Assembly (NCBI GenBank): GCA_964384995.1
Contig: CAYLMJ010000003.1
Coordinates: forward strand, 25,007-89,006
Length of the DNA stretch: 64,000 nucleotides
Direction of reading: 5' to 3'
From: an uncultured archaeon
Lineage (GTDB): Archaea; Thermoplasmatota; Poseidoniia; MGIII; CAYLMJ01
Numbering within the stretch: position 1 is the stretch's first letter; the number at the start of each line of letters is the position of its first letter. This document shows positions 1 through 64,000 of the stretch, in pieces. The notes beneath the pieces are model-generated. The model saw only the letters and a list, made by a program, of their open reading frames with translations. It was not told where the DNA came from and searched no databases. The position numbers and the translations under genes are program-made.

Positions 1-430
1 AGCGGGAGCCGTAGAGCAACCGCCCGAAGACATGGGGCACCTGCTCCTCCACCACGCCGGGACCGTTGTCGGTGACGATGACCCTCAGCTCGTCGGCGTC
101 CACCTTCTCGAGGCTCACGACCACCTCGGGGAGGATGGCGGCCTGCTCGCATGCGTCCAGGGCGTTGTCCACCGCCTCCTTCACCGCCGTGATGAGCGAC
201 TGGGTGGGATTGTTGAAACCCAGGATGTGCTTGTTCTTCTCGAAGAACTTGGCGATGGAGGTCTGGGCGTACTCGCCGGCCGCCTTCTGGGCCGCCAGTT
301 TGCTCCTCCTCTTGGGGGCCGGAGTGGGCTTGTTCTGCCTCTTGACCGGGGCCGCTTCGGGTTCAACCGGGGGTTGCGCGGGAGGCGTCTCGGGCGCCGT
401 GAAGGCCTCTTCCAGGGTCTTCTGGGTCAT
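1..430 (-). CDS. top6B: DNA topoisomerase VI subunit B, N-terminal part; the gene runs off the window start
   Basis: Reverse-strand translation from the ATG at 430 gives MTQKTLEEAF...SIAKFFEKNKHILGFNNPTQSLITAVKEAVDNALDACEQAAILPEV...VTDNGPGV...VFGRLLYGS. This is the Bergerat/GHKL ATPase N-terminus typical of Top6B. The six-frame track misses it because the ORF is open to the window edge. Confidence 0.7.
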   Translation of the reverse strand, partial: MTQKTLEEAFTAPETPPAQPPVEPEAAPVKRQNKPTPAPKRRSKLAAQKAAGEYAQTSIAKFFEKNKHILGFNNPTQSLITAVKEAVDNALDACEQAAILPEVVVSLEKVDADELRVIVTDNGPGVVEEQVPHVFGRLLYGSR

Positions 431-493
431 GGTCGTAACCGCCACTGGCGATGGTGGATAAAGGGTTTGGCCGGATTGCCGGGGGCACTGCCT

Positions 494-3349
494 CTACTGG
501 GTGCCCGGGACGGCCAGCCACTGGGCGCATTGATGACAGTAGTAGTAGCCCTGGGCGGGTTGGAAGGGTGCCGGCTGCCAGCAGGTGGGACAGGTGGTGG
601 CCTGCGCCATCGGCTGGGCCTGAGGCTGGAGCTGGGGTTGGACCTGGGACTGGGCGACGGCCGGTCCGGCGGCGGGGACCATGCCCGGCTGGGCGGCCGG
701 AGCGGGTCCGCTCTCGGGCCATTCATCATCCTCGGGACCGGAGCGCAGATGGCGCATCAGACCCACGCCTCCCACCATCACCACCAACAGGGCCAACAGC
801 AGGACGATCATCAGGTCGGGCTCATCATCGTCCTTGTCCACCGGCCGGTTGGCCACATAGAAGCTCTCCATCACCTGGTTGTTGGAGATGTCCTCATCCT
901 CGAACTGGATGGTGGCGAAGAGCAGATGCTCGCCGGGCTGGGCGGTCCAGGTGTAGGTCACCGTGCGCTGGCCGCCGGCGGGCAGGTCCAAACTCACTTC
1001 GTGGAGCAGGCTCTCGCTGTCATCCGGGTCATCGAGATAGAGGGTCACCAGCACCGCTCTGCCCTCGGCCGGGGAGGGGTTGACCACCGTGAACGATATC
1101 TCCAGCTCGTCACCCTCCATGGGCTCATCGTCAGCCTCCCCCACCTCGATGGTATCGTCCAGGATGTAGTAATCGGGATGGAGGGCGGCGTGGTAGATGG
1201 TCAGGCTCTTGGACTCCACCTCGATGGTGTCGAACCCGTCATCCACAACAAGCTTGAAACTGGTCCAGCCCTCGGGCAGGTCGGCTGTGGACCAGCGCTG
1301 GGTGCCACTGGTCTCCAGACCCAGTCCGATGAGCTGGGGTTCACCCTGGCCAAGATGGTAGAGCCGGATGTCCAGCCCTCCGCTGTCGGGGTCGTTGACC
1401 GTCCAGGTCAGGTCCACATGGGAATCGGCGGTGTCGGTCTCGGTGTCACCCACGGATTCCAGCGTTGCCTGGGGCGGCGTGTTCACCATGATGGGCACCT
1501 GGGCCGTGGCGATGCCGGCCTGGCCGTCATCCACCGTAAGGGTGATGACATGGGCCCCGGCTGATAGTCGAGTGGATATCTCATCCTCGTCGCCGAGAGG
1601 ACCGTCCAGGTCCGAGGTCCAGCTGTAGGTCAGCAGGTCGGGTGTCTCGCCATCGGTGCTGCCCTCGGCCGCGAAGGTCACCCGCCGCGAGGGGCGGAAG
1701 ACCTCGTCCTCCAGGGGCTCGCTGATGACCGCCGTGGGGGGATTGTTGATGAAGAAGAGGATGGAGGTTGCACCCTCGACCCCGTAGATGTCTGTGGACG
1801 TCAGGGTCACGGTGTGCTCGCCCAGGGTGAGATCATCCCGGGTGAAGGAGGCCTCCTCGGACAGCAGGCCGTCCAGTGACGACTCCCAGCGATGGGTCAC
1901 CGCGTCCCCATCGGGGTCCGGTTCATCTGACGCCTCAAAGGTGACCTCGTCACCCGGCAGGGCCATGGAGCGGTCCAGGGGGACCAGGATGAGCGGCTCG
2001 GGGGCCGTGTTCATAACGATGTCGACCTTGGCGCTGGCGCTCTTGAAACCGTCGTTGACCGTCAGGGTGATGGTGTGGGGACCCCGCTCCTCCAGGGTGT
2101 GGCTGAAGGTGGCCTCGGTGCCAAACTGGCCCTCACGGTCCGACTCCCAGAGGTAGGTCAACTCGTTGCCCTCGGGATCGTAGCTGGAACCGCCGTCGAA
2201 GTCAAGAGCCCCGCCCACCGGATAGAGGCCCGCCTCCGGGCTGTCCAGCACCGGCACGGGGATCTGGTTGTTCAGCCAGCCGAAGATGTTCAGGGCCCAG
2301 GCCAGGTTGTCCGACTCGTTGAGGTAGTCATCGTTGAGGGCGTGAGAATCGGAGATGGCCACCAGCCGCCCCTGGCCATAGGGAGCCGCCGCGGCCAGCA
2401 GATTGGGGAAGATTGGCGTCTCGTCCCACACCACATCCTGGGCCTGCCCGCTCACCTCCAGGATCAGATTGGGGCTGTTGAAGTAGAGCTGGGTGATGGC
2501 GTCGTTGACCGGATGGTCCTCCAGCTGGTTGGTGGAGCCGGGAAGTCCCGGCTGACCGGTCCAGTCAATGCCGGCGTAATCGGTGAGCGCCCTCATAGTG
2601 GCCGCGCTGTCATCGCCGTTCACCAGCAGGCCGCCGCCGGAATCAATGAAGGTCTGCAAGACCTCGAGCTCCTCGGTGGTGTAGGCCGTCTGGGGCTGTC
2701 CCACCACCAGCACCGTGATGGGCTCCAGGGCCAGGTCGGTGAGGCTCTCACCGTCCGGCAGGGCGAACACGTGGTAGCGGGCCGTCTCCAGCTCATCGGC
2801 CATCACGGTGTAGGTGAAATCGTTGGCATGGGCCTCGTCGAACAGCACCTTGCCCACCGGCCGGTAGACATCCAGGGTCCGGTAGAGCCAGTTGTTGTAG
2901 GTGCGGGCCTCATCCTCCACGGGTTGGACGTGGATGGCGATGGGGGTCAGGGCCTCCCGGGTGGGGGTCCAGCCCAGGGTCAGCTCCTCGGCCAAGCCCG
3001 AGGCCAGCTCGTCCACCGTGATGGTGCTCTCGACCTTGTCGTTGACCCGCAGTTCGACGGTCAGGTCGCTCTCGTCCGAGAGTCCGATGTTGGCCAGCTG
3101 GAAGGTGAACTCGGTGGGTTCGTTGACCTCAAAGTAGTGGTCCAGTTCAAGGCCGCCCAGGCTCAGTTCGTGCTCCTCGCTGATGACCCCGGAGACAACC
3201 AGGGCGAAGGGCTGGTCCACCTCCTCGGTGTCCTCGTCGCCGTCCATGGCGATGTTGTCGGCCGCCACCTCGATGGACCAGAGCCCCTCCTCCGGGGCCT
3301 CGATGAAGACGTTCTCCACGTTGTTGATGGAGTCGCGCTCACCGTCCAC
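494..3349 (-). CDS. C-terminal continuation of the S8 peptidase: fn3/PKD-like domains, a TM helix and a C-terminal zinc ribbon
   Basis: 951 aa ORF with repeated PKD-like motifs (GGSSYDPEGNELTYLWESD, DEPDPDGDAVTHRWESS, DGETPDLLTYSWTSD), then the hydrophobic helix LMIVLLLALLVVMVGGVGL and a CPTC...CHQC motif at the C-terminus. Upstream of its listed start this frame reads DLIVTTPSGDTYLGNYG, which is the expected continuation of the subtilase fold. Confidence 0.6.
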   Translation of the reverse strand: MDGERDSINNVENVFIEAPEEGLWSIEVAADNIAMDGDEDTEEVDQPFALVVSGVISEEHELSLGGLELDHYFEVNEPTEFTFQLANIGLSDESDLTVELRVNDKVESTITVDELASGLAEELTLGWTPTREALTPIAIHVQPVEDEARTYNNWLYRTLDVYRPVGKVLFDEAHANDFTYTVMADELETARYHVFALPDGESLTDLALEPITVLVVGQPQTAYTTEELEVLQTFIDSGGGLLVNGDDSAATMRALTDYAGIDWTGQPGLPGSTNQLEDHPVNDAITQLYFNSPNLILEVSGQAQDVVWDETPIFPNLLAAAAPYGQGRLVAISDSHALNDDYLNESDNLAWALNIFGWLNNQIPVPVLDSPEAGLYPVGGALDFDGGSSYDPEGNELTYLWESDREGQFGTEATFSHTLEERGPHTITLTVNDGFKSASAKVDIVMNTAPEPLILVPLDRSMALPGDEVTFEASDEPDPDGDAVTHRWESSLDGLLSEEASFTRDDLTLGEHTVTLTSTDIYGVEGATSILFFINNPPTAVISEPLEDEVFRPSRRVTFAAEGSTDGETPDLLTYSWTSDLDGPLGDEDEISTRLSAGAHVITLTVDDGQAGIATAQVPIMVNTPPQATLESVGDTETDTADSHVDLTWTVNDPDSGGLDIRLYHLGQGEPQLIGLGLETSGTQRWSTADLPEGWTSFKLVVDDGFDTIEVESKSLTIYHAALHPDYYILDDTIEVGEADDEPMEGDELEISFTVVNPSPAEGRAVLVTLYLDDPDDSESLLHEVSLDLPAGGQRTVTYTWTAQPGEHLLFATIQFEDEDISNNQVMESFYVANRPVDKDDDEPDLMIVLLLALLVVMVGGVGLMRHLRSGPEDDEWPESGPAPAAQPGMVPAAGPAVAQSQVQPQLQPQAQPMAQATTCPTCWQPAPFQPAQGYYYCHQCAQWLAVPGTQ

Positions 3350-5073
3350 GATGGAGTAGTGGTTGTCGCCCAGGCCGTAGTTGCCCAGGTAGGTGTCCCC
3401 CGAGGGGGTGGTGACGATGAGGTCCAGACCAGGGATATCTTCAGGGGCGTGATGGTGGTGGGCTGGAAATTGACTGAGAAGGACTGACCGGTCTCCAGGG
3501 CCACCTCCTCGTCCACGATGAGATGGTTGACCCCCATGCCGTGCAGGTAGTCCATGTCGATGTAGCCCCAGCCCTGGGCGAAGCGGTCGGCCCGGGTCAG
3601 GTCGTGCTGGTAGGCGTTGGCGATGGCCAGGGCCTTGATGGTGGCGGCGTGGGGTTTCTCGCCCGAGGGATTGTTGCCAAAGTGGTTGGCCTTGTAGAGC
3701 TGGTAGGCCAGGGAGAGGGCTCCGGCGGTCACCGGTGTGGCTCCCGAGGTCCCACCGAACGAGGAGGTGTAGCCGTTGTCCCCGGTGGTGGTGTAGATGG
3801 CGTCGTAGGGTCCCGAGAGGTCGGGCTTGTAGCGGCCGTCCTCGGTGGGTCCCTTGTTGCCCTCGTTGCCACTGTGCCGGTCGTCCTCACGATCGGTGTT
3901 GTCGAAATGGTCCAGGCCTCCAACGGTGATGACGTTCTTGGCCGTGGCATCCTGGGAGATGGACTCGTCACTGCCCCCGTTGCCGGCGGCGTAGAGCATG
4001 CTCACATCGTACTCCATGACGGCCCGGTCGTTCTCCTCGGAGTAGGAGGAGTACTGGCTGTTGGCCGAGCCCTGGTGCCACGAGTTGGACTGGAAGAGCC
4101 CGTCCCAGTTGTTCACCAGATTGCGGATGGACTGGAGCCGGGGCACGTTCCACTGGCAGAAGACCCCGCCCGAGCCGTGGGACTGGCCCAGGGCCCGCTC
4201 GTCCACCCCCTTGGCGTAGACGATGCCGAAGGTGGAGGTGCCGTGGTCGGCCTCCTCCACGTTGCCGTCGGTGCCGATGAGCTGGCCCTCGAACTCCTGA
4301 TGGTCCTGGTCGATGCCGTTGTCCTTTATCTCGCCCACGATGGGCTCCCCGGTCACCTCGTAGGTGTGCATCTCCTCGGTGCCGGTGAAGATCCGGATGT
4401 TGTCCATGACGGCGACCAGCTCACCGTGGAGGGACAGCCATTCCACCCGGTCCAGGGCCGCCAGAACTGGCAGGTCCGGGCTCATCATCCTGACCGTGAG
4501 GATGTCGTTGAGCTGTCCCGTGTCCAGGATATCGCCCTCCAGGGTCCGAATGAGATCCATGATGGTGGCCCTGTCCCGGCTCGAGGTCAGTTCGGGAAAG
4601 AGCTTGATCTCCACGGTCAGCTCAACATCCCCCTGGACCGCCGCAAGCTCGGGGTCGATCTTGTAGGCCGGATGGTAGGGGCCGACCCAGGTGACGAAGT
4701 CGAGGTCGGCCGTCCGCTCCAGACCTCCCTGTCCGTTCTCAAAGACCAGGTAGGTGTACTGGGGAATGTAGCGCAGGATGGTGAGTCCCTGGTCTTCCAG
4801 GGTGGAGTACCAGCCGGGCTGGGTCGCTCCTTCCAGCTGGACCAGGGCCAGGCGGCTGTCATCCAGGGACGCAAGATGGGAGGGCACCTGGGGCTTACCA
4901 GCCGAGGGGTCGAAGTTGGCGTACTTGAGATGGATCAGACCCGTATCATCATCAGGTCCAGTATCATCGGGTCCGGTCCGGGGTCCGGAGGCCGAACTGC
5001 CCATCAGGCCCAGCGGCATCAGCATGGCGAGGACTATCAGCAGGCTCAGGGGTCGAGTTGGGGAAAGGGCCAT
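3163..5073 (-). CDS. S8 family subtilisin-like serine peptidase domain with a signal peptide; its native frame ends in low-complexity sequence after a frameshift
   Basis: N-terminal signal peptide MALSPTRPLSLLIVLAMLMPLGLMG. Catalytic triad motifs appear in D-H-S order (DNGIDQDHQEF, HGTSTFGIV, GGTSGATP). The ...KISLVWT motif is followed by a Ser/Thr/Pro/Arg-rich out-of-frame tail. Confidence 0.75.
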   Translation of the reverse strand: MALSPTRPLSLLIVLAMLMPLGLMGSSASGPRTGPDDTGPDDDTGLIHLKYANFDPSAGKPQVPSHLASLDDSRLALVQLEGATQPGWYSTLEDQGLTILRYIPQYTYLVFENGQGGLERTADLDFVTWVGPYHPAYKIDPELAAVQGDVELTVEIKLFPELTSSRDRATIMDLIRTLEGDILDTGQLNDILTVRMMSPDLPVLAALDRVEWLSLHGELVAVMDNIRIFTGTEEMHTYEVTGEPIVGEIKDNGIDQDHQEFEGQLIGTDGNVEEADHGTSTFGIVYAKGVDERALGQSHGSGGVFCQWNVPRLQSIRNLVNNWDGLFQSNSWHQGSANSQYSSYSEENDRAVMEYDVSMLYAAGNGGSDESISQDATAKNVITVGGLDHFDNTDREDDRHSGNEGNKGPTEDGRYKPDLSGPYDAIYTTTGDNGYTSSFGGTSGATPVTAGALSLAYQLYKANHFGNNPSGEKPHAATIKALAIANAYQHDLTRADRFAQGWGYIDMDYLHGMGVNHLIVDEEVALETGQSFSVNFQPTTITPLKISLVWTSSSPPPRGTPTWATTAWATTTTPSWTVSATPSTTWRTSSSRPRRRGSGPSRWRPTTSPWTATRTPRRWTSPSPWLSPGSSARSTN

Positions 5074-5111
5074 GGCTATACCTGGTGTTGTTCTGTCAAG
5101 GCCAGTTCGGG

Positions 5112-5122
5112 TTTTTATTTAG
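5112..5122 (-). promoter_or_regulatory. Candidate TATA box (CTAAATAAAAA on the minus strand) about 45 nt upstream of the subtilase start
   Basis: A/T-rich box in otherwise GC-rich DNA at the position expected for an archaeal promoter. Confidence 0.25.
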
Positions 5123-5177
5123 ACCTTTGTCCATTTTAGGGCCCAAAATCCAGATATCGACCAATCGCGGGTTCAGG

Positions 5178-5594
5178 TCACCGTTTGTTCTCGTGTTTCC
5201 GTGCGGCCTTGCCAATGTCCCGGTTCAGCTTCCGGGCCACTCTCTTCTGGCGATTCAATTCCCAGGCCTGGTTGCGTTTCTGCTTGTCCTCGTTCTTCAT
5301 TCGCGAGATGTTCAAGCGAGTGTCGGCCCGCAAGGCCTCCTCCTTGTTGATGCGCCTGATTAACTTGTGCTGTATCTCGTGGGGCAGTTGGTCCATCAGA
5401 TGGCGGTCGATGGCCAAGTGGAGGTCCACATCCTTGCCCTTGGGCTTGAAGCCGACCTCACCCGCCCCATCCGGTGCGCTGGACATTTTGAGTTTGCACA
5501 CAAGACAACGCTCGGCATTTTCGGGCACATCGGCGCCACAGTTGCCGCACTCGAACAGTTTCTGCTTCTCATCTTGGGTCTCGGACATCGTCAA
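5178..5594 (-). CDS. Small zinc-ribbon protein with a basic C-terminal tail (hypothetical)
   Basis: 138 aa with a CGNCG...CLVC motif and a Lys/Arg-rich C-terminus; GC3-rich codon usage matches neighbouring genes. Confidence 0.5.
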   Translation of the reverse strand: MTMSETQDEKQKLFECGNCGADVPENAERCLVCKLKMSSAPDGAGEVGFKPKGKDVDLHLAIDRHLMDQLPHEIQHKLIRRINKEEALRADTRLNISRMKNEDKQKRNQAWELNRQKRVARKLNRDIGKAARKHENKR

Positions 5595-5692
5595 GCAACC
5601 CGGCAGGGTATCGGTCCCTGGATATTAACATTGAGGCTAATGCATCATTCAAAAGCCCAAAGAGCTATCACCGACCATATCCATACAACATT

Positions 5693-6973
5693 GTGGCCTA
5701 TTTTCCCCACGACCCGGATGATGACTTTGGATTGAAGCTCAATCGTTGGCTGGGACGCAAGGACCGCCAGCTGGCCTTGGAACTGCCCCATGCCCTCTAC
5801 ACCATGGAGCTCATGCTGGCCTCGGGAGCCGGGACCGAGGAGGCCATCCTCTACGTGGCCCGGGGTGATTACGGCCCTGTCTCAAAGCTATTTGCGGAGG
5901 CCGTCGACTCGGCCGCCGAGGGGGAGGTCCAGCTCTCCAAAGCTCTGCTGGCGGTGGGCCGTGCCTCGGGCTCGGAGCCCTTCCAGGAGGCAATGGACGA
6001 GCTGGTGGCCCGCATGGAGACCGGCTACGACGTGGGCAAGCGACTGGGCCAGTTCGCCTATCGCAACCAGCTCTACATACGACGGGCCAACGACGCCTTC
6101 TCCAACAGGTTCCGGGAGGTCTACCTGCCCGCCTACATGATCCTGGCCCTGCTGTTCCCATTCCTCTTTGGTTCGGTGAGCTTCTTTCTGGGCTCGGTGG
6201 CGGTCGGCGACGTTCCCCAACCCCCGCCCTGGCTGGCCTGGCCCTTTCCCTTCGTGAGCCTGGCCGTGGCCTGCTACATGATCCATGCCTCGCCACCCAT
6301 GGAACGAACGAGCCTGCGGGAACTCTATCTCTTCATGGTCCGCTATCCCTCGACCCAGGTGCTCATGATGGGTCTGGCGGTTGTAATATCCTTCTACGTA
6401 GGCTGGCTCTCCCTGGGCTTCGGCTTCGCCTCCGCCATCATCACCAGCCCCGGCTTCCTGATCCTGGCCCTCCTGGTCTTCGACCATTACGGGAACCAGA
6501 AGGCCGAGGAGGTGGAGAGCCGGTTCCGCCAGGGCCTGGAGGATACGGCCGATTACATCTCGGGCCATCACTCCCTGGAGTGGTCCATCAACCAGGGCTT
6601 CTCGGAAGAGTTCCTGACCGACCTCTGCCTGGTCCGGGACCGGTGGGAGCTGAACGAGGCCTTCAGGGATCTGGCTCGGCGCTTTCCACTGCACACCTTC
6701 AGGCGGACGGCGCTACTGATAAAGGCCTCCACCGAACGAGGCTTGGAGGTGGGCGATGCCCTGCGCATGCTGGCCAAGGGGCTGTGGGAGCATCACCTCA
6801 TCCGCTTTCGCCGCCGGGAGCAGAACCTGAAGGAACTGTTGTTGGGCATTATCATCATGCTGGGCGTGGCCGGCCTGCTCCCCATCGGCTTCACCTTCCT
6901 GCCCACCGCTCTGGCCATCGTGGGCCTGGTCGGATACCTCCTGGTCTACCTGGTGGGCGTTGGCAGGCTGTGA
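5693..6973 (+). CDS. Polytopic membrane protein with two T2SSF-like repeats (FlaJ/TadC/PilC-like pilus or archaellum assembly platform protein)
   Basis: Two cytoplasmic helical segments (ELMLASGAGTEEAILYVARGDYG... and ...GDALRMLAKGLWEHHLIRF...) are each followed by TM helix bundles. This architecture resembles GspF/FlaJ; the start is a GTG. Confidence 0.4.
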   Translation: MAYFPHDPDDDFGLKLNRWLGRKDRQLALELPHALYTMELMLASGAGTEEAILYVARGDYGPVSKLFAEAVDSAAEGEVQLSKALLAVGRASGSEPFQEAMDELVARMETGYDVGKRLGQFAYRNQLYIRRANDAFSNRFREVYLPAYMILALLFPFLFGSVSFFLGSVAVGDVPQPPPWLAWPFPFVSLAVACYMIHASPPMERTSLRELYLFMVRYPSTQVLMMGLAVVISFYVGWLSLGFGFASAIITSPGFLILALLVFDHYGNQKAEEVESRFRQGLEDTADYISGHHSLEWSINQGFSEEFLTDLCLVRDRWELNEAFRDLARRFPLHTFRRTALLIKASTERGLEVGDALRMLAKGLWEHHLIRFRRREQNLKELLLGIIIMLGVAGLLPIGFTFLPTALAIVGLVGYLLVYLVGVGRL

Positions 6974-6979
6974 ACTGTC

Positions 6980-8122
6980 TCAGGCCGAACCCGAGATCTC
7001 CCTGAGCTTGTGCAGGGCGTCGGCGGCGGCCTTGCGCACGTCCTGGTACTCGTCGTGCATGGAATCCACCAGCTCATCCTCGATCTGCTCGCAGAGCTGG
7101 CGCCGCCATTCGATGGTCGGCTGGGCCTTGGAGGCCTCGGCCAGGGCGCATCCCAGTCGATCCAGGGCCTCGATGGAGTGGAGTCGGATGGTGCGGTTGT
7201 TGGACATGTTCAGGGCCGATATCAGCGGCTCCACCGCCTCCTGCCCGATGACCTCCAGGGCCTGGGTGGCGGCATGTCGGACGTTCTCCGAACGGTCGCC
7301 CAGGGCGGCGATGAGCGGGGCGATGGCTTCTTCAGCTCGCATGCGGCCCAGGGTCCAGGCGGCCGATTCTCGAACCGCGGGTTCGATGTGGTTCAGCTTG
7401 TCCACAATGTGGGGGACCCATTCGTCCGACCCATTGTCCGTGGCGGCCAGTGATGCAGCCAGCGCCGCTTCCTCGGATGCCAGCTCCTGAGGCAGTTCAG
7501 CGTGATATTCGATGAACTCCACCTCATCTGGTACATCCTCCATCCTCAGCTCGACCAATGGCTCCTGGGACCCATGTGGCAGATCGGGTGGCTCAGATGG
7601 TTCCGGTTCACCCTCACCCAGTTCCTCCAGCGCCTCGCTGGCCGCGGTCCTCACCTCGGGCTCCTTGTCGTAGGTGGCATCCTTCAGGGCCAGCACCGCC
7701 CGCCGGTCGCCCAGGTCGCCCAGTGCCGAGGCCGCCAGCATGCGCACCCCCTCATCCTGGTCCTCCAGGACCGTTATCAGCGGGTCCACCGCCCGGGGGT
7801 CGCCCAGCTGTTCCAGGGCGTTGACCACGTTGCGTCTGACCCGCCAGTTGCCATCGTCCAGGGCCCCCACCAGGGCCTCGAAAGCCCGGACCGAGCCCAG
7901 GCGGCCCAGGGCCCAGGCGGACCAGCGGCGGGTGTCCGTGCGGTCATCCCCCAGGGCCTTGACCAGTCCCTCCACCGCCCTGGTATCGCCCAGCTGGGCC
8001 AGACCGAAGGCGGCCTCCTTGCGTATCTTGGACTCCTTGCCCCTCAGGGCCTTGACCAGGCTCTCCCAGTCGCCGGCCACCACCATCGCGGCTATCTCAC
8101 TCTCGGTATCGGCCATGGACAT
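6980..8122 (-). CDS. HEAT/PBS-lyase repeat protein
   Basis: Tandem repeats of the form DxxxRxxAAxALGxLGDxRAVEPLxxAL in two blocks separated by an acidic linker. Confidence 0.7.
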
Positions 8123-8249
8123 CCCTGACCCAAGATATGGCTTCGGTCCTTAATGGACTTTGCTCTCGGGTGTGTTTGGGCTATTGCTGGATGCTCGGCA
8201 ACCCTCTTACAGTCCTGTTACAGTCCTGTTATCTTGAACTGGTTACCCC

Positions 8250-10340
<2,091 letters not shown>

Positions 10341-10628
10341 TGGTTGCCCCTCCCGGTAAGCTCATTCCCACTGCCCCGGTCGCTGATGGTCAAGCCCTCC
10401 TCCGGGCTCCCTGAGGCGAGGTCGACCCGCCCAGAGCCATGGCCAAAACCGATGGGATAAGTCAGTGAAAAGACCCCATGGAATAGGTGATTGGCCATTA
10501 AGGGGTCTTTATAAAAGTCTGCCCCAACCGTGGGGAGTCACTGGCGAGGCCTGTCGGCGGGGTGTGAAAGGCCACTGGCCACCACAAAGGTTAAAGTTGA
10601 ATGGGGATTCGGCGCTGTGGTGGCTAAA

Positions 10629-11300
10629 ATGGCAAAAACCGAGCCCAAGACCCCCGAAGCAGACCCTGGCGAGCCGACGAACGAGATGCTGGCAGAGCTG
10701 ATGAAACTCCCTGGCGTGGGCGTTGTGACCGCCAAGTCATTATGGTCCAAGGGCATCACCTCGGCCAAGGACCTCCAGGGCCAGACCGTGGAGGGTTTAG
10801 GCAAGGTCAAGGGTTTCACGGTGGAACAGACCAAGAAGCTCCTGGCCTTCGTGCACCTGGACGGCGTGGTCGATACCGCCTCGGGCACCCTGTCCCAGCT
10901 GGTGGAGGCCACCCTGAGCACCGCCAAGACCATCACCTCCACCGCCGCGGACACCGCAGGCAAGGCCATGAACGTGGCCACCGACACGGCGGGCAAGGCC
11001 GTGGACACGGCAGGCAAGGCGGTGGGCAGTGCCACCGAGATGGTGGGTCTGAAGGGCGGCGAGGGCGGTTCCCTGCCCGACAAGCTGTGGCAGGAGCTGA
11101 AGGGCGTTCCCGACATGACCAAGGAGAAGGCCACGGCGCTCTACAACGCCGGCTTCACCACCAGCAAGCAGATAATGAACGCCACCGCGGCCCAGCTGGC
11201 CAAGGTGCAGGGCATCACCATGGAGTTGGCCGGCAAGCTCGTGGACTTCGTGAAGGAACTGGTGCCCGGCGGGGAAGCAGAGGAAGAGGCGGCAGAGTAG
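10629..11300 (+). CDS. Small DNA-binding protein with two helix-hairpin-helix motifs and an internal DTAGKAV repeat
   Basis: HhH motifs LPGVGVVTAKSL and LKGVPDMTKEKATALYNAGF...LAKVQGI; a central threefold DTAGKA(V/M) repeat. The ATG at 10629 (MAKTEPK) is preferred over the track start at 10530. Confidence 0.55.
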   Translation: MAKTEPKTPEADPGEPTNEMLAELMKLPGVGVVTAKSLWSKGITSAKDLQGQTVEGLGKVKGFTVEQTKKLLAFVHLDGVVDTASGTLSQLVEATLSTAKTITSTAADTAGKAMNVATDTAGKAVDTAGKAVGSATEMVGLKGGEGGSLPDKLWQELKGVPDMTKEKATALYNAGFTTSKQIMNATAAQLAKVQGITMELAGKLVDFVKELVPGGEAEEEAAE

Positions 11301-11372
11301 CCCGGGAACCCTGGTTACTGCGAGCCTTTCGACCAATTCTCTTTCTCAGAGAGATTCCTCGATGCCTCCTCC

Positions 11373-11426
11373 TCCAATGCGATATGAGAATCTGACGATT
11401 CCAATGCGATGTGAGAATGGAACGAC
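11373..11426. repeat. Two tandem copies of a 27-bp direct repeat (tccaatgcgatRtgagaat...acga), about 40 bp upstream of tRNA-Leu
   Basis: Copy 1 at 11373-11399 and copy 2 at 11400-11426 share 22 of 27 identities. Confidence 0.5.
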
Positions 11427-11465
11427 CCCAAGCCATGATGATGAACCGATGACAGTGAACTATGT

Positions 11466-11548
11466 GTGGGGGTAGCCAAGCCTGGAAACGGCGCCGGACT
11501 TAAGATCCGGTCCTTAGTGGTCCGTGGGTTCGAATCCCACCCCCCACA
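11466..11548 (+). tRNA. tRNA-Leu (anticodon TAA), class II with a long variable arm
   Basis: Acceptor stem GTGGGGG pairs with CCCCCAC. The anticodon stem-loop CCGGA-CTTAAGA-TCCGG gives anticodon TAA. There is a long variable arm and the T-arm is GTGGG-TTCGAAT-CCCAC. The discriminator is A and no CCA is encoded. Confidence 0.85.
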
Positions 11549-11549
11549 C

Positions 11550-11577
11550 TTTTCACGCCCGCTTCGGCGTGAAAAGT
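11550..11577 (+). terminator. T-rich hairpin immediately 3' of tRNA-Leu (TTTTCACGCC cgcttc GGCGTGAAAA)
   Basis: Perfect 10-bp inverted repeat with a T-rich 5' flank directly after the tRNA. Confidence 0.3.
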
Positions 11578-11802
11578 GTCGGTGCCTGTGAAATTGATAG
11601 GGATTTCCCAGGCCCCCACACCCTCCGGGCGTCCGGGGTGCGACGTGAAATGTGGAAAGAACGATATTTCCAATCCTGCAGTGGGTCCATGACGTAAGTT
11701 TAATATGCAAAGCCGTCAAAGTTTTCTTGGTGAAACGTCCCATGGAACCTGCCGATCTCAGACCAGATATCGGACCTGGAGATGCCTGGGATGGGTACAC
11801 GT

Positions 11803-11990
11803 AACTCGGAGCCAACTCGGAGCCAACTCGAAGCTACCTCGAAGCTACCTCGAAGCTTCTACGAAGGAACACCGAAGCTACAACGAACCTATACCGAAGG
11901 AACACCGAAGCCACAGTATAGGGCGAGTATAGGCTGAGTATTAGACGAGTATAGGATGAGTATTGGACGAGTATGGGGGAAGTATGGGAA
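11803..11990. repeat. Composite short-period tandem repeat tract upstream of the ELWxxDGT protein gene
   Basis: The tract contains aactcggagcc x2, then aactcgaagct, acctcgaagct x2, cgaaggaacaccgaagc x2, and about six 10-11 bp units of the form gagtatRGGNY. Confidence 0.6.
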
Positions 11991-12092
11991 CCCCTCCCTC
12001 CCAGTATAGGTATGTATTGTGTCCCCAACAGCTATATCAAACCTGCAAATTGCCAGGAGCGTCAGCTGTCTTTGCAATACCGGGTGTACAAC

Positions 12093-15000
12093 ATGAGCTA
12101 TCACCAATATCCTTCGCGTCTGTTCCTGGCCTTCCTCCTCATCCTGGTGGCGATCGTGACCGCCAGCCTTCTGCTTGCCGGCCCCTTCTCCAGCGATGCG
12201 GCGGCCGCCACCTCCTACGAGGCGGAGCTGGTCAGGGACATCAACACCCACAACGTTGGTTCGTCTCCCAACGACATCATCGTCTTCAATTCCACCATGT
12301 ACTTTGAGGCCAGCAACGGCATCCTGGGCTACGAGCTGTGGAAGAGCGACGGGACCGAGGCCGGCACTGAGCTGGTCAAGGATATCAATCCCGGATTGGA
12401 AAAATCCCAACCAAGTAGCCTGACCGTCGCGGGAGACCATTTCTTTTTCATAGCCGACGACGGCACCACCGGCAAGGAGCTGTGGAAGAGCGACGGCACC
12501 GAAGGGGGCACGGTGTTGGTCAAGGACATACGGCCAGGCCCTTCCAGAAGCGACATCAAGTATCTCACGGCCGTCGGTCCCAGGGTCTTCTTCCAGGCCT
12601 ACAACGCGACCTACGGCCACGAACTGTGGGTGTCCGATGGCACCACCGCCGGAACGAAGATGGTGAAGGACATCAGATCTGGGAGCCTATCCGCAAACAT
12701 CCTCTCCCTGGCACCCTTCAACTCGGAGCTCTACTTCGCTGCCAGTGACGGGTCGAATGGTACCGAACTGTGGAGATCGGATGGTACCGCCGAGGGGACA
12801 GTGATGGTGAAGGACCTCAATCCGGGCGTCGGCGGCTCCTCGCCCGCCCACCTGGTGGAGTTCGATTCGAAGCTCTTCTTTCAGGCCGATGATGGGACCG
12901 GAGGCCCCGAACTGTGGTGGACCAACGGCACCACCGAAGGGACCGAGCTCTTCCTCGAGATATACCCCGGCGCCAATGGCTCATCCCCGGAACACCTGAC
13001 CGTCATCGGCTCTCACCTCTACTTCGCGGCCGATGATGGGACCAACGGCAACGAGCTCTGGAGGTCCAACGGCACCGCGGGCGGTACTTCCATGATCAAG
13101 GACCTGAGACCCGGTTCGGAAGGTAGCGCGCCCTCCCAGTTCGCGGGCAATGACTCGATGGTCTTCTTCGAAGCCTACGATGACGATCACAGCTACGAAC
13201 TGTGGATAACCGATGGCACCGGGGCGGGCACCGGGCTGGTCAAGGACCTCAATCCGGGCACCAATGGCTCCTATCCCGACAGCCTGGTGTTCTTCGACTC
13301 TCACCTCTTCTTCAGTGCCAATGACGGTACAAACCACAAGGAGCTGTGGAAGAGCAACGGCACCGAAGCTGGCACAATGCTGGTCAAGGACATCTATCAT
13401 GGCAGTCGGGGCTCGAGCCCCGACGATATCATCATCCTGGACCAACAGCTCTTCTTCGCGGCCCGGAACATGGAGCAGGGCACAGAGCTGTGGAAGAGCG
13501 ATGGGACCGAAGGTGGGACGGTCTTGGTCAAGGACATCAATCTGGTCACAGGTGACGGACCCGATACGAGCGAATGGGCAATTGTCGATTCGACCATGTT
13601 CTTCAGGGCCGACAACGGTGTCAACGGCACCGAACTGTGGAAGAGTGACGGAACCGAGGCTGGCACGGTCATGGTCAAGGACATCAGACCAGGCGAGGAG
13701 AGAGGCCTCGTCAGTGACCTTGTGGCCATGGGCTCTGCGGTCTACTTCACCGCCGATGACGGGGTTCACGGCAGTGAACTGTGGAAGAGTGACGGAACCG
13801 AGGCTGGCACGGTCATGATCAAGGATATCAATCTGGGTTCAGTGGGGTCCTCTTCGATGATCAAGACGGTCGTGGGCTCGGAGATCTTTTTCAGATGCTA
13901 CACCGAGGAGACGGGAAGCGAACTGTGCAAGACCGATGGCACCGAGAACGGCACGGTCTTGGTCAAGGATATTTACGCTGGGGAGGATAGCTCCCAGCTC
14001 GGCACGTTCACCGTGATGGGTTCTCACCTCTACTTCTCCGCTGTCGATGATACCCACGGCACGGCGCTGTGGAAGAGTGACGGGACCGAGAACGGCACGG
14101 TCATGGTCAAGGATATCGAGGTTGGGCCCGCCGGTTTGGTGGTAAACGATTCCAAATTCTATTTCAAGGCCGAGGACAAAGCGGGCACCTATGGCGACGA
14201 GCTATGGGTGACCAACGGGACCGAGGAGGGCACCATGATGGTGAAGGACCTCGAGCCCGGTTCCCAAGGCTCCAGTGTTCGCAATTTCATAGCAATGGGG
14301 TCGATCCTCTACTTCCAGGCCGACAACGAGACCTACGGATGGGAGCTGTGGCGCAGCAACGGAACGGCCGAGGGGACCTACATGCTCAAGGACATCAATC
14401 CCGGTGTGAACAACTCCCAGGTCCAGGATTTCTTTGTCCATGATTCGGTCCTTTACTTCAACGCCAATGACGGTACCCACGGTTTCGAGATGTGGACGAG
14501 TGACGGCACCCCTGCCGGCACGAAGCTGTTCAAGGACTTGAATCCCGAGGCCTATGGTTGGCCTTCATCTTGGTTCGAGTTCGACGGCAAACTGTTCTTC
14601 CGGGCCTCCGATAAGGCCCACGGCACTGAGCTGTGGATGACCGACGGGACCGTGGAGGGCACGGTACTGGCGGCTGACCTCTGGCCAGGGGAGGGAACGC
14701 CTTACTTCAACAACCCCATGGTCGTCGATGATGAGCTATACTTCACCATTGACTTCGAACAATATGGCCGCGAGCTGGCTAAGCTGGTAAGAACCTCCAG
14801 CCCCCCTGTGGCCGACCCAGGCGGACCCTACACCATCGACGAGGGCGACCAACTGGAGCTTGACGGCTCGGGCTCCGCCGCCATCGATGGCAGTCTGGCG
14901 AGCTGGCACTGGGACCTGGACGATGATGGTGAGTACGATGACGCCACCGGCGAATCGCCCGTCGTGTCGTGGGCCTCCCTGGTCTCCCTGGGCCTGGACG

Positions 15001-15704
15001 ATGATGGCGGATACACCGTGGGTCTGAAGGTCACCGATGACAACGGGACCACGGCCGTCAACACCACGACCCTGACCATCGACAACCTCGCTCCAACAAT
15101 CACCACGGCCCATGACCTTTCGGCCAGCATCGATGCCCTCTATCAGGTGGATTACGAGGCCACAGACCCCAACGCCCTGGATGCGCTGGTCTGGAACCTG
15201 ACCACCGACGCCGGCTGGCTCTCGTTCAACGCCTCCACGGCCGTGCTCAAGGGCACCCCGGGAGCGGCCGACATGGGCACCTACTGGGTTAACATCATCG
15301 TGAGGGACGGTTACGGCGGCCAGGATGGGGACAACTTCACCTTGACCGTTCAGCCTCCAGGGATCAACTACTCCAGGGGCGGCGCCATCGTGACCTTGAC
15401 CCTCCATGAGTCCAACGAGACCACGGGTACCGTGAAGGTTTCTTTCGGTGAGGTCGAGAACCTTGTGCTTCAGGCGAACCAGACCGTCGAGGTCGATATC
15501 GATGGCGATGGCAGGGCCGACACAAGGGTCACCCTCACCGGCTTCGATGTCGATGGTCGGCCGCTGATATCCTTCATGGTCATTCAGGGAGAGGGCCCTG
15601 CACTGCCCGAGGTGGAAGAGGATGAGCCTGCCGTGGGGATGATGGTGGCCATGGTGGCCATCGGAATGGTGGCCTTGATACGTCGGGCAAGGGATCGCCG
15701 ATAA
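12093..15704 (+). CDS. Giant secreted/anchored protein with about 18 tandem ELWxxDGT-type repeats of about 48 aa, then PKD-like and Ig-like domains and a C-terminal TM anchor with an RR tail
   Basis: Signal-peptide-like MSYHQYPSRLFLAFLLILVAIVTASLLLA. The repeat consensus is GxELWKSDGTEAGTxLVKDIxPGxxxSxP. The C-terminus is ...MMVAMVAIGMVALIRRARDRR. The ATG at 12093 is preferred over the track start at 11973, which lies inside the repeat tract. Confidence 0.75.
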   Translation: MSYHQYPSRLFLAFLLILVAIVTASLLLAGPFSSDAAAATSYEAELVRDINTHNVGSSPNDIIVFNSTMYFEASNGILGYELWKSDGTEAGTELVKDINPGLEKSQPSSLTVAGDHFFFIADDGTTGKELWKSDGTEGGTVLVKDIRPGPSRSDIKYLTAVGPRVFFQAYNATYGHELWVSDGTTAGTKMVKDIRSGSLSANILSLAPFNSELYFAASDGSNGTELWRSDGTAEGTVMVKDLNPGVGGSSPAHLVEFDSKLFFQADDGTGGPELWWTNGTTEGTELFLEIYPGANGSSPEHLTVIGSHLYFAADDGTNGNELWRSNGTAGGTSMIKDLRPGSEGSAPSQFAGNDSMVFFEAYDDDHSYELWITDGTGAGTGLVKDLNPGTNGSYPDSLVFFDSHLFFSANDGTNHKELWKSNGTEAGTMLVKDIYHGSRGSSPDDIIILDQQLFFAARNMEQGTELWKSDGTEGGTVLVKDINLVTGDGPDTSEWAIVDSTMFFRADNGVNGTELWKSDGTEAGTVMVKDIRPGEERGLVSDLVAMGSAVYFTADDGVHGSELWKSDGTEAGTVMIKDINLGSVGSSSMIKTVVGSEIFFRCYTEETGSELCKTDGTENGTVLVKDIYAGEDSSQLGTFTVMGSHLYFSAVDDTHGTALWKSDGTENGTVMVKDIEVGPAGLVVNDSKFYFKAEDKAGTYGDELWVTNGTEEGTMMVKDLEPGSQGSSVRNFIAMGSILYFQADNETYGWELWRSNGTAEGTYMLKDINPGVNNSQVQDFFVHDSVLYFNANDGTHGFEMWTSDGTPAGTKLFKDLNPEAYGWPSSWFEFDGKLFFRASDKAHGTELWMTDGTVEGTVLAADLWPGEGTPYFNNPMVVDDELYFTIDFEQYGRELAKLVRTSSPPVADPGGPYTIDEGDQLELDGSGSAAIDGSLASWHWDLDDDGEYDDATGESPVVSWASLVSLGLDDDGGYTVGLKVTDDNGTTAVNTTTLTIDNLAPTITTAHDLSASIDALYQVDYEATDPNALDALVWNLTTDAGWLSFNASTAVLKGTPGAADMGTYWVNIIVRDGYGGQDGDNFTLTVQPPGINYSRGGAIVTLTLHESNETTGTVKVSFGEVENLVLQANQTVEVDIDGDGRADTRVTLTGFDVDGRPLISFMVIQGEGPALPEVEEDEPAVGMMVAMVAIGMVALIRRARDRR

Positions 15705-15989
15705 GCTTGAGCCTTGGCTTGCCTTTGAACATACCACAGCTCAAATAGTATAGCGTCCTGAATGTACCGGGCCTGTCAACCGCTGGTTTTCCACAGTTTT
15801 TATGAAACACACGTTGGCAGGTCCCACCTGCAAGGAACGATGGTCTGGACTGCCCTGTGCAATATCTTCTTAATGCTGGATGGTGGGCTCGATCTGCCTC
15901 AGGCTACGAAGCAGTTGAATGAACTGAGCGAGAAAGGCGCTGGCTAACGCTGGGGCGGCGCGTTGGATAGGCAGTTCAGGAGAAGTTGA

Positions 15990-16130
15990 CTATCCGCCGA
16001 TCTTGTACATGCCGGTGCCGCACTTGGGGCACTTGCCTTTCTTGGCTTTGCGGCCGTTCTTCATCGTGACGTCTTGTGCGTCGGCCATCTCTTGCTTGGC
16101 CTTGCATTTTACACAGTAGGCTTCGACCAT
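15990..16130 (-). CDS. Small zinc-ribbon protein of 46 aa
   Basis: Reverse-strand ORF MVEAYCVKCKAKQEMADAQDVTMKNGRKAKKGKCPKCGTGMYKIGG, with a CxxC...CxxC motif and a Lys-rich centre. It is in a different frame from the listed 71-aa ORF 15976..16191, which looks spurious. Confidence 0.5.
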   Translation of the reverse strand: MVEAYCVKCKAKQEMADAQDVTMKNGRKAKKGKCPKCGTGMYKIGG

Positions 16131-16394
16131 GGGGTAAACCTCGTCGAGCCACCTTATCGTCGGTATTAAAGCGCCACGACCTGATGCTCAAGAGTGATAA
16201 GGATAGGTGATGGGGCAGAAATGGGAAATTTTAGTGATAACTGGCTTTATTGAGATTGCAGTTCGAGTATTGATGGAATGGTAGGTGTTGGATTTCAAAC
16301 CCACATCAATCCCATTCGAATACTAATTGACCTCCCGAGCGAAGCGAGGGGGGTCGAGAGTTTTTGAAGCTATATTTTTTCCAAAAAGATAGAG

Positions 16395-16469
16395 TAGCGG
16401 GGGGTGGATTTGAACCACCGATCTCCGGGTTATGAGCCCGACGGGATGTCCTAGCTACCCCACCCCGCT
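16395..16469 (-). tRNA. Initiator tRNA-Met (anticodon CAT), archaeal type
   Basis: Reverse complement reads AGCGGGG-TG-...-TCGGG-CTCATAA-CCCGG-...-GGTGG-TTCAAAT-CCACC-CCCCGCT-A. It has an A1:U72 pair and three consecutive G:C pairs at the base of the anticodon stem. A TTTTTATGG-like box lies about 35-40 nt upstream on the coding strand. Confidence 0.85.
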
Positions 16470-16638
16470 ACGTGGTCTGGGGTCGTGTGCAAAGCCGCGG
16501 CCATAAAAAGCCTTGCGGCCCCTCTCGTCGGGAACCCATTTTGCGGGCGCATCATATCGTTCAGCCCAGCGGGTGGCCACCGTGCATTTAGGAGGCGGGC
16601 CTTCGGGCCATCTTCGACCTACATCTGTTAGGCTCGGC

Positions 16639-20075
<3,437 letters not shown>

Positions 20076-20079
<4 letters not shown>

Positions 20080-21347
20080 GGGTCTCCCTTGCCCCCTCCC
20101 GTTAGTTTCAGGAACTCGTCGAAGAGATGGTTGGTGTCCCAGGGTCCCGGATGGGCCTCGGGATGGAACTGCACCGACTCCACCGTCAGCTCGGCATGGG
20201 TCAGCCCCTCGTTGGTGTTGTCGTTGAGATTGATGCGGGTGGCCCGAAGCTCATCGGGCAGCTCGGCCACGGCATAGCCATGGTTCTGGGAGGTGATGTA
20301 ACAGCGTCCGGTGTCCAGCTCCTTCACCGGCTGGTTGCCCCCCCGGTGTCCGAACTTGAGCTTGGCCGTCGTGGCCCCGAAGGCCAGACCCAGCAGTTGA
20401 TGGCCCAGGCAGATGCCGGCGATGGGGAGCCCGTCATCGGCGGCTCGCCGCATCAGCTCGCCCAGCGGCTTCAGATCACCATGGTCGGGGTCGCCGGGAC
20501 CATTGGAGACAAAGAGCATATCGGGCTGGGCCGACCGCACCTGGTCGTAGCCGGCGTTCCAGGGCAGGCGCAGCAGACTGGCCCGATCCTGCCACTCCCG
20601 CAGGATGTTGGCCTTGACCCCGGTATCGATGAGGACGATGAGAGGACCGGGGGTGTCGGGCCGACCCGCCGCCACGTCCCATGTCTTGGGGTCCAGACCG
20701 GTGTTGGTCGTGCCGGAGATGCCGCTGTCTATCTTCTGCCCGCCTGCGCCCCGGGGATAGAGCAAAGCCTCCTGACACGAGACCTCGGCCACCAGGTTGG
20801 AGTCGCTGGGCCAGGCCATGGAGGCCGCCTGCTCCAGCAATTCGTCGGGGTCCAGGTCATCGCCCACCCCCACCAGACAGCGCAGGGTCCCCCGCTCCCG
20901 GATGGAGACGGTTAAGGCCCGGGTGTCCAGGCCGGTGATGCCCGGCCGCCCCTGGACCTCCAGGAAGTCGTGGAAGGTGCCCACGCTCAGTCGATGGTTG
21001 GGTTTGCGGCACCATGAACGGACGATGACCGCCTCGGGCCAGACCCGCTCGGACTCGGCCGCGGCGGGGGCCACGCCGTAGTTGCCGATGAGGGGGAAGG
21101 TGAACATCAGCACCTGACCGGCGTAGGATGGGTCGGTGCATGACTCCTGGTAGCCGGTCATTCCAGTGGCGAAGACCAGCTCGCCCCGGCCGATGCCGGC
21201 GGCACCGAACCCCTCTCCATGGAACAGCCGACCATCCTCCAGGGCCAGGCAGGCCTTCTGTCCCAGACCCGAAGTGACCTTGGTTTCGGATCCCCCAGAA
21301 CCTCCCCGGACTCTCCCGGTTCCGGTCCGTTGGGTCATCCTTCCCAC
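20076..21347 (-). CDS. carA: Carbamoyl-phosphate synthase small subunit (glutamine amidotransferase)
   Basis: GATase motif GICLGHQLLGLAFGATT...H. The gene overlaps carB by 4 nt, suggesting an operon; the N-terminal start is uncertain. Confidence 0.85.
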
Positions 21348-21512
21348 CTCCGAAAATCGACGACCAGCTCTGACCAGGGGGCCTCAGCCGGCCCGGTGGA
21401 GCAGGTGGGTTCTGGCACTCGCACTCGATATCGACCTGCCGCCCATAAGCGGGTGTTCTATAAGGGTTGCGCAGGCCAAAATCTGCCTTGATAGAGACGC
21501 GGACCAGACCAT

Positions 21513-21558
21513 GGGGACAGGGGATAATAGAGGGGATTCCCGAGGCTGATTTTAATAG
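21513..21558 (+). promoter_or_regulatory. Shared promoter element copy 1: ggggacaggggataatagaGGGGATTCCC, then 9 nt, then TTTAATAG, upstream of the pilin-like gene
   Basis: Same architecture as the copies at 22153, 25561 and 32139: a G-rich palindrome of GGGGAyTCCC type with a TATA-like box 8-9 nt downstream. Confidence 0.5.
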
Positions 21559-21588
21559 TATCAGACGCAACCGATATATGGTGTAAAG

Positions 21589-22095
21589 ATGACCGAACTG
21601 GATTTGAAGAAGGATAGCAACGCAAGATCGGCAGTGATCGCCGTCGTCGCAATGATGCTCATCGCCTTGAGCCTTGCAGGCCTGTTGTATACTTGGAGCT
21701 CAAGCTTTCTGGAACAGGGTGAGGCGGCGCCCATAATCCAAATGGACTGCTCCAAGGACGCCAATGGCAACTACCGTTGCGTGGTCATCAAGGTCAGCAA
21801 GAGCTACTCCATGAAGGGAGGCACCTACTCTTTCTTCCTGAAGGATGAGACCGGTCTATCGAAGATGTTTGGACCATTGTACGAGATATACTGTTTTCGT
21901 TATGGCGACGGCAAGGGCGTGGTGTATGCCGATTACAACCTCGACACCCGCCTGAACGCAGGGGATGTATTCTACATATATCCCGATGAACCCGGCTCGC
22001 CCTTGGAAGGTATCGTTGACATGGATGATTACAAGCTGGAGATCAAATACAACATCACCGACAGCACCGTCGGCAGTTTCAAGCTAGGTGGTTAG
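21589..22095 (+). CDS. Pilin-like secreted protein with a class-III (type IV prepilin-like) signal-peptide-like N-terminus (A1)
   Basis: N-terminus MTELDLKKDSNARSAVIAVVAMMLIALSLAGLLYTW: charged, then a hydrophobic helix. The C-terminal domain ...CVVIKVSKSY...YSFFLKDETGLS...YKLEIKYNITDSTVGSFKLGG is paralogous to the C-terminus of ORF 32231..34009. Confidence 0.55.
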   Translation: MTELDLKKDSNARSAVIAVVAMMLIALSLAGLLYTWSSSFLEQGEAAPIIQMDCSKDANGNYRCVVIKVSKSYSMKGGTYSFFLKDETGLSKMFGPLYEIYCFRYGDGKGVVYADYNLDTRLNAGDVFYIYPDEPGSPLEGIVDMDDYKLEIKYNITDSTVGSFKLGG

Positions 22096-22152
22096 TTCAA
22101 CCCAGTCGAGAGCCCCCAGAAGTTGAACAAACGCCACCCAAAAGAGGGGAAT

Positions 22153-22192
22153 AGGGGAGTTTTTGGGGACTTCCCACAGAGGTAATATATAG
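22153..22192 (+). promoter_or_regulatory. Shared promoter element copy 2: AGGGGAGTTTTTGGGGACTTCCC, then 8 nt, then AATATATAG
   Basis: Sits 30-70 nt upstream of the ATG at 22224. Confidence 0.55.
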
Positions 22193-22223
22193 AAAAGCTG
22201 CCAAAGTATAATTGGTTGATCAA

Positions 22224-25200
22224 ATGAATGGAGCCTCCAGACTCACCATTCGCTCGCCCGGGTTTCTTCTCCTTTTCTCTTTGCTGGCGGGTGTGGTGGG
22301 CTCTGAATATGGTGGTTCCCGAGGTCACCAGAGGGGTTATGCACAACCATCCACAAGAGGCTCAGGTGAAGCATCGAATGAAAAGGCCTCCCGACCCTGG
22401 CCGGCCTCAGAGCTCCGCCGCTGGCCCATTGAACGATTGATGAAACGGGCCCTGGAACTGGAACGCTCCGCTCCCCGCAAGGCGCTGATGCTCTACTATC
22501 ACCTGACCGAGCGCTCGACCATGGTCCTGCGTCGTTCCATGCGGCTCTTTGCCATCATCGTGTCGGCCTACAGTCTCATCTTCTCCATCTTCTTGAACCT
22601 GGGCCTGTCGATATTCTTCTTCATATCTCTCGTCGGAGCCTGCCTCTACCATCCCCGGACCAAAGTGGATCGCAACCTGGGTTACCTGGCCCAGCTGGGC
22701 ATCGCCCGCTGTTACATGCTTCTGGGAGCTCCCTACAAGGCCTATCGCTACCTCGAGGTGGCCCGGGTGGAGAGCCCGCCCCGCCTCAAGGCCCTGCACG
22801 AGTCCCTCCTGGCCATCATCCGCGGCCGGCGCAAGCAGGCCCTGGCCCATCTCGATCGGGCTCGAGAACGCCACAACGATCTTCGCACCTGGGGTCTCGC
22901 CTGGCCCTACTACCGCTCCTCGGCCACCAACACCGGAAAACTGATGGGAGCCATGAAGCCGGGCGCAACATCTCGCAGTGAGCAAGCCAAGAAGGGAACC
23001 TCAACTGGCGTGGACGCGAGGCCGGTACGACACCATCGCGAGCGGGCGGTTTCAGGGAATGCTCATCAGATCCAGTGCATTCACAAGGGTTCGGCCCCCA
23101 CCAAACATCAGCTGTTGAAGGAGGCCTTCCGGCTGGAGCCAACCAAGCCCCATTCGGCCATCTACCTCTACAACCAGGTGGGTCTGAAATCCGAACGGGC
23201 CCTGCGCAAGCTGGCGCTCCTGTTCCTGCTCATCCTGATCCCCCTGACCCTGGACAGCGTCTGCTTCATCTTCGTCATCCTCAGCCTGGTCATCGTGCTC
23301 CTGATATACGGCGAGCCCCACCGCTTCGTGGTGGCCCGGGAACTGGCACCCCTGGGAGCGGCTCGATGCTACCTGCGCACCGGTCAGACCAACCAGGCCA
23401 ACCGTCGTCTGAACCAGGTCTTCAAACGCCGCCTCCCCTACCTGCGTCCCCTCTACAATGCCACGGTCTCCATCGGGGCCGGGCGCAACGATCAGGTGGA
23501 ACACTACCTGAAGAGGTCCCCGCTGTACAATCTCAGCAAGGCGAGCCAGTTCTACTATCGCAGCTCCCTGGAGCTGACCCGGCGGTTGAGCAAGGACCTG
23601 GCGGTCGAGAACTTCGACGTGGCCACGAAGAGCCCGCAGGATGAGCGCTGGAGAAAGCCGGCGCAGGCCGCAAGGTCCTCACCCGCGGAGTCCAAGACCG
23701 ATGAGCCCACGCCCGAGAAGCCTATACCGGTGGCAAGCAAGCCTCTCACAACCGACGCGGTGAGCTCTGCCGAACCGGTGGTATCGGTGATCAACGATGA
23801 GGGTCATCTGGACCCCACGGTCAAGGCCGGGGAGCCCGACCCCCTGACCTTCACCATCGGCTCCCGGATCTACCATCTTAACCTGGGCGCCGGCACCATC
23901 CAGGCCCGCTTCCCCCACGGGAGGAACTGGCGCCTGAGGGTCCAGTTCGACCGCTCCACCGAGATCCACGATGTCATCTCCAACTACCTCACCCCCATGG
24001 GGAAAGCGACCGCCGTCGAACCCCCTTCCAAGCCCGAAGGTGTGGTCGCCAGGTTCGCCGGACCTCCCGGGGTACGCCCCATCGCGGATCGCAACCTGCG
24101 TCCGGTCCTGCCCTTTGCCTCGCCTGTCACCCCCAACGCGGCCATGGCGTCGCGACCCCTTCCCGCTCCGATCCCGGTCCAGGCCTCCTCTGCTGGTCAA
24201 CCCGCCCCCCGAGTACCCCACCGGGAAGTCCTGCAGGAGCCCTACCATGTGGAATGGATGGATCTGATAACTGTGGAGGCCAGCGGGACCCCCGACCTTG
24301 AAGATGAAATCACAACCGAGCCCGAGCCCGTACAGGTGTCCGAACCCGAACCAGCCTCTCAGCCTGAGCTCCAACAGGAGTCCCAACCAGACCCCCAACC
24401 GGAGTCCCAACCAGACCCCCAGCCATCTGCCCCACCGGTATCAGCCACTGAGGGATCTGCCGAGGCAAACCACCCCAGCTCATGGCCGGTCCAGTGGGTC
24501 GATGCCGAGGTGGATGACCGGGTGGCCGAGCTCGACCAGCGCCTCGCCGAGCTGACCCAGCTGGTCCTTGAGCCCAAGGATGAACCGGACCCAGCTCCCA
24601 CTCCTGCCTCAGCCCCCGAAGCGACCCAAGTGGAGGTGGAGGCCCAACTCTCCCATCGACAGGCTCAGGTGCTCTACCTGGTCCGGGTCAGGAACCTTTC
24701 ATCCCGCCCCATCCTCGATGTGAAGGTGAAGCTTCATCTTGAGGGTCTTCAATTCAAAGTGGTGCAGGAGGCTCCCAACCAAAACTCCCTGGCTCCAGGA
24801 GGTTCAGGCAAGTTCCTCTACCTGCTGGAGCCCACCACCGAGGGAGCCAATGGCACCCTCAAGGCCGACCTCAGCTACATCGACCATCAGGGCGGCATGA
24901 CCGTGGAACAGCCCATCGAGGCCCTTGCCACCGGGATAGTGTGGCCCAGGCTGTCCGATATGAGGACCGACCGCAAGTGGCGCGAGGTCACCCGGGGGCT
25001 CGTATCCCACAAGGAGCGCTTCGACGGCGCTCCCCTGCCGCCGGGCCTCCTGTTCGAGCTGGTCTGCCGCATCCTGGGCGATCTCAACCTGCGCTCGCGC
25101 AAGCCCAAGCTCATCGAGACCTCCTCGTTCTATTCAGGCCGGGCACGATTCATGGCCCAGGATGAGGCTGGCAGATCCTGCGCGGTCCAGGCCGAGGTGG

Positions 25201-25427
25201 TGGGCGGCCCCCTGCGGACCCGTCTTCTGCTCAGGGTCTACGCCCCCTGCGAGGCCTCGGTGGCGGGACTCTATCATCTGGTGCGGGAGGAGCTGACCCT
25301 GCGCCTGGAGGTGGGCGAGGCCTCCGACCCGGTGGTCTACCAGGTCAACGGCGACTTCGTCGAGGGCTCCAAGACCGAGGTGCGCGACTCGGTGGTCAGC
25401 CGCTGGGCGGCCAACTCCGACGCGTAG
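22224..25427 (+). CDS. Large membrane protein B1: duplicated TM-hairpin module, long disordered Pro/Glu-rich linker and the conserved C-terminal cytoplasmic module shared with B2 and B3
   Basis: Two copies of a helix plus two-TM hairpin plus (E)LAPLGxARCY(L/M) module are present. The C-terminal approximately 330 aa aligns with the C-termini of ORFs 25631..27952 and 28907..32059 (...EVVGGPLRTRLLLRVYAP...LRLEV...VYQVNGDFVEGSKTEVRDSVVSRW). Confidence 0.7.
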   Translation: MNGASRLTIRSPGFLLLFSLLAGVVGSEYGGSRGHQRGYAQPSTRGSGEASNEKASRPWPASELRRWPIERLMKRALELERSAPRKALMLYYHLTERSTMVLRRSMRLFAIIVSAYSLIFSIFLNLGLSIFFFISLVGACLYHPRTKVDRNLGYLAQLGIARCYMLLGAPYKAYRYLEVARVESPPRLKALHESLLAIIRGRRKQALAHLDRARERHNDLRTWGLAWPYYRSSATNTGKLMGAMKPGATSRSEQAKKGTSTGVDARPVRHHRERAVSGNAHQIQCIHKGSAPTKHQLLKEAFRLEPTKPHSAIYLYNQVGLKSERALRKLALLFLLILIPLTLDSVCFIFVILSLVIVLLIYGEPHRFVVARELAPLGAARCYLRTGQTNQANRRLNQVFKRRLPYLRPLYNATVSIGAGRNDQVEHYLKRSPLYNLSKASQFYYRSSLELTRRLSKDLAVENFDVATKSPQDERWRKPAQAARSSPAESKTDEPTPEKPIPVASKPLTTDAVSSAEPVVSVINDEGHLDPTVKAGEPDPLTFTIGSRIYHLNLGAGTIQARFPHGRNWRLRVQFDRSTEIHDVISNYLTPMGKATAVEPPSKPEGVVARFAGPPGVRPIADRNLRPVLPFASPVTPNAAMASRPLPAPIPVQASSAGQPAPRVPHREVLQEPYHVEWMDLITVEASGTPDLEDEITTEPEPVQVSEPEPASQPELQQESQPDPQPESQPDPQPSAPPVSATEGSAEANHPSSWPVQWVDAEVDDRVAELDQRLAELTQLVLEPKDEPDPAPTPASAPEATQVEVEAQLSHRQAQVLYLVRVRNLSSRPILDVKVKLHLEGLQFKVVQEAPNQNSLAPGGSGKFLYLLEPTTEGANGTLKADLSYIDHQGGMTVEQPIEALATGIVWPRLSDMRTDRKWREVTRGLVSHKERFDGAPLPPGLLFELVCRILGDLNLRSRKPKLIETSSFYSGRARFMAQDEAGRSCAVQAEVVGGPLRTRLLLRVYAPCEASVAGLYHLVREELTLRLEVGEASDPVVYQVNGDFVEGSKTEVRDSVVSRWAANSDA

Positions 25428-25560
25428 GCCGAGCAAACGTCTCTCCTTCCCCTCCTCTTGCCCTCACTCCTGCTCTTGGCCCTGCTTGTGCAAATGCCTG
25501 TTCGATGGGTTGCGAACCCGGGTCATTCACCCCAAGAGAATGCTGGCTGAGGGATGGGAT

Positions 25561-25600
25561 AGGGGAGTATTGTGGGACTTCCCCCATTCTGCATATATAG
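25561..25600 (+). promoter_or_regulatory. Shared promoter element copy 3: AGGGGAGTATTGTGGGACTTCCCCC, then 7 nt, then ATATATAG
   Basis: Sits about 30 nt upstream of the ATG at 25631. Confidence 0.55.
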
Positions 25601-25630
25601 ACCCAGACCAAACCATCTATCGGTGTAAGG

Positions 25631-27952
25631 ATGACGAGGTCTCCCGGACTCATTGTATCGTTCCTGTTTTTACTGATCGCAACCCAGCTCATGCTCGCCC
25701 CGGCCTTTGTGGCTGGGGATGATCATCCATCCGTGGATGTGGAGCTGGACCAGGATATGGAGGAAGTGGGCAACCAGCCTCCCATTGCCGTCATCACCCA
25801 TGTCTTCCGCTCCCGGGTCAATTTCAGCGAGAGCGTGGTGTTGCGGGGAATGGGCGTCGACAACGATGGCTACATCATCCAGTATCGCTGGTGGTCCGAC
25901 CTCGATGGGAATCTGTCCTCGGCCTCGGGGGAGGTGGTATTCGATGATCTTTCCGTGGGAGAGCATGTCATCTCCTTCGCGGTCAAGGACCAATTGGACA
26001 ACTGGTCCCAACCCGACCAGGTGAATGTGACCGTCATGCCTCGAGTGGTTCCATCGGTCACCCATATCCGTCACTATCCCTACTATGTCAAGGTTGGGGA
26101 GGGGGTCCGGTTCTATGCCTACACCAACCCCTCCGACCCATCGATCCAGCGATACAAGTGGGACCTGGAAGGCGATGGTCTCTGGGACAGCCTCACCGGC
26201 TCCGACAACATCTACTACCGCTACACCACCTCCGGACACTACTGTCCCACGGTCATGGTGATGGACGAGGATGGCCAGTGGTCTGAGCCCTACCATGTCA
26301 GCCTGCAGGTGCGGCCCCAATCGTATCATGAGCGTGAAGGAGAGAGCGAGGAGGAGGCCGCGCTGGGTGGACTATGCCTGCTCTTCCTGGTCGTCGTTGT
26401 GCCCCTCGCCACCTACAAGTGGGGTGCAAAGCGCCAGCGAAAGCGATGTCAGGACAAGGGTCATCAGGCCGCGACCAAGACCAAGCAGGACCCGGTGAAG
26501 TTGATGAACGAGGCCTTGGCCCTGGAGGCTCAGGACCCCAACCGGGCCCTGCCACTCTTTAGAGCCGCCAACCAGAAACGGTCCGATGTGCCCGCCTGTT
26601 GTGGGATCATCACGGTCCTCATGATCTTACTGCTGGTGCTCATCCCTCATCCCATCTTCTTCATCGGCGTGGTCCTGGGCATGTGCGCCTGCCTGCTGGC
26701 CACCGAGAACCCTACTCGCAAAAGCGCCCGGGAGCTGGCGCCTCTGGGCGTTGCCCGCTGCTACCTGCGCTCCGATGCACCCGGACACGCTCTGGGGATC
26801 CTGCGCAAGACCAACGGGCTCAACCCGTTCTACCTAGACAACCTCTACGCCGCCACCCGCTCCCTGGCCAGGGGCAACCGCAACCGGGCCAGGTACTTCC
26901 TGGGCCGGGCCTACCGCATCCCACGCCCCAACGGACCGGCCTTCTACTACCTCTCCCTGGGCCTGACCCAGACCCTCATGGAATGGCAGATGCAGAGAAA
27001 GCTCTCTGCCTCCAAGAAGGCCAGGAAGACCGGGAGGACCGACGAGGAGACCCGTTCGCGAAAGAAGTACAAGGTCGTGACGAACAAGGAGCGGCCCAAG
27101 AAGGAGGGCGACAAGATGGAGGGGGAGCCGGTCATGTCCGCAAAGGACAAAGGACCCGCTACCTCCAAGTATCTTCTGAGCTCCGAGCCCCGTGCCGTTC
27201 CGACCAAGATCGATGACGCTTCCCAGGAGCCCAAGCCAAGGCCAGAACCGGAGCCAGCTCAGAGCTCGGAGAGCTCACCGGCCGCCCCCGAACCGGCCGT
27301 GACCGCCCGCCCCGCACCTCAGGCTAAGGCTGTCGTCCCGCCCCCGACCGGGACACCCTCCTCCTCAACATCATCATCAACGCCGGCGGTCTTCTCAACT
27401 GTATCACATTCCATTCCCCCCTCCTCAGCTGAAGCCTCCCCGACCGTCGCCGACACCTCCCGCAAGTGGCGTTCGGCCCGCTCGGGCTCGGTCTGGCGCC
27501 AGAGCCGCTTCGAGGGGCTGACCCTGGCCCCCTCGGCCCTGATGGAACTGGTGGAATGGGTGATGGAGGGGCTCGATCTCGAGCGGATCAAACCCTCGGT
27601 GACCCAGGTCCCGGGCCACTTCATCGGCCTGATACGGTACTTCGCCCATGATCACGAGGGTCGACCCCACGGGGTCCAGCTCGAGGTCATCGGCGGGCTC
27701 AACCGCACCCGCCTGCTGATCCGGGTCTACGCCCCCGATGACAAGGCTCTGGAGGAACTCCACGCCCTGGTGCAGGAGGAGCTCTCCCTGCGCCTGGAGG
27801 TGGCCACTCCGGCGGCCTCACCTGCAGCCTCACCCGCAACCTCACCGACCGACACCCCGGTCCAGAAGGTCTCCGGTGACTATGTCTGCGGCTCCAAGAC
27901 CGAGGTCAAGGACTCGGTGGTCAGCCGCTGGGGCCGCCCCGTCACTGGTTGA
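25631..27952 (+). CDS. Large type-I membrane protein B2: signal peptide, PKD-like ectodomains, a single TM-hairpin module and the conserved C-terminal cytoplasmic module
   Basis: Signal peptide MTRSPGLIVSFLFLLIATQLMLAPAFVAG and PKD-like motifs (DNDGYIIQYRWWSDLDG). The ELAPLGVARCYL module is present. The C-terminus ...LEVIGGLNRTRLLIRVYAP...LRLEV...VQKVSGDYVCGSKTEVKDSVVSRW matches B1. Confidence 0.7.
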   Translation: MTRSPGLIVSFLFLLIATQLMLAPAFVAGDDHPSVDVELDQDMEEVGNQPPIAVITHVFRSRVNFSESVVLRGMGVDNDGYIIQYRWWSDLDGNLSSASGEVVFDDLSVGEHVISFAVKDQLDNWSQPDQVNVTVMPRVVPSVTHIRHYPYYVKVGEGVRFYAYTNPSDPSIQRYKWDLEGDGLWDSLTGSDNIYYRYTTSGHYCPTVMVMDEDGQWSEPYHVSLQVRPQSYHEREGESEEEAALGGLCLLFLVVVVPLATYKWGAKRQRKRCQDKGHQAATKTKQDPVKLMNEALALEAQDPNRALPLFRAANQKRSDVPACCGIITVLMILLLVLIPHPIFFIGVVLGMCACLLATENPTRKSARELAPLGVARCYLRSDAPGHALGILRKTNGLNPFYLDNLYAATRSLARGNRNRARYFLGRAYRIPRPNGPAFYYLSLGLTQTLMEWQMQRKLSASKKARKTGRTDEETRSRKKYKVVTNKERPKKEGDKMEGEPVMSAKDKGPATSKYLLSSEPRAVPTKIDDASQEPKPRPEPEPAQSSESSPAAPEPAVTARPAPQAKAVVPPPTGTPSSSTSSSTPAVFSTVSHSIPPSSAEASPTVADTSRKWRSARSGSVWRQSRFEGLTLAPSALMELVEWVMEGLDLERIKPSVTQVPGHFIGLIRYFAHDHEGRPHGVQLEVIGGLNRTRLLIRVYAPDDKALEELHALVQEELSLRLEVATPAASPAASPATSPTDTPVQKVSGDYVCGSKTEVKDSVVSRWGRPVTG

Positions 27953-28802
27953 TCGGGGCCAGACCAGAAAGGGCTTCTTCCTCCACCGGTCCCAGCCTGG
28001 CCGGCACCATGAGGGTGTGAGGCGGAGACCCGAACTCCCGTTCGATCAGTTCATCAGCCTTGCCGCAGGCCACCAGCGGGTCGGACCAGCCCGCCCGGGC
28101 CACCACCACCGCCAGATCATCCTCCTTCAGGGGTCCCGAAGGGCCGGTCAACAGCTCCAGACCTTGGTTAGCGGTCATGGCCTCCGGAGACCGAGTGGGG
28201 TCGTCGGCCCGGATGTCCAGGAGCACCAGCGTGTGCAGGTCGGCGGCCAGGTTGGCCCGCACCATCTCCAGGGGACTGGAGGGGGCCTTGCCCGTTCCGT
28301 CGGGCAGGACCAGGGTGACGGTGCGGCCGAAGCGGTAGAAGTCGAGGCCGGCCATCCCCGGAGCAGTGGTCAGGATGGAGGTGTTGGCCACCAACGAACA
28401 TTCGATGCCAGCCTGCCGGGCTTCGGTCCGCAGGGTCGAATGGGTCGTGGCGCTCAGGGGGTCGCCTCCCACCAGCAGCACCGTCGGCCCCCTTCGGGCC
28501 GCCTCTAGCAGAAGGCCTCCCTCCTCGACATAGCATCTTGGCAGAACCACCAGCGATTCCCGGGCCTGATCCAGCAAGCGTTCAACGGGAGGTTCTGCGG
28601 GTGAGCCATCAAGGGAGGCGGGCGGCGCGGGCTCCAGATGGAGACTCCGTCCATGTCTGCTGGCCAGTCGCTCAAGGCTTCCAGGAGGCAGAAGGGTGGT
28701 GTAGGTCTCGGCGAGGAGGAATTGGGTCTCTTCTATGAGCCTCTCCCCCTTCAGGGTCAGGTCATTTTCCCCGCCCAGGCCCAGGCCGACCAGTGAGAGC
28801 AT
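27942..28802 (-). CDS. dphB: Diphthine synthase (EF-2 diphthamide biosynthesis methyltransferase)
   Basis: N-terminus MLSLVGLGLGGENDLTLKGERLIEE...AETYTT and ...VGGDPLSATTHSTL..., a tetrapyrrole-methylase fold. Start set at the ATG at 28802; the 3' end overlaps B2 convergently by 11 nt. Confidence 0.8.
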   Translation of the reverse strand: MLSLVGLGLGGENDLTLKGERLIEETQFLLAETYTTLLPPGSLERLASRHGRSLHLEPAPPASLDGSPAEPPVERLLDQARESLVVLPRCYVEEGGLLLEAARRGPTVLLVGGDPLSATTHSTLRTEARQAGIECSLVANTSILTTAPGMAGLDFYRFGRTVTLVLPDGTGKAPSSPLEMVRANLAADLHTLVLLDIRADDPTRSPEAMTANQGLELLTGPSGPLKEDDLAVVVARAGWSDPLVACGKADELIEREFGSPPHTLMVPARLGPVEEEALSGLAPINQ

Positions 28803-28906
28803 GGGCTTCCAGCGGCAAGGACTATTAAAGTCCAATTAACGACCCTTTACCAAAAGCTCTATATCAAGCATCCAACTTAATTAGGGATTAACCGTGGAGG
28901 ACCTCC

Positions 28907-31900
28907 ATGCGTAACTCCCGTCTACTGGTCGGCCTGGTTGGCCTGGGCCTGCTCATCCTGCTCCTTTCCCTGGTGTCAGAGGTATCCGCCCAGACCAGGT
29001 TGGAGGGCAAGGTCACCGATAGGTTCGATGATGGTGTTCAGATGAAGGGGGTCGTCATCGTTCTCACTAAAGAGGACAATGATACCCTGGTATACAATTT
29101 CACCACGGATGCATCGGGCTATTATTCCGAAGAAAAGATGGAACCAGGGAAGTACACATTCGAGGTTTCCCTTGAAGGATACTGGGACCGCGAGGGTAAG
29201 GTGGAGCTCAGCGAGAATGAAACATTCAAACGCGACTTTCAACTATTGCCCAAGGAGGCCGGCAAGGGACTCTTCTGGGGATTCATCAGTAAGTCCCAGG
29301 ATGGTGGGCCAATCGACCATGCGGCCCTGACCATGGAACGTGTCTCCGGCGGACCGACCCAGATCTATCGAACGACCGTGGAAGAGGATGGCTACTTCTC
29401 CAGACTTTTGAATCCTGGTGGATACGACCTTTGGATCGCTGCCTACGGCTATGAAGCAAAAGCCCACGGGACCGAGCAGGTGAAGGACCAGACACCGACC
29501 CGTTACGATTTCTACCTGGACCACGAGACCTCCACCACCAACACCTTCATGGAGAGCTGGATCAAGGATGACAAGGACAACCGGCTGGCCGGGGTCGGCG
29601 TATCCATCACCAAGGATGGCGGCCGCCAGGCCGATCACTTCACCATCAGCGACGCCAACGGCTGGTGGCAGGTGGGTCTGGACAATGGTGGTTCCTACCA
29701 GGTCGACTACCAGCTGGAGGGCTACGGTCCCGTCCAACAAGTGTTCACAGTCAATGAGGGCCAGACCAACCCCGTCGATGTCCAGGTCCTCATTCTCAGA
29801 CCCGACGCCAGCATCGATGGCATCAACACCGGTCATGCGGGTTTCGCGGTCAAGGGCGAGGACATCGTGTTCAAGGGCTCGGCCAGCGGTGGCAGCGGCA
29901 CCTATACCGATCTCGAGTGGAGCTACACCGAACCCGGAGGCGGTTCCCAGGAAACCCTCGGCAGCGGCGACACCCTGACCAAGAGCATTCCCGTCGGCCT
30001 CCAATCGGGCACCTACTCCATCCACCTCAGGGTTCGCGATGACAACGGTCAGTGGAGCGAGACCGTCAGCCAGGAGCTGGAGGTGTATGGCAGACCCAAG
30101 GTCGAGATAGACCTCCAGGGCACCAACAACCCCACCACCGCCGACACCACCGTCATGGGTACCAACGTCCTATCCAGCGACTTTGGCATCGCCAGCCATC
30201 AGTGGCAGCTCTTCCAGGACTCCATCGACAGCGAGCAGCGCCTGGCCGGGGACCAGGAGAGCTTCGAGATCAGGTGGTTCGATCACGGCCTGGAGCCCGA
30301 TGTCTACATCGTGCGGCTGAGGGTCACCGACGAGTACGGGCTGGTGAGCAACTGGGCCACGCAGGATCTGAGCCTCCATGACCAGAACGAGAACCGCCCT
30401 TACATCGAGGGGCTCAACAAGTACGAGTTCTATCCCGATGACTGGCTGGAGGCCCACGGCAACACACAGGGTGCCGACACCGACGATTTCAAATGGGAGA
30501 TAGACGGCCGGGACGTCAGCCACGACCAGAACCTCCATGTCAACCTGAGGGATCTGGACCTGGACCAGGGCGAACATGAGATAGTCTTCGCCTACCACAA
30601 CAGCGAGGACGGCTGGGTCTACAGCGAATCTCAGCGTTTCTACTACAATGCCGATGAGGGGCCCGAGCCCCAAGAGGTCATCATTCCACTGCTGATCATC
30701 TTCATCATCCTGATGCTCATCCGCCGCCGCCGCAAGCGCAAGAGGCGAGCCAAGAAGGAGGCCAAGAAGGCCGCCAAGGCCCCGGCCATCCCCCGGGCCA
30801 CCGCCGCCCCTGGGCTGAACGTGCCCGAGAGCAGTCTCTACGATGGAGGGGCCTCGCCCTACGCCCCCCGGGCCAGGACCGGCCGGCAAAAGGCGCCGGT
30901 CATCGATCTTGCAAGACCCCGGTCGCAACGACCGCACTTGAAGGGCGAGGGTGCTGCCCCTGTGTTCGGAACCTCCATGCCGGACATCGATGGCAAGGGC
31001 AAGCCCAAGGCTCCCGAGGGCAAGATCGAGCTCAAATCGGCGGTCAATTACGAGAAGGCCAACATCATCTTCAAGGTCAAGGTGGAGAACAACACTGACA
31101 AGCCCATCGCCGAGGTGCGGGTGCGGCCCTTTGCCCCCACCAATCTCTTCAAGGCCGACAAGGAGGAGCGCACCATCGGGCTGATCCAACCCAAGCAGGC
31201 CCAGACGGCCACTTTCAAACTGCGGCCCAGGGGCGAGTGCGGCAACGTCACCCTGCAGGCCAAGGTCACCTACTACGACACCGGCACCAACAAGTACGCC
31301 GAGCAGGACGCCAAGCCCCGGGAGACGGCCATCATCTGCCCCATGCTCAAGTATGAGGACATAGACGAGGATGAGTGGCGCAAGAACGTCTCCAAGATGC
31401 TCAAGGTGGAGGAGACCACCGACAAGATTCCCATGGATGGCGAGTCGCTCTACTCCATGGTCTGCGACGTCTTCCAGGACCAGAACCTGACATCCATCTC
31501 GATGAACGTGGACCGGGGCCGGGTCTTCCGCGGCCGGGCCATGTTCTGGGCCAAGGGGGCTGTGGCGGCCAAGGGCCTGGGCTACGCCGCCCAGATCGAG
31601 GTCATCGGCGGCGAGCTGAAGTCCAAGCTCATCCTGAAGGCCTTTGCCAAGGGCGAAGACTCCCTGGTGGGCTTCTACCACTGCCTGCTGGACGAGATCG
31701 AGAAGCGCACCAGCGTCCGCGACTACCTGGACACCGGCGTCACCGTCCAGCATGTCTACGGTGACATGGTCAAGGGTGGCAAGGTGGACATCAAGGACTC
31801 AGTGCTCCAGCGCTCCAACATCACCACCGAGAGCGCCCCCTCTGGATCCGGCGACGATGACGACCCCTACCTGGACGTCAAGGGCGACAAGGTCGAGGGC

Positions 31901-32059
31901 GGCAAGGTCGAGATCCACGACTCCGTCGTAACCAGGTCCAAGGTGGGCCCCGATGGCGAGGAACGGTTATCGGCCGGCGATGACACCACCGGCAGTCTGG
32001 ACGAGGGCATCGACCAGCTCAGGAAGTTCGTCAAGGACGATGAGAAGGACGAGAAGTAG
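28907..32059 (+). CDS. Large type-I membrane protein B3: signal peptide, carboxypeptidase-regulatory-like and PKD-like ectodomains, TM anchor with a poly-basic stop-transfer, and the conserved C-terminal cytoplasmic module
   Basis: Signal peptide MRNSRLLVGLVGLGLLILLLSLVSEVSA. TM segment IIPLLIIFIILMLIRRRRKRKRR. C-terminal ...IEVIGGELKSKLILKAFAKG... ending in two copies of G(D/K)xV(K/E)GGKV(D/E)I(K/H)DSV(L/V)xRS. A GGAGG sits 8 nt upstream of the ATG. Confidence 0.7.
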   Translation: MRNSRLLVGLVGLGLLILLLSLVSEVSAQTRLEGKVTDRFDDGVQMKGVVIVLTKEDNDTLVYNFTTDASGYYSEEKMEPGKYTFEVSLEGYWDREGKVELSENETFKRDFQLLPKEAGKGLFWGFISKSQDGGPIDHAALTMERVSGGPTQIYRTTVEEDGYFSRLLNPGGYDLWIAAYGYEAKAHGTEQVKDQTPTRYDFYLDHETSTTNTFMESWIKDDKDNRLAGVGVSITKDGGRQADHFTISDANGWWQVGLDNGGSYQVDYQLEGYGPVQQVFTVNEGQTNPVDVQVLILRPDASIDGINTGHAGFAVKGEDIVFKGSASGGSGTYTDLEWSYTEPGGGSQETLGSGDTLTKSIPVGLQSGTYSIHLRVRDDNGQWSETVSQELEVYGRPKVEIDLQGTNNPTTADTTVMGTNVLSSDFGIASHQWQLFQDSIDSEQRLAGDQESFEIRWFDHGLEPDVYIVRLRVTDEYGLVSNWATQDLSLHDQNENRPYIEGLNKYEFYPDDWLEAHGNTQGADTDDFKWEIDGRDVSHDQNLHVNLRDLDLDQGEHEIVFAYHNSEDGWVYSESQRFYYNADEGPEPQEVIIPLLIIFIILMLIRRRRKRKRRAKKEAKKAAKAPAIPRATAAPGLNVPESSLYDGGASPYAPRARTGRQKAPVIDLARPRSQRPHLKGEGAAPVFGTSMPDIDGKGKPKAPEGKIELKSAVNYEKANIIFKVKVENNTDKPIAEVRVRPFAPTNLFKADKEERTIGLIQPKQAQTATFKLRPRGECGNVTLQAKVTYYDTGTNKYAEQDAKPRETAIICPMLKYEDIDEDEWRKNVSKMLKVEETTDKIPMDGESLYSMVCDVFQDQNLTSISMNVDRGRVFRGRAMFWAKGAVAAKGLGYAAQIEVIGGELKSKLILKAFAKGEDSLVGFYHCLLDEIEKRTSVRDYLDTGVTVQHVYGDMVKGGKVDIKDSVLQRSNITTESAPSGSGDDDDPYLDVKGDKVEGGKVEIHDSVVTRSKVGPDGEERLSAGDDTTGSLDEGIDQLRKFVKDDEKDEK

Positions 32060-32138
32060 GCCTTCATCAGCGGGCCGGCCATCCGGTCAGTATCTGCCGC
32101 CTCCTGTTGCAGTATTGCAGTATGATGGAGTTATAGCC

Positions 32139-32185
32139 AGGGGACTGGGGATATTTCGGGGACTTCCCGCGAACCGGCTATATAG
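32139..32185 (+). promoter_or_regulatory. Shared promoter element copy 4: AGGGGACTGGGGATATTTCGGGGACTTCCC, then 9 nt, then CTATATAG
   Basis: Sits about 45 nt upstream of the ATG at 32231. Confidence 0.55.
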
Positions 32186-32230
32186 GCAGAACCGGAGCCA
32201 TCATCGGTCGTCAGACGGCCAGTGAAGCAA

Positions 32231-34009
32231 ATGAAAGACCATGATGAAGATTTCGGTAACGGACAGTACCATACAACAAAGCCTCCCCTGTTGTTTCCCA
32301 ACCTGAGTGAGAACCTAATGAGGTACTTTTCCATCCGGGGATTCATCTCTATCTACTTCGCCTTTTTAGCGTTGATATTCCTGCTCGGGGGTATCGCTAA
32401 CGTAATCCTTTTTTTCATCCTCCCAGAAATGACCTACTTCAATCTCATAATGGGCCTAGCCAGTTTTCATTTAGGCCTTGGTCTGGCTTATCTATCTCGG
32501 TATATCTGGAAAGGAGCGGAAAATGGAGATAGCAAGAAAAAGAAGTGCGAACTGGTCGCATTTAGCTTTGCTTGTGTGATTCTGATATTGGGCACATTTT
32601 TGTGGATTGATAATTATCTGATCAACAATTATATGCGCGACTATGATGACTATTTCCGAATAATAATGCTATTGCCTGTTTTGTTATTGATAGTACTAGT
32701 ATTGGGGTTGCTGATTATCAATAAGATATCCGTCTTTAAAGAGTTATCAAACGCGAAAACATTACGGTGGTTCACGATCCATTTAGTGATATTGTATCCC
32801 TTCATATTCCTTGAATGGTTATTCCTTATTTTCTTTTCCTTTGGAGTAGCTTTTATTATAATTGCGTATACGGGTTTTTGGCTTCGATATGTATTTAAAG
32901 GTAATCTATACAGAAAATCAACAACTATGCCTGTCCAATACTGCGATGATGGGCTGTATTCCTATTTAGCCCTATATGGTGGGTTAAGCTGGATGCCGAT
33001 CTTGGCAACGTTGGCATTGATGATGTGTTTTGGTTTCATGAATTGCTCAACGGTCCTGTTCCATCCGTCCGAGATAGCTGTTATTGTGATTTTTATTACT
33101 CTCTCAATAACACCGCTGTTCATCCTAATGATAAAATTAAGAAATCAATATCATAATCCATATAGATTATTATCAATATGGTTGTGTTCCGTATCACTCC
33201 AATACATCGCTGTTTTAGGTTTGATAATTGATCCAAGGATGGAAGGATTCGGTGGTACGATCAGTACCGTCATCTACTTCACCTGGCCCATCACCTTGCT
33301 GATCCTATCAATATGTTCGAAACTAGCAATTTCCACATGGAAAACAAATGAGAATAGTGTGGAAGGCAGAAATCATTCAAGCCTTTCTATTATACCCGCC
33401 ATAGTCATTTTCCTAGTATTGCCAATTATTTCCATCAATTACGCATACTCAGTGGATTGGCCTGATGAACCATATTATGGTTATGGCCCGCTCATACAAA
33501 TCGAATGTATCGAGAACGACAATGATGATTATGAATGCAAGGTCATCAAGATATCAAGAAACTACGATCTTGAAGCCTACCAGTACTTCCTGAAGGATCG
33601 CACCGGTTTGACCAGCCAGTTCGGTGAGATCGCTCTACAGAACATCAGCGGCTCCTGGCATGGTATAGATGTCACGTGGGACGACGACGGCCCTGCTGAT
33701 ACCAACCAAGGTAACAGCAAGGCCGACCGTGCCAAGGATTCTGGTGGTGCTTACATTGACACCGACCAGGCCCAGATCCGCATAGATGATGTCCAGGCTG
33801 GGACCCAGGGAACCAAGAACAACCAGAAGAGCGAGGGCCGCATCTCGGCATCATTTATGGACAACGACCGCAACGGCAAGCTCACCGCTGGCGATCAGTT
33901 CACCATCAGAGGCAACCAACCATATCATCCAGCCAATGACGGCTGGAGACTGGAGATAAAGTACGACATCTCTGACGACACAATCGGCTCCTTCTTGCTA
34001 GGGGCCTGA
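32231..34009 (+). CDS. Chimeric membrane protein A2: N-terminal polytopic domain of about 10 TM helices with foreign low-GC codon usage, fused to a C-terminal pilin-like extracellular domain paralogous to A1
   Basis: Nucleotides about 32280-33550 are about 38% GC with A/T-rich third codon positions, against about 63% GC nearby. The C-terminus ...ECKVIKISRNYDLEAYQYFLKDRTGLTSQFGEI...WRLEIKYDISDDTIGSFLLGA aligns to A1. Confidence 0.65.
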   Translation: MKDHDEDFGNGQYHTTKPPLLFPNLSENLMRYFSIRGFISIYFAFLALIFLLGGIANVILFFILPEMTYFNLIMGLASFHLGLGLAYLSRYIWKGAENGDSKKKKCELVAFSFACVILILGTFLWIDNYLINNYMRDYDDYFRIIMLLPVLLLIVLVLGLLIINKISVFKELSNAKTLRWFTIHLVILYPFIFLEWLFLIFFSFGVAFIIIAYTGFWLRYVFKGNLYRKSTTMPVQYCDDGLYSYLALYGGLSWMPILATLALMMCFGFMNCSTVLFHPSEIAVIVIFITLSITPLFILMIKLRNQYHNPYRLLSIWLCSVSLQYIAVLGLIIDPRMEGFGGTISTVIYFTWPITLLILSICSKLAISTWKTNENSVEGRNHSSLSIIPAIVIFLVLPIISINYAYSVDWPDEPYYGYGPLIQIECIENDNDDYECKVIKISRNYDLEAYQYFLKDRTGLTSQFGEIALQNISGSWHGIDVTWDDDGPADTNQGNSKADRAKDSGGAYIDTDQAQIRIDDVQAGTQGTKNNQKSEGRISASFMDNDRNGKLTAGDQFTIRGNQPYHPANDGWRLEIKYDISDDTIGSFLLGA

Positions 34010-34067
34010 TTGGTGAACAACCCCACTATCACAAACTTTATCAAGGCCCGCCTTCATGAATTGACCA

Positions 34068-34277
34068 ATGGACTCCGAGATAATCTTTCTCGTTGAAGAA
34101 TCAATTGAAGGCGGCTTCGAGGCCCGTGCTCTCGACCATTCGATCTTCACTCAAGGTGAGACCTTTGAGGAATTGAAGGAGATGGTCAAGGATGCTGTCA
34201 AGTGTCATTTCGAAGCTGATGAGAGGCCCTCAGTCATCCGCCTCCACCAGGTAAAGGAGGAGGTAATGGCGGCTTGA
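34068..34277 (+). CDS. hicB: HicB-family antitoxin (UPF0150 type)
   Basis: 69 aa, ...IIFLVEESIEGGFEARALDHSIFTQGETFEELKEMVKDAVKCHFEA, the RNase H-like HicB pattern. Its stop overlaps the start of hicA. Confidence 0.6.
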   Translation: MDSEIIFLVEESIEGGFEARALDHSIFTQGETFEELKEMVKDAVKCHFEADERPSVIRLHQVKEEVMAA

Positions 34278-34519
34278 GGCTACCTCGCAACGTATCTGGC
34301 ACACAATTGGCCAAGGCTTTGGGAAAACTGGGCTACGTGTTGGTTCATCAGACCGGAAGCCATATGCGACTGACCCGTCGAGTAGATGAAGAGCACCATC
34401 TGACGATACCCCGACATAAACCGCTAAAGGTCGGAACTCTGAATGGTATCCTCAAGGATGTTGCTGAACACCTGGCCATCAGTCGTCTGGACCTTCTGGA
34501 ACTGCTATTTGGAAAATAG
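34274..34519 (+). CDS. hicA: HicA-family toxin (YcfA-like mRNA interferase)
   Basis: 81 aa, VSGTQLAKALGKLGYVLVHQTGSHMRLTR...HLTIPRHKPLKVGTLNGILKDVAEHL, matching the HicA dsRBD-like motif GSH...H. TTG start overlaps hicB. Confidence 0.65.
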   Translation: MRLPRNVSGTQLAKALGKLGYVLVHQTGSHMRLTRRVDEEHHLTIPRHKPLKVGTLNGILKDVAEHLAISRLDLLELLFGK

Positions 34520-34530
34520 AGCTTATATCT

Positions 34531-35784
34531 TCAGGTTCCAGCCGAGTAATCAGAGGCGTAGGCTATCTGCTCCTCGGTGAGCACGTCCAGCTCGAAACCC
34601 ATGGTGGAGAGCTTCAGGGCTGCTATCTCCTGATCCTGCTCCTTGGTCAGGTCGTAGACCCCCGGGGCCATCTTCTCGTTGGTGGCCAGATGGATCATCG
34701 ACATCAGCTGGTTGGCGAACGACATGTCCATGACCTCCGAGGGGTGGCCCTCGGCGGCGGCCAGGTTCACCAGCCTCCCCTGGGCCAGCAGGTAGAGCTT
34801 GCGTCCGTCCTTCATCGTGTACTCCTCCGTGTTCTCGCGGATGGTGCGCTTGCCGCTGGCCAGCTCCTCCAGTTCCACGATGTTCAGCTCGCAGTCGTAG
34901 TGACCGGTGTTGCAAAAGATGGCGCCCTCCCGCATGCGCTCGAAGTGGCGGCCGCGGATGACGTCCTTCATGCCGGTGGCGGTGATGTAGATGTCGCCCA
35001 GGATGGCGGCCTCGTCCATGGGCATCACCTCGAAGCCTTCCAGCGTGGCCTTCAGGGCGGCGATGGGGTCCACCTCGGTGACGATGACCCTTGCGCCCAG
35101 GCCCCGGGCCCGCTTGGCAAGCCCCGAGCCGCAATGACCGTAGCCGGCCACCACGAAGTTCTTGCCCGCCACCAGGACCGAAGTGGCCCTCAGGATGCCG
35201 TCCAGGCTCGACTGGCCGGTGCCGTAGACGTTGTCGAAGTCCCACTTGGTCTCGGCGTCGTTCACCGCCATGACCGGGTAGAGCAGCTTTCCGTCGTCGG
35301 CCATGGCCCGCAGGCGGTGGACCCCGGTGGTGGTCTCCTCGGTGCCGCCGATGATGTCCCGGGCCAGGTCCCGGTAGCGGTTGTGGACGGTGAAGATGAG
35401 GTCTGCGCCGTCGTCCAGGGTCAGGGTGGGTTTGAAGTCAAGGGTCCGGTCTATGGACCAGTAGAAGTCCTCGGTGGACTGACCGTGCCAGGCGTAGACC
35501 GAGAAGCCGTCATCCACCAGGGCGGCGGCGATCTCGTCCTGGGTGGAGAGGGGGTTGCAACCCGACCAGCTTATCTCGGCCCCGGTGGCGCGCAGGGCCT
35601 CCATCAGGATGGCGGTCTCCTTGGTCACGTGGAGACATCCGGCGATGCGCTGCCCCTTGAGGGGCTGTTCCTCGGCATAGCGCTCGATGAGGGCTGCCAG
35701 CACGGGCATCCTGGATCGGGCCCAGTCCATCTTCAGCTTGCCCTTCTCGGCCAGGGAGGGGTCGGCGATCTTGTGGTCGGTCAT
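34531..35784 (-). CDS. ahcY: S-adenosyl-L-homocysteine hydrolase
   Basis: 417 aa, ...LKGQRIAGCLHVTKETAILMEAL...GCNPLSTQDEIAAAL..., with the NAD-binding motif VAGYGHCGSGLAKRARGLGARVIVTEVDPI. Confidence 0.9.
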   Translation of the reverse strand: MTDHKIADPSLAEKGKLKMDWARSRMPVLAALIERYAEEQPLKGQRIAGCLHVTKETAILMEALRATGAEISWSGCNPLSTQDEIAAALVDDGFSVYAWHGQSTEDFYWSIDRTLDFKPTLTLDDGADLIFTVHNRYRDLARDIIGGTEETTTGVHRLRAMADDGKLLYPVMAVNDAETKWDFDNVYGTGQSSLDGILRATSVLVAGKNFVVAGYGHCGSGLAKRARGLGARVIVTEVDPIAALKATLEGFEVMPMDEAAILGDIYITATGMKDVIRGRHFERMREGAIFCNTGHYDCELNIVELEELASGKRTIRENTEEYTMKDGRKLYLLAQGRLVNLAAAEGHPSEVMDMSFANQLMSMIHLATNEKMAPGVYDLTKEQDQEIAALKLSTMGFELDVLTEEQIAYASDYSAGT

Positions 35785-35927
35785 TTTGCCACCGCACTTT
35801 CAGATGATTGGCCTTATTAATATTTACCATTGTTCAAGAACAATAGCTGGACATATATTGTTGGTTGTCCAAAATTGCTGGACGAATGTGCGATAATTAT
35901 TAGTATTTGCTGGACATATCGATTTCC

Positions 35928-36377
35928 ATGTCCCTTGCCCAGATAGCCCCCGACCTGGATGAGCGGGATCGCGCCATACTGAAGTATCTCCATCTCCAGG
36001 GTCGGGCCTCGGTGCGCACCATAGCCCGGTCCGTGGGTCTGCCCCCTTCCACCGTTCACGCCCGCATGGCCCGCCTGGAGCGTCAGGGTGTGGTTACCAA
36101 CTACTCGGTGAACCTGGAACCCCAGCGCCTGGGTCTGGGCTTCGTGGCCTTCATCCTGGTCTCGGGCACCGCCGAGCGTTACCTGGAGGAGGAGTTCCTG
36201 GCCCGCCCCGAGGTGGAGGAGGTGGCCGGCATCACCGGCGAGTACGACCTTCTGCTCAAGGTGCGCCTGCCCAGCCTGGAGGACTTCAACACCTTCCTGA
36301 TGGACTTCCGGGACCGGTACGACGCCTACCTGGACAAGACCATCACCATGGTCCGCACCGCCAACCTGAAAGAATGA
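35928..36377 (+). CDS. lrp: Lrp/AsnC family transcriptional regulator
   Basis: HTH LDERDRAILKYLHLQGRASVRTIARSVGLPPSTVHARMARLERQGVV followed by a RAM domain. First ATG is at 35928; an A/T-rich box about 30 nt upstream suggests a leaderless start. Confidence 0.8.
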   Translation: MSLAQIAPDLDERDRAILKYLHLQGRASVRTIARSVGLPPSTVHARMARLERQGVVTNYSVNLEPQRLGLGFVAFILVSGTAERYLEEEFLARPEVEEVAGITGEYDLLLKVRLPSLEDFNTFLMDFRDRYDAYLDKTITMVRTANLKE

Positions 36378-36431
36378 GAGCTGTCGGCTGAAAGTTGGTA
36401 TCGCCCCGACCGTCGCGGTTCCCGGTGCTCC

Positions 36432-36689
36432 CTAATCCTTCTCCTCTTTCTTGTCCTTGGGAACCGGAGGAGGCGCCGCCGGTCCCGGAGGGGGCGGGGG
36501 CAGGTTGGGCATCTCGGGTATGGAGGGGGTGTGAATCCCCTCGGCTTCCTGGGGGTCTTTCTCTTCCACCTCGAGCCAGCCCCGGCCACTGCAGGAGAGG
36601 CAGGGCATGCCGGCCATCTGCATGACACCTCCGGTCTGGGGAACGGTCTTCCCCGTGCCAAGGCAGGTCGGGCATCGAGTACGATTCAT
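36432..36689 (-). CDS. Small zinc-finger protein (DnaJ-type CxxCxGxG repeats) with a Pro-rich and Lys-rich C-terminus
   Basis: MNRTRCPTCLGTGK...CLSCSGRGW... then PPPPPGPAAPPPVPKDKKEEKD. A palindromic GGCATATATGCC box sits about 55 nt upstream. The start at 36689 is chosen within the longer 36432..36839 ORF and is uncertain. Confidence 0.4.
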   Translation of the reverse strand: MNRTRCPTCLGTGKTVPQTGGVMQMAGMPCLSCSGRGWLEVEEKDPQEAEGIHTPSIPEMPNLPPPPPGPAAPPPVPKDKKEEKD

Positions 36690-36840
36690 GATTGGGACCC
36701 CGGGTAGCAAGCTCGATTTTGGAGGTATTTCAACGGCCACTGGCATATATGCCTTTAGGTTGAGCATAGATTGAGCAAAGTTGGGGAGGCCAGCAGGTGG
36801 GTGGAACGGTGGGATCGAGGGATGATGTGCCCCGTTCATC

Positions 36841-36915
36841 GTTGTAAGATTAAATTTAATGATAGATAATGATAATTAATTATATTTAGTTACAATTAAT
36901 TAAAATTACTTACGC
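36841..36915. promoter_or_regulatory. 75-bp block of about 85% A+T (gataGATAATGATAATtaattata..., three AATTAAT units) in the divergent intergenic region between the zinc-finger gene and the squalene-synthase-like gene
   Basis: Extreme local composition shift in a 63% GC genome; a TTATATATAAT box follows about 40 nt upstream of the ATG at 36989. Confidence 0.4.
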
Positions 36916-36988
36916 CGTCCGACGATGGCCAGACCATACTTATATATAATGACCTCACGTTGTTTTTAGCCCTATTTCAGGAGATACC

Positions 36989-38032
36989 ATGACAAGCCTG
37001 TATGAAGCCATGAAGGACCTGGCCACCGGTACGGTGGGCACCCTCCTGACCGAGAGCCTGGAGTTCTGCCGCTCGATACTGCAGACCGTTTCCCGCTCAT
37101 TCGCCCTGACCATCCCCATGGTCGAGCACAACATCCTGGTCCCCATCATGGTGGGCTACCTGGAGGCCCGCATCCTGGACAGCTTCGAGGACGAGGTGGG
37201 CCGCAAGGAGACCACCATGGAACAGCGCATGCAGGCCATGGACACCATCATGGAGATAATCGACAACCCCGAGTCCGAGACCGCCCAGGAGAAGATCAAG
37301 CACATCTCGGGCATGGCCGGCGACTACATCTCCAACCCCCACTACCAGAAGCTGGTGGAGAACTTCGAATCGGTCGTGCGGGTCCACCGGACCTTCGATC
37401 AGGCCACCAAGGACTCCATGTCGTTCTGGCTCAACGAGATGAACTTCGGCATGAAGAAGTTCCTGGAGCTCTCCATCCGCAACTTCGAGGACCTGGACGA
37501 GTACTGCTACTACGTGGCCGGCACCCCCAGCGGCTTCCTCACCGAGCTCATCATCAACAACTCCGACGACCTGACCCCCGAGCAGGAGGCCACCCTGAAG
37601 CGCACCGAGCGTGATTTCGGCCTCTTCCTGCAGAAGGTCAACATCATCCGCGACTTCCGCGAGGATATCCAGCGCAACGAGAAGATCTTCTGGCCCGACT
37701 GCCTCTTCGAGCCCCACGGCCTGGTGCCCAGGGACATGCTGGACGAGGACAACCGGCAGGTGGCAATGGAGGCCCTGGCGGCCATGCTGACCAACGCCTC
37801 CCAGCATATCCAGCCGGTCAAGGACTACCTCAACGCCATCCCCGAGCAGTACAAGGGCTTTCGCAAGGGCGCGGCGGTCAACTTCCAGATGGGCGTTTCC
37901 ACCCTCAAGGCCATGACCGAGAACGACAAGGTGTTCTTCAGCGACAAGCCGGTGAAGATCGACCACGAGACCCGGGACCGCATCCTGGCCGACCCCCTGG
38001 AAGGCATCCTGACCCCGATGGTCTCGAAATAG
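36989..38032 (+). CDS. Squalene/dehydrosqualene synthase family head-to-head prenyltransferase (farnesyl-diphosphate farnesyltransferase-like)
   Basis: Motifs ...ILQTVSRSFALTIPMV...YLEARILDSFEDE (first Asp-rich region), YCYYVAGTPSGFLTEL and QKVNIIRDFREDIQRNEKIFWP, matching the squalene synthase signature regions. Confidence 0.7.
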   Translation: MTSLYEAMKDLATGTVGTLLTESLEFCRSILQTVSRSFALTIPMVEHNILVPIMVGYLEARILDSFEDEVGRKETTMEQRMQAMDTIMEIIDNPESETAQEKIKHISGMAGDYISNPHYQKLVENFESVVRVHRTFDQATKDSMSFWLNEMNFGMKKFLELSIRNFEDLDEYCYYVAGTPSGFLTELIINNSDDLTPEQEATLKRTERDFGLFLQKVNIIRDFREDIQRNEKIFWPDCLFEPHGLVPRDMLDEDNRQVAMEALAAMLTNASQHIQPVKDYLNAIPEQYKGFRKGAAVNFQMGVSTLKAMTENDKVFFSDKPVKIDHETRDRILADPLEGILTPMVSK

Positions 38033-38122
38033 AACCCTTCCTCTCGTCATTCCTACCTTCATTCGTCAATATTCATCGACGAAGCCCTTATTAGGCCAAT
38101 AGCCCAAAGCTGCTTGACCCCC

Positions 38123-41100
38123 ATGCAGACTCGTTCTCACTCCTCGGCGGTGTTCACCGCCCTGCTGGCAACCTTGCTGGCAGCCTTTGTGGGCCTGCTG
38201 ATATTCACCCCTCCCGCCGCGGCCGCGCCCTCCACGGGCGAGGTCCAGGTGGCGGTCATCCTGGCCAACTTCTCGGACATGGATTTCGAGGAGGAGCACA
38301 ACGTGAGCTACTTCGAGGCCCTCAGCTTCAACCTCACGGGTCCTTCGTTCAGGAACTACTACCTGGAGGCCTCGTACGGCAACCTGAACCTGACGGGGGT
38401 CGTGGTCGAGGTCAACCTGTCCGAGAGCCGCGAGTACTACTCCACACGGGGCTTGCAGTTCATCCGGGATTCGGCAGATGAGGCCGACGATGACATCGAT
38501 TACACCGACATCGACGCCATCATCGCTGTCCATCCCGGTGCCGGTGGCGAGAGCTCGGGGGACAGCACCGACCTCTGGTCGGTCCATTACTCGGGCACCT
38601 CCATCTCCACCGATGAGCGTCCCTTCAGCGAGGCCTCCATCATCCCCGAGTACGAGCAGTCCAACGGCCAGCAACCGCCCCTGGGAGTGATGGTCCACGA
38701 GTTCGGCCACGAGCTCCACCTTCCCGACCTCTACGACACCGATGACAGCTCAGAGGGCATCGGCAGCTGGGGCGTCATGGCCGCCGGCTCCTGGAACGAC
38801 TACGGACGGACCCCGGGCCATCCCAGCGCCTGGTGCAAGATCGAGCTGGGCTGGGTGACCCCCATCGTGGTCACCGAGGACACCCTGAACGTCATCCTGG
38901 ACCCCTGGACCGAGGACGATACGCTCTACAAACTACCCATCCCGGCCAACGAGAGCGACTCGGACGAGTACTTCCTGCTCACCAACCGCCAGCTTCAGGA
39001 TTACGACGAGCACTTGCCCGGCGCCGGCCTGCTCATCTGGCACATCGACGACAGTCGCTCCAACAACCGGGACGAGAACCACAAGCTGGTGGACCTGGAG
39101 GAGGCCGACGGTCGCAACGACCTGGACAAGCCCCGCGGCGGAGGTGGCAACCGGGGCGACGCCGACGACCCCTGGACCGGCGATGAGGGCTCCTTCACCC
39201 AGACCTCGAGCCCCAACTCCACCGCCTACGACGGCTCCGACAGCGGCTGGCGCATCACCAACATCGCCCTGGACGGCGACCAGGTCAGCTTCGATATCCG
39301 GCTCTTCATGCCTCCTGTGGCCATTGCCGATGCCGAGAAGGGTGTTGTGCTCCCTGGCGAGGAGCTCAACTTCACCGGTTCGGACTCCTACGATGAGGAT
39401 GGCGATATCGTCACCTATCTGTGGGATTTCGGCGACGGCAACACCAGCGGCGAGGCCGACCCCTCCCACACCTACGATACCTACGGGACCTACATAGTCT
39501 CCCTGACGGTGACCGATGACGACGGGGTCAACTCCACCACCACCATCACCATCTACGTCAACGCCCCCCCGGTGCCGGTGATCGAGGTGGCCCGCCTGAC
39601 CCTGCTCACCGGAGAGAAACTCTTCTTCAACGGTACCGGTTCGTACGACCCTGACGGGACCATCTTCTTCTGGATGTGGAACTTCGACGATGGCGGCAGC
39701 TCCACCAAGGTGGCCCTCAACCACACCTTTGACGATGACGGCATCTACAACGTGACCCTGCAGGTGATGGATGACCGCAGCACCATCGCCACCGGCTATG
39801 TCCTCATCACCGTGCTCAACCGGGCGCCGGTGGCCAACTTCACGGCCGACCCGCTGGTGGGCGACACCACCACCCTCTTCACCTTCAATTTCACCGGTGG
39901 TGACAGCGACGGCACCATCGCCCTCTACCTCTGGGACTTTGGCGATGGGGCCAACTCCTCCACCGCCCCGGTCTCCCACATGTTCGACAGCTCGGGCAAC
40001 TACACCATCAACCTCACCATCTGGGATGACGATGGCGCCATGGACAACGCCTCGCTGAACATCACCATCACCAACGCCCCTCCCGTGGCGGTCGTTCCAG
40101 AACGGCCAGGTGTCTGGGCGGCGGGCGAGCCCCTCTCCCTGAACGGCTCGGGCAGCTACGACCCCGAGGATGCCCTGACCCTGCTGACCTGGGAGCTCTC
40201 CAACGGCCTGAACAGCACCCAGGGACTCTTCAACCTCACCCTGGAGCCCGGTCGCTACCAGGTCTGGTTCAATCTCACCGACGCCGGGGAAGCCACCACC
40301 GGGGTCAACTGGACCCTCGATGTGGAACCCCGACCCGTCGCGGTGCTGTATGCCCACCGGATAACAGCCGCCGTGGGGCAGATCGTCAGGTTCTCCAGCG
40401 ATGGCAGTGGCGGTGGCACCGACTGGTTCTGGGATCTTGGGGACGGGAGCAATTCAACCCTGCTTGAGAACACCAGCAGGATCTACTCCTCCACCGGCAA
40501 CTACACGGTGACCCTGCGCATCACCAGCCCCCTGGGTCTGGTCAGCAACCTCACCCCCGCCAGCCAGCAGATCATCCAGGTCTTCCCCAGGCCGGTGGCC
40601 AACCTCACCCTCCCCCTGGGCCCCTATCACCAGTGGCTGCCCCTGACCCTCAACGCCAGCGGGTCACAGTCCGGCTGGGGCGCCCTGGAGTACGGCTATC
40701 GCATCGACAACGGGACCTGGACCGGTTACAATTCCAACGCCACCCACACCCTCAACCCCAGCACCGGTGGGAACCACACCTTCAGCCTGCGGGTCCAGGA
40801 TGGCAACGATGTGGTGGACCAGACCAACAGCACCATCTACATCAACTGGGCCCCCGAGCTGAGCTGGTCGATGGAGCCCCTGAACCCCGAGGTGGGACAG
40901 CTGGTCAACCTGACCCTGAACCTCACCGACCGGGACGACAATGCCACCCAGTTCAGCCTCAACTGGAGCGAGGGCGCCCTGGTGAACCAGACCATCGACC
41001 TGCCGGCCAACCTGACCTTCAACCACACCTTCACCCAGGAGGGCGAGATCGAGGTGCGGGTGGTGCTGACCCTGGAGGGCGGTTCCCGACTCAGCTGGGT

Positions 41101-41605
41101 CTGGCCGCTGACCGTGGACCCCGAGTACGTGGAGCCCGAGGAGCCCGAGAACAGGACCACCGACCTGCGGGTGGGCAGTCTCACCGCCTTCTCCACCTCC
41201 GGTGGGAGTCCGGCCCCCGCTGACAACACCCGGCTGTCGGCCCTTGTTGCGTGGCTTCCCGAGACCGAGGACAACCGGACCTCCCTGGTGGTGGAGGTGG
41301 AGTTCACCCTGGATGGCAATTCCCTGGCCACTCGGACCATCACCCTGTCTCCGGACCAGGAGCAGTCGGTGAGCGTCTTCTGGACCGCTGTCAAGGGCAG
41401 TCATGTCCTGCTGGTGGAGATCGATCCCCAGGGGCACCACAACGATACCGAACTTGGCGACAACATGGGCACCTACAAGTTCTCGGTGGAGGAGCCAACC
41501 TCGGATGAGGGTGGCTTCCTGCCCGCCCTGGGCCTGCCCGGCCTGCTGATGGTCCTGGCGTTGGCTGTGGGGGTCATCCGGTCGAGGCGAGGGGTTCGGC
41601 GTTAG
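38123..41605 (+). CDS. Secreted M6-family (InhA-like) zinc metalloprotease with multiple PKD domains and a C-terminal TM anchor
   Basis: Signal peptide ...AVFTALLATLLAAFVGLLIFTPPAAAA. HExxH motif in VMVHEFGHELHLPDLYD. Repeated PKD-like units (YLWDFGDGNTSGEADPSHTYDTYGTY...). C-terminal ...GLPGLLMVLALAVGVIRSRRGVRR. Confidence 0.7.
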   Translation: MQTRSHSSAVFTALLATLLAAFVGLLIFTPPAAAAPSTGEVQVAVILANFSDMDFEEEHNVSYFEALSFNLTGPSFRNYYLEASYGNLNLTGVVVEVNLSESREYYSTRGLQFIRDSADEADDDIDYTDIDAIIAVHPGAGGESSGDSTDLWSVHYSGTSISTDERPFSEASIIPEYEQSNGQQPPLGVMVHEFGHELHLPDLYDTDDSSEGIGSWGVMAAGSWNDYGRTPGHPSAWCKIELGWVTPIVVTEDTLNVILDPWTEDDTLYKLPIPANESDSDEYFLLTNRQLQDYDEHLPGAGLLIWHIDDSRSNNRDENHKLVDLEEADGRNDLDKPRGGGGNRGDADDPWTGDEGSFTQTSSPNSTAYDGSDSGWRITNIALDGDQVSFDIRLFMPPVAIADAEKGVVLPGEELNFTGSDSYDEDGDIVTYLWDFGDGNTSGEADPSHTYDTYGTYIVSLTVTDDDGVNSTTTITIYVNAPPVPVIEVARLTLLTGEKLFFNGTGSYDPDGTIFFWMWNFDDGGSSTKVALNHTFDDDGIYNVTLQVMDDRSTIATGYVLITVLNRAPVANFTADPLVGDTTTLFTFNFTGGDSDGTIALYLWDFGDGANSSTAPVSHMFDSSGNYTINLTIWDDDGAMDNASLNITITNAPPVAVVPERPGVWAAGEPLSLNGSGSYDPEDALTLLTWELSNGLNSTQGLFNLTLEPGRYQVWFNLTDAGEATTGVNWTLDVEPRPVAVLYAHRITAAVGQIVRFSSDGSGGGTDWFWDLGDGSNSTLLENTSRIYSSTGNYTVTLRITSPLGLVSNLTPASQQIIQVFPRPVANLTLPLGPYHQWLPLTLNASGSQSGWGALEYGYRIDNGTWTGYNSNATHTLNPSTGGNHTFSLRVQDGNDVVDQTNSTIYINWAPELSWSMEPLNPEVGQLVNLTLNLTDRDDNATQFSLNWSEGALVNQTIDLPANLTFNHTFTQEGEIEVRVVLTLEGGSRLSWVWPLTVDPEYVEPEEPENRTTDLRVGSLTAFSTSGGSPAPADNTRLSALVAWLPETEDNRTSLVVEVEFTLDGNSLATRTITLSPDQEQSVSVFWTAVKGSHVLLVEIDPQGHHNDTELGDNMGTYKFSVEEPTSDEGGFLPALGLPGLLMVLALAVGVIRSRRGVRR

Positions 41606-41711
41606 GGCAAGGATGGGCCTCGTGCTCGGTCCTGTGCCTCCCTTCATATGACTTTCTCGAGTTCCTCCTTACATTGGGGTAACCATTAAGGCCCCGGTGG
41701 CGACTGGAGGG

Positions 41712-44700
41712 ATGGTGTCCCTGGCTCGGCGTTCCCTGCCCTCATTGCCCCTTTTAGGTTGCCTGATGGCGATCGCGGGGCTGACCTTCCTGTTCCTGCT
41801 GACGCTGTCCATGGTACCCTCAGCCTCGGCCGAGGCTCCCGATCTGATCAACATCGAGGCCATCGTGGGTGCTTCCAACGATGATGGGGACGAGCTGGTG
41901 AACGATCTGGTCTTCATCGCCCATCAGGAGGATCGGGAGATATCGGGCCTGGAGATCCGAATCTATCTGAATGACATCGAGATCGACTCGGCCATCACCG
42001 ATGATGAGGGTGGGGCGGGCTTTGCCAACCTTACCGACGGCAACTACTCCTGGCGCGCCTTCCAGTTAGACCAACAGCTGACCTACGAAGGTGGCAACTG
42101 CATTGTCAACTTCGCAGGGGACCGGGGCACCAGCACCTATCTCATGGATATCGACGATGACGGTGCCCACGACGATCTGTTCCTCATGATCCCCAATGGC
42201 ACCGGGGAGGGCCAGCCCGAGGGCTACTACGAGATCTACAACGAGACCAGCGACCTTGTGGCCTCGGGACACACCAACCTCTCGGCCGAACCCTTCGGCA
42301 ACATCTCAATCGTGCTCGACCTGGTACCGGCCAACTACACCTTCTATCTCTGGACCAACGAGAGTGGCACTCTCCTGCAGAACGGCTCCTTCAACACCCA
42401 TCCTGCACCTGTCGATTCCAACGAATGGTTCGCCGACTGGTTCTACGAATACGAGGACCGCGACAGCGATGGACGGGACGACTGGGTCATGGTCCACTAC
42501 GACGTGGACACCGGCGACCCCCAGATGACGGTGAACGTCACCTGGGTCATCGAGAACTCCACCGGCGTCGAGCTGGTCAACGTCACCGACCCCTTCACCG
42601 CCCCCAACGGGACCGTGGACCATCGCAACCTCTCCTGGCTCTGCTCGGCCGGCGATGACTACACGTTCCGCCTCCACCTGTTCGACGAGAACAACACCCT
42701 GGAGGATTCCAACTCATCCCTGGCGACCCTGGACCTCTACAGCCTGCCTCCGCTGGTGAACTTCAGCTCGCCCCAGCCGGACACCATGGTGTGGGGGGTG
42801 GTGAACCTGACAGGCAACGCCTCGGACCCCGATGGCGACTCCACCCTGGAACTGGTCGAGGTGCGCTACCAGGGAGGCGACTGGGCCAATGCCACTCCCC
42901 TGGGCGGCGACTGGACCCTCTGGTACCACCACTGGGATACCGGGAGCCTGCCCGAGGGCCTCTACGACCTGGAGGCCAGGGCCTACGATGGCGACAACCA
43001 CTCCCTGGTGGCCCGAATGAGCCTGGAGGTCAACCACAACGACCCGCCCGCGGTGACCGTGGACAGCCCCCAGGAGGGGGCCCAGGTCCGGGGCAACATC
43101 ACCATCCGCGGTCATGCCATGGACCCCGACGGCGCGGCCAATCTGTCGGCGATCCAGGTCAGCCTGGACGACATCGGCTTCGATCAACCCTGGTTCGTCC
43201 CCGGAGCCTCCAGCTGGAACCTCAAGTGGAACACCAGCCATGCCTCCAACGGCGACCATACCCTCTACTTCAGGGCCCTTGACCACGGTGGACTCCACTC
43301 ACCGGTGGTCCAGGTCAACTTCACCATCCTGGCCAACCAGGCCCCCTCCATCGAGGTCCAGAGTCCCGAGATGCTGGTGAAACCCCAGGACTGGCTGGTG
43401 GACATAGCCTGGGAGGCCCAGGATCCGGAGGGTGACGACATGACCGTCAAACTGAGCGTGGAGCCGGTGGGCGAGCCCGAGGAGCGCGTGACCATTGCCA
43501 CCGGTCTGCCGGCCAGCGGGACCCACACCTGGAACTGCTCGGGCTTCGAGGTCGGGATATACCGCATCTGGGGCCGGGTGACCGATTCCTTCGGGGACCA
43601 CGATTCCGACTCGCCCAGCGGCAGGGTGGATGTGCCCAAGGTTGTGGTCTACTTCCTGAACCCCGCTCCCGCCGGCGACATCGCCGATGAGCTCTACCGG
43701 GTGAGATGGGTGGTGGATGGCTACGACGGCTCCCGCACCACCGATGTCTTCCTGGACAACGACACCGACGCAGAGAACGAGGGCGCCGTGACCCTGGTCA
43801 ACCTCCAGAAGCAGACCAGCTTCGATTGGGACACCTCCCAGCTGGCCGAGGGGACCTACTACCTGCGACTCAACGTCACCGTGGATGTCCTCTTCCTGGT
43901 CTCGGTCTTCTCGGGTCCCCTGGAGGTGATCCACCAGGACCAGCCCCAGCAGCTGGCCAACCTCACCATCAGCCCCATCGAGCTGAAGGAGGGCACCAGC
44001 GTCGAGTTCTCCATTGAGGTGATCAACCCTGGTTCGGGTAGCCAGCGGATGAACATCACCTACGTGATGGACAGCGTCCTGCTGGCCCAGAAGGATCTCT
44101 TCGTCGACAAGAAGGATATGCAGAGGGACTACCTCTACTGGACGGCCACACCGGGCGAGCACACCCTCCAGGTCCGGGTCTACCGCTGGCACCACGACGG
44201 CTTCGACCAGGAGCTGGAGCTGACCTTCATCGTGGAGGGTACCGCCAAGCCGGCCTCGACCGATGAGGACAACTCGCCCTGGCCCATGATCCTCATCATC
44301 GCCCTGACCCTGGTCATCCTGGTGGGCGCTCTCCTGGTCACCCGGGTCATCCCGGTGGACGAGCTCCTGGAGGGCAGAGCGTACGGCGGGAGAGGACCGC
44401 CACCCTCGACCCGGTCGTTATCGAGACCGGGAACGCCACGCTCACCAGACCTGCCGCCTCATGCGGCCCCATCCTCACCATCACCCTCATCGCCCTCCTC
44501 ACCATCTGAACCATCCTCCCCCTCTTCACCTCCCCCCGATGAAAGCGACGTGGATTTTGGCGAGGACACAGATGCTCCCGACCCGGATGCCGGGAAGGAG
44601 GATGGCGAGATCGAGTTCGAGGATGAGGCCTCCCCCGATGTGGAGTTCGAGGATGACTTAGAGAAAAAGACCGGAACCGGGGAGGGGCCGGAGACAGGGG

Positions 44701-44864
44701 CCGATGAGGGTAGTGACACAGCGGCTCCCGCCGATGCTCCCGAACCTGACACCGGGAAGGATGATGGCGGGTCTGGCGAGAAGGCCAACGGCCCCGGCAA
44801 GGACAGGGTCGATGGAGCAGAAGCCGGGCAGGACGGCGACGCTGGACCATCCGAGAGGGATTGA
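41712..44864 (+). CDS. Surface protein with multiple bacterial-Ig-like domains, a TM anchor and an acidic Pro/Ser-rich cytoplasmic tail
   Basis: Signal peptide MVSLARRSLPSLPLLGCLMAIAGLTFLFLLTLSMVPSASA. Repeated Ig-like units carrying DPDG motifs. TM segment PMILIIALTLVILVGALLV, then SSPSPSSPSSPSEPSSPSSPPPDESDVDFGEDTD... Confidence 0.65.
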   Translation: MVSLARRSLPSLPLLGCLMAIAGLTFLFLLTLSMVPSASAEAPDLINIEAIVGASNDDGDELVNDLVFIAHQEDREISGLEIRIYLNDIEIDSAITDDEGGAGFANLTDGNYSWRAFQLDQQLTYEGGNCIVNFAGDRGTSTYLMDIDDDGAHDDLFLMIPNGTGEGQPEGYYEIYNETSDLVASGHTNLSAEPFGNISIVLDLVPANYTFYLWTNESGTLLQNGSFNTHPAPVDSNEWFADWFYEYEDRDSDGRDDWVMVHYDVDTGDPQMTVNVTWVIENSTGVELVNVTDPFTAPNGTVDHRNLSWLCSAGDDYTFRLHLFDENNTLEDSNSSLATLDLYSLPPLVNFSSPQPDTMVWGVVNLTGNASDPDGDSTLELVEVRYQGGDWANATPLGGDWTLWYHHWDTGSLPEGLYDLEARAYDGDNHSLVARMSLEVNHNDPPAVTVDSPQEGAQVRGNITIRGHAMDPDGAANLSAIQVSLDDIGFDQPWFVPGASSWNLKWNTSHASNGDHTLYFRALDHGGLHSPVVQVNFTILANQAPSIEVQSPEMLVKPQDWLVDIAWEAQDPEGDDMTVKLSVEPVGEPEERVTIATGLPASGTHTWNCSGFEVGIYRIWGRVTDSFGDHDSDSPSGRVDVPKVVVYFLNPAPAGDIADELYRVRWVVDGYDGSRTTDVFLDNDTDAENEGAVTLVNLQKQTSFDWDTSQLAEGTYYLRLNVTVDVLFLVSVFSGPLEVIHQDQPQQLANLTISPIELKEGTSVEFSIEVINPGSGSQRMNITYVMDSVLLAQKDLFVDKKDMQRDYLYWTATPGEHTLQVRVYRWHHDGFDQELELTFIVEGTAKPASTDEDNSPWPMILIIALTLVILVGALLVTRVIPVDELLEGRAYGGRGPPPSTRSLSRPGTPRSPDLPPHAAPSSPSPSSPSSPSEPSSPSSPPPDESDVDFGEDTDAPDPDAGKEDGEIEFEDEASPDVEFEDDLEKKTGTGEGPETGADEGSDTAAPADAPEPDTGKDDGGSGEKANGPGKDRVDGAEAGQDGDAGPSERD

Positions 44865-44915
44865 GCAGCTCCCGGCAGCCTTTGAGCTTATTACCCAGAA
44901 TTCCATGTCCCGGCC

Positions 44916-45209
44916 ATGGTCCGGATCAAAGTGGTCCCCCTGGCCGGGGCGCCCAACTACAAGTTCGAGGTGACCGTCACCGAGAGGCGCAACGACTTCA
45001 CCACCCATGTGGTCACCATGGCCCAGGCCGACTTCTCCCGCTACGCCCAGACCCGCAGTGCCTTCGTCTCCCCCGAGCACGTCATCGAGACCGCCTTCGA
45101 GTTCCTGCTGGAGCAAGAGCCAAAGGAGTCGATCATGGCCAACTTCGACATCACCGTCATCTCCCACTTCTTCCCCGATTTCGAACGGACCCTGGTCGGG
45201 AGGCTGTGA
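44916..45209 (+). CDS. Hypothetical small protein of 97 aa
   Basis: ATG start, typical codon usage and no overlap with other genes; no recognisable motif. Confidence 0.4.
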   Translation: MVRIKVVPLAGAPNYKFEVTVTERRNDFTTHVVTMAQADFSRYAQTRSAFVSPEHVIETAFEFLLEQEPKESIMANFDITVISHFFPDFERTLVGRL

Positions 45210-45212
45210 GCC

Positions 45213-46763
45213 ATGGGAAAGGGAGCTCTAGTGAGTGGATCCGCCACCGACAAGGCCAAGACCTCAGATAAGTCAAAGGCACCCGACAAAGCCAAGGACC
45301 CGGATTCTGTCAAGACCAAGGGATCGCCCGAGCCGGAACCTTCCACCGCACCTTCCAAGGCCAAGAAGGAGGCGAAGCCGGCCGCGGCCAAAACAGCCTG
45401 CAAACCCACCGTGCCCCCACCGGCCCCGGAAGCGGCAGAGAGCCACACCTGCGGATACGAGGGGTGCCAGCGCACACCTGAGAAGGACTCGGTCCACTGC
45501 CTCTTCCACATCCCTGCAAAGGAGAAGGAGGCCATGGAGCTGTGGGACAGGAGCCTGGTGCGCTTCAACAAGAAGCTGGTCATCGGCGAGGGGGACTTTG
45601 CCGGCTTCGTCCTGAAGGGGGTCAACCTGGCGGGCAAGACCATCGAGCATGACCTCAACTTCCACGGGGCCCGGTTCATCGGTCCCACTGTGCTGTCGGG
45701 CGCCAAGCACAACAACACCGAGTTCAAGGGGGAGGTGAATCTGACGGAGGCGGTCTTCGAGGATGATGTGGACCTCTCCTGGGCCCACTTCCACGATCAG
45801 TGCGACTTCAGCCAGGCCACCTTCAAGGGCCTGCTGGACCTGCGATGGGCGGTCTTCGAGGCCCATGCCAAGTTCATCGGGATGCGCTGTGAAGGGGAGG
45901 CCGACTTTGGCGAATCGGTCTTCGAGGAGCACGCCTTCTTCAAGGAATCACATTTCGTGGTCAACGGCAACTTCAGCGCCGTCTACTTCGAGAAGGGCGG
46001 GGCCTTTGACCGGTCATACTTCAGGGAGGGCAACTTCGAGGATGCCGCCATCCAGAACGTCTCGTTCAGACGGGTGGCCCTGGACCATGTGGGTTTCGCC
46101 GGGGCCCAGATGGAGAACGCCTACCTGGCCGACTCATGGTGGTCGACGGCCTCGGACCGGACCACGGCCCAGGTGTTCCTCGACACCCTTTCGGTGGCCG
46201 ACCCCCGCTTCATCATCCACGAGGAGGAGGAGGCCGACCAGGTCCCCGATGACGATCGCAAGGAGAAGATCCGCTCCCTTTTGCGGGCCGAGTCCACCTA
46301 CCGCCGCCTGAAGCACACCCACACCAACGAGGGGGACTACAACAAGGCCGGCGAGTTCCACATCCACGAGATGCGGATGAAACAGCGCCGCTACCGGCTC
46401 CAGCGCGGTCTCAGGGTCAAGTGGAAGCTCTTCTGGAACACCTTCTACAACATCTCCTGTGGCTACGGCGAGCGGCCCAAGCGGCTCCTGCTCAACGCCG
46501 TCCTCATCGTCCTGCTCTTCTCCGGGCTGTACGAATTCTCCAACGGCATCGGCCACAGCAGCCTGGCCGAGGACGAGTTCGAATCCTACGACCCCTCGGC
46601 CGAGGAGTGCCTCTACTTCTCGGTGGTCACCTTCACCACCCTGGGCTACGGCGACTTCTCGCCCAAATCGGACTATCGTTTCTTCGCCGCCCTGGAGGCC
46701 TTCACCGGCGCCTTCACCATCGCCCTCTCGGTCCTGGTCTTCGGGCGCAAGATGATGCGGTGA
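45213..46763 (+). CDS. Pentapeptide-repeat protein fused to a 2-TM potassium channel pore domain
   Basis: Lys/Pro-rich N-terminus and Cys/His cluster (HTCGYEGCQ...HCLFH). Pentapeptide-like repeats follow (e.g. GARFIGPTVLSGAKHNNTEFKGEVNLTEAVFEDDVDLSWAHFHDQCDFSQATFKG). Then TM1, the pore helix with K+ selectivity filter TTLGYGDF, and TM2. Confidence 0.75.
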   Translation: MGKGALVSGSATDKAKTSDKSKAPDKAKDPDSVKTKGSPEPEPSTAPSKAKKEAKPAAAKTACKPTVPPPAPEAAESHTCGYEGCQRTPEKDSVHCLFHIPAKEKEAMELWDRSLVRFNKKLVIGEGDFAGFVLKGVNLAGKTIEHDLNFHGARFIGPTVLSGAKHNNTEFKGEVNLTEAVFEDDVDLSWAHFHDQCDFSQATFKGLLDLRWAVFEAHAKFIGMRCEGEADFGESVFEEHAFFKESHFVVNGNFSAVYFEKGGAFDRSYFREGNFEDAAIQNVSFRRVALDHVGFAGAQMENAYLADSWWSTASDRTTAQVFLDTLSVADPRFIIHEEEEADQVPDDDRKEKIRSLLRAESTYRRLKHTHTNEGDYNKAGEFHIHEMRMKQRRYRLQRGLRVKWKLFWNTFYNISCGYGERPKRLLLNAVLIVLLFSGLYEFSNGIGHSSLAEDEFESYDPSAEECLYFSVVTFTTLGYGDFSPKSDYRFFAALEAFTGAFTIALSVLVFGRKMMR

Positions 46764-46783
46764 GAGTTCCGGTCAGACAATTC

Positions 46784-47485
46784 TTACTTTGCTGTCCTCA
46801 GCCACTTCACCAGTTCCTTCATGGCCCGGCCGCGGTGGCTGACCTGGTTCTTCTCCTCCATGGTCAGCTCGGCAAAGGTCTGCATGTCGCCAAAGGCCGT
46901 GTCGGGTTGCTCGTCGGGGATGAAGACCGGGTCGAAGCCGAAGCCGCCCTCGCCGCACGCCTCGTAGCCGATGGTCCCCTCGCAGGTGCCCTTGAACAGC
47001 CGGGTCTCGCCATCGTGCAGGAGCAGGCCGATGACCGTCTCGAACCGGGCGTTGCGCTTGGCATCCTCCTTCCACGGCAGCATCAGGCGGATCAGCCCCT
47101 CGGCGCCGGCGGCCATGAACAGGGCCTTGGAATAGACTCCGGGGTAGCCTCCCAGCGCTTCGACGAAAAGACCCGAATCCTCGATGACGATGCCCCTTCC
47201 CTCGGCCGGCAGCATCGGTTCATCGTGCTCCAGGGAGGGGGCCATGTCGAATCCCGCCCCGATGGTGCGCCGGGACCTCTTCCTGGATCTGGGTGACAAG
47301 GACTCGCCCAGGTGGGTCAATCCATAGCGCACCACGTTCTCCAGGCTGTCGGTCTGGATCTCGGGATAGTCCAGTTTCTTCTTCCGCACCTTGAGGCCCA
47401 GGGGTTCCAGGCGTTCCTTGAACTCGGCCAGCTTCCCCGAGTTGGAGGTCACGAAGTCCAGACGGCCGATCTTGGTCTTCTTCAT
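46784..47485 (-). CDS. Non-canonical purine NTP pyrophosphatase (HAM1/RdgB/ITPase family)
   Basis: MKKTKIGRLDFVTSNSGKLAEFKE...IVIEDSGLFVEALGGYPGVYS...GFGFDPVFIPDEQPDTAFGDMQ...EKNQVSHRGRA. The ATG at 47485 overlaps the upstream stop as ATGA. Confidence 0.75.
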   Translation of the reverse strand: MKKTKIGRLDFVTSNSGKLAEFKERLEPLGLKVRKKKLDYPEIQTDSLENVVRYGLTHLGESLSPRSRKRSRRTIGAGFDMAPSLEHDEPMLPAEGRGIVIEDSGLFVEALGGYPGVYSKALFMAAGAEGLIRLMLPWKEDAKRNARFETVIGLLLHDGETRLFKGTCEGTIGYEACGEGGFGFDPVFIPDEQPDTAFGDMQTFAELTMEEKNQVSHRGRAMKELVKWLRTAK

Positions 47486-49893
47486 CACATCAGCTCCAGT
47501 TCCTTGCCCAGCACTCCATCGATGTAAACCTTTCGGGCGGCGTTGGTTATCTTCTTGTCCATCAAGTTCAGCTCCCACACCGGCAGGTAGCCGGGGGTTA
47601 TCTGGGTGGGCGCCTCGCCGAAAAGGCGCTTGAAGAGGTTGCGCACCTTGATCTTGGAGAAGGAGTGCTCGTTGCCCTTGTTGTCCAGGGGTGTCAGCTC
47701 ATCGTGATGGATCTGGTCCCAGGCGAACTCCTTGAACTCAGGAAGGTCCTTGTAGTCCCAGGGTTGCTGGTCCACGTTGGTGATGAAGGCCAGCTCCTTG
47801 GGTTTGAAGGGCGGCATCACATCGGTCTCGATCATCAGGATCTGGCCGGTCTGTCCGTGGAAGGTCAGCGAGCCCTTGTGGTCGGCCTTCATCAGCCCCA
47901 GCCGCTTGGTCTGGATGTCGTAGTCGACGTGGTAGATGGGCAGGTAGAAGAGCTTGAGGTCCCCCACGGTCTCGCCCTTGAAGACGAAGAGCGTCGATTC
48001 CCGCTCCTTCTCGGCCAGATGGGTCACCTCCGACTGGGAGACGTTGAGCCTGGGCACCTTGACATAATCCTTGGGATCTCCCGGTGGCTTGGGCGTTTCC
48101 AGCCGTTGGGCCTCATCCTCATCATTGCCACCAAGCCCCGGCAGATGGGAGATGGCCTCCTTGAGCCCGTCCAGGGGTGACCCGGCCACCGTGTACGCCT
48201 CCTGCTCCACTTCGCTGATCGGTGTGGGTTCTGGTTCGAGTTCGGTGTCGGTCTCAGGCTCAGGGGCAGCCTCTTGCGATTTCCCGGTGGAACGGTCCGC
48301 CTCGGCCGGTTGGAGGGTTTCGGGCGCAACGGTCTCCACCTCGGGCACCTCAGGCACATCGGGCAGGTCGGAAAGTACCCCTACCTCAGGGGCGGCCTGT
48401 TCAGGTTTGGCTGGCTCCGCTCGGGTCTCCCCGGTCGACCTATCCATTTCCTGCTCTCTTTCTCGCACCCTTGCGCTTTCCTCCTTCACCCATTCTCTCG
48501 CCTTGGCTCCCTTTTCGAACCTGGCGAAATGCTCCCGCACCGCAGAGGGCATCAGGCTTCGCAAGGCGTCCTCGTCCAGGGTCGAGTGCTGGGTCAACAG
48601 CCATCTGGCCTGCATCTGTTTGGCCCGGTCGAAGACATCGGGGCAGATGAGCAGGAAGTGGCCGGTGGTCAGGTTGGGGATGGAGGTCATGATGGACTCC
48701 ACCTCCTCGGGGGCCATGGCCTTCACCATGTGGGAGACCTTGGACAGGTCCTGCTTGGTCATCATCCGCCCCAGCGCCCAGGTATTGGCCTGGGCCATGG
48801 CCTTGTAATCGATGTCGGCCGGGTTCTGGGTGCACATCAGACAGCTCACGCCGTACTTGCGCCCCTGCTTGAACAGCAGGGTCAGCATCTCCTTGGCCGG
48901 CGGGTTCCGGGGATGGGGCGGCAGGTAGGAGGAGACCTCGTCGATGTAGAAGACCAGCTGGACCCGTTCCGAGGGGTTCTGGAGCATCCAGTTGTAGATC
49001 TCCCGGGCCACCATGGAGACGAAGAACTGCTTGTCCGACTCGGCGTTGAGGGTGTTCAGGTAGATGATGTTGATGGGCACCTTGTTGGCGTTGGCCGGGC
49101 TCAGGAAGGTCTCCATGTCCAAGGGCGCCCCGAAGTTGAACATCAGCTTCTTGAGGCCCACCGAGAACTGGCGCAGTTTCTTGGCGATGCTGGCCCGCTC
49201 TCTGGGGGTGATGAATGTCTCGCCCCCCTCCAGGCCCTCCTCCTTGGGGTCGGCCACGATGTCGGCAAAACGGGCGAAATCCTTGGTCTGGACCCCCGAG
49301 TCCCAGAGCTGTTCGATGAGCTGGTAGAGGAAGGCCGTGCAGCTCTTTCCATCGTCCGATTGCACGTCGTACCCCATCAGCTGGGTCAGCCCCTTGGCCA
49401 CCATGTCCACCGCCCGGATCCGCTCGTCCGGTGATAGCCGGTCGGGCGGGGGCAGGTGCAACGGGTCGATGGAGATGGGGATGCCCTTGGAGGAGGCGGG
49501 GGTGAAGATGCGGACCTCGGCCTTCTGGGTCAGGCTCACCAGCCGGGTGGGGTCACCGCCGTGGTCCTCGATGTCCTTGACCAGTCCTCCCAGGGCCAGG
49601 GAGGCCAGGTCGCCCTGGGGGTCGATGAGCACCGAGGGGATGTTGGCCATGGTGGCCTCCTCGATGAAGCACTTGGCCATCACCGTCTTGCCCGAGCCCG
49701 AGGCTCCCAGCACCGTGACATGGCGCTTCAGCACGTCCACAGGCAGCCTCACCGGGCCCTCCCGGGACCAGCCAATGAGCAGCTCGCCTTGGTCCATGGC
49801 AAGGGATGACCCGGCTGTTCTAAAAGGATTGTGAGCACCAGAGGAGGGCATTCCCATCGGCCCTGACCTCAAGCCTAGCATCAGCGATGTCAA
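47485..49893 (-). CDS. HerA/FtsK-like P-loop ATPase (DUF87 family) with a long acidic linker and an uncharacterised C-terminal domain
   Basis: Walker A VTVLGASGSGKT and Walker B QLVFYIDEVSS. An approximately 130-aa Glu/Pro-rich linker is followed by an approximately 200-aa C-terminal domain with no recognisable motif. Confidence 0.7.
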   Translation of the reverse strand: MTSLMLGLRSGPMGMPSSGAHNPFRTAGSSLAMDQGELLIGWSREGPVRLPVDVLKRHVTVLGASGSGKTVMAKCFIEEATMANIPSVLIDPQGDLASLALGGLVKDIEDHGGDPTRLVSLTQKAEVRIFTPASSKGIPISIDPLHLPPPDRLSPDERIRAVDMVAKGLTQLMGYDVQSDDGKSCTAFLYQLIEQLWDSGVQTKDFARFADIVADPKEEGLEGGETFITPRERASIAKKLRQFSVGLKKLMFNFGAPLDMETFLSPANANKVPINIIYLNTLNAESDKQFFVSMVAREIYNWMLQNPSERVQLVFYIDEVSSYLPPHPRNPPAKEMLTLLFKQGRKYGVSCLMCTQNPADIDYKAMAQANTWALGRMMTKQDLSKVSHMVKAMAPEEVESIMTSIPNLTTGHFLLICPDVFDRAKQMQARWLLTQHSTLDEDALRSLMPSAVREHFARFEKGAKAREWVKEESARVREREQEMDRSTGETRAEPAKPEQAAPEVGVLSDLPDVPEVPEVETVAPETLQPAEADRSTGKSQEAAPEPETDTELEPEPTPISEVEQEAYTVAGSPLDGLKEAISHLPGLGGNDEDEAQRLETPKPPGDPKDYVKVPRLNVSQSEVTHLAEKERESTLFVFKGETVGDLKLFYLPIYHVDYDIQTKRLGLMKADHKGSLTFHGQTGQILMIETDVMPPFKPKELAFITNVDQQPWDYKDLPEFKEFAWDQIHHDELTPLDNKGNEHSFSKIKVRNLFKRLFGEAPTQITPGYLPVWELNLMDKKITNAARKVYIDGVLGKELELM

Positions 49894-49996
49894 TGGGGCT
49901 CAAAAGCAGCGAAACATTACACCCGAAAAGCCTTTGAGAATTTGGATTATTAAATAATTTAAATCGTGTACAACAATGTTTATGGAGATTCTGGAA

Positions 49997-52166
49997 ATGA
50001 AATTGGCCATGACATTGGATCGGCATCAAACCAAGCGCCTGGCAGGACCTCTCACTTTTTTTTGTCATCATCATCCTGGCGGGCACCAGCATCTTCCACT
50101 ACAGCCAGCCGGCGGAGCTTCGTGATGGTCCTCACCCCATCGTGCAGGCGTCGTACACCATCGCCCAAACACCCGGCAAGCTCGAAAGTTCTTCCTTGAT
50201 GACACCTGGTGAGATAATCGATCAGCTGATAGGTCTGGGCAAGCATGTGGAGGAGGTACCACAGGAGAGGGAGGGACCGACCCTGCCCCCATTCCAGCGA
50301 CCCACCTTACCCTTCCTTGGCGGCTATCCGGTCATCCCCATCGACGATCCAGACCCAACAACGGGTTCACCCGTTACCGAGCCCTTTCCGACTCGCCATG
50401 ATAGCAACCTGAGCTATTTTGCCTCGTTCGCTGAGTTGGCCGAGTACGTGGATGAGTACAGCTACTATCCATATCGATGGGGTTACTACAACGAGTGCTA
50501 TTTCCTGGTCGATTTCGCTGTAGATTTAGATTCAGATGCCCTTTCAATGAACAGCTTCTCGGGCACCAACAATCAGGTCGTTGGAGTGGATGAGGTGGAC
50601 TCGGTCAAGACCGATGGGCGCTACCTTTACCTCCACAGTGGCGGCTCAATCTACATCATCAAGGCCTATCCCCATTCGGAAGCCCGCATCGTCTCCAAGA
50701 TCGAGAACCACGGCGGGAGCATCCAGGGCCTCTTCATCCATGACGACAGGCTTGTCATCCTCAAGTACTTGAGTCAACCGAGGACCATGCACTATGAGGA
50801 GCAGACCGAGGTCTTCGATGGGGATGTCTGGTACCAGGTGACCGATTCAAGGGTCTCCGAATGGACTTTGAACGAACCCCAGACCCAGGTGTTGATCTAT
50901 GACATCAACCGCAAGGCAAATCCGCGGCAACTTCATGACATGGTCATCCCCGGCAGTTACCAGGGCGCCCGTCTCATCGGCAACGACCTCTACCTAATCA
51001 CCACCCATCGGCTCTACCGCTACGATGACGAGGTGAACTGGCCGGTCATCACGGAGGACGGTCAAAGCCGCATCATCGACCACACTCAGATCGGTTATTT
51101 CGACGATTCTGTGGGCTCAAGCCAGCTGACCATGATCACCAGCCTGAGCGTTCAGCCCGGCATGGTCACCGACAGCAAGGCCGTGCTCTCCAACTCCACC
51201 AACCATATCTACGTCTCCCAGTCGGGCATCTACCTGGCCGGTGCCGACTATGGCTGGTACCGCCAGGATGGCAGCTTCATCCACAAGTTCACCATCGACG
51301 AGGGACAGGTGTCCTATGTTGGCATGGGCCTGGTCCCGGGCTGGATCGACAACCAGTTCGCCATGGACGAGCACAAGGGCCATCTGCGGGTGGCCACGAC
51401 CATCGGCTTTGTCTCCAAGTCCAATCCCACCTCCACCAACAACCTCTACATCCTTGATGGTACCATGACCACCGTGGGCAAGCTGGAGGGACTGGCGCCG
51501 GGCGAGCAGATCTACTCGGCCCGCTTCATGGGCGATCGCGGCTACATGGTCACCTTCAAGAAGGTCGACCCCTTCTTCGTCATCGACCTGTCCGATCCCA
51601 CCGACCCCACGATGCTGGGCTACCTCAAGATACCCGGCTATTCCGATTACATGCATCCCTACGATGAGAACCATGTCATCGGTCTGGGCAAGGACACGAT
51701 GGAGGCTTCCAGCGGCAACTTCGCCTGGTACCAGGGTCTCAAGCTATCGTTGTTCGATGTTACCGACGTGGCCCATCCCAAGGAGGTCTCCAAGCTCATC
51801 ATCGGCGATCGCGGCACCGAATCGGAAGCGCTCCATGACCACAGGGCCTTCCAGTTCTTTGGGGCTCACGACAAGATAGTCATTCCGGTCGACCTGTACG
51901 AGGTCCAGAACCCAAACGGGCGTGACAACCAGCATGGTGAGTTCGTCTGGCAGGGTGCCTATGTGATATCCCTTACCCTGGAGGATGGCTTCCAGATTTT
52001 CGGTCGAGTCTCGCACATCGGTACCAATGCTTCCCAGTATTCATACAATGACAGGATCCAGCGTTCACTCTACATCGAGGACGTGCTTTACACAATCTCA
52101 CCGGAGCAGGTGGCGCTCAACGATATCAACAACCTGAACCGCCTGGAGACCATCAAGCTGGAGTGA
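49997..52166 (+). CDS. Secreted protein with a C-terminal beta-propeller domain (archaeal COG4880-like); its N-terminus is interrupted by a frameshift at a T8 run
   Basis: The track ORF 50142..52166 carries beta-propeller-domain motifs (VDEVDSVKTDGRYLY..., ...LSLFDVTDVAHPKEVSKLIIGDRGTESEALHDHRAF). The ATG at 49997 encodes MKLAMTLDRHQTKRLAGPLTFF in the neighbouring frame. Deleting one T of the run at 50056-50063 joins it to ...VIIILAGTSIFHYSQP..., a signal anchor, and then to the track ORF. Confidence 0.65.
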
Positions 52167-52248
52167 AGGGAACGACCAACCATCACCCCTCACGGTCAAC
52201 TATCCCTTCACCCAACTTTATAAGCCTGGGTCCTCCTTCAGCCCCAGC

Positions 52249-53346
52249 ATGAACTCTCCACCGGACGAGACCATCACCGAGCAGCGCAAGGGCCACCACA
52301 TCGACATCTGCCTGGACGAACCGGTGGGCAACGTGTCCAACCTGTGGGAGGGCATCCACCTGATGCACCAGGCCCTGCCCGAGGTGGACCTGGACGCCAT
52401 CGACGTCTCCTGCAAGCTCTTCGGACGCCAGCTGGAGGCTCCGCTGGTCATCTCGGCCATGACCGGGGGCATCGATCGGGCCACCAGCATCAACGCCAAC
52501 CTGGCTGAGGCGGCGGCCGAATGCGGCATCGGCATGGGCGTCGGCTCCCAGCGGGCCGCCATCGAGAAGCCCTCACTCGCCGATACCTACAGCGTGGTGG
52601 CCGAGCACGACGTCCCCCTGAGGCTGGGCAACCTGGGGGCCCCACAGCTCATCGGACAGGGCGACGGGGTCGAACCCTACGGCGTGGAGCAGGCCAAGGC
52701 CGCCCTGGAGATGATCGACGGCCACGTCCTGGCCCTGCACATCAACTACCTGCAAGAGGTGGTCCAGCCCGAGGGCGACCACAAGGCCGAGGGCGCCCTG
52801 GAGGCCATGACCCGCCTCGCCAAGCAGGTGCCCGTCGTGGCCAAGGAGACCGGGGCCGGGCTCAACCGGGACATGGCCCTGGCCCTGGCCGATACTCCCA
52901 TCATGGGTCTGGACGTCGGCGGAGCAGGCGGCACCTCATTCTCCAAGGTGGAGTACTACCGCGCCCGGGACCGGGATGAGCCCCTGCGGGCCCGGCTGGG
53001 GGTGACCTTCGGCAACTGGGGCATCCCCACGCCCGCCAGCGTGGTCATGGCCCGGGCCACGGGTCTGCCCATCATCGCCACCGGCGGTCTCAACACCGGC
53101 CTCGACGTGGCCCGCGCCATTGTCCTGGGCTCCAGCGCCGGAGGGATGGCCCGCGCCTTCCTGAAGGCCGCCACCCAGTCCAAGGAGGCGGTGGTCAACG
53201 AGATCAACACCATCATCGAGGAGCTGAAAGCGGCCATGTTCCTGGTGGGCGTCACCAACCTGAACGAGCTGGCCGATGAACCCTACCTGGTGCTGGGCGA
53301 CCTGAAGCCCTGGATGGACATGGCCCGGGAGCAGGCCCTGGGGTGA
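52249..53346 (+). CDS. fni: Isopentenyl-diphosphate delta-isomerase, type 2 (FMN-dependent)
   Basis: ...RKGHHIDICL...LEAPLVISAMTGGIDRATSINANLAEAAAECGIGMGVGSQRAA... plus a glycine-rich FMN-binding C-terminus. Confidence 0.85.
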   Translation: MNSPPDETITEQRKGHHIDICLDEPVGNVSNLWEGIHLMHQALPEVDLDAIDVSCKLFGRQLEAPLVISAMTGGIDRATSINANLAEAAAECGIGMGVGSQRAAIEKPSLADTYSVVAEHDVPLRLGNLGAPQLIGQGDGVEPYGVEQAKAALEMIDGHVLALHINYLQEVVQPEGDHKAEGALEAMTRLAKQVPVVAKETGAGLNRDMALALADTPIMGLDVGGAGGTSFSKVEYYRARDRDEPLRARLGVTFGNWGIPTPASVVMARATGLPIIATGGLNTGLDVARAIVLGSSAGGMARAFLKAATQSKEAVVNEINTIIEELKAAMFLVGVTNLNELADEPYLVLGDLKPWMDMAREQALG

Positions 53347-53438
53347 TGAGCGGCAACCGATGGGCAACAGGCGAATTATCAAAATCACAGGAACACGAGT
53401 ACAGCAAACTTGTCAACAAGCGAGAAGAGGCATTTCCC

Positions 53439-54434
53439 ATGACCCCTGATTTCAAGACAGCCCTGAAGGAGCGCGCCCGCATCGTGGAGGAGGCCCTGCC
53501 CGGATTCATCGGTCTCAAGAAGGGTGATCCCCCCCGCCTCTACCAGGCCATGGCCCACATTCCCCTGGCCGGAGGCAAGCGCCTGCGCCCGGTGATGACC
53601 CTGCTGACCAACGAGCTGGTGGGCGGTGACCCCCAGCAGGCCCTGCCCTACGGCTGTGCCCTGGAGATGGTCCACAACTTCACCCTCATCCACGACGACA
53701 TCATGGACGATGACGACCTGCGCCACGGGGCCGATGCCTGTCACATCACCTACGACATGAACACCGCCATCAACGCCGGGGACGCCCTCTTCGCCCAGGC
53801 CTTCAAGGTGGCCGCCGAGACCCCCTGCGAGCCCGACCGGGTGGCCCATCTGGTGCGCAAGCTGGCCCAGATCGTGGTGATCATCGCCGAGGGTCAGCAG
53901 ATGGACATGGACTTCGAGACCCAGGAGGTGGTGAAGGCCGCCGACTACCTGGAGATGGTGCGGCGCAAGACTGCCGTCATATTCGGACTGGCCGCCTACA
54001 GCGGAGCCCTCATCGGCGGCGCCACCGAGGAGCAGGCCCAGTCCCTCTACGAGATGGCCGAGGGTGTGGGTCTGGGCTTCCAGATCTGGGACGATGTCAT
54101 CGACGCCACTGTGGACTCGGACAAGCTGGGCAAGCCCACAGGCTCCGATATCCGCCAGGGCAAGCGCACCCTGCTGGTGCTCACCGCCCTGGAGCGGGCC
54201 ACGCCCGAGCAGGCCGCCCGCCTTACCGAGATCCTGGACCGGACCGACAACACCGAGGCCGAGGTGGCCGAGGCGGTGCAGATAATGCGGGACTCGGGAG
54301 CCATCGACCTGTGCACCCAGCAAGCATTGGATCACGCCGCCCGGGCCCGGGAGGTCCTGGCCAGCTTCCCCGCCGGACCCGCTCGGGATGTGATGGCGGG
54401 CCTGGTGGACTACCTTGTCGAGCGGAGCTACTGA
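53439..54434 (+). CDS. idsA: Short-chain trans-polyprenyl diphosphate synthase (geranylgeranyl diphosphate synthase-like)
   Basis: FARM LIHDDIMDDDDLRHG and SARM GFQIWDDVIDATVDSDKLGKPTGSDIRQGKRT. Start taken at the ATG (MTPDFKT); the track starts earlier, at a GTG at 53343. Confidence 0.85.
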   Translation: MTPDFKTALKERARIVEEALPGFIGLKKGDPPRLYQAMAHIPLAGGKRLRPVMTLLTNELVGGDPQQALPYGCALEMVHNFTLIHDDIMDDDDLRHGADACHITYDMNTAINAGDALFAQAFKVAAETPCEPDRVAHLVRKLAQIVVIIAEGQQMDMDFETQEVVKAADYLEMVRRKTAVIFGLAAYSGALIGGATEEQAQSLYEMAEGVGLGFQIWDDVIDATVDSDKLGKPTGSDIRQGKRTLLVLTALERATPEQAARLTEILDRTDNTEAEVAEAVQIMRDSGAIDLCTQQALDHAARAREVLASFPAGPARDVMAGLVDYLVERSY

Positions 54435-54563
54435 GCCGAAAGCATTGCGAGCTACAGGCCAACCTCAAGCCAACACCCAGCGTACCCCCGGTGAACCTCC
54501 AGCGATCTTGAAGCCAAATCAAAGCTAAAACCCAAAGCTAAACCTCTAAATCCCCGGCGCCCC

Positions 54564-55664
54564 TTGGTGGCCCCGGTAGTGCCCATGGCCTCGGACCCTT
54601 CTACCACTCCTGACAAGATAAACAACGATATTCGAGCGGCTCTGGAGAAGCTCGACAACATCAATGTCCAGGAAGTCCATCTTGTGGATTACCTAACCCC
54701 GGCCCTGCCCAAGGGCAAGGAGATAACCTTCCATTGCACCGACAAGGAGGGCCGCCGCAGTGGCACCGGGGATCTCTTCGCCGCCTACACCAACGGCGCC
54801 CGCCTCATCGTGGAGGGCAATGTGGGGCGCTTCACCGCCGACTCCATGGTGGGGGGTGAGATGGTCATCAACGGCAATGCCGGGCGAGGCCTGGCCCACA
54901 ACCTCCAGGGAGGCACAGTGGTGGTGCGGGGCGATGTGGACAAGGGAGCGGCCATGCTCATGGCCGGAGGCACTCTGATCGTCGACGGCAATGCCGGGGA
55001 CGCCTCGTGCACCGCCATGTCAGGGGGTACGGTCATCATCACCGGCGAGGTGGCCGGTCGTTTGGCCAAGTCCATGTCCGGCGGCACCATCTACCTGGCC
55101 GGCTCCATCCCCCAGCTGGAGTCCCACATCAAGGTCCGCCGGCCCACACCGGCCAAGCGTCAGGAGCTGACCCGCCTCCTCCAAGGCTTCGCCATCGAGG
55201 CCACCGGCATATCCTTCAACCAGCTCATTCCCGACAAGAACGCGGTGGCGGCTTCTCCCACGACGGCCATACCCGCACCACCCTCGGAGCCGGAGGCCGA
55301 GATGGTGGAGGATGACGATGATGAGGATGACGACGAAGTCCTTGATGCTCTGCCTGATGAGGACGACGAGGACGACGTCGATGATGAAGACGATGAAGAT
55401 GAAGACGATGAAGATGATGACGATGAGGATGACGATGATGAGGATGACGACGAGGGCCCCATGGAGGCCGAGCTGGAGGCTCCACCCCGGGATCCCATGG
55501 GCGCGGCCGTGACCGCCACCCTCCACGATGTCCCACCCCCCGACAAGAAGGAAGAGGCCACCGAGGATCCCAAGCCCAAAAGCAAGCCCGATGCAAAGGC
55601 CAAGGCCAAGAAGACCCCGGCTCCCAAGAAGGCCAAGGCTGACAAGAAGGAGGGCTCCAAATGA
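54564..55664 (+). CDS. GXGXG-motif protein (glutamate synthase alpha C-terminal-domain / FwdC-like beta-helix) with a poly-Asp/Glu stretch and a Lys/Ala/Pro-rich basic tail
   Basis: Repeats of ...NGNAGRGLAHNLQGGTVVVRGDVDKGAAMLMAGGTLIVDGNAGDASCTAMSGGTVIITGEVAGRLAKSMSGGTIYLAG. Then about 45 consecutive acidic residues, then KPKSKPDAKAKAKKTPAPKKAKADKKEGSK. Confidence 0.55.
   Translation: MVAPVVPMASDPSTTPDKINNDIRAALEKLDNINVQEVHLVDYLTPALPKGKEITFHCTDKEGRRSGTGDLFAAYTNGARLIVEGNVGRFTADSMVGGEMVINGNAGRGLAHNLQGGTVVVRGDVDKGAAMLMAGGTLIVDGNAGDASCTAMSGGTVIITGEVAGRLAKSMSGGTIYLAGSIPQLESHIKVRRPTPAKRQELTRLLQGFAIEATGISFNQLIPDKNAVAASPTTAIPAPPSEPEAEMVEDDDDEDDDEVLDALPDEDDEDDVDDEDDEDEDDEDDDDEDDDDEDDDEGPMEAELEAPPRDPMGAAVTATLHDVPPPDKKEEATEDPKPKSKPDAKAKAKKTPAPKKAKADKKEGSK
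55306..55455 (+). repeat. GAN trinucleotide (gat/gac/gaa/gag) microsatellite-like run encoding the poly-Asp/Glu tract
   Basis: About 150 nt made almost entirely of GAY/GAR codons. Confidence 0.5.
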
Positions 55665-56473
55665 GCCCCGACCTGTCCGACCTGGCCCTGCGCCCGGCAG
55701 TCCTGCGCCGGGAGGTCCATTCAGAGGGTCTGACCGGGGTCGACATCTCGGTCACCTTCGCTGGAAAACGGCTCTCGGCCGGGCAGTCAAAGTTCCCCCA
55801 CCCCTTCCTGTGGGAGGGGCCTGGAGCCCCCCAGGTGGTCCGCAGACAGACCTCGGGCGGGAAGGTGGACCCCAAGCTCTTCGAGGTCTGCCAGGGCGCC
55901 GAGATGGACCTGACCCCCAGGGGACTCACCATGCGCTCACTGGCAATGGAAGGCCCCAAGGACCTGCGCCACAATCTCAACCTGCTCAGGGAGGCCACCC
56001 GCGGCCGGGTCCCGGTCTGGGTCCGCATGGCCTGTGGCGATGTCTACGACGATCTGAAGATAGCCCTGAAGGCCGGTGCCGACGGGGTGTTGCTGGACCC
56101 GAGCATCGGTGGCGGATTGCCTCTGATAGCCGCCCTGGCCCCGGCCCGGCGGGCCCTGGACGAACTGGGAGGCGACAAGGCCAAACTGCCCAAGCTGATG
56201 GTCGTGGCCGGACCCGACCAGGCCCCCGAGGCGGCCGACCATGTCAAGCTCCTGGCCCTGGGAGCCGACATGATCCACCTCGACCGCCCTCTCCCCATCG
56301 CGGAGGTGGAGCGGCTGGCCAGGGAGGTGGCCCGGTTAGTGGGCTTGTGTGGTCATCGTACCCTGGCGGGCCTGTCATCCGAGGACCTCTACGCCCTGTC
56401 GTATGACACCGCGGCCCTGACCGGATTGCGTCTGGCCGGCTACGACTCTCGCATCCCCATGTGGAGCCACTGA
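55661..56473 (+). CDS. Hypothetical protein, possibly a divergent TIM-barrel (glutamate synthase FMN-domain-like) partner of the GXGXG protein
   Basis: Start overlaps the upstream stop by 4 nt. Weak motif ...KAGADGVLLDPSIGGGLPLIAA...LLALGADMIHLDRPL; the family assignment is tentative. Confidence 0.35.
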   Translation: MSPDLSDLALRPAVLRREVHSEGLTGVDISVTFAGKRLSAGQSKFPHPFLWEGPGAPQVVRRQTSGGKVDPKLFEVCQGAEMDLTPRGLTMRSLAMEGPKDLRHNLNLLREATRGRVPVWVRMACGDVYDDLKIALKAGADGVLLDPSIGGGLPLIAALAPARRALDELGGDKAKLPKLMVVAGPDQAPEAADHVKLLALGADMIHLDRPLPIAEVERLAREVARLVGLCGHRTLAGLSSEDLYALSYDTAALTGLRLAGYDSRIPMWSH

Positions 56474-56773
56474 GCTTTCGATGACCGAACAGCCCCGGTA
56501 TGGATACAGAAGCAGAGACAGTGTCACCTCGGAGGCTGTCAGGTGTGAAAAGACCTCATGTATGAAAATTAAGGCTGGAATCCATATCCCTGAGGAATTA
56601 AGGCGATAAACCTCAATCGAGAAATATTGGTGAACCTGGATTTATTCATCGGTGAGAATCGACCCTAGTACAGGCCTCTATCGCTACGCCCTCCGATACT
56701 CCTAAAGCCCGCCTCCCCAATGCCCGCCCATGCCAGAATGGTGCCTGTTCTTAGCCCTTAATCCCTCGCCCCG

Positions 56774-57865
56774 GTGGTGTGGATTGCGCGCGTGACCGGC
56801 GGTCCAGCCGGGGCTCCTGCTCCCCGTTTCAGGCCCCGGCAGAAGGTGGGCGTTGCCACCACCGATTTTGCGCTCTTTGCCGATGTGGTGGAGAGCCTGA
56901 AACAGGCGGGGATACCGTTCGTCGATTGTGACCCCCAGGGCAAGGTGCCCGGCAACGTGGGCGTGGTGGTGACCTCCGCCAAAGAGGCCAGCCAGGCCTG
57001 GCCGGAAGGAGGCCATAAGAGACCGGAAACGCCATCGACGAGCGGGACCGAGGGGGCATATTCCGGGGAGCGGGAGACCATTGACCCCCAGCTTCGCTGG
57101 AAGGGTTGCCGGGTCCTGGCCCTCGGCTGGGATGACCTTCTGCCCGGACAGAGGGACCGGGAGCTGGCCCTGCTGCCCTTCCGGGTGATGTGGGCCCTGG
57201 CCGGCTACCCCCTGCTGTGGGTGGGCGTGGACCCCGGACCCCGCCCCGGCATCGCCATCCTGGCCTCAGGTACCGGCACCCGCGCTGGCACGGGAGCGGC
57301 ACCCAGTTCCCCGGGTCTTCTGGTCGACTACCAGGCCGCCGACGAGGAGCAGGCATTGGCCTACCTGCTGGGAGTGCTGATGGCGGTGGGCCCGGGGATG
57401 ATGGTGGTGCGGGTGGGCCACGGAGCCCCACTGCCCCGCAACCGCCTGGCCAACGGCGTCATGGAGGCCGCCACAACCCTGTGGGGCGATGGCTCGACCC
57501 CCGATGTCGATCCGGAGCCAGGCCCGGATGAGCAGGATGCCGCCTCCCCTGGCGGTACCGCCTCGATATCGGCGCCGGCCGTGGCGGTGGAGATAGTGGA
57601 CGAGACCGGCTCAAGCAGTGGCACTCGCAAGGAGTCCAACCTGGCCGCGGCGGCGCGCATCGCCACCGTCCCCGGCTATCGGCTTAGCAAGCCCCTGCGC
57701 ACCCATGTCAAGCCCACCGACATCACCAAGGTCCAGGAGCGCTCGCGACTCAAGACCGGAGGCCTGAGGACATTATCGGCCAAGATGGCAGAAGCGGTGG
57801 CCGCCGGTGAGCTGACCATGGAAGAGGCCTTGGAGAGGGATGCAAAGGAAGCCGAGATGGCCTGA
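56774..57865 (+). CDS. Hypothetical protein of 363 aa
   Basis: Long GC3-rich ORF with a GTG start, preceded by a 300-bp moderately A/T-rich intergenic region; no recognisable motif. Confidence 0.3.
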   Translation: MVWIARVTGGPAGAPAPRFRPRQKVGVATTDFALFADVVESLKQAGIPFVDCDPQGKVPGNVGVVVTSAKEASQAWPEGGHKRPETPSTSGTEGAYSGERETIDPQLRWKGCRVLALGWDDLLPGQRDRELALLPFRVMWALAGYPLLWVGVDPGPRPGIAILASGTGTRAGTGAAPSSPGLLVDYQAADEEQALAYLLGVLMAVGPGMMVVRVGHGAPLPRNRLANGVMEAATTLWGDGSTPDVDPEPGPDEQDAASPGGTASISAPAVAVEIVDETGSSSGTRKESNLAAAARIATVPGYRLSKPLRTHVKPTDITKVQERSRLKTGGLRTLSAKMAEAVAAGELTMEEALERDAKEAEMA

Positions 57866-57974
57866 TCATCCCGCTCTCACCGACGACATGAACGCACGTG
57901 CCGCCATGTAACTACAAAGGCAGATACAGCTACATCTCACCACCTCCTTATAGCCCCTCCTCATTGCCTGCTCC

Positions 57975-58487
57975 ATGCCCGCTGAACCCGTCGCCGACCA
58001 TACTCTTGGCTCATCTCCCGGCCAACCTCTGCTCCTGCGTTTCCATCCGGGCGCCATCATGCCGGGGGCACTCTTTGACAAACTGGTCGAGGTCAACCCA
58101 TCCTTGGAAGCGGAGGCAGGCCAAACCAATCCTCAAGGCACCGGCAACTGGTTGGTCCTGGGGGGCATCGGCATGCTCCGGGATTTCGAGCTGGGCTACT
58201 TCGACGGTGAGGAGTATCACAAGCGCTCCTTTGCCGAGCCATACGAGCTGGTGACCCTTCAGGGCACCGTGGTGGCCCAGGGTCCCGAGGGCCTGCCCAT
58301 CGCCCATCTTCACGCCACCCTGGCCAGTCCCGATCACAGATGTGTGGGCGGCCACCTCTTCAGTGGGGTCGTGGGCGTAACCCTGGAGGTCAACCTCCTG
58401 TCCCTTCCCGGCCCGGCCTCCCGCCAGTTCGAGCCCAGCGGCCTGGCCCTGCTTCAACTGGAGCACCGGATGGCAATGCCAGAGTGA
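57975..58487 (+). CDS. PPC/DUF296-domain protein (plants and prokaryotes conserved domain)
   Basis: ...LVTLQGTVV...PIAHLHATLASPDHRCVGGHLFSGVVGVTLEVNLLSL, matching the DUF296 core. Confidence 0.55.
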   Translation: MPAEPVADHTLGSSPGQPLLLRFHPGAIMPGALFDKLVEVNPSLEAEAGQTNPQGTGNWLVLGGIGMLRDFELGYFDGEEYHKRSFAEPYELVTLQGTVVAQGPEGLPIAHLHATLASPDHRCVGGHLFSGVVGVTLEVNLLSLPGPASRQFEPSGLALLQLEHRMAMPE

Positions 58488-58680
58488 TGCATATTCCAAT
58501 AGCAACCTTCCATCCATCTGTGACCTTGTTCTATTGAATATACTATGCAAATCAGGCTCAAGGAGGCTTATTTGGAGATACTATACGCAAAATCAGTTTG
58601 AAAATAAAGCAGGCTCTGTCCAATTCAAAAAAATCAAAGTATTTTGCATTTTATCATCTTCCTGACCTTATTTCCACACA

Positions 58681-58690
58681 TTTTTATATA
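58681..58690 (+). promoter_or_regulatory. Strong archaeal TATA box TTTTTATATA about 40 nt upstream of the PGF-CTERM protein gene, inside a 230-bp A/T-rich leader region
   Basis: Position and sequence fit an archaeal TATA centred about 27 nt before the TSS; a GGGGTG SD-like element lies 7 nt before the ATG. Confidence 0.4.
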
Positions 58691-58725
58691 ACGGCAACCT
58701 GGCAAAGGCTCAACGGGGTGTATCC

Positions 58726-61700
58726 ATGCCTTCCTCCAAGCAGTTAGTTTGTCTTGTATTAGCCATCGCCCTGACCCTGAGCTACCTGGCTCTGCCCACC
58801 AGCCAGGCCGATGGCGAGAACGCGACCATCAACGGGACCGTGCGCAACAGCGATACCACGCTCCCCATCGAGAATGTCACCGTCGATGCCTACGAACAGG
58901 ACGGTGGTGGCAATTACGAGAACGATACCAACGCCGCGGGCGCCTACACCATGGACGTGGTGGACGGCACCTATACCCTGCGAGCCTCGGAATGGCCCGA
59001 CTACTACATCTTCGAGCGCAACAACGTGAGGGTCAACGAGGGTCAGACCAGGACCGAGGACATCGACCTGATTCCCCACGGCGGCGAGAACTCGGGGATG
59101 GAGGGGACGGTCTACGATGCCGTCACCGGCGACCCCCTGGACGGGGTCTGGATGTACTACCGCGACGCCGACAATGAGACCCACTGGCTTGGCTTCACCA
59201 ACGGCACCGGCGACTACAACGAATCGATGCTCCCCGGATATTGGGACCTCGACGTGTCCAAGGACGGCTACCGCACCGTCAGGGACCATGGTATTCTCCT
59301 GGAGGATGGTAACTGGCTCTCAGGCGATCACTGGCTCTGGCCCGAGAACTCCACCCTGTACGGTCAGGTCACCGACAACGTCACCGGAGACCCCATCGAG
59401 GATGCCTTGATCTACGTCTATCATGGCGACCATGAGGACGATGATTTCTACGACAACCGCACTTACACCGATGACAACGGCGACTATCTCTTCAACCTCT
59501 CCGCCGGGTTCTACAACATGGAGGTCTACGGCCCCGACGGATACTACTCCAACGTGATGTTCCACGTCCCGACGATGACCCTGCCCAACATCGAGGTCGG
59601 CGTGGACCATGACCTGGAGATGGATTTCGCCCTGGATCCCATCAACTTCATGGGCAACATCACCGACAAGGATAGTGATCCCATAACCTTCCCGCCGGCC
59701 ATCATCATGGCCTTCAACATGGAGGGCTTGGCCTTTGGCGGCGATGATGACGGTGATGACGACGAGGGTTTCCCCGGTTTCATCGCCATTCCCGATGAGA
59801 ACGGCTCCTACGAGCTCCACTTGCCTGAGGGCGACTGGCTGGTCATCGCCATGGACTTCGCCCTCATGGAGGACCCCGACAACGCCACCTACGATGCCAA
59901 CCTCACCCGGGTGACCATCGAGGACGCCACCGAGATGAGCTATCACGACTTCACAATGTGGGACCTCAACTCCTCGGTCTCGGGCATCATCACCGATCCC
60001 GATGGACTGCCCCTGGAGAACGCCTCGGTACAGCTGTACAACAACCACACAGTGATGTTCGACGAGAGCAAGATAGTGTTCACCAACAGCGCCGGCGAGT
60101 ATCAGATCGAGGCGGGCCGGGGCGACTTCTTCCTCTTTGTCACATACTCCGAGGGCGAGGATGACAGCCCCTTCGACCCCGCACCCTACAAGACCATCAT
60201 CGATACCTTCACCCTGGGCGAGGAGGATGATCAGGTCAAGAATTACCAGATGGAGGACAGCGATCCCCAGGTCCAGTACCAGAACGCCACCATGGCCGAT
60301 GACTGGCAATCCATGAACACTTCCATCGAGATGATCATGGGCCTAAATCAGACCCAGTGGCTCAGGCTCTGGCTCGATGGTCTCATCGGCAACGGCGACT
60401 ACTACCTGAGCCAGGAGGAGATCGACCGGTTCAACGAGATCATGGACATGGGCGGCGGCGATGATGATGACGACGATGAGAGCCCCTTCAAGGTGGACGA
60501 TATCGAGTTCGTGGAACAGGGCGGGTTCAACGCGACCTTCACGAACGCCGTTGGCGCCTGGGATTCGGCCAACCCCATCAGCCTTAGCGGCAATGGGATC
60601 CTGGAGGCCGAGGAGGAGGTCAGCACCCGCACCATGCACTCCCTGGAGTTCAACGTGTCCTACCATACCGAGTCGGTGACCTTCCTTTACAACTTCACCT
60701 TCCCGGTGGTCTACACCCTGGACTGGAACTCATCCTCCGACAACGTGACCTTCGAGGGCCTCAATCCCATTGACATCATCGTCGTGCAGGACCCGGACCC
60801 CGATGACAACCAAAGGGACGAGACGGTCTGGATCGACATGCGCAAACCCAATGACCTGCCCACGGCGAACATCACCAACATCGACCCCAATCCGGGCACC
60901 GAGGGCCTGGAAGTGTTGTTCGAGGGCGAGGGCACGGATGAGGATGGTGACATCATCGCCTTTGAATGGTACATCGACGATGAGCTGGTCTCCAGCGAAC
61001 CCTCTTTCACCAACGATTCACTGGAGCCTGGCAACTACACCGTGAAGTTCCGGGTCCAGGATGACATGGAAGGCTGGTCCGAGTACGATACCGAGGACCT
61101 GGAGATCGAGGCCCTGCCCAACATCCCGCCCAAGGCCATCATCGACCAGCTTGCTCCCGACCACGCGCCCGAGGGACAGGATGTGAACTTCCAGGGCCAC
61201 GGCGAGGATGACGACGGCACCATCGAGGCCTTCGAGTGGTATCTTGACGATACCCTGCTGTCCGACCTGCAGTCCTTCATCCGCAACAACATCCCCGTGG
61301 GCAACTACACGGTCAGCTTCCGGGTCCAGGACGACGATGGAGTATGGTCCGAGAACGCCACCGCCGAACTGGAGATCATGGATGTCAATGACCCCCCCGA
61401 GGCCGACATCGATGACATCGAACCCAATCCGGCCTACCCCGGCAAGCTCATCACCTTCACCGGCTCGGGTACCGATGATGACGGTACCATCGAGGCCTAC
61501 GAATGGCAGATCGACGGCTGGGTGGCCTCGACCTCGGACACCTTCAGCCTGGACAATCTGACCATCGGGACCCACAACGTGCAATTCGCGGTCATGGACA
61601 ACAACGACACCTGGTCCGAACCGGTGTTCGATCAGGTGGAGATCAAGGGCAACGAGGAACCCTACGCCTCCATCGACAGCATCACCCCCAGCCCGCCCAA

Positions 61701-62583
61701 CTCCCTGGACACCATCACCCTCAACGGTTCAGGCACCGACTACGACGGCACCATCGTGTCCTATCAGTGGACCCTGGACAGCACCATCGTGGGCAGCAAG
61801 GCCGAGGTGGAGATCGGACCCCTCGACGCCGACACCTACACTGTCGGATTCAGGGTCAAGGATGACAACAACACCTGGTCCACCACGGTGACCGAGGCCC
61901 TGACGGTGGTGGCCACCAACCATCCACCAGAGGCCGTGATAGTCTCCATCACACCCCAGTACCAGGTTTCACCCGACACCTACATCATATTCATCGCTGA
62001 CGGATACGACAGTGACGGCTCGGTGGTCAACTACGAATGGTCCATCGATGGCACAGTGATCGATATCGGCACCGATGATGAGTACAGCACCGAGTTCAGC
62101 GAGGATGACCTGGCCGGCGGCAACCACACCGTGACCCTGCGGGTCAAGGACAACGAGGGAGCCTGGTCCGAACCGGTCGAGAGCTGGCTGGATGTCAAGG
62201 GGACCGGTGTGACCCCCCCGACCCTCGAGTGCATCCTGTCGGTGAATCCCACCTCGGCCAAGGTCCTGACCTCTATCTTGATCGACGCCTCGGCCTCCAC
62301 CGGGAACATCGTCAGCTACCACTACGATTTCGGCGATGGTGACACCAGGGGACCTGGGATGTATACCACCTCCAATCACCCCTATGACGAAGCCGGGACC
62401 TACACCATCACGGTGACGGTCACCGACGGGGACAACAACACCGACACCGCAACTGCCACAGTGGTCATCACCGCGGCCGATGATGGCGACGACGATGACG
62501 ATCCCGGTTTCGGTCTGATCGGCCTGATCAGCGCCCTGGTCCTGGTCAGCCTGGCCCGCCGACGCATCCGTCGCGGGAACTGA
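58726..62583 (+). CDS. Large PGF-CTERM-anchored surface (S-layer-like) glycoprotein with carboxypeptidase-regulatory-like and multiple PKD domains
   Basis: Signal peptide MPSSKQLVCLVLAIALTLSYLALPTSQA. Many N-x-S/T sequons and repeated PKD units (...FEWYIDDELVS...). The C-terminus ...DDDDDPGFGLIGLISALVLVSLARRRIRRGN is a PGF-CTERM archaeosortase sorting signal. Confidence 0.75.
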   Translation: MPSSKQLVCLVLAIALTLSYLALPTSQADGENATINGTVRNSDTTLPIENVTVDAYEQDGGGNYENDTNAAGAYTMDVVDGTYTLRASEWPDYYIFERNNVRVNEGQTRTEDIDLIPHGGENSGMEGTVYDAVTGDPLDGVWMYYRDADNETHWLGFTNGTGDYNESMLPGYWDLDVSKDGYRTVRDHGILLEDGNWLSGDHWLWPENSTLYGQVTDNVTGDPIEDALIYVYHGDHEDDDFYDNRTYTDDNGDYLFNLSAGFYNMEVYGPDGYYSNVMFHVPTMTLPNIEVGVDHDLEMDFALDPINFMGNITDKDSDPITFPPAIIMAFNMEGLAFGGDDDGDDDEGFPGFIAIPDENGSYELHLPEGDWLVIAMDFALMEDPDNATYDANLTRVTIEDATEMSYHDFTMWDLNSSVSGIITDPDGLPLENASVQLYNNHTVMFDESKIVFTNSAGEYQIEAGRGDFFLFVTYSEGEDDSPFDPAPYKTIIDTFTLGEEDDQVKNYQMEDSDPQVQYQNATMADDWQSMNTSIEMIMGLNQTQWLRLWLDGLIGNGDYYLSQEEIDRFNEIMDMGGGDDDDDDESPFKVDDIEFVEQGGFNATFTNAVGAWDSANPISLSGNGILEAEEEVSTRTMHSLEFNVSYHTESVTFLYNFTFPVVYTLDWNSSSDNVTFEGLNPIDIIVVQDPDPDDNQRDETVWIDMRKPNDLPTANITNIDPNPGTEGLEVLFEGEGTDEDGDIIAFEWYIDDELVSSEPSFTNDSLEPGNYTVKFRVQDDMEGWSEYDTEDLEIEALPNIPPKAIIDQLAPDHAPEGQDVNFQGHGEDDDGTIEAFEWYLDDTLLSDLQSFIRNNIPVGNYTVSFRVQDDDGVWSENATAELEIMDVNDPPEADIDDIEPNPAYPGKLITFTGSGTDDDGTIEAYEWQIDGWVASTSDTFSLDNLTIGTHNVQFAVMDNNDTWSEPVFDQVEIKGNEEPYASIDSITPSPPNSLDTITLNGSGTDYDGTIVSYQWTLDSTIVGSKAEVEIGPLDADTYTVGFRVKDDNNTWSTTVTEALTVVATNHPPEAVIVSITPQYQVSPDTYIIFIADGYDSDGSVVNYEWSIDGTVIDIGTDDEYSTEFSEDDLAGGNHTVTLRVKDNEGAWSEPVESWLDVKGTGVTPPTLECILSVNPTSAKVLTSILIDASASTGNIVSYHYDFGDGDTRGPGMYTTSNHPYDEAGTYTITVTVTDGDNNTDTATATVVITAADDGDDDDDPGFGLIGLISALVLVSLARRRIRRGN

Positions 62584-62701
62584 GTTGGGAACACCACCGG
62601 CCCCTTCCCGGTCCCATTCTGGGAAAGCCCTCATCCAGCAATGCCTGGGCCTCCAGGACCCATTTGGCCTCAGCGCCAGCGCCAGCCCCAGCCCTCCTGG
62701 T

Positions 62702-64000
62702 TCAACCGGCGGTCTGTTTCACGATGCTCTGGGCCAGGATGGGACCGATCCCCGGGAGTTTAGCCAGCTCCTCGGGCATCGCCCGAGCCAGTTCCCGCGG
62801 CTCGGTGAAGCCATTGCGATGGAGGGTCCGGGCCCTGACCCGGCCGATGCCCTCAAGGGTAAGCAGGTCCAGCAGTTCCTCCTTGACGCCGAAGGCGACC
62901 CGGCGATGGAGTGAGTCCAGCAGTGGCGCCAGTTCAGGCAGTTCCAGCCGGGCCAGCTGGGTGAAGGAGTAGAGCAGCCATTGGGCCGTGGTGGTGAGAT
63001 GGTGGATGTCGCCGGGGCCCACCCCGAAGCTCTCCACCAGGTGGTCCTCGCTGGCCTCGTTGGCCCAGGCTCTCAGCAGCATGGCGGTCTTGAAATGGCC
63101 CAGATGCTCCTCCAGGCCCTGCTCATCGGCCGGTGCCTCCACCAGCAGGTACTCCTCCTTCTCGTAGAGCTGTTCCAGCAGGTCGTAGCGCTCTTTGGGC
63201 CGGGCGTAGAGGCTGGTCATGTCGGGGGTGGCGCACAGGGCGTGGAGCAATCCCAGTTCGAGACCCTCCCGGGCGCGGTCGCCCCTTGCCAGCTCCGGGT
63301 CGGCCCGTCCCAGGGCCTCCCTGAGGCCCACGCCTCCCAGGGGGTCCAGGTAGAGCTGGGAGACCTTGGCCCCGAAGTCGGTGGCCATCAGACTCTCGCC
63401 GGTCATGTCCCGCGCCAGTTCGGCTCCGCTGGCGAACTCGCCGGACGGCGGAGGGCCGCCCGTACGCTGGATGAGCTCCTTCTCCTCCAGGAAATCCAGG
63501 ACCTTCTCGATGCGGGCATGAAGCCGCCACAGATCCTCGGAGTGGCCGTAGAATGTGGCGGCCAGGAAGCTCTCCACCTCCTCCCGGTTGCCGCAGTGGC
63601 CTGCGGCGATGGCCGCCAATAGATGGGTCCGCAGGGCCGCCTGGGAGCCCAGCTGGGAGACCAGGGGCTCGGGCCTGCCATGGAGATAGAGGTGACCCAT
63701 CTGCTCAGCCTGGCCCGGGTCCTTGACCATCAGCACCGCCTCGCCCAGGTCGTCGAAGCCGGGACGGCCCGCCCGCCCCATCATCTGGTGCACCTCCAGC
63801 ACCGGCAGAGGCGATGAGCCGCCCATCTCGAAATCGTACCTGAAAAGATCACGGACGATGACCCTCTGGGCCGGCAGGTTGACCCCGGCGGCCAGGGTGG
63901 GGGTGGCCACGATGACCCTGAGATGGCGAGCCCTGAAGGCCGCTTCCAGGGTCTCCCGGTGAGGCCCGGCCAAGCCGGCGTGATGGAATGCGATGCCCGC
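62702..64000 (-). CDS. hel308: Hel308/Hjm Ski2-like DNA helicase, C-terminal part; the gene continues beyond the window end
   Basis: ...HHAGLAGPHRETLEAAFRARHLRVIVATPTLAAGVNLPAQRVIVRD...QMMGRAGRPGFDDLGEAVLMV..., with a winged-helix/ratchet region and a C-terminal HhH (LAKLPGIGPILAQSIV). The frame is open to position 64000. Confidence 0.8.
   Translation of the reverse strand, partial: AGIAFHHAGLAGPHRETLEAAFRARHLRVIVATPTLAAGVNLPAQRVIVRDLFRYDFEMGGSSPLPVLEVHQMMGRAGRPGFDDLGEAVLMVKDPGQAEQMGHLYLHGRPEPLVSQLGSQAALRTHLLAAIAAGHCGNREEVESFLAATFYGHSEDLWRLHARIEKVLDFLEEKELIQRTGGPPPSGEFASGAELARDMTGESLMATDFGAKVSQLYLDPLGGVGLREALGRADPELARGDRAREGLELGLLHALCATPDMTSLYARPKERYDLLEQLYEKEEYLLVEAPADEQGLEEHLGHFKTAMLLRAWANEASEDHLVESFGVGPGDIHHLTTTAQWLLYSFTQLARLELPELAPLLDSLHRRVAFGVKEELLDLLTLEGIGRVRARTLHRNGFTEPRELARAMPEELAKLPGIGPILAQSIVKQTAG

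What the first reader, a model, noticed from the sequence alone, without database searches (positions are those of the whole stretch)
21513..34009. Accessory locus: two pilin-like proteins bracketing three paralogous large membrane proteins that share a conserved cytoplasmic C-terminal module of unknown function
The locus encodes five genes that look related in function. A1 (21589..22095) has a class-III signal-peptide-like N-terminus and a beta-rich extracellular domain that recurs at the C-terminus of A2 (32231..34009). Between them sit B1, B2 and B3 (22224..25427, 25631..27952, 28907..32059). Their N-terminal parts differ: B1 has a duplicated TM-hairpin module, B2 has PKD domains plus one TM-hairpin module, and B3 has CarbopepD-like and PKD domains plus a single TM. 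All three end in the same approximately 150-330 aa C-terminal module (...(I/L)EV(I/V)GG.L..(K/R)L(I/L)(I/L)(K/R)(A/V)(F/Y)A..., then LRLEV, then a terminal GDxVxG(S/G)KxE(V/I)xDSV(V/L)xR(W/S)). That module lies on the cytoplasmic side of the last TM. I know no characterised family with this module or this pilin-like domain. The arrangement suggests a surface-sensing or adhesion apparatus that signals into the cell, or a secretion or assembly system, specific to this lineage. Four of the five genes carry the same promoter element (separate finding), indicating co-regulation. An unrelated housekeeping gene (dphB) sits inside the locus on the opposite strand, and a hicBA pair abuts it.
Basis: partly seen in the sequence, partly recalled or inferred. 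Interest (0 to 1): 0.85.

Follow-up and report, generated by a model that had tools for sequence, protein, structure and literature searches.

The report
Archaeal adaptin-ear membrane proteins beside pilins
Three neighbouring archaeal membrane proteins share a cytoplasmic domain predicted to fold like the 'ear' of eukaryotic clathrin/COPI adaptors, a domain already reported in 2024 in archaeal ESCRT membrane-remodelling loci; here it occurs in an uncultured, probably marine archaeon with no ESCRT genes nearby and is co-regulated with type IV pilin-like genes.

Summary
All five ORFs exist, B1, B2 and B3 share a C-terminal module (BLASTP E 5e-34, 4e-32, 1e-8), and the A1 domain recurs at the end of A2 (E 2e-13).

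In Methanolobus, Methanoperedenaceae and a 34% GC archaeal MAG, close homologues sit beside ESCRT-III-like, Vps4-like and SPFH genes. This is the 'Meth_adaptin' ESCRT system of Makarova et al. 2024. The module is present in 18 of 23 metagenomic loci of at least 9 kb seeded on that Snf7-like protein.

A1 and A2 are archaeal type IV pilin-like proteins of the PF07790 family.

The A–B linkage holds only in close relatives, but a composite promoter motif supports co-regulation (3 hits in the window, 0 in shuffles). The 64 kb window has no ESCRT-III, Vps4 or SPFH gene.

Verdict: a new variant of a known kind. The apparently undescribed parts are the tail motif, the transmembrane-hairpin module, the pilin co-regulation and the lineage.

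The parts
21520..21558 (+). A1 promoter region. Short variant of the shared element (GGGGATAATAGAGGGGATTCCC) followed by a TATA-like TTTTAATAG.
   Evidence: Read directly from the sequence. It is weaker than the other three copies.
21589..22095 (+). A1, an archaeal type IV pilin-like protein of 168 aa. It has an N-terminal hydrophobic helix (residues 10-42) and an eight-strand Ig-like beta-sandwich.
22147..22192 (+). B1 promoter. Composite element GGGA..GGGGA..GGGGACTTCCC (22147-22175) plus a TATA box (22184-22192).
22224..25427 (+). B1, 1067 aa. It has two TPR-like/transmembrane-hairpin modules, a long low-complexity linker, a full appendage-like module and the tail motif.
22404..22898 (+). 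B1 transmembrane-hairpin module, copy 1 (about aa 61-225).
   Evidence: It is homologous to copy 2, to the B2 module and to L001 ORF 6536-7342, which lies in a Snf7/Vps4 operon.
23082..23588 (+). B1 transmembrane-hairpin module, copy 2 (about aa 287-455).
24612..25403 (+). B1 appendage-like module (beta-sandwich plus platform) with the tail GDFVEGSKTEVRDSVVSRW (DSV begins at 25386).
   Evidence: BLASTP to the B3 module gives E 4e-32 over 271 aa.
25556..25600 (+). B2 promoter. Composite element (25556-25583) plus a TATA box (25593-25600).
25631..27952 (+). B2, 773 aa. Order of parts: signal peptide, PKD domains, TM, one transmembrane-hairpin module (about nt 26462-26980), a Pro/Ser/Thr-rich linker, then the platform half of the module with the tail (nt 27440-27934; DSV begins at 27911).
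27942..28835 (-). Diphthine synthase (dph5/dphB). A housekeeping gene conserved at this position in the relatives; not part of the system.
   Evidence: TIGR00522 E 6.5e-56. Synteny is seen in L009, L032 and L037.
28907..32059 (+). B3, 1050 aa. Order of parts: signal peptide, three CarboxypepD_reg domains, PKD domains, a single TM (aa 587-605) followed by 12 K/R, the full appendage-like module, and two copies of the tail motif.
31022..31348 (+). B3 module, Ig-like beta-sandwich subdomain (model residues 10-118).
31367..31714 (+). B3 module, alpha/beta platform (TBP-like) subdomain (model residues 125-240).
31724..31945 (+). B3 disordered tail with two copies of the linear motif: GDMVKGGKVDIKDSVLQRS (DSV at 31796) and GDKVEGGKVEIHDSVVTRS (DSV at 31919).
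   Evidence: pLDDT is about 30 in the modelled part, up to nt 31840; the second copy lies outside the model. The family-wide consensus is (V/I)KDSVVQRSxIG.
32141..32185 (+). A2 promoter. Composite element (32141-32168) plus a TATA box (32179-32185).
32231..34009 (+). A2, 592 aa. A polytopic membrane N-terminal region (about 10 hydrophobic segments, no family match) is fused to an extended A1-type pilin-like domain (nt 33341-34006). Its composition is foreign: GC3 is 0.39-0.51 against about 0.8 in the B genes.
34068..34519 (+). hicB-like/hicA toxin-antitoxin pair. It is part of the variable, low-GC3 slot that also holds A2; a relative has VapBC here.
   Evidence: HicA E 9e-14. GC3 is 0.5-0.6. 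L037 carries VapB/PIN at this position.

Best explanation
B1, B2 and B3 are paralogous membrane proteins. Their extracellular or membrane parts vary: PKD and CarboxypepD_reg binding domains, or TPR-like transmembrane hairpins. These parts are coupled to a cytoplasmic adaptin-appendage-like interaction hub, consisting of an Ig-like sandwich plus a TBP-like platform (platform only in B2). The hub ends in a disordered tail carrying the short linear motif (V/I)KDSVVxRS.

They belong to the protein family that forms the 'adaptin' component of the archaeal Meth_adaptin ESCRT system: ESCRT-III-like, MIT-AAA Vps4-like, SPFH and appendage proteins.

The most likely role is as membrane-anchored adaptors or cargo receptors. 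The appendage-like domain and the tail motif would recruit, or cluster with, cytoplasmic partners at sites of membrane remodelling, such as vesicle budding or surface-protein sorting. The machinery would be encoded elsewhere in this genome.

A1 and A2 are type IV pilin-like surface proteins. In this lineage they lie next to the B genes and share a transcription-factor site with B1 and B2, so they are probably expressed together as a cell-surface regulon rather than forming one molecular machine.

Shown: the paralogy, the predicted fold, family membership, the neighbourhood association in other lineages, and the motif and its specificity. Inferred: the binding partners, the ESCRT dependence in this organism, and the cargo or vesicle function.

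For: Family size. There are 600 representative clusters at E<=1e-3, and the N-termini vary widely.

Neighbourhood. L001, L015, L027 and L028 have Snf7-like and MIT-AAA genes beside module genes. Among 23 metagenomic loci of at least 9 kb seeded on the Snf7-like protein, 18 have the module, 21 SPFH, 18 Vps4 and 16 the tail motif. This matches the published Meth_adaptin description (PMC11188069).

Tail motif. The strict motif is found in 44 module ORFs and only 7 other ORFs out of 6776. Those 7 lie in loci fetched for this system, and in L001 they are other genes of the Snf7/Vps4 operon.

Hairpin module. The B1 and B2 hairpin modules are homologous to a tail-bearing protein in the L001 Snf7/Vps4 operon.

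Promoter. The composite motif gives 3 hits against 0 expected. It is conserved in L009 and L037, and a variant precedes A-type genes in L036 and L038.
Against: No ESCRT-III, Vps4, SPFH or winged-helix coiled-coil gene was detected in the 64 kb window, nor in the loci fetched from the same species and two close relatives (L009, L032-L035, L037).

Seen from the module side, only 4 of about 25 genomic loci have Snf7-like genes nearby, so most paralogues are dispersed.

The hairpin-to-ESCRT link rests on one locus, L001, and is absent from 23 of 23 Snf7-seeded loci.

The fold assignment rests on a predicted structure. Global TM-scores are low (0.3-0.39) because the two subdomains are oriented differently. 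No sequence-level similarity to eukaryotic adaptins was found.

No binding partner of the tail or of the appendage-like domain is known. The monomer model does not dock the tail in cis.
Confidence: 0.55

Rival explanations
1. ESCRT-independent hub. In this lineage the appendage-like module and tail act as a general cytoplasmic docking or oligomerisation device. It might cluster surface adhesins or enzyme-binding proteins, or tether them to a cytoskeletal or S-layer-associated partner, with no link to ESCRT-III/Vps4.
For: The window and its close relatives have no ESCRT genes. Most module paralogues in genomes are not next to Snf7-like genes. The family is fused to very diverse domains, including DUF835, WD40, FGE-sulfatase and kinase-neighbour contexts.
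Against: Seen from the ESCRT side the association is strong: 18 of 23 loci. The same tail motif is shared with other proteins in the ESCRT loci. ESCRT genes could simply lie elsewhere in the genome.
Confidence: 0.25
2. Pilus-associated apparatus. The A pilin-like proteins and the B membrane proteins would form one surface adhesion, sensing or assembly machine, with the B proteins acting as anchor or platform for A-type filaments.
For: The genes are adjacent, and the adjacency is conserved in L009 and L037. A1 (variant form), B1, B2 and A2 share the promoter element. A T2SSF (PilC/FlaJ-like) gene lies 15 kb upstream at 5693-6973.
Against: The locus has no assembly ATPase or prepilin peptidase. 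A-domain clusters exist without any B gene (L036, L038). The B family is widespread without A domains: 0 of 23 Snf7-seeded loci and none of the genome loci carry an A domain. The B modules are cytoplasmic and adaptin-like, which is not a known pilus-component fold.
Confidence: 0.12
3. Fold convergence. The sandwich-plus-platform arrangement is analogous to adaptin appendages rather than homologous. Ig-like and helix-grip folds are both common, so the adaptin comparison would carry no functional meaning.
Confidence: 0.08

Closest known systems
'Meth_adaptin' archaeal ESCRT system (Makarova et al. 2024, PMC11188069; example Methanosalsum zhilinae WP_013898571.1 and WP_013898578.1)
   Same: The protein family is the same. 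The B3 module is 40-50% identical to the module proteins encoded beside Snf7-like, Vps4-like and SPFH-zinc-ribbon genes in Methanolobus vulcani (L028), Methanolobus sp. (L027), Methanoperedenaceae (L015) and the 34% GC MAG GCA_016840305.1 (L001). The architecture is also the same: an extracellular domain, a TM, an Ig-like plus TBP-like appendage region, and a tail.
   Different: The window has no ESCRT-III, Vps4, SPFH or winged-helix coiled-coil gene within 64 kb. It has three tandem paralogues with PKD, CarboxypepD_reg or transmembrane-hairpin N-termini in place of GOLD or zinc-ribbon domains, and no C-terminal zinc ribbon. It is linked to and co-regulated with pilin-like genes. The lineage (high GC, probably Poseidoniia-related) is not covered in that paper. 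The text held of that paper (main text; no supplementary files were available) does not mention the tail motif or the hairpin module.
Eukaryotic adaptin/COPI appendage ('ear') domains (AP-2 alpha and beta2, AP-4 beta, gamma- and beta-COP; also the BBSome GAE plus platform)
   Same: The predicted bipartite fold matches, with an Ig-like sandwich followed by an alpha/beta platform in the same order. The domain sits at the C-terminal end of a flexible linker. By analogy it is plausibly a hub for short linear motifs.
   Different: No sequence similarity was detected. The domain is attached to integral membrane proteins rather than to a HEAT-solenoid trunk of a soluble heterotetramer. The subdomain orientation differs. 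Conservation of ligand-site residues was not examined. The ligands are unknown.
Archaeal type IV pilins and archaellins (Pfam PF07790 Pilin_N; solved examples H. volcanii pilus 8fj5, Natrinema PilA2 8gi2, Cuniculiplasma filament 8rey)
   Same: A1 has the N-terminal hydrophobic helix plus Ig-like sandwich 'lollipop'. Its family members match PF07790, and the family profile hits solved pilins.
   Different: A1 itself falls below the Pfam threshold and its leader and cleavage site are atypical. In A2 the pilin-like part is internal, lying behind about 10 transmembrane segments, which is not a canonical prepilin. The locus has no assembly ATPase or prepilin peptidase.

Membership tests
Adaptin appendage-like region (Ig-like plus TBP-like) | N-terminal Ig-like beta-sandwich subdomain | tested here: met
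   B3 model residues 10-118 form a sandwich with pLDDT above 85. B1 aligns over this part. B2 lacks it.
Adaptin appendage-like region (Ig-like plus TBP-like) | C-terminal alpha/beta platform (helix-grip/TBP-like) subdomain directly after the sandwich | tested here: met
Adaptin appendage-like region (Ig-like plus TBP-like) | Solved appendage domains are the best structural matches over both subdomains | tested here: met
Adaptin appendage-like region (Ig-like plus TBP-like) | Sequence-profile similarity to adaptin or COPI appendage families | tested here: not met
   Pfam gives no significant hit. The only traces are faint: Alpha_adaptinC2 at E 0.069 and GAE_BBS1 at E 0.037, both in relatives. 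The profile search of PDB sequences finds no adaptin. An HHpred-type comparison against Pfam was not available.
Adaptin appendage-like region (Ig-like plus TBP-like) | Binds short linear motifs of accessory proteins at platform and sandwich sites | not testable with these tools
   This needs binding assays or co-structure prediction of complexes.
Meth_adaptin ESCRT system (Makarova et al. 2024) | Module protein homologous to the appendage proteins encoded in Vps4/ESCRT-III/SPFH loci | tested here: met
   tblastn identity to B3 is 40-50% in L015, L027, L028 and L001. The module is present in 18 of 23 Snf7-seeded loci.
Meth_adaptin ESCRT system (Makarova et al. 2024) | ESCRT-III (Snf7-like) and MIT-AAA Vps4 genes in the same locus | tested here: not met
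   tblastn and jackhmmer with the L001 and L028 Snf7 and Vps4 proteins find nothing in the window or in L009 and L037. The rest of the genome was not available.
Meth_adaptin ESCRT system (Makarova et al. 2024) | SPFH protein with coiled coil and zinc ribbon in the locus | tested here: not met
   jackhmmer with the L028 SPFH protein gives no hit in the window.
Archaeal type IV pilin (PF07790) | N-terminal class III signal / hydrophobic helix matching Pilin_N | tested here: inconclusive
   A1 has the helix (residues 10-42), and 24 of 44 family members match PF07790. A1 itself scores below threshold, with only UpsA at E 0.043.
Archaeal type IV pilin (PF07790) | Ig-like beta-sandwich globular domain after the helix | tested here: met
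Archaeal type IV pilin (PF07790) | Assembly ATPase, platform protein and prepilin peptidase available | tested here: inconclusive
   A T2SSF platform-like gene lies at 5693-6973. No secretion ATPase or peptidase was found among the window ORFs scanned. The rest of the genome was not available.

The most novel reading that the evidence does not exclude
In this uncultured archaeal lineage (probably related to the marine Poseidoniia), adaptin-ear-like membrane receptors with a dedicated linear tail motif and wedge-like transmembrane hairpins would form a self-contained system for clustering or budding cargo, working without a neighbouring ESCRT module. The system would be transcriptionally wired to type IV pilin-like surface structures. 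The tail motif would be the ligand of the appendage-like domain, so that the proteins polymerise into a primitive coat-like lattice.
Probability: 0.15. Interest if true: 0.8.

Novelty: new variant of a known kind. Interest (0 to 1): 0.5.

Why it matters
Adaptin appendage domains are a hallmark of eukaryotic vesicle coats. Their presence in non-Asgard archaea was proposed only recently, and mainly from ESCRT-linked loci in methanogens and haloarchaea.

This locus extends the family to an uncultured high-GC archaeon, probably Poseidoniia-related. It shows that the domain is a widely reused cytoplasmic module on surface-exposed membrane proteins: about 600 clusters at 50% identity, with very varied ectodomains.

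It also adds two testable elements. One is a highly specific disordered tail motif, (V/I)KDSVVxRS, shared with other proteins in the ESCRT loci. The other is a transmembrane-hairpin module.

Together these give concrete handles for asking how archaeal 'proto-adaptor' proteins connect cargo to membrane remodelling: peptide pull-downs, complex prediction, and genetics in the cultivated genus Methanolobus, provided a genetic system is available for it.

Tried and rejected
Searches that gave little or nothing:

- The word-indexed homology search with the three window modules found only 3 relatives and wrongly suggested an orphan family. The exhaustive HMMER search corrected this to 600 clusters.
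- Pfam and NCBIfam gave nothing for the module, A1 or A2.
- The AFDB50 fold library was unavailable.
- The first genome scan, with a 27-sequence alignment, failed for lack of conserved stretches and was rerun with a closer set.
- The exact 11-mer GGGGACTTCCC alone is not significant: 4 matches against 4.4 expected. Only the composite element is.
- The literature search for the tail peptide strings found nothing.
- The ANME-3 paper hit was a false lead; the search term had matched the word 'adapting'.
- No supplementary tables of the ESCRT paper were held.

Considered and rejected:

- Low-complexity paralogy was rejected by the E-values and the confident fold.
- A bactofilin or hexapeptide-repeat nature of the GDxVxG..DSVV tail was rejected because the tail is predicted disordered and occurs once or twice, not as a solenoid.
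- A site-specific invertible pilin segment in L009 has no convincing flanking inverted repeats.
- I looked in the window for Snf7, Vps4, SPFH and a pilus ATPase and found none.

Full report
**1. Observation**

- A1, 21589-22095.
- B1, 22224-25427 (the mechanical ORF starts at a TTG at 22212).
- B2, 25631-27952.
- An opposite-strand gene, 27942-28835.
- B3, 28907-32059.
- A2, 32231-34009.
- Two small ORFs, 34068-34519.

The opposite-strand gene is diphthine synthase (TIGR00522, E 6.5e-56). The second small ORF is HicA (E 9e-14) and the first is weakly HicB-like (E 0.043).

Pfam confirms PKD domains in B2, and three CarboxypepD_reg domains plus PKD in B3. It finds nothing for the shared C-terminal region, A1 or A2.

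Pairwise BLASTP shows that the paralogy is real. B1/B2 C-termini give 5e-34 (44% identity). B1/B3 give 4e-32 over 271 residues. B2/B3 give 1e-8. The TPR-like/transmembrane-hairpin module of B2 matches both copies in B1, at 1e-13 and 2e-8. A1 matches the end of A2 in two segments, at 2e-13 and 6e-10. A tblastn of all five proteins against the window shows that the C-module is confined to B1-B3.

One refinement is needed. B2 has only the second half of the module, preceded by a Pro/Ser/Thr-rich linker.

**2. The shared promoter**

B1, B2 and A2 are each preceded by GGGA-N3-7-GGGA-N5-9-GGGACTTCCC, 18-20 nt upstream of a TATA box. This composite pattern occurs three times in the window and never in 100 shuffles. 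Among the 79 loci fetched, it occurs only in those from the same species or close relatives (L009, L032-L035, L037).

A1 has a shorter variant and B3 has none. A variant core, GGGAGTTCCC, with the same upstream repeats, precedes A-type pilin-like genes in two other loci (L036, L038).

This supports a lineage-specific regulon that includes A-type genes and the hairpin-bearing B genes.

**3. What the B module is**

The word-indexed search found only three homologues. An exhaustive HMMER search of 1.84 billion cluster representatives found 600 at E<=1e-3 and 125 at E<=1e-30. The module is almost always C-terminal to highly varied regions. These include zinc ribbons, PEGA, CARDB, PKD, WD40/PQQ propellers, FGE-sulfatase, DUF835 and TPR.

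I predicted the structure of the B3 module with AlphaFold2 from a 25-sequence alignment. The model is confident (mean pLDDT 81.7, pTM 0.72). It has three parts:
- Residues 10-118: a beta-sandwich.
- Residues 125-240: an alpha/beta platform.
- Residues 244-282: disordered (pLDDT about 30). This stretch contains the conserved GDxVxGGKxxIKDSVLQRS sequence.

Foldseek agrees independently. Its first 15 hits are beta2- and alpha-adaptin, gamma- and beta-COP and BBS9 appendages, with E 4.6e-9 to 6e-6 over about 240 aligned columns.

Global rmsd and TM-scores are poor (11-14 A; 0.3-0.39). This is because the two subdomains are oriented differently, but both align in the same order.

There is no sequence-level similarity to adaptins. 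Homology is therefore inferred from fold and architecture only.

**4. Genomic context elsewhere**

The NCBI contig carrying homologue P0002 (L001, GCA_016840305.1, 34% GC) is a co-directional operon:
- A coiled-coil plus module protein.
- A TM plus module protein.
- A coiled-coil protein.
- A zinc-ribbon protein with three DSV(I/V)x(R/K)S repeats.
- A TPR-like/transmembrane-hairpin protein ending in GDYVGGDKVEIKDSVVSKS.
- A Snf7-like protein (Pfam Snf7 covered end to end, E 0.0028).
- A MIT-AAA, Vps4-like ATPase.

A scan of one genome per species found 24 loci. They come from Thermoplasmata MAGs, Candidatus Methanoperedens, Methanosarcinaceae (including the cultured Methanolobus profundi and M. 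vulcani), a Halobacteria MAG and, distantly, a Promethearchaeota MAG. A distant Thorarchaeota homologue also turned up.

Snf7-like and Vps4-like genes lie within 3 kb of the module gene in L015, L027 and L028. In M. vulcani the arrangement is Vps4-like and Snf7-like on one strand, diverging from an SPFH-zinc-ribbon gene and an ectodomain-TM-module-tail-zinc-ribbon gene on the other.

I then seeded a metagenome scan on the Snf7-like protein itself. Of the 23 loci of at least 9 kb, counts were as follows:

| Feature | Loci with it (of 23) |
|---|---|
| Module | 18 |
| SPFH | 21 |
| Vps4-like | 18 |
| Winged-helix coiled-coil protein | 19 |
| Tail motif | 16 |

This is the 'Meth_adaptin' ESCRT system described by Makarova et al. 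2024 (PMC11188069). That system comprises Vps4, ESCRT-III, two proteins with an adaptin appendage region (Ig-like plus TBP-like domains, one of them joined to an extracellular GOLD domain through a TM linker), and an SPFH protein with a zinc ribbon.

The fold assignment reached here is therefore independent confirmation of a published one, not a new discovery.

**5. What may be new**

The following are not mentioned in the text held of that paper (main text only; no supplementary files were held).

(a) The tail. Its core is (V/I)-K-D-S-V-V-Q-R-S-x-I-G, with D 97%, S 100%, R 88% and S 95% conserved. A strict version occurs in 44 module ORFs and only 7 other ORFs out of 6776 six-frame ORFs from all loci examined. 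Those 7 lie in loci fetched for this system, and in L001 they are other genes of the Snf7/Vps4 operon. The tail behaves like a dedicated short linear motif.

(b) The hairpin module. The TPR-like/transmembrane-hairpin module of B1 (two copies) and B2 is homologous to the tail-bearing hairpin protein of the L001 operon (jackhmmer). It is absent from the 23 Snf7-seeded loci.

(c) The lineage and context. The window has no Snf7-like, Vps4-like, SPFH or winged-helix coiled-coil gene. Nor do the syntenic loci from its relatives (L009, L037).

**6. What A1 and A2 are**

The A1/A2 profile finds 448 homologues. Many are annotated as flagellin-like or type IV pilin N-terminal domain proteins, and one source names Candidatus Poseidoniia. 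Of 44 sampled, 24 match PF07790 Pilin_N, with best E 9.2e-14. The family profile hits the solved Natrinema PilA2 pilin at E 2.9e-5.

A2 fuses an extended copy of this domain to about 10 hydrophobic segments, which is not a canonical prepilin.

**7. Is A+B one system?**

The arrangement B1-B2-dphB-B3-A2 is conserved in the same species (L032-L035) and in two relatives, L009 and L037.

Against a single system, three points stand out:
- L036 and L038 carry clusters of four to six A-domain genes with no B gene.
- No A domain occurs in any other B-family locus.
- A2 and hicBA are compositionally foreign, with GC3 0.39-0.6 against 0.78-0.91 for the B genes. The slot they occupy is variable: L037 has VapBC there, and L009 has a rearranged A2-like gene.

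The link between A and B is therefore regulatory and local, not a conserved machine.

**8. Mechanism**

Shown: B2 and B3 place PKD and CarboxypepD_reg domains outside the cell and the module inside. Their anchoring TM is followed by 7 and 12 K/R residues respectively.

Inferred: the appendage-like domain and the tail act as a hub-and-motif pair. They would recruit or cluster cytoplasmic partners. By guilt of association in other archaea, those partners are most likely ESCRT-III/Vps4-type membrane-remodelling factors encoded elsewhere. The B proteins would then be cargo receptors or adaptors for vesicle budding or surface-protein sorting.

The monomer model does not dock the tail in cis. Its receptor could be an appendage-like domain in trans, a MIT domain, or the winged-helix coiled-coil protein. 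This is unknown.

I put 0.55 on this explanation. The rivals are an ESCRT-independent hub (0.25), a pilus-associated apparatus (0.12) and pure fold convergence (0.08).

**9. Verdict**

- The claim that both domains are unknown is out of date.
- The locus is a new variant of a known kind.

It is of moderate interest for four reasons: the extension to a new lineage, the specific tail motif, the hairpin module and the pilin-linked regulon.

The organism is an uncultured archaeon. A Thermoplasmatota/Poseidoniia affiliation is inferred only from the named relatives of A1 and is not proven here.

Noticed in passing
window 32231-34519: A2 and the hicBA pair have GC3 of 0.39-0.6, against 0.78-0.91 for B1-B3. 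They look like a recently acquired island, yet A2 carries the lineage's promoter element. The same slot holds VapBC and a fragmented A2 in L037 (about 9072-11342).
   Followed up: partly
L009 9212-9872: In the close relative the A2-like gene is split. The 5' part is on the plus strand (9212-9544) and the 3' part is inverted (9528-9872, minus strand), next to a hicA remnant. No convincing flanking inverted repeats were found, so this could be an inversion, gene decay or an assembly artefact.
   Followed up: partly
window 5693-6973 (+): A T2SSF-family gene (PilC/FlaJ-like platform, E 3.7e-13) lies about 15 kb upstream of A1. No secretion ATPase or prepilin peptidase was detected beside it.
   Followed up: partly
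proteins P0003, P0153, P0015 and others: Some module-family proteins (7 of 170) end in an acidic, tryptophan-containing C-terminus, D(V/I)(D/E)W(E/K/D). This may be a second linear motif. In addition, 70 of 170 have a C-terminal CxxC...CxxC zinc ribbon after the tail. The window's B proteins have neither.
   Followed up: no
L001 2700-2940 (C-terminus of P0002): P0002 has an extra C-terminal domain of about 60 aa (...RAGDLHRQVGGYPGSNHRMPVCCSVM...) after the tail. It has no Pfam match.
   Followed up: no
window 23800-24030 (B1 residues about 530-600): A short, well-ordered-looking segment (SRIYHLNLGAGTIQARFPHGRNWRLRVQFDRSTEIHDV) sits between low-complexity linkers. It resembles a small Tudor/SH3-like domain but has no family match.
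   Followed up: no
window 494-3349 (-), 11973-15704 (+), 38114-41605 (+), 41697-44864 (+), 58726-62583 (+): The window is unusually rich in very large PKD, CARDB, CarboxypepD_reg or Big_7 surface proteins that lack the appendage-like module. The 58726-62583 protein shares the CarboxypepD_reg plus PKD ectodomain type of B3.
   Followed up: partly
window 6980-8122 (-): A 380 aa protein made entirely of HEAT repeats (HEAT_2, E 5e-60). Adaptin trunks are also built of HEAT repeats, but nothing here links this gene to the B proteins.
   Followed up: no
L006 8093-10105 and L002 10001-11524: Module-family genes also occur next to a TPR Ser/Thr kinase (L006), or fused to a DUF835 domain (P0157 in L002). 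These suggest additional, non-ESCRT contexts for the module.
   Followed up: no

What the first reader, a model, noticed from the sequence alone, without database searches (positions are those of the whole stretch)
21513..32185. Four copies of a conserved promoter architecture: G-rich palindrome (GGGGAyTCCC) plus TATATAG box
The sequence shows AGGGGAgT(a/t)TT(k)T-GGGGACTTCCC, then 7-9 nt, then (A/C)TATATAG upstream of 22224 (B1), 25631 (B2) and 32231 (A2). Upstream of 21589 (A1) there is a variant, GGGGAcAGGGGATAATAGAGGGGATTCCC-N9-TTTAATAG. The GGGGA..TCCCC core is an inverted repeat placed where a BRE-proximal transcription-factor site would be expected in an archaeal promoter. The TATA-like box lies about 30-45 nt before each start. 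No such element occurs before B3 (28907) or elsewhere in the 64 kb. This implies a dedicated regulon controlled by a dimeric DNA-binding factor.
Basis: seen in the sequence. Interest (0 to 1): 0.75.

Follow-up and report, generated by a model that had tools for sequence, protein, structure and literature searches.

The report
Conserved upstream control element of archaeal surface genes
Four genes for pilin-like and membrane surface proteins in an uncultured marine archaeon share a promoter module: G-rich GGGGA repeats just upstream of a TATA box. The module is conserved in three related species, so it is very probably the docking site of an unidentified transcription regulator, which is a real but fairly ordinary kind of element.

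Summary
Four + strand sites (21513, 22146, 25555, 32140) share one ungapped register: GGGA-N2-3-GGGGA-N7-GGG(A/G)(C/A)TTCCC-N9-NTWWATAG, followed about 21 nt later by a conserved G and then the start codon. Nothing else in the 64 kb window, or in 15 kb beyond its ends, resembles it. A position weight matrix scores the true sites at 35-46 bits and everything else below 13.

The module recurs upstream of orthologous B1, B2 and A2-position genes in three other uncultured archaeal species whose proteins are only 26-57% identical. Across non-orthologous promoter pairs the motif blocks are 88% identical and the positions between them 33%. That pattern indicates selection on a protein-binding site, not a recent duplication.

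The element spans about -66 to -39, directly upstream of a non-conserved BRE position. This is where archaeal activator sites (UAS) lie. B3, which lacks the element, has a conserved canonical CCAAAAG-N3-TATA promoter instead.

The neighbouring Lrp/AsnC gene has a different repeat (GCTGGACRWAT) in its own promoter, so it is a poor candidate regulator.

G-quadruplex, RNA, viral and recombination-site readings were tested or considered and rejected. Verdict: a new, lineage-specific member of a known kind of element, with factor, sign of regulation and full regulon unknown.

The parts
21513..21558 (+). Promoter module of A1. Repeats: R1 GGGGA 21513-21517, R2 GGGGA 21520-21524, R3/R4 GGGGATTCCC 21532-21541 (variant with a 1-nt palindrome spacer). 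Non-conserved BRE position 21542-21550. TATA-like TTTAATAG 21551-21558.
   Evidence: 34.6 bits, the weakest of the four
21580..22095 (+). Predicted transcription start (conserved G 21580, inferred only) and gene A1 (ATG 21589-22095, 168 aa). A1 is an archaeal type IV pilin-like protein.
   Evidence: Homologs carry PF07790 Pilin_N. A1 itself gave no Pfam hit at E<=0.01. The G lies 25-26 nt from the TATA centre in all 12 aligned sites.
22146..22192 (+). Promoter module of B1. Repeats: R1 GGGGA 22146-22150, R2 GGGGA 22154-22158, R3/R4 GGGGACTTCCC 22165-22175. TATA-like ATATATAG 22185-22192. Conserved GGT at 22214.
   Evidence: 41.8 bits. Orthologous sites at L151 16936 and L155 10586.
22224..25427 (+). 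Gene B1 (1067 aa). It has repeated transmembrane plus TPR-like modules and the conserved B-family C-terminal domain.
25551..25600 (+). Promoter module of B2. Extra GGGA 25551-25554, R1 (T)GGGA 25555-25559, R2 GGGGA 25562-25566, R3/R4 GGGACTTCCC 25574-25583. TATA-like ATATATAG 25593-25600. Conserved GGT at 25622.
   Evidence: 43.4 bits. Orthologous sites at L151 13589, L155 7288 and L065 3347.
25631..27952 (+). Gene B2 (773 aa). Signal peptide, PKD ectodomain, transmembrane segments and the B-family C-terminal domain.
28850..28868 (+). Contrast case: the B3 promoter has no GGGGA element. It reads CCAAAAGCTCTATATCAAG, an A-rich BRE-like stretch plus a TATA box, ahead of B3 (28907-32059).
   Evidence: The ACCAAAAG-N2-3-TATA arrangement is conserved in L143 and L161. 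No matrix hit.
32140..32185 (+). Promoter module of A2. Repeats: R1 GGGGA 32140-32144, R2 GGGGA 32147-32151, R3/R4 GGGGACTTCCC 32158-32168. TATA-like CTATATAG 32178-32185. Conserved GGT at 32206-32208.
   Evidence: 43.6 bits. Orthologous sites at L151 6648 and L155 705.
32231..34009 (+). Gene A2 (592 aa, alternative GTG start at 32222). It is a polytopic membrane protein whose C-terminal ~200 aa are homologous to A1. The gene has 44% G+C in a 62% G+C window.

Best explanation
Each copy is a complete archaeal promoter with an upstream regulatory site for an unidentified sequence-specific DNA-binding protein.

Relative to the inferred start site (the invariant G), the layout is:
- GGGA at about -66 to -63
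- GGGGA at -60 to -56
- an A/T-rich 7-nt spacer
- GGGAC|TTCCC, an inverted GGGA pair, at -48 to -39
- a non-conserved stretch where the TFB-recognition element (BRE) should be, at -36 to -30
- a TATA box at -29 to -22
- the start site

The most likely mechanism is activation. A multimeric factor occupies the four GGGA half-sites immediately upstream of a poor BRE. It helps recruit TFB and/or TBP, so that A1, B1, B2 and A2 are switched on together. B3 has a canonical BRE/TATA promoter and is expressed independently.

Shown: the anatomy, its statistical non-randomness, its confinement to these promoters, and block-wise conservation across four species.

Inferred: the TATA and start-site assignments, binding by a protein, and positive regulation.
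For: 1. Composite motif far above chance and unique in the window. No further site in 15 kb beyond the window ends.
2. Same orientation and fixed register to the TATA-like box and to a conserved G 25-26 nt downstream of the TATA centre, in all 12 sites.
3. Phylogenetic footprint. The module precedes B1, B2 and A2-position orthologs in L151 and L155 (diphthine synthase, Dph5, 76% and 72% identical; B1 55-57%; B2 48-50%) and a B-family gene in L065 (26-36%).
4. In 54 non-orthologous promoter pairs the blocks are 88% identical, the inter-block positions 33% and the upstream flank 29%. Similarity is therefore confined to discrete blocks rather than spread over a duplicated segment.
5. The BRE position has about zero information content in the motif promoters. 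The motif-less B3 promoter keeps ACCAAAAG-N2-3-TATA in the window and in the two relatives sampled, L143 and L161.
6. [quoted passage not shown] EarA uses four 6-bp sites immediately upstream of the BRE of the fla promoter (PMC5512572). The ups-pili hexanucleotide lies at -44 to -39 (PMC5817253), the same position as TTCCC here.
7. A more distant relative lacking the A and B genes (L157/L158, Dph5 46%) also lacks the motif. Distant pilin homologs have ordinary promoters.
Against: - There are no transcription start, expression or binding data, so the TATA, start-site and activator assignments are inferences.
- The conserved GGT could in some promoters be part of a Shine-Dalgarno-like GGTGA rather than an initiator. 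In the A2-type promoters, however, it lies 16-25 nt before the start codon.
- The 12 sites come from only four related lineages, and orthologous sites are not independent.
- The motif columns were defined from the same alignment used to measure their conservation.
- Only about 4% of an assumed ~2 Mb genome was visible, so 'regulon' may mean just one cluster.
- No candidate regulator was identified.
- An upstream position does not exclude a repressor.
Confidence: 0.7

Rival explanations
1. The element is an operator for a repressor or architectural protein. The protein would oligomerise over the GGGA repeats and occlude or distort the adjacent BRE/TATA, keeping the surface-protein genes off until a signal arrives.
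For: The conservation data show only that a protein-binding site is under selection, not the sign of regulation. Multiple closely spaced half-sites are compatible with cooperative oligomeric binding.
Against: The element ends at about -39 and overlaps neither the TATA box nor the start site, where most archaeal repressors act (PMC5512572, introduction). The BRE position is non-conserved and lacks the A-rich stretch seen in the B3 promoter, which fits activator dependence.
Confidence: 0.15
2. The element is an extended promoter-recognition element read by an alternative general factor (a TFB or TBP paralog, as with TFB3-dependent promoters in Sulfolobales) rather than by a classical regulator.
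For: The TTCCC block lies at -43 to -39, matching the -44 to -39 position of the hexanucleotide in the UV-inducible ups promoters (PMC5817253). There is no canonical BRE.
Against: The conserved region extends to -66 with three further repeats, much longer than a BRE extension. No TFB or TBP paralog is encoded in the window.
Confidence: 0.08
3. The copies are relics of duplicated promoter segments, or copies kept alike by gene conversion, and no dedicated factor exists.
For: The module can be duplicated as a unit. In L151 a second copy with nearly the same BRE-position spacer and TATA box (GCAAACCGGCTATATAGG against GCGAACCGGCTATATAGG) sits inside the A2 ortholog.
Against: Within the window the four copies share 79-97% of block positions but only 23-38% of inter-block positions, about random. 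Duplication or conversion would give uniform identity. The blocks stay invariant between species whose proteins are 26-57% identical.
Confidence: 0.04
4. The element acts through DNA structure (a G-quadruplex on the non-template strand) or as a transcribed RNA element.
For: There are three to four G runs within 35 nt. Three of the 12 sites (window B2, L065, L155 B2) have four runs.
Against: Nine of 12 sites have only three G runs, so a canonical intramolecular quadruplex is not a conserved property. The element lies upstream of the TATA box. Rfam gives no match. RNAalifold finds only four invariant pairs and no covariation.
Confidence: 0.03

Closest known systems
EarA binding-site array of the fla (archaellum) operon promoter, Methanococcus maripaludis (PMC5512572)
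   Same: Several short (5-6 bp) recognition sequences, four in number, lie immediately upstream of the BRE/TATA of genes for a type IV pilus-like surface structure. The promoter depends on an activator because of a poor BRE.
   Different: The sequence is unrelated and the lineage is different. Here one of the four repeats is inverted, and the same array is reused at four separate promoters of a cluster. No EarA homolog or binding was tested.
Upstream hexanucleotide A(N)TTTC of the UV-inducible ups-pili and ced promoters, Sulfolobus acidocaldarius (PMC5817253)
   Same: A short conserved motif at -44 to -39, directly upstream of the BRE, is shared by several independent promoters of pilus genes. 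The position is the same as TTCCC (-43 to -39) here.
   Different: That motif is a single non-palindromic hexamer found at 214 genes. Here the element is a 28-nt composite found only in one gene cluster within the sequence that could be examined.
TFB-RF1, Ptr2 and ara-box type activation at weak-BRE/TATA promoters (PMC5937170 abstract; PMC5512572 discussion; PMC7408454)
   Same: The site is immediately upstream of a BRE that deviates from consensus. The proposed mechanism is recruitment of TFB and/or TBP.
   Different: Those factors and sites were defined experimentally and have different sequences. Nothing here identifies the factor's family.
ArnR/ArnR1 control of type IV pilus surface structures in S. 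acidocaldarius (PMC6396743, title and abstract)
   Same: Dedicated regulators co-ordinate several type IV pilin-type surface structures.
   Different: No homolog was examined here. The comparison is functional only.
Eukaryotic kappaB site GGGRNWYYCC
   Same: GGGACTTCCC fits the consensus letter for letter. A literature search for the 10-mer returned 46 papers; the top-ranked ones concern kappaB/NFAT5-type sites and none listed concerns an archaeal promoter.
   Different: No Rel-homology protein is known in archaea (own knowledge, not tested). The conserved unit here is much larger. Treated as coincidence.

Membership tests
Archaeal core promoter (BRE-TATA-initiator) | An A/T-rich ~8-bp TATA box centred about 26-27 nt upstream of the transcription start | tested here: inconclusive
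   A conserved NTWWATAG lies 29-32 nt (46 for A2) before the start codon, with an invariant G 25-26 nt downstream of its centre, in 12 of 12 sites. The box resembles other TATA-like boxes in the window, such as CTTTATAAG and TTTTATATAA. No experimental start site exists.
Archaeal core promoter (BRE-TATA-initiator) | [quoted passage not shown] | tested here: not met
   Columns -36 to -30 have about zero information content and no A-rich run. The B3 promoter has a conserved CCAAAAG. This is read as a weak BRE.
Archaeal upstream activating sequence (activator site) | [quoted passage not shown] | tested here: met
   The conserved blocks span about -66 to -39 and end 2-3 nt before the BRE position. 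Criterion taken from PMC7408454 and PMC5512572.
Archaeal upstream activating sequence (activator site) | Bound by a factor and required for transcription | not testable with these tools
   Needs EMSA or footprinting and reporter or in vitro transcription assays.
Archaeal upstream activating sequence (activator site) | Under purifying selection relative to its surroundings | tested here: met
   Orthologous pairs show blocks 79-100% identical against 38-80% between blocks. Non-orthologous pairs show 88% against 33%.
   The Lrp/AsnC-ahcY intergenic region carries a different triple repeat, GCTGGACRWAT, at 35846, 35877 and 35909 (3 hits against 0.04 expected), with conserved TGGAC cores in L151. 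It has no GGGGA element. This is indirect and does not exclude the protein.
G-quadruplex-forming sequence | Four runs of at least 3 G separated by short loops | tested here: not met
   Only 3 of 12 sites have four runs.
Structured RNA / Rfam family | Match to a covariance model, or covarying base pairs | tested here: not met
   The only Rfam hits in the window are two tRNAs elsewhere. RNAalifold gives 4 invariant pairs and 0 compensatory changes.
Mobile-element or viral repeat | Recurrence in viral contigs or at many unrelated genomic places | tested here: not met
   Viral contigs gave 2 chance hits without a TATA box. Genome contigs gave 74 hits, of which 73 are singletons, nearly all in unrelated bacteria, none with a TATA-like box at the right distance; 1 is a true archaeal site. 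Metagenome contigs gave 54 chance hits.

The most novel reading that the evidence does not exclude
The module may be a portable, self-contained 'promoter cassette' that this lineage repeatedly places in front of, and even inside, unrelated and partly foreign surface-protein genes.

Observations that fit this reading:
- A2 has 44% G+C in a 62% G+C genome.
- In L155 an unrelated membrane protein occupies the A2 position behind the same promoter.
- In L151 a second copy splits the A2 ortholog into two separately promoted genes.

Newly acquired surface genes would thereby be wired into one switchable programme run by a factor of a so-far unrecognised type. That factor might even be the cluster's own membrane-anchored B proteins, whose conserved cytoplasmic module ends in a zinc ribbon in three of eight relatives examined.
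Probability: 0.1. Interest if true: 0.6.

Novelty: new member of a known kind. Interest (0 to 1): 0.4.

Why it matters
Almost nothing is known about gene regulation in uncultured marine Thermoplasmatota-like archaea. A 45-nt module with invariant blocks, shared by four promoters and by four species, is a ready-made probe.

It can be used to fish for its regulator and to delimit a surface-structure regulon in metagenome-assembled genomes. It can also be used to test, in metatranscriptomes, whether pilin-like and B-family membrane proteins are co-induced.

The element adds one more example to the short list of archaeal promoters that pair an upstream site with a weak BRE. It does not change the picture of how archaeal transcription is regulated.

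Tried and rejected
1. Metagenome-contig scan with GGGGAN{6,8}GGGRMTTCCCN{9,11}TWWATA. It gave 54 hits and none had the window-like arrangement. The window's own sites are not in that collection, so the scan was uninformative.
2. Genome-contig scan. It gave 74 hits. Of these, 73 are singletons, nearly all in unrelated bacteria, and none has a TATA-like box at the right distance. By my own estimate roughly 35-100 chance hits are expected for about 18 specified bases in 596 Gb. Only L065 is real. The source species and the L151 and L155 species are apparently not among the representative genomes.
3. Distant A1 homologs (about 30% identity, low-G+C marine contigs L007, L011, L159). They have ordinary aaag...TTTATATA-type promoters and no motif.
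4. B2 C-terminal domain as a word-index query. It gave only one hit. The exhaustive profile search later showed 371 representatives.
5. G-quadruplex, RNA structure, Rfam, and viral or mobile origin. All rejected; see the membership tests.
6. Origin-recognition boxes and Xer/dif-type recombination sites. Considered from memory and rejected. All copies point the same way at a fixed distance from a TATA box and a start codon, no AT-rich unwinding element or orc/cdc6 gene is adjacent, and every contig recovered from several samples shows the same gene order.
7. The kappaB-site resemblance. Treated as coincidence.
8. The sigma-70 promoter/terminator scanner was not used because the organism is an archaeon.
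9. Extending the window by 8.6 kb and 6.8 kb found no further sites.

Full report
**What is in the sequence**

Aligned, they share more than was reported. All four have three direct GGGA/GGGGA repeats and one inverted copy.

From the second repeat to the TATA-like box they align without any gap: GGGGA-N7-GGG(A/G)(C/A)TTCCC-N9-NTWWATAG. The A1 'variant' fits the same register. Its palindrome is 1 nt shorter and its preceding spacer 1 nt longer.

The composite is far beyond chance:
- The triple-repeat pattern occurs 3 times against 0.06 expected.
- Core plus TATA occurs 3 times against 0.00 expected.
- The 11-mer core alone is not enriched (8 against 17 expected at one mismatch).

A weight matrix of the 29 upstream columns scores the four sites at 34.6-43.6 bits. 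Nothing else in the window exceeds 13 bits, and shuffled sequence stays below 10. Two look-ups that extend the source contig by 8.6 kb and 6.8 kb beyond the window add no further site. B3 (28907) indeed has no such element.

**The genes and the organism**

A1 (21589-22095) is a 168-aa protein. Its homologs carry the archaeal type IV pilin N-terminal domain PF07790, although A1 itself gave no Pfam hit at E<=0.01.

A2 (32231-34009) is a polytopic membrane protein. Its last ~200 residues are homologous to A1.

B1, B2 and B3 share a ~280-residue C-terminal module, behind PKD or CarboxypepD_reg ectodomains in B2 and B3 and behind transmembrane segments. This module is absent from Pfam. It has 371 cluster representatives in the exhaustive search, always C-terminal in proteins with variable ectodomains. 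In three of eight relatives examined it is followed by a zinc ribbon.

Several features identify an archaeon:
- diphthine synthase (Dph5) between B2 and B3
- topoisomerase VI and fibrillarin in the flank
- a T2SSF/PilC-like gene at 5693-6973

The closest named Dph5 proteins are from Marine Group III and 'Thermoplasmatota' assemblies, at only 41-43% identity. The lineage is therefore poorly sampled. Identical contigs occur in several marine metagenomes.

**Comparative evidence**

A scan of 596 Gb of species-representative genomes with GGGAN{2,3}GGGGAN7GGGRMTTCCC returned 74 places. Of these, 73 are single hits, nearly all in unrelated bacteria, and none has a TATA-like box at the right distance. 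This is consistent with my estimate of chance for that pattern.

One hit is real. It lies in an uncultured archaeon (L065) and reads GGGGATTGGGGATTGGGGATAATTGTGGGACTTCCC-N9-ATATATAC. The gene behind it is a B-family gene only 26-36% identical to B1 and B2.

I then used Dph5 as a syntenic anchor and recovered the whole cluster from two further species: L151-153 (Dph5 76% identical) and L154-156 (72%). Both carry the module upstream of the B1 ortholog, the B2 ortholog and the A2 position. The proteins have diverged to 55-57% identity for B1 and 48-50% for B2. A more distant relative (L157/158, Dph5 46%) lacks both the A/B genes and the motif.

The 12-site alignment shows these conserved blocks:
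- GGGA
- (G)GGGA
- GGGaCTTCCC
- TatATAg
- a single invariant G 25-26 nt downstream of the TATA centre

The blocks are separated by positions with almost no information.

| Comparison | Motif blocks | Between blocks | Upstream flank |
|---|---|---|---|
| 54 non-orthologous pairs | 88% | 33% | 29% |
| Orthologous pairs | 79-100% | 38-80% | not summarised |

This is the signature of selection on discrete contact points. A recently copied segment would not look like this. One caveat applies: the block columns were defined from the same alignment, and the four lineages are related.

**How it most likely works**

I take the invariant G as the start site. That is an inference, supported by its canonical distance from the TATA box. 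It is also conserved in the A2-type promoters, where it lies 16-25 nt before the start codon and so cannot be a ribosome-binding site.

On that numbering the layout is:
- repeats at about -66 to -39
- BRE position at -36 to -30
- TATA box at -29 to -22

The BRE position is not conserved and lacks the A-rich run. The motif-less B3 promoter, by contrast, keeps ACCAAAAG-N2-3-TATA in the window and in the two relatives sampled, L143 and L161.

[quoted passage not shown] EarA uses four 6-bp sites immediately upstream of the fla BRE (PMC5512572). The ups-pili hexanucleotide lies at -44 to -39 (PMC5817253). TFB-RF1 recruits TFB to weak-BRE promoters (PMC5937170).

I therefore favour an activator that occupies the four GGGA half-sites and recruits TFB and/or TBP, co-inducing A1, B1, B2 and A2. 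The start-to-start spacings are 7-8 bp, 11-12 bp, and an adjacent inverted pair.

My confidence that this is a protein-binding regulatory module of these promoters is about 0.7-0.85. Given that, my confidence that it acts positively is about 0.6.

**The rivals**

- A repressor or architectural operator cannot be excluded by sequence alone.
- Recognition by an alternative general factor is possible. The element is long for that, however, and no TFB or TBP paralog is nearby.
- Duplication without function is contradicted by the block-wise pattern.
- A G-quadruplex needs four G runs, and only 3 of 12 sites have them.
- An RNA element is unlikely. The block lies upstream of the TATA box, has no Rfam match and shows no covariation.
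- Viral or mobile origin finds no support.

**The candidate regulator**

The only transcription-factor gene found in the window is the Lrp/AsnC at 35907-36377. Its divergent promoter region contains its own repeat, GCTGGACRWAT, three times with a 31-32 bp period. That is 3 hits against 0.04 expected in the window. TGGAC cores are kept in L151. No GGGGA element is present there.

If this regulator autoregulates, as many of its family do (own knowledge), its recognition sequence differs from the GGGGA motif.

**Verdict**

The promoter and regulatory-site interpretation is well supported by comparative evidence. The specific claims (a dimer on a palindrome, Lrp/AsnC as the factor, and a genome-wide regulon) are either too simple, disfavoured or untested.

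The motif sequence has no counterpart in Rfam or in the papers the literature searches returned. The kind of element is nevertheless well known. It is a new, lineage-specific member of the archaeal upstream regulatory sites, attached to a cluster of pilin-like and membrane surface proteins. Interest is moderate.

Noticed in passing
window 35846-35919 (also L151 2990-3140): Three direct repeats GCTGGACRWAT with a 31-32 bp period lie in the divergent Lrp/AsnC-ahcY intergenic region. They are unique in the window (3 hits against 0.04 expected), and the TGGAC cores are conserved in a related species. This is probably the operator array of that Lrp/AsnC.
   Followed up: partly
L151 5117-6660 (- strand): The A2 ortholog is split. 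A 99-aa N-terminal fragment ends at a TAG that lies inside a second copy of the promoter module (GGGACTAGGGA). A 359-aa C-terminal ORF starts about 17 nt after that copy's predicted start site. The second copy is a near-exact duplicate of the A2 promoter, including its spacer.
   Followed up: partly
window 32231-34009; L155 3-705: A2 has 44% G+C in a 62% G+C window. In L155 the orthologous promoter drives an unrelated membrane protein. The A2 position therefore looks like a hot spot for gene replacement behind a conserved promoter.
   Followed up: partly
[not shown]
   Followed up: partly
window 25551-25566; L065 3338-3365; L155 about 7300: The B2-type promoters in three of four species carry an extra upstream GGGA repeat. 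In L065 the repeats form a 7-nt tandem, GGGGATTGGGGATTGGGGAT.
   Followed up: no
window 11802-11974: A dense array of 11-, 22- and 33-nt tandem repeats (CGAAGC.., AGTATAGGACG) lies between a tRNA gene (11466-11548) and the start of a 1243-aa PKD/beta-propeller protein (11973).
   Followed up: no
window 5693-6973: A T2SSF/PilC-like platform protein gene lies about 15 kb upstream of the pilin-like A1. No ATPase gene was recognised next to it.
   Followed up: no
window 36840-36990: An extremely A/T-rich divergent intergenic region with TTAATTATAA-type repeats lies between a small zinc-ribbon-like ORF (36432-36839, - strand) and the squalene/phytoene synthase gene.
   Followed up: no
window 28850-28868; L143 about 1500-1530; L161 about 3080-3110: The B3 promoter ACCAAAAG-N2-3-(T)ATA is conserved between the window and the two relatives sampled (L143, L161). 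It gives a provisional BRE/TATA consensus for this lineage.
   Followed up: partly

What the first reader, a model, noticed from the sequence alone, without database searches (positions are those of the whole stretch)
32231..34009. Intragenic compositional chimera: a roughly 1.3 kb low-GC polytopic membrane domain fused in-frame to a native-composition pilin-like domain
Within one ORF, nucleotides about 32280-33550 are about 38% GC with A/T-ending codons (tta, att, ata, aga, aat), against about 63% GC and G/C-ending codons in flanking genes. GC climbs back to about 52% across the C-terminal domain, which is paralogous to A1. The last TM helix of the foreign part sits exactly where A1 has its class-III-signal-peptide-like helix. 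This suggests recent acquisition of a foreign membrane-anchor segment that replaced a prepilin-type N-terminus. Such a change could convert a cleaved and assembled pilin-like subunit into a permanently membrane-embedded one.
Basis: seen in the sequence. Interest (0 to 1): 0.65.

Follow-up and report, generated by a model that had tools for sequence, protein, structure and literature searches.

The report
Pilin head on an 11-helix membrane anchor
A marine archaeon (probably class Poseidoniia) has a real, conserved gene that joins an AT-rich 11-helix membrane domain with no known relatives to the outer "head" domain of its pilus protein; sister lineages share this odd composition, so it is not a recent foreign insert or an assembly error.

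Summary
ORF 32222-34009 (595 aa) contains a 1.27 kb stretch at 38.8% GC, against 62% for the rest of the window (z = -7). GC3 is 0.45 where 0.86 is expected, and CAI is 0.24. Transmembrane (TM) segments of other genes keep GC3 at 0.84, so hydrophobicity explains only about a third of the drop.

The C-terminal 180 aa is up to 75% identical to the head domain of Poseidoniia type IV pilins that carry PF07790. The N-terminal 410 aa fits an 11-TM, N-in/C-out model and has no relatives in 1.84 billion representative proteins.

"Recent acquisition" is not supported. Two sister lineages (L003/L004 and L006) carry the same fusion at the same locus, with the same low GC3 confined to the polytopic part. 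Their housekeeping proteins are 87-95% identical to the window's. pN is well below pS, and synonymous divergence is saturated. Misassembly is excluded.

The target has no class III signal peptide, so it is most likely a permanently anchored, non-polymerising display of a pilin head. No donor was found. Why GC3 stays low is unresolved. I rate it a new variant of a known kind, of moderate interest.

The parts
32160..32184 (+). Conserved promoter-like element GGACTTCCCGCGAACCGGCTATATA (BRE/TATA-like). It ends 37 nt before GTG 32222.
   Evidence: It is unique in the window, with 0 matches expected by chance. It is conserved upstream of the orthologous ORF in L003/L004 and is duplicated there in front of the second ORF. 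Promoter function is inferred.
32222..34009 (+). The whole fusion ORF, 595 aa plus stop. The alternative start is ATG 32231.
   Evidence: Both GTG and ATG are conserved in L003.
32222..32341 (+). Predicted cytoplasmic N-terminal tail, aa 1-40.
   Evidence: K+R = 5 in the hand-built topology table.
32342..33448 (+). Polytopic domain without known relatives, aa 41-409. It is modelled as 11 TM helices, N-in/C-out, and is the low-GC, low-GC3 core.
   Evidence: In the TM segments I assigned, inside loops have K+R = 5,6,4,4,3,2 and outside loops 0,1,0,0,1. AF2 gives 10 helical segments, one of them 52 aa long. GC is 0.38, GC3 0.45 and CAI 0.24. The only relatives are in L003/L004/L005 and L006.
33383..33448 (+). 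Last TM helix (aa 388-409, LSIIPAIVIFLVLPIISINYAY). It sits where canonical family members have the class III signal peptide and assembly helix.
   Evidence: Alignment A1. There is no PF07790 match for aa 387-595 at E<=0.05. There is no [KRDE][GA] cleavage-type motif.
33449..34006 (+). Linker (SVDWPDEPYYGYG) plus the extracellular pilin-type head domain, aa 410-595. It contains the conserved QNIS sequon.
   Evidence: 20 homologues, 37-75% identical, five of them carrying PF07790. The AF2 model is a beta-sandwich with pLDDT 73. The best PDB match is the C. divulgatum CdiP pilus, 8rey_A.
21589..22095 (+). A1, a short paralogue of 168 aa. It has one N-terminal helix and a head domain lacking the central ~50 aa.
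   Evidence: GC3 is 0.69 and CAI 0.49. It has no PF07790 hit and no cleavage motif.
34068..34519 (+). hicB-like (34068-34277) and hicA (34274-34519) toxin-antitoxin pair. It forms the downstream end of the compositionally atypical block.
   Evidence: HicA PF07927 at 9e-14; HicB-like only weak, at 0.043. GC3 is 0.60 and 0.49. VapB/PIN replaces it in L003 and L006.
5693..6973 (+). PilC/TadC/FlaJ-type platform protein (T2SSF domain). It shows the genome has type IV filament machinery and serves as a compositional control.
   Evidence: PF00482 at 3.7e-13. GC3 is 0.84.

Best explanation
The ORF is a genuine, vertically inherited gene of a high-GC archaeon, probably of class Poseidoniia.

It encodes a membrane protein that fits an 11-TM model, with the N-terminus in the cytoplasm and the C-terminus outside. 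The extracellular C-terminal 180 aa is the beta-sandwich head domain of this clade's type IV pilin family. In canonical members the head follows a cleavable class III signal peptide and assembly helix (EG|VSPVIAVILMVAITVV...). Here that signal is gone. The head instead hangs from the last helix of a fast-evolving polytopic domain that has no known relatives.

The product therefore most likely cannot be processed by a prepilin peptidase or polymerised. It probably stays in the membrane and displays a pilin head at the cell surface, as an adhesin- or receptor-like module (inferred). The polytopic part is under purifying selection, so it may do more than anchor (inferred).

The fusion predates the split of at least three sister lineages. 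The intragenic compositional step is a stable property of the gene, not a scar of recent transfer. Synonymous sites of the polytopic part sit near intergenic composition. They appear to escape whatever keeps GC3 near 0.84 elsewhere in the genome. The cause is unresolved.
For: Shown:
- The ORF is continuous and the compositional step is real.
- The head domain is 75% identical to P0003, which scores 50.5 bits on PF07790 against a cutoff of 25.2.
- The family profile hits the Natrinema pilin PilA2 at E = 0.0012.
- The top Foldseek PDB hit is the C. divulgatum CdiP pilus, probability 0.98.
- The canonical family is found in Poseidoniia MAGs.
- The target has no PF07790 match and no cleavage-type motif.
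- My hand-assigned 11-TM model obeys the positive-inside rule at every loop.
- The syntenic relatives L003/L004 and L006 carry the polytopic-plus-head fusion between the CarboxypepD_reg gene and AdoHcyase.
- The three lineages are roughly equidistant. AdoHcyase is 93-95% identical, the head 67-69% and the polytopic part 40-53%.
- Window against L003 gives pN/pS of 0.31/0.71 for N1, 0.26/0.63 for N3 and 0.21/0.64 for the head.
- GC3 of the polytopic part is low in all three lineages: 0.45, 0.51-0.63 and 0.40, against genome values of 0.84, 0.77 and 0.87. In L003 the head is at native GC3, 0.74.
- 4-fold sites of the polytopic part are at GC 0.47, against an intergenic mean of 0.51.
- L003 lacks exactly four of the TMs assigned in my model (aa ~107-244). 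Removing an even number preserves the topology.
Against: - No function is known for the polytopic domain. The single-sequence AF2 model is unusable (pLDDT 52.6).
- The count of 11 TMs depends on reading one 52-aa helix as a hairpin.
- Non-cleavage is inferred from sequence only.
- In L003 the gene is split into a 99-aa ORF and a 359-aa ORF, each behind a copy of the promoter-like element. The N-terminal two helices may therefore be separable or dispensable.
- An internal transcription or translation start producing a single-TM product is not excluded. Gene callers chose such starts in P0005 and P0007.
- dS is saturated, so dN/dS values are rough.
- Only three lineages are known, all from a few ENA assemblies.
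- An ancient foreign origin for the polytopic part remains possible.
Confidence: 0.68

Rival explanations
1. A foreign low-GC membrane-anchor segment was recently acquired and replaced the prepilin N-terminus in this genome.
For: - GC3 is 0.45 and CAI 0.24 in the polytopic part.
- The adjacent hicAB module is also atypical, and the toxin-antitoxin slot varies between relatives.
- The domain has no relatives in the family or elsewhere.
- Low-GC (36-39%) Poseidoniia exist and could in principle be donors.
Against: - The same fusion and the same GC3 step occur at the same locus in L003/L004 and L006.
- Divergence inside the segment is larger than in the flanks (40-55% aa, pS 0.63-0.71), with pN below pS.
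- No donor was found by HMMER over 1.84e9 representatives, by two JGI metagenome scans or by three viral scans.
- There is no tRNA, integrase or flanking repeat at the borders.
Confidence: 0.12
2. The polytopic domain arose de novo, or by progressive N-terminal extension, from AT/T-rich non-coding DNA upstream of a pilin paralogue. Its composition would then reflect its non-genic origin.
For: - It has no known relatives.
- Its 4-fold-site GC of 0.47 is close to the intergenic mean of 0.51.
- The coding strand is T-rich, with negative AT skew. T-rich sequence readily encodes TM-like segments; this point is my own recollection, not checked here.
- The upstream region is plastic, with a 4-TM indel and a promoter duplication in L003.
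- Family members with intermediate N-terminal extensions exist, for example P0006 and P0008.
Against: - Eleven helices with a fully consistent positive-inside pattern, and pN well below pS in both conserved blocks, indicate a mature, constrained protein.
- No non-coding homologue of the segment is known.
- Saturated synonymous divergence should have erased an ancestral composition unless something maintains it.
Confidence: 0.1
3. The feature is an artefact: a chimeric contig or misassembly join inside the gene, or a spurious ORF through non-coding AT-rich DNA.
For: There is an abrupt compositional step. Gene callers on other assemblies did not call the N-part (P0001, P0005 and P0007 start at internal Met).
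Against: - L001 (ENA ERZ23499064) is 100% identical over 32648-34361, across the 3' step.
- L003, L004 and L005, from three assemblies, and L006 reproduce the upstream gene, the intergenic element, the N-part and the head in the same order.
- tblastn gives 54% aa identity over 176 aa (E = 3e-55) at 67% DNA identity, which shows coding constraint.
Confidence: 0.01
4. The low GC is simply a consequence of encoding a very hydrophobic protein.
For: Amino-acid composition lowers expected GC from 0.62 to 0.54, with GC1 0.28-0.50 and GC2 0.15-0.47.
Against: - GC3 is 0.45 against 0.86 expected.
- TM segments of other genes have GC3 0.84.
- The H+-PPase (15 TM) has GC3 0.82.
Confidence: 0.03

Closest known systems
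Archaeal type IV pilins with a class III signal peptide (Pfam PF07790 Pilin_N). The closest are the Poseidoniia pilin family represented by P0003/P0004. Solved examples are the C. divulgatum CdiP pilus (8REY) and the Natrinema pilin PilA2 (8GI2).
   Same: The head domain is homologous, up to 75% identical to PF07790-bearing proteins. It is predicted to be a beta-sandwich, it keeps the conserved QNIS sequon, and a hydrophobic helix immediately precedes it.
   Different: There is no N-terminal class III signal peptide or cleavage motif. The helix is the eleventh TM, lying behind a ~385-aa region (cytoplasmic tail plus ten TMs). It is 4 residues shorter and lacks the otherwise invariant GVSPVIAVILMVAITVV...LYVWASSFLEQGE sequence. 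Assembly into a filament is therefore unlikely.
Other non-canonical members of the same head-domain family: lipobox-anchored forms (P0009, P0013, P0022), forms with a cytoplasmic extension plus TM (P0006, P0008, P0017), and the form with a Zn-ribbon, an acidic region, a TM and two heads (L002 834-3092).
   Same: The same head module is attached to something other than a cleavable pilin leader. This shows that the head is a shuffled surface module in this clade.
   Different: Those anchors are single-pass or lipid anchors. The polytopic anchor occurs only in the window, L003/L004/L005 and L006.
Compositionally atypical genomic islands acquired by horizontal transfer.
   Same: GC, GC3 and CAI deviate strongly, a toxin-antitoxin module is adjacent, and the neighbouring cargo is variable.
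   Different: The island is conserved at the same locus in sister lineages. It has no mobility genes, tRNA or border repeats, and no donor was found. The boundary lies inside a gene, at a domain junction.
Wzx/Wzy-type polytopic surface-polysaccharide proteins. I recall these as low-GC, rare-codon genes in otherwise GC-richer genomes; this is my own knowledge and was not tested here.
   Same: They are polytopic, very divergent, persistently AT-rich and rare-codon genes in a cell-surface context.
   Different: The target has no match of any kind in Pfam or NCBIfam, so no membership is supported. They are also not fused to a pilin head.

Membership tests
Archaeal type IV pilin (PF07790 / class III signal peptide protein) | An N-terminal class III signal peptide: a short charged leader, G/A at -1, then a hydrophobic helix, matching Pilin_N. 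| tested here: not met
   There is no PF07790 hit for the whole protein at E<=0.1 or for aa 387-595 at E<=0.05. A FlaFind-like motif, recalled from memory, matches P0003 but not the target, A1, L003 or L006. The helix begins at aa 388.
Archaeal type IV pilin (PF07790 / class III signal peptide protein) | A globular head domain homologous to that of bona fide pilins. | tested here: met
   It is 75%, 72% and 69% identical to P0003, P0004 and P0010, which carry PF07790. P0003 scores 50.5 bits against a cutoff of 25.2.
Archaeal type IV pilin (PF07790 / class III signal peptide protein) | A pilin-like beta-sandwich fold for the head. | tested here: inconclusive
Archaeal type IV pilin (PF07790 / class III signal peptide protein) | Processing by a prepilin peptidase and polymerisation by a PilB/PilC machine. 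| not testable with these tools
   Only indirect evidence exists: a T2SSF/PilC-like gene at 5693-6973. No peptidase or ATPase was identified in the window.
Recently horizontally acquired island | Atypical composition relative to the host. | tested here: met
Recently horizontally acquired island | Absent from the syntenic locus of close relatives. | tested here: not met
   It is present in L003/L004 and L006 between the same flanking genes.
Recently horizontally acquired island | An identifiable donor or homologues elsewhere, plus mobility signatures at the borders. | tested here: not met
   The only hit to the polytopic part beyond its last TM is P0023, which comes from the same clade; a profile search recovered only P0005/P0007, overlapping the last TM and linker. 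Nothing was found in the JGI or viral scans. There is no tRNA and no significant border repeat.
Known polytopic families (T2SSF/FlaJ, prepilin peptidase A24, Wzy/Wzx, GT-C etc.) for the N-terminal domain | A profile match to the family model. | tested here: not met
   Zero families in Pfam-A and NCBIfam at E<=0.1. The structure model is too poor for a fold search.
HicAB toxin-antitoxin (downstream neighbour) | A HicA toxin domain with an upstream small antitoxin gene overlapping it. | tested here: met
   HicA PF07927 at 9e-14. The HicB-like match is weak (0.043). The two genes overlap by 4 nt.

The most novel reading that the evidence does not exclude
The AT-rich, rare-codon state of the polytopic domain may be actively maintained rather than inherited. 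It may mark a young clade-restricted membrane domain, or one that arose de novo, grafted onto a pilin head. The result would be a new class of archaeal surface protein. Candidate roles are a membrane-embedded pilus-associated anchor or nucleator, or a decoy or receptor carrying the same head as the filament. Candidate maintaining forces are domain-specific selection for slow translation during membrane insertion, or exclusion from GC-biased recombination that homogenises the multi-copy head domain. If true, the locus would be a natural example of an intragenic compositional boundary held in place by selection through speciation.
Probability: 0.12. Interest if true: 0.75.

Novelty: new variant of a known kind. 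Interest (0 to 1): 0.45.

Why it matters
1. It is a clean counter-example to reading low GC and low CAI as recent horizontal transfer. Here the anomaly is intragenic, stops at a domain boundary and has survived saturating synonymous divergence in three lineages.

2. Gene callers consistently truncated this gene in the other assemblies (P0001, P0005 and P0007 start at internal Met). The polytopic domain is therefore almost invisible in protein databases, and similar cases may be under-counted.

3. Marine Group II/III archaea are abundant and, to my knowledge, uncultured. This pilin head is reused on at least five kinds of anchor: class III leader, lipobox, extended single TM, Zn-ribbon plus TM, and 11-TM. 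That points to a modular surface-display system that may bear on particle or cell attachment.

The practical limits are that the function is unknown and no genetic system exists for these organisms.

Tried and rejected
- **Donor search for the N-terminal 415 aa.** phmmer against 1.84e9 representatives found only P0023, the 80-aa N1 ORF of L003. The full-length word-indexed search found only a self fragment, P0001, and the head-domain protein P0002. A profile of the conserved 5-TM block found only P0005 and P0007, through the last TM and linker.
- **DNA-level scans.** Two JGI metagenome scans found nothing. Three viral scans found nothing.
- **Family profiles.** Pfam and NCBIfam gave no hit on the target.
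- **Structure of the N-domain.** AF2 from a single sequence gave pLDDT 52.6, so I did not run a fold search on it.
- **Viral fold library.** BFVD gave no meaningful match for the head.
- **Internal repeats.** None found in the polytopic domain.
- **Island borders.** No tRNA, Rfam family or significant flanking repeat.
- **Hydrophobicity as the cause.** Rejected as a sufficient explanation.
- **Misassembly.** Rejected.
- **Ancestral state of the locus.** I asked whether P0006/P0008 (single TM with a cytoplasmic extension) represent it. They lie in a different paralogue cluster next to ApbA and ribosomal protein S15, so they do not.
- **Literature.** I found no description of polytopic-pilin fusions in the Makarova 2016 survey, using term searches. 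A Marine Group II pilin search gave nothing relevant.
Full report
**1. The observation**

The window contains one uninterrupted ORF, 32222..34009 (+), of 595 aa. It starts at a GTG, with an ATG three codons later at 32231.

- GC falls to 0.32-0.43 between about 32.3 and 33.5 kb and recovers to 0.51-0.57 in the last 450 nt.
- It is by far the deepest trough in the 64 kb.
- Exact figures: 32280-33550 is 0.388 GC. The mean of 1178 other windows of equal length is 0.622 (sd 0.033, minimum 0.531), so z = -7.1.

I built a codon table from 32 other genes of the window and used it to split the effect.

- For aa 37-415 the expected GC, given the amino acids, is 0.54, while the observed value is 0.38.
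- About one third of the drop is therefore amino-acid composition and two thirds is codon choice.
- GC3 is 0.45 against 0.86 expected. CAI is 0.24, against 0.56-0.84 elsewhere.
TTA is 22% against 1%. ATA is 35% against 10%. AGA is 36% against 5%. AAT is 81% against 14%.

They do not.

- 893 TM codons of other genes have GC3 0.84.
- The 15-TM H+-PPase (8250-10340) has GC3 0.82.
- The PilC-like protein (5693-6973) has GC3 0.84.
- No other gene has any 100-codon window with GC3 below 0.58. The target reaches 0.38.

The C-terminal domain is not fully native. It has GC3 0.64 and CAI 0.51. The downstream hicB/hicA pair is also atypical, at 0.60 and 0.49.

**2. The two halves**

*The C-terminal 180 aa*

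- It has 20 database homologues, 37-75% identical.
- Five of them begin MKRKQWDDEEGVSPVIAVILMVAITVVLAAVLYVWASSFLEQGE and carry Pfam PF07790 (archaeal type IV pilin N-terminus). P0003 scores 50.5 bits against a cutoff of 25.2.
- A scan of one genome per species found 23 loci. By record title, seven are Poseidoniia, Poseidoniales, Thalassarchaeaceae or Marine Group III. Most of the rest are labelled only "uncultured archaeon", "Methanobacteriota archaeon" or "Euryarchaeota archaeon". One is labelled Flavobacteriaceae (section 7).
- About 17 of the 23 loci carry the same, almost invariant leader and helix, in genomes from 36% to 68% GC.
- A profile of the family weakly hits the Natrinema pilin PilA2 (E = 0.0012).
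- An AF2 model of the head is a beta-sandwich (pLDDT 73). Its best PDB match is the Cuniculiplasma divulgatum CdiP pilus (8rey_A, probability 0.98). The E-value is only 8.6e-3 and the TM-scores are 0.33/0.42.
- "Pilin-like" is therefore supported for the head by homology, and only weakly by fold.
- A1 (21589-22095) is a shorter paralogue (E = 2e-13 and 6e-10) that lacks the central ~50 aa of the head.

*The N-terminal ~410 aa*

- It has no Pfam or NCBIfam match.
- Apart from fragments of itself, it has one hit in 1.84 billion representative proteins. That hit is P0023, an 80-aa ORF from the syntenic relative.
- A profile search added nothing beyond hits through the last TM. Two JGI metagenome scans and three viral scans were empty.
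- I assigned eleven TM segments by hand. In that model the inside loops carry K+R = 5,6,4,4,3,2 and the outside loops 0,1,0,0,1. This places the head outside.
- AF2 from a single sequence gives 10 helical segments, one of them 52 aa long, which I read as a hairpin. At pLDDT 52.6 the model is otherwise unusable.

*The junction*

- The last TM (aa 388-409) aligns where the pilin helix sits.
- It is 4 residues shorter than the pilin helix.
- It has no G/A at -1 and does not match PF07790.

**3. Related loci change the interpretation**

*Continuity.* L001, a 1714-bp ENA contig, is 100% identical to 32648-34361 and spans the 3' compositional step. It may come from the same sample as the window.

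*Synteny.* More importantly, L003 and L004 (two assemblies) and L006 come from related organisms. They have the same neighbourhood: diphthine synthase, a ~1050-aa CarboxypepD_reg protein, this gene, a toxin-antitoxin pair, AdoHcyase, an AsnC-type regulator, SQS_PSY and an M6 peptidase. L005 is a short third-assembly contig that covers only the last TM, the head and vapB.

*The gene in the relatives.*
- The called genes there (P0007 of 205 aa, P0005 of 213 aa) start at internal Met codons.
- The open frames continue upstream into homologues of the polytopic domain.
- L003 has a 99-aa ORF matching aa 20-106 (53% identical).
- L003 also has a 359-aa ORF matching aa 245-595. The polytopic part of that match is 54% identical at E = 3e-55.
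- L003 lacks aa ~107-244. In my model that is exactly four TMs, an even number, so the topology is preserved.
- L006 is cut by its contig end but carries the last four TMs plus the head.

*Divergence.*
- The three lineages are about equidistant. AdoHcyase is 93-95% identical, the AsnC-type regulator 87-92% and SQS_PSY 89-90%. The M6 peptidase is 77-80% identical, the head 67-69% and the polytopic block 40-53%.
- Window against L003 gives pN/pS of 0.31/0.71 (N1), 0.26/0.63 (N3) and 0.21/0.64 (head). AdoHcyase gives 0.04/0.32.
- The polytopic part is therefore coding and under purifying selection. It evolves fast, and its synonymous sites are saturated.

*Composition in the relatives.*
- GC3 of the polytopic part is low in every lineage: 0.45 in the window, 0.51-0.63 in L003 and 0.40 in L006. 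The host values are 0.84, 0.77 and 0.87.
- In L003 the head is fully native at 0.74, so the step falls at the same domain junction.

*What follows.* The fusion and its compositional step predate the split of these lineages. "Recent acquisition" and "chimeric contig" are both rejected.

**4. What keeps it AT-rich**

This is unresolved.

- 4-fold sites of the polytopic part are nearly uniform (A .32, C .23, G .23, T .21; GC 0.47). That is close to the intergenic mean of 0.51. The same sites are at 0.80-0.84 in control genes.
- These sites therefore behave as if exempt from the force that raises GC3 genome-wide.
- Expression level cannot explain a boundary inside one gene.
- General membrane-protein effects are excluded by the controls.

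Candidate explanations, all inferred:
- domain-specific selection for slow or rare codons;
- lack of GC-biased gene conversion in a single-copy domain with no paralogues, in contrast to the multi-copy head;
- repeated replacement from an unsampled AT-rich pool;
- a non-genic origin.

**5. Likely mechanism**

Canonical family members are cleaved at EG|VSP and use the invariant helix to pack into a filament. That is established for type IV pilins in general (PMC12448462, PMC4858521). For this family it is inferred.

The target lacks the site and the conserved helix, and it carries ten additional TMs upstream. It most likely stays in the membrane and displays the head at the surface.

The head is used modularly in this clade. 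It occurs with:
- lipobox anchors (P0009, P0013, P0022, L019, L024, L025);
- a cytoplasmic extension plus one TM (P0006, P0008, P0017);
- a Zn-ribbon, an acidic region, a TM and two tandem heads (L002 834-3092).

The purifying selection on the polytopic part suggests it does more than anchor. What it does is unknown.

**6. Comparison and novelty**

The closest known kind is the archaeal type IV pilin family. The head qualifies as a member. The protein as a whole fails the defining N-terminal signal test, so I do not file it as a pilin.

- Term searches of the 2016 survey of archaeal type IV pili found no polytopic-pilin fusion.
- The neighbouring hicAB pair is replaced by vapBC in the relatives, so the adjacent slot is genuinely variable.
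- I rate the finding a new variant of a known kind, of moderate interest.
- The most interesting residue is the stable intragenic compositional boundary, together with the fact that gene callers miss the domain.

**7. Other observations**

- A ~45-nt promoter-like element, including GGACTTCCCGCGAACCGGCTATATA, lies 37 nt upstream of the start codon. It is conserved in L003, where a second copy precedes the 359-aa ORF.
- The window has a tRNA-Leu(UAA). It would read the UUA codons, which are otherwise rare in this genome.
- One GTDB contig labelled Flavobacteriaceae (L028) carries the archaeal pilin and is probably mis-binned.

Noticed in passing
window 34068-34519; L003 10705-11342; L006 1020-1667: The toxin-antitoxin module directly downstream of the fusion gene differs between relatives. 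The window has hicB-like/hicA, with low GC3 (0.60 and 0.49). L003 and L006 have vapB/PIN. The slot between the fusion gene and AdoHcyase is therefore a variable toxin-antitoxin cassette site.
   Followed up: partly
window 32160-32184; L003 9106-9130 and 9479-9503: A conserved promoter-like element (GGACTTCCCGCRAACCGGMTWTATA, within a ~45-nt conserved block) precedes the gene. In L003/L004 it is duplicated: one copy lies before the 99-aa ORF and one before the 359-aa ORF, each 35-37 nt from the start codon.
   Followed up: partly
L003 9168-10618 (and identical L004): The orthologue lacks the equivalent of aa ~107-244, which is four TMs in my model. It is split into two ORFs of 99 aa and 359 aa. 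The same structure appears in two independent assemblies, so the split is real in that population.
   Followed up: yes
P0001 (L001), P0005 (L006), P0007 (L003-L005): Gene callers started all database versions of this gene at internal Met codons and omitted the AT-rich polytopic part. Protein databases are therefore nearly blind to this domain.
   Followed up: yes
L010-L028 (genome-contig hits): About 40 residues of the canonical pilin N-terminus (EGVSPVIAVILMVAITVVLAAVLYVWAASFLEQG.) are essentially invariant across genomes from 36% to 68% GC. The pilin gene's GC is pulled toward 0.43-0.57 in both directions.
   Followed up: no
L028 (NHFW02000028.1): A contig of a MAG labelled 'Flavobacteriaceae bacterium TMED121' encodes the canonical archaeal Poseidoniia pilin. 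It is probably a mis-binned archaeal contig.
   Followed up: no
L002 834-4504; L030 5373-8753; L033 3796-7681: There is a separate paralogue cluster of head-domain genes. In L002 and L033 its first gene is a 741-aa protein; in L002 that protein has an N-terminal Zn-ribbon, a long acidic region, one TM and two tandem heads. L030 has a 579-aa protein at that position. This is followed by genes of ~212-215 aa and ~250 aa in L030 and L033. In L002 a single two-head gene of 396 aa follows instead. The cluster sits next to ApbA and ribosomal protein S15 genes.
   Followed up: partly
L007 113-8037: A canonical pilin gene lies between a KaiC/RecA-like ATPase pair and a 1825-aa protein containing the WWDYG motif of AglB/STT3 oligosaccharyltransferases. 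The head domain also carries a conserved QNIS sequon.
   Followed up: no
window 11466-11549: This is a tRNA-Leu with anticodon UAA. UUA is 1% of Leu codons in the window's other genes but 22% in the polytopic domain.
   Followed up: no
window 5693-6973: This gene encodes a T2SSF (PilC/TadC/FlaJ-type) platform protein, so part of a type IV filament machinery is encoded 25 kb upstream. No ATPase or prepilin peptidase was identified in the window.
   Followed up: partly
window 22212-22360 and 28907-29500: The 5' ends of some large secreted-protein genes have reduced GC3. The first 50 codons of 22212..25427 are at 0.48, and codons 51-200 of 28907..32059 are at 0.58-0.65. This is much milder than in the target.
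   Followed up: no

What the first reader, a model, noticed from the sequence alone, without database searches (positions are those of the whole stretch)
50056..50063. T8 homopolymer causes a +1 frameshift between a plausible start/signal-anchor and the beta-propeller protein ORF
The ATG at 49997 encodes MKLAMTLDRHQTKRLAGPLTFF up to the run of eight T at 50056-50063. With seven T the reading continues VIIILAGTSIFHYSQPAELRDGPHPIVQASYTIAQ..., a hydrophobic signal anchor, directly into the 674-aa beta-propeller ORF. As written, that ORF has only an internal GTG start at 50142 and no signal sequence. This is either a homopolymer sequencing error or a slippage-prone phase-variable tract switching a secreted protein on and off.
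Basis: seen in the sequence. Interest (0 to 1): 0.55.

Follow-up and report, generated by a model that had tools for sequence, protein, structure and literature searches.

The report
Real one-base frameshift in archaeal surface-protein gene
One extra T in a run of T's cuts the membrane-anchor start off an otherwise intact archaeal surface beta-propeller gene; it is real DNA rather than a sequencing error, and is most likely an ordinary young knock-out mutation rather than an on/off switch.

Summary
T8 lies at 50056-50063. An ATG-started frame (49997, or more likely 50009) stops at 50125. The PF09826 beta-propeller frame is open from 50013 to 52166, and its first canonical start is GTG 50142. 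Removing one T fuses the two frames into a protein with a typical N-terminal signal anchor.

The only close orthologue (55% identity, same gene neighbourhood) is uninterrupted. It aligns on both sides of the T run, and the window has exactly one extra base. All 80 family loci that could be judged keep the anchor.

A sequencing error is excluded. Six separately assembled contigs from several samples, representing three haplotypes, all carry T8. No full-length version exists among about 15 billion public proteins. So there is no sign of tract-length variation, and phase variation has no support. The T run is absent from the orthologue, so this is not a conserved recoding site.

Best reading: a recent T7-to-T8 replication-slippage insertion, fixed in one archaeal population from low-oxygen seawater. 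It abolishes export or anchoring. Rare RNA-polymerase or +1 ribosomal slippage (UUU-UGU, where UGU is the second-rarest codon) could rescue a few per cent. This is ordinary and of low interest.

The parts
49938..49988 (+). Conserved promoter / 5' block with a TATA-like TTAAATAATTTAAAT (49950-49964) and ATGTTTATGGAGA
   Evidence: About 85% identical to the orthologue locus L001, although the proteins are only 55% identical. The promoter role is inferred from its archaeal TATA-like sequence and its position.
50009..50011 (+). Probable ancestral start codon ATG (MTLDR...). The in-frame ATGs at 49976, 49982 and 49997 are alternatives.
   Evidence: It aligns base-for-base and residue-for-residue with the start of orthologue P0002 (MSSDR...).
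50009..50125 (+). Frame-0 reading as written: a truncated 38-aa product (42 aa from ATG 49997), MTLDRHQTKRLAGPLTFFCHHHPGGHQHLPLQPAGGAS, ending at TGA 50123-50125
   Evidence: Its maximum hydropathy is -0.23, so it has no membrane segment.
50056..50063 (+). T8 homopolymer, one base longer than the in-frame length. It is the site of the frameshift and also the only plausible slippage site.
   Evidence: It is identical in L007-L012. The window has exactly one extra base relative to the orthologue between the start codon and GTCATC.
50045..50096 (+). Signal-anchor (transmembrane) segment GPLTFFVIIILAGTSIF, split by the frameshift
   Evidence: Kyte-Doolittle 17-aa mean of 2.08 in the repaired protein, against 0.86 for the GTG-start protein. 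It aligns with IISFWVIVILFCTGV of P0002.
50013..52166 (+). Open frame of the beta-propeller protein. The first canonical start is GTG 50142 (JGI gene call). The next ATG, at 50199, was used by other gene callers.
50556..52133 (+). PF09826 Beta_propel domain, full length and undamaged
   Evidence: Pfam E=7.9e-155, matching profile positions 1-494 of 495.

Best explanation
This is a genuine, heritable single-T insertion (T7 to T8). It arose by replication slippage in the codons ACT TTT TTT that encode Thr-Phe-Phe at the start of the signal anchor of a membrane-anchored or secreted PF09826 beta-propeller protein of an uncultivated archaeon.

Ribosomes starting at ATG 50009 or 49997 run into the wrong frame and stop at 50125. 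They make a short peptide with no membrane segment. The propeller frame has no start codon upstream of its anchor, so at best an anchorless, non-exported protein could be made from GTG 50142 or ATG 50199.

The allele is therefore a loss-of-function allele, in effect a young pseudogene. It is fixed in the sampled population and too recent for the ORF to have decayed.

A small fraction of full-length protein may still be made. RNA polymerase could drop one U on the A8 template. Alternatively tRNA-Phe could slip +1 on UUU-U while the rare UGU codon waits in the A site. That would be leakage, not an evolved mechanism.

Shown: the frameshift, its reality in DNA, and the ancestral uninterrupted state. 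Inferred: loss of function and any leaky rescue.
For: - Reality in DNA: T8 is identical in six contigs from different assemblers and samples (JGI 3300009374 and 3300009128, Logan SRR8062320 and SRR8062321, ENA ERZ23499040 and ERZ23498668). These contigs carry three SNP haplotypes.
- Gene calls elsewhere: all 13 contigs that carry the protein were called with the truncated starts.
- Ancestral state: the syntenic orthologue P0002 (HerA, Beta_propel, type-2 IPP isomerase, polyprenyl synthase) has one uninterrupted ORF. Its N-terminus aligns on both sides of the T run: M1, D4, R5, R10 and A12 upstream, and F17, V19, I20, I22, L23 and T26 downstream. The DNA alignment shows exactly one extra base in the window.
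- Family context: 96 of 120 homologues have a strongly hydrophobic N-terminus. All 80 metagenomic family loci that could be judged keep it in the same ORF. An anchorless protein would therefore be aberrant.
- Not conserved: the orthologue has ATA TCC TTC TGG at this site and no T run.
- No stimulator: the RNA downstream has no unusual structure (z=0.06).
- Polymorphism: all three SNPs in the gene are nonsynonymous and none is synonymous. This is a weak hint of relaxed constraint.
- Literature: homonucleotide runs are indel hot spots, and the same runs allow partial bypass (PMC3812077).
Against: - The 718-codon frame and the Pfam match are completely intact. That is also what a functional recoded gene would look like.
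- ACT TTT TTT is a very unusual codon choice here. TTT is 3.4 per 1000 codons against 31.6 for TTC. ACT is 2.5 against 50.9 for ACC. None of the 27 Phe-Phe pairs in 23 genes is encoded TTT TTT. The tract could therefore be selected rather than accidental.
- The 0-frame codon after the run, UGU, is the second-rarest codon. This is the classic arrangement for +1 frameshifting.
- T8 is shared by three haplotypes, so it is not a one-off mutant.
- The promoter block is strongly conserved.
- The population is nearly clonal (99.96-100% identity). Persistence of the ORF is therefore uninformative in either direction.
Confidence: 0.58

Rival explanations
1. The frameshift is used rather than suffered: functional recoding. 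The T8 allele would routinely yield useful amounts of full-length protein. One route is transcriptional slippage, giving U7 or U10 mRNAs from the A8 template. The other is +1 ribosomal frameshifting, with tRNA-Phe re-pairing from UUU to UUU while the rare UGU codon stalls the A site. Either would set a low expression level for this surface protein.
For: - The slip site allows perfect re-pairing. The 0-frame A-site codon UGU is the second-rarest codon (1.23 per 1000), while the +1-frame codon GUC is abundant (30 per 1000).
- The codon choice that creates the run is improbable (about 4e-4 from the window's codon usage).
- The ORF and the promoter are intact.
- T8 is stable across three haplotypes.
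- Runs of 8 A are thought to be productive for slippage in some organisms, and a run of eight A in a frameshifted human apoB allele gives about 10% full-length product (PMC1088944).
- Frameshifts in homonucleotide repeats of up to 8 bases are bypassed to give functional protein (PMC3812077).
Against: - There is no conservation. The only orthologue has neither the frameshift nor a T run, and none of 80 family loci is split.
- No stimulatory RNA structure was found.
- The UUU-UGU arrangement follows automatically from any T8 followed by G.
- The first 23 codons have low GC3 overall (0.57, counted by hand, against 0.77 for the gene). This softens the codon-usage argument.
- Cellular +1 frameshifting and transcriptional slippage are barely documented in archaea (PMC5009743).
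- In archaea, U tracts of 4-7 or more act as termination signals (PMC2253867; PMC8716108). A U8 would terminate transcripts as well as slip.
Confidence: 0.2
2. The T tract is a phase-variable contingency locus. It would change length during replication at high frequency and switch the anchored surface protein on (T7 or T10) and off (T8 or T9) in subpopulations. The off state would be the majority where these samples were taken.
For: - The homopolymer lies in the 5' coding region of a predicted surface protein, the classic position for such a switch.
- The run is built from rare codons.
- The ORF is intact.
- The SNPs in the gene are all amino-acid changes, as might be expected of a surface protein under diversifying selection.
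Against: - All six inspected contigs, and all 13 gene calls from several samples and three haplotypes, show the same off length.
- No in-frame version exists among about 15 billion proteins.
- Eight A/T is short for a high-rate switch.
- The orthologue has no tract.
- Consensus assemblies cannot reveal minority lengths, so the test made here is weak.
Confidence: 0.12
3. The extra T is a sequencing or assembly artefact, and the organism really has T7.
For: Homopolymers are the most error-prone context. All the data come from what is probably one study site.
Against: - T8 is identical in contigs built by three pipelines from at least three or four libraries.
- Two of those contigs differ elsewhere by SNPs, so they are not copies of one assembly.
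- The in-frame T7 at 32409 was assembled without trouble.
Confidence: 0.04
4. In this lineage the protein is now made from GTG 50142 or ATG 50199 as a soluble cytoplasmic propeller with a new role. The upstream ATG frame would be only a leader or a short upstream ORF.
For: Gene callers chose these starts. The stop of the upstream frame (50125) lies 17 nt before the GTG, so re-initiation is conceivable.
Against: - The 26 codons between the T run and the GTG are still open and homologous to the orthologue's anchor.
- The whole family is anchored or secreted.
- A newly anchorless protein of an extracellular family is unlikely to work.
Confidence: 0.05

Closest known systems
Frameshift-disrupted genes at homopolymers that are partly rescued by polymerase or ribosome slippage (indel bypass in homonucleotide repeats, PMC3812077; a run of eight A in a frameshifted human apoB allele and the disrupted bacterial ORFs at 9A/9T discussed in PMC1088944)
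   Same: A one-base indel sits in an A/T run of about 8. The downstream ORF is intact. The same tract that caused the mutation can in principle restore the frame in a few per cent of transcripts or translations.
   Different: This case is in an uncultivated archaeon, where such slippage has not been measured. No expression data exist. The tract is also an archaeal-type oligo-U termination signal.
Programmed +1 ribosomal frameshift sites (bacterial prfB CUU-UGA-C, yeast Ty1 CUU-AGG-C; from my own knowledge and the review PMC5009743)
   Same: The P-site codon is slippery and can re-pair in the +1 frame. The 0-frame A-site codon is slow (UGU, the second-rarest codon), and the +1-frame codon is abundant.
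   Different: The site is not conserved in the orthologue, no stimulatory element was found, and no regulatory logic is apparent. The arrangement follows trivially from T8 followed by G.
Programmed transcriptional slippage (Thermus thermophilus dnaX A9, IS elements with A8-A9; PMC1088944)
   Same: The homopolymer length is close to that of the RNA:DNA hybrid, and two overlapping frames are joined at the run.
   Different: Those sites are conserved among homologues and are usually 9 or more bases long. This one is lineage-specific, is T8, and is in an archaeon.
Bacterial phase-variable contingency genes with homopolymeric tracts in the 5' coding region of surface proteins (from my own knowledge)
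   Same: The tract has the same position and sits in the same kind of gene, a surface or exported protein.
   Different: No length polymorphism is seen in any assembly. The tract is short. This mechanism is not established in archaea.
Archaeal oligo-T/U-tract transcription terminators (PMC2253867, PMC8716108)
   Same: A run of at least 5 T lies on the sense strand. The tRNA-Met gene in this same window is followed by T5.
   Different: This run lies about 50 nt inside a coding region rather than at a 3' end. An in-frame T7 is tolerated in another gene of the window.

Membership tests
PF09826 Beta_propel family (uncharacterized secreted proteins with a C-terminal beta-propeller) | Full-length match to the Pfam model above the gathering score | tested here: met
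   E=7.9e-155, 516.9 bits against a cut-off of 22.4, profile positions 1-494 of 495.
PF09826 Beta_propel family (uncharacterized secreted proteins with a C-terminal beta-propeller) | N-terminal signal peptide or anchor in the same ORF | tested here: not met
   As written, the anchor is split by T8. 96 of 120 homologues and all 80 family loci that could be judged have it. It is restored only if one T is removed.
Sequencing or assembly artefact | Not reproducible in independent data | tested here: not met
   T8 is present in six contigs from three pipelines and several samples, covering three haplotypes.
Frameshift pseudogene / loss-of-function allele | ORF interrupted relative to intact orthologues | tested here: met
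   There is one extra base relative to the syntenic orthologue, and homology lies on both sides of the shift.
Frameshift pseudogene / loss-of-function allele | Further decay or relaxed selection | tested here: inconclusive
   There are no further lesions. The gene has 3 nonsynonymous and 0 synonymous SNPs. The population is 99.96-100% identical, which gives too little divergence to test.
Phase-variable contingency locus | Tract-length polymorphism among cells, strains or samples | tested here: not met
   All consensus assemblies show T8 and no in-frame protein is known. Read-level heterogeneity cannot be tested with these tools.
Phase-variable contingency locus | Repeat in the 5' coding region or promoter of a surface-exposed product | tested here: met
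   The tract lies in the signal-anchor codons of a protein from a predicted secreted or anchored family.
Programmed +1 ribosomal frameshifting | Shift site conserved among orthologues | tested here: not met
   The orthologue has ATA TCC TTC TGG and a single ORF. None of 80 family loci is split.
Programmed +1 ribosomal frameshifting | Slippery P-site codon plus a slow 0-frame A-site codon | tested here: met
   UUU UGU, with UGU at 1.23 per 1000 codons (second rarest) and the +1-frame GUC at 30 per 1000.
Programmed +1 ribosomal frameshifting | Stimulatory element (structure or rRNA pairing) | tested here: not met
   The fold of 50040-50160 gives z=0.06 against shuffles.
Programmed transcriptional slippage | A/T run of about 9 or more (8 in some organisms), conserved among homologues | tested here: not met
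   The length of 8 is borderline (PMC1088944). The run is absent from the orthologue.
Programmed transcriptional slippage | Heterogeneous run length in mRNA | not testable with these tools
   No transcript data are available.
Archaeal oligo-U terminator | At least 4-5 consecutive T on the sense strand | tested here: met
   T8. Literature: PMC2253867 and PMC8716108.
Archaeal oligo-U terminator | Transcript 3' ends map to the tract | not testable with these tools
   This needs Term-seq or RNA-seq.

The most novel reading that the evidence does not exclude
The T tract is a selected slippery element in an uncultivated marine archaeon (probably Thermoplasmatota). It would govern production of an anchored surface beta-propeller protein in one of two ways: heritable length switching (phase variation), or RNA-polymerase or +1 ribosomal slippage, possibly combined with premature oligo-U termination. 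Either would be among the first homopolymer-based expression switches described for a cellular archaeal gene.
Probability: 0.15. Interest if true: 0.65.

Novelty: new member of a known kind. Interest (0 to 1): 0.22.

Why it matters
The main value is for annotation. The public gene calls (674 aa from GTG, 655 aa from ATG) describe an anchorless protein that almost certainly never existed as a functional entity. The locus should be annotated as a frameshifted gene with its ancestral start at 50009.

It also shows that homopolymer frameshifts in metagenome assemblies can be genuine population-level alleles rather than errors.

It would matter more only if reads or transcripts showed length heterogeneity. 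That would point to a contingency-type or slippage-based switch in a marine archaeon, a mechanism barely documented in Archaea.

Tried and rejected
- A scan of JGI metagenome contigs for the flanks with a variable gap, to catch T5-T12 variants, found nothing.
- A protein-based scan of the same collection returned only relatives of 43% identity or less. No intermediate relatives or tract variants could be recovered.
- A scan of GTDB species-representative genomes did not contain this species. The best hit was 40% identical, so the lineage could not be named that way.
- A homology search with adenosylhomocysteinase, run to get taxon names, was uninformative.
- Rfam found only the two tRNAs.
- No solved structure resembles the protein by sequence.
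- I looked for a non-canonical solution: an in-frame start upstream of the anchor in the propeller frame. There is no ATG, GTG or TTG between the stop at 50010 and 50142.
- I considered whether T runs are excluded from coding regions in this genome, which would mark T8 as a dedicated terminator. They are not strictly excluded. T5 runs, and one in-frame T7, occur inside genes.
- dN/dS analysis was abandoned. The population is nearly clonal, and the only orthologue is saturated at 55% amino-acid identity.

Full report
**1. The observation**

- Positions 50056-50063 are eight consecutive T.
- ATG 49997 opens a frame that reads MKLAMTLDRHQTKRLAGPLTFFCHHH... and ends at TGA 50123-50125. ATGs at 49976, 49982 and 50009 are in the same frame.
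- The 674-aa ORF 50142-52166 lies in the +1 frame. That frame is open back to 50013 but has no ATG, GTG or TTG before GTG 50142.
- Removing one T yields a continuous protein...LTFFVIIILAGTSIFHYSQPAELRDGPHPIVQASY....
- The protein matches Pfam PF09826 (Beta_propel) over the whole model, E=7.9e-155.
- T8 is the only A or T run of 8 or more in this 62% GC window. Shuffles expect 0.14 such runs, and 9 of 100 shuffles contain one.

**2. The organism**

- The tRNA-Met at 16394-16469 (minus strand) has an A1:U72 pair and the GGG/CCC anticodon stem of archaeal and eukaryotic initiator tRNAs. It has no encoded CCA, a TATA-like TTTTTATGG about 30 nt upstream, and a T5 run just downstream. That these features mark archaeal initiator tRNAs rests on my own knowledge.
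- The gene content fits an archaeon: type-2 IPP isomerase, an IdsA-like prenyl synthase and a HerA-like ATPase.
- The species is not among the GTDB representative genomes scanned.
- One source sample, SAMN10231904, is a marine oxygen-deficient water-column sample, probably from the Cariaco Basin. A Thermoplasmatota MAG was reported from it (PMC12220078). Whether this window belongs to that MAG is untested.

**3. The ancestral state**

- The closest relative is P0002 (710 aa, 55% identity, 99% coverage). It sits in the same neighbourhood: Ham1, HerA-like ATPase, Beta_propel, IPP isomerase, prenyl synthase.
- P0002 is one uninterrupted ORF starting MSSDRSFNSRVAPIISFWVIVILFCTG.
- The repaired window protein, started at ATG 50009 (MTLDRHQTKRLAGPLTFFVIIILAGT), aligns with it without gaps. 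Identities lie upstream of the T run (M1, D4, R5, R10, A12), within it (F17) and downstream of it (V19, I20, I22, L23, T26).
- At the DNA level the window has exactly one extra base between the aligned ATG and the shared GTCATC. The orthologue reads ATA TCC TTC TGG there and has no T run.
- The anchor is a family feature. 96 of 120 homologues have a strongly hydrophobic N-terminus. The repaired protein scores 2.08 on that measure, against 0.86 for the GTG-start protein.
- Of 84 family loci from genome and metagenome scans, 4 run off a contig end. All 80 others carry the hydrophobic segment in the same ORF as the propeller, once two apparent exceptions were inspected.

The window's gene therefore descends from an uninterrupted, anchored protein, and its split is unique in the family.

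**4. Is it an error?**

- The same protein occurs on 13 public contigs, always called with a truncated start.
- I read six of them: JGI 3300009374 and 3300009128, Logan SRR8062320 and SRR8062321, ENA ERZ23499040 and ERZ23498668. All have T8.
- They are 99.96-100% identical to the window. Two of them carry private SNPs, so at least three haplotypes share T8.
- No full-length version was found among the proteins searched.

A sequencing or assembly error is thus very unlikely. Equally, there is no sign of tract-length variation at the consensus level.

**5. What it does**

- As written, translation from the conserved start gives a peptide of 38 aa (42 aa from ATG 49997) with no hydrophobic segment.
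- The propeller could be made only from GTG 50142 or ATG 50199. It would then lack the anchor that every relative has.
- The simplest mechanism is a replication-slippage insertion in a T7 tract (ACT TTT TTT = Thr-Phe-Phe) that knocks out export. Homonucleotide runs are indel hot spots, with frequency rising about 2.5-fold per added base (PMC3812077).
- The near-clonal population explains why the 718-codon frame is still intact.
- All four SNPs in the 8 kb compared are nonsynonymous. Three fall in this gene: I>F at 52095, D>V at 51457 and T>P at 51609. This is a weak hint of relaxed constraint, with numbers too small for a test.

**6. Could the frameshift be used?**

Some features leave room for this.

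- The tract is built from rare codons. TTT is 3.4 per 1000 codons against 31.6 for TTC. ACT is 2.5 against 50.9 for ACC. None of the 27 Phe-Phe pairs in 23 genes is encoded TTT TTT.
- The 0-frame codon after the run, UGU, is the second-rarest codon, and the +1-frame codon GUC is common. That is the classic +1 frameshift arrangement.
- Runs of 8 A or T can support transcriptional slippage in some organisms (PMC1088944).
- Frameshifts in such runs are often partly bypassed (PMC3812077).

The arguments against are stronger.

- The site is not conserved.
- There is no RNA structure downstream (z=0.06).
- The UUU-UGU arrangement follows automatically from T8 followed by G.
- The first 23 codons have low GC3 overall (0.57 by hand count, against 0.77 for the gene). 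This softens the codon argument.
- Cellular recoding is barely documented in archaea (PMC5009743).
- In archaea, oligo-U tracts of about 4-7 residues are termination signals (PMC2253867; PMC8716108). T8 could therefore also cut transcripts short. However, an in-frame T7 (ILFFI) is tolerated in another gene of the window, at 32409, and T5 runs also occur inside genes.

**7. Verdict**

Sequencing error is rejected. Phase variation is unsupported but not excluded.
- Best explanation: a real, recently fixed T7-to-T8 frameshift allele, in effect a young pseudogene, with at most leaky rescue by slippage (confidence 0.58).
- Rivals: recoding that is actually used (0.20), phase variation (0.12), artefact (0.04), and a functional anchorless protein (0.05).
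- This is an ordinary kind of lesion. Its main value is in correcting the annotation.
- Read-level counts of the T run and transcript data would settle the remaining alternatives.

Noticed in passing
window 49938-49988; L001 about 5940-5990: The promoter / 5' block, including TTAAATAATTTAA and ATGTTTATGGAGA, is about 85% identical between the window and an orthologue whose protein is only 55% identical. In the orthologue this ATG opens an 11-codon upstream ORF whose TGA overlaps the main ATG (ATGA). In the window the same ATGs are in frame with the gene. This may be a leaderless start or a regulatory upstream ORF.
   Followed up: partly
window 32222-34009 (+): A 44% GC island sits in the 62% GC window. 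It encodes a 595-aa polytopic membrane protein with no Pfam hit, a GC3 of only 0.51 and an in-frame T7 (ILFFI) at 32409-32415. It may have been acquired horizontally.
   Followed up: partly
window 47952, 51457, 51609, 52095 (variants in L007 and L012): All four SNPs among the public copies of this 8-kb region change an amino acid. Three lie in the frameshifted beta-propeller gene and one in the HerA-like gene. None is synonymous.
   Followed up: partly
window 16394-16469 (-) and flanks: This is an archaeal-type initiator tRNA-Met (A1:U72, GGG/CCC anticodon stem). It has a TATA-like box about 30 nt upstream and a T5 terminator-like run 7 nt downstream. I used it to assign the window to Archaea.
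   Followed up: yes
window 3163-5139: Two long overlapping ORFs lie on opposite strands (3163-5073 minus, 636 aa; 3523-5139 plus, 538 aa, GC3 0.62). The plus-strand ORF has no Pfam hit. The minus-strand ORF was not scanned. Which one is the gene was not settled.
   Followed up: no
window 494-3349, 11973-15704, 25631-32059, 38114-44864, 58726-62583: The window is unusually dense in very large predicted surface proteins (about 770-1290 aa) with PKD, CarboxypepD_reg, Big_7 and CARDB domains.
   Followed up: no
window 47485-49893 (-): A HerA/DUF87-type ATPase is transcribed divergently from the beta-propeller gene. It has a long acidic, Pro/Glu-rich linker and a C-terminal extension. The pairing with the beta-propeller gene is conserved in the orthologue locus.
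   Followed up: no
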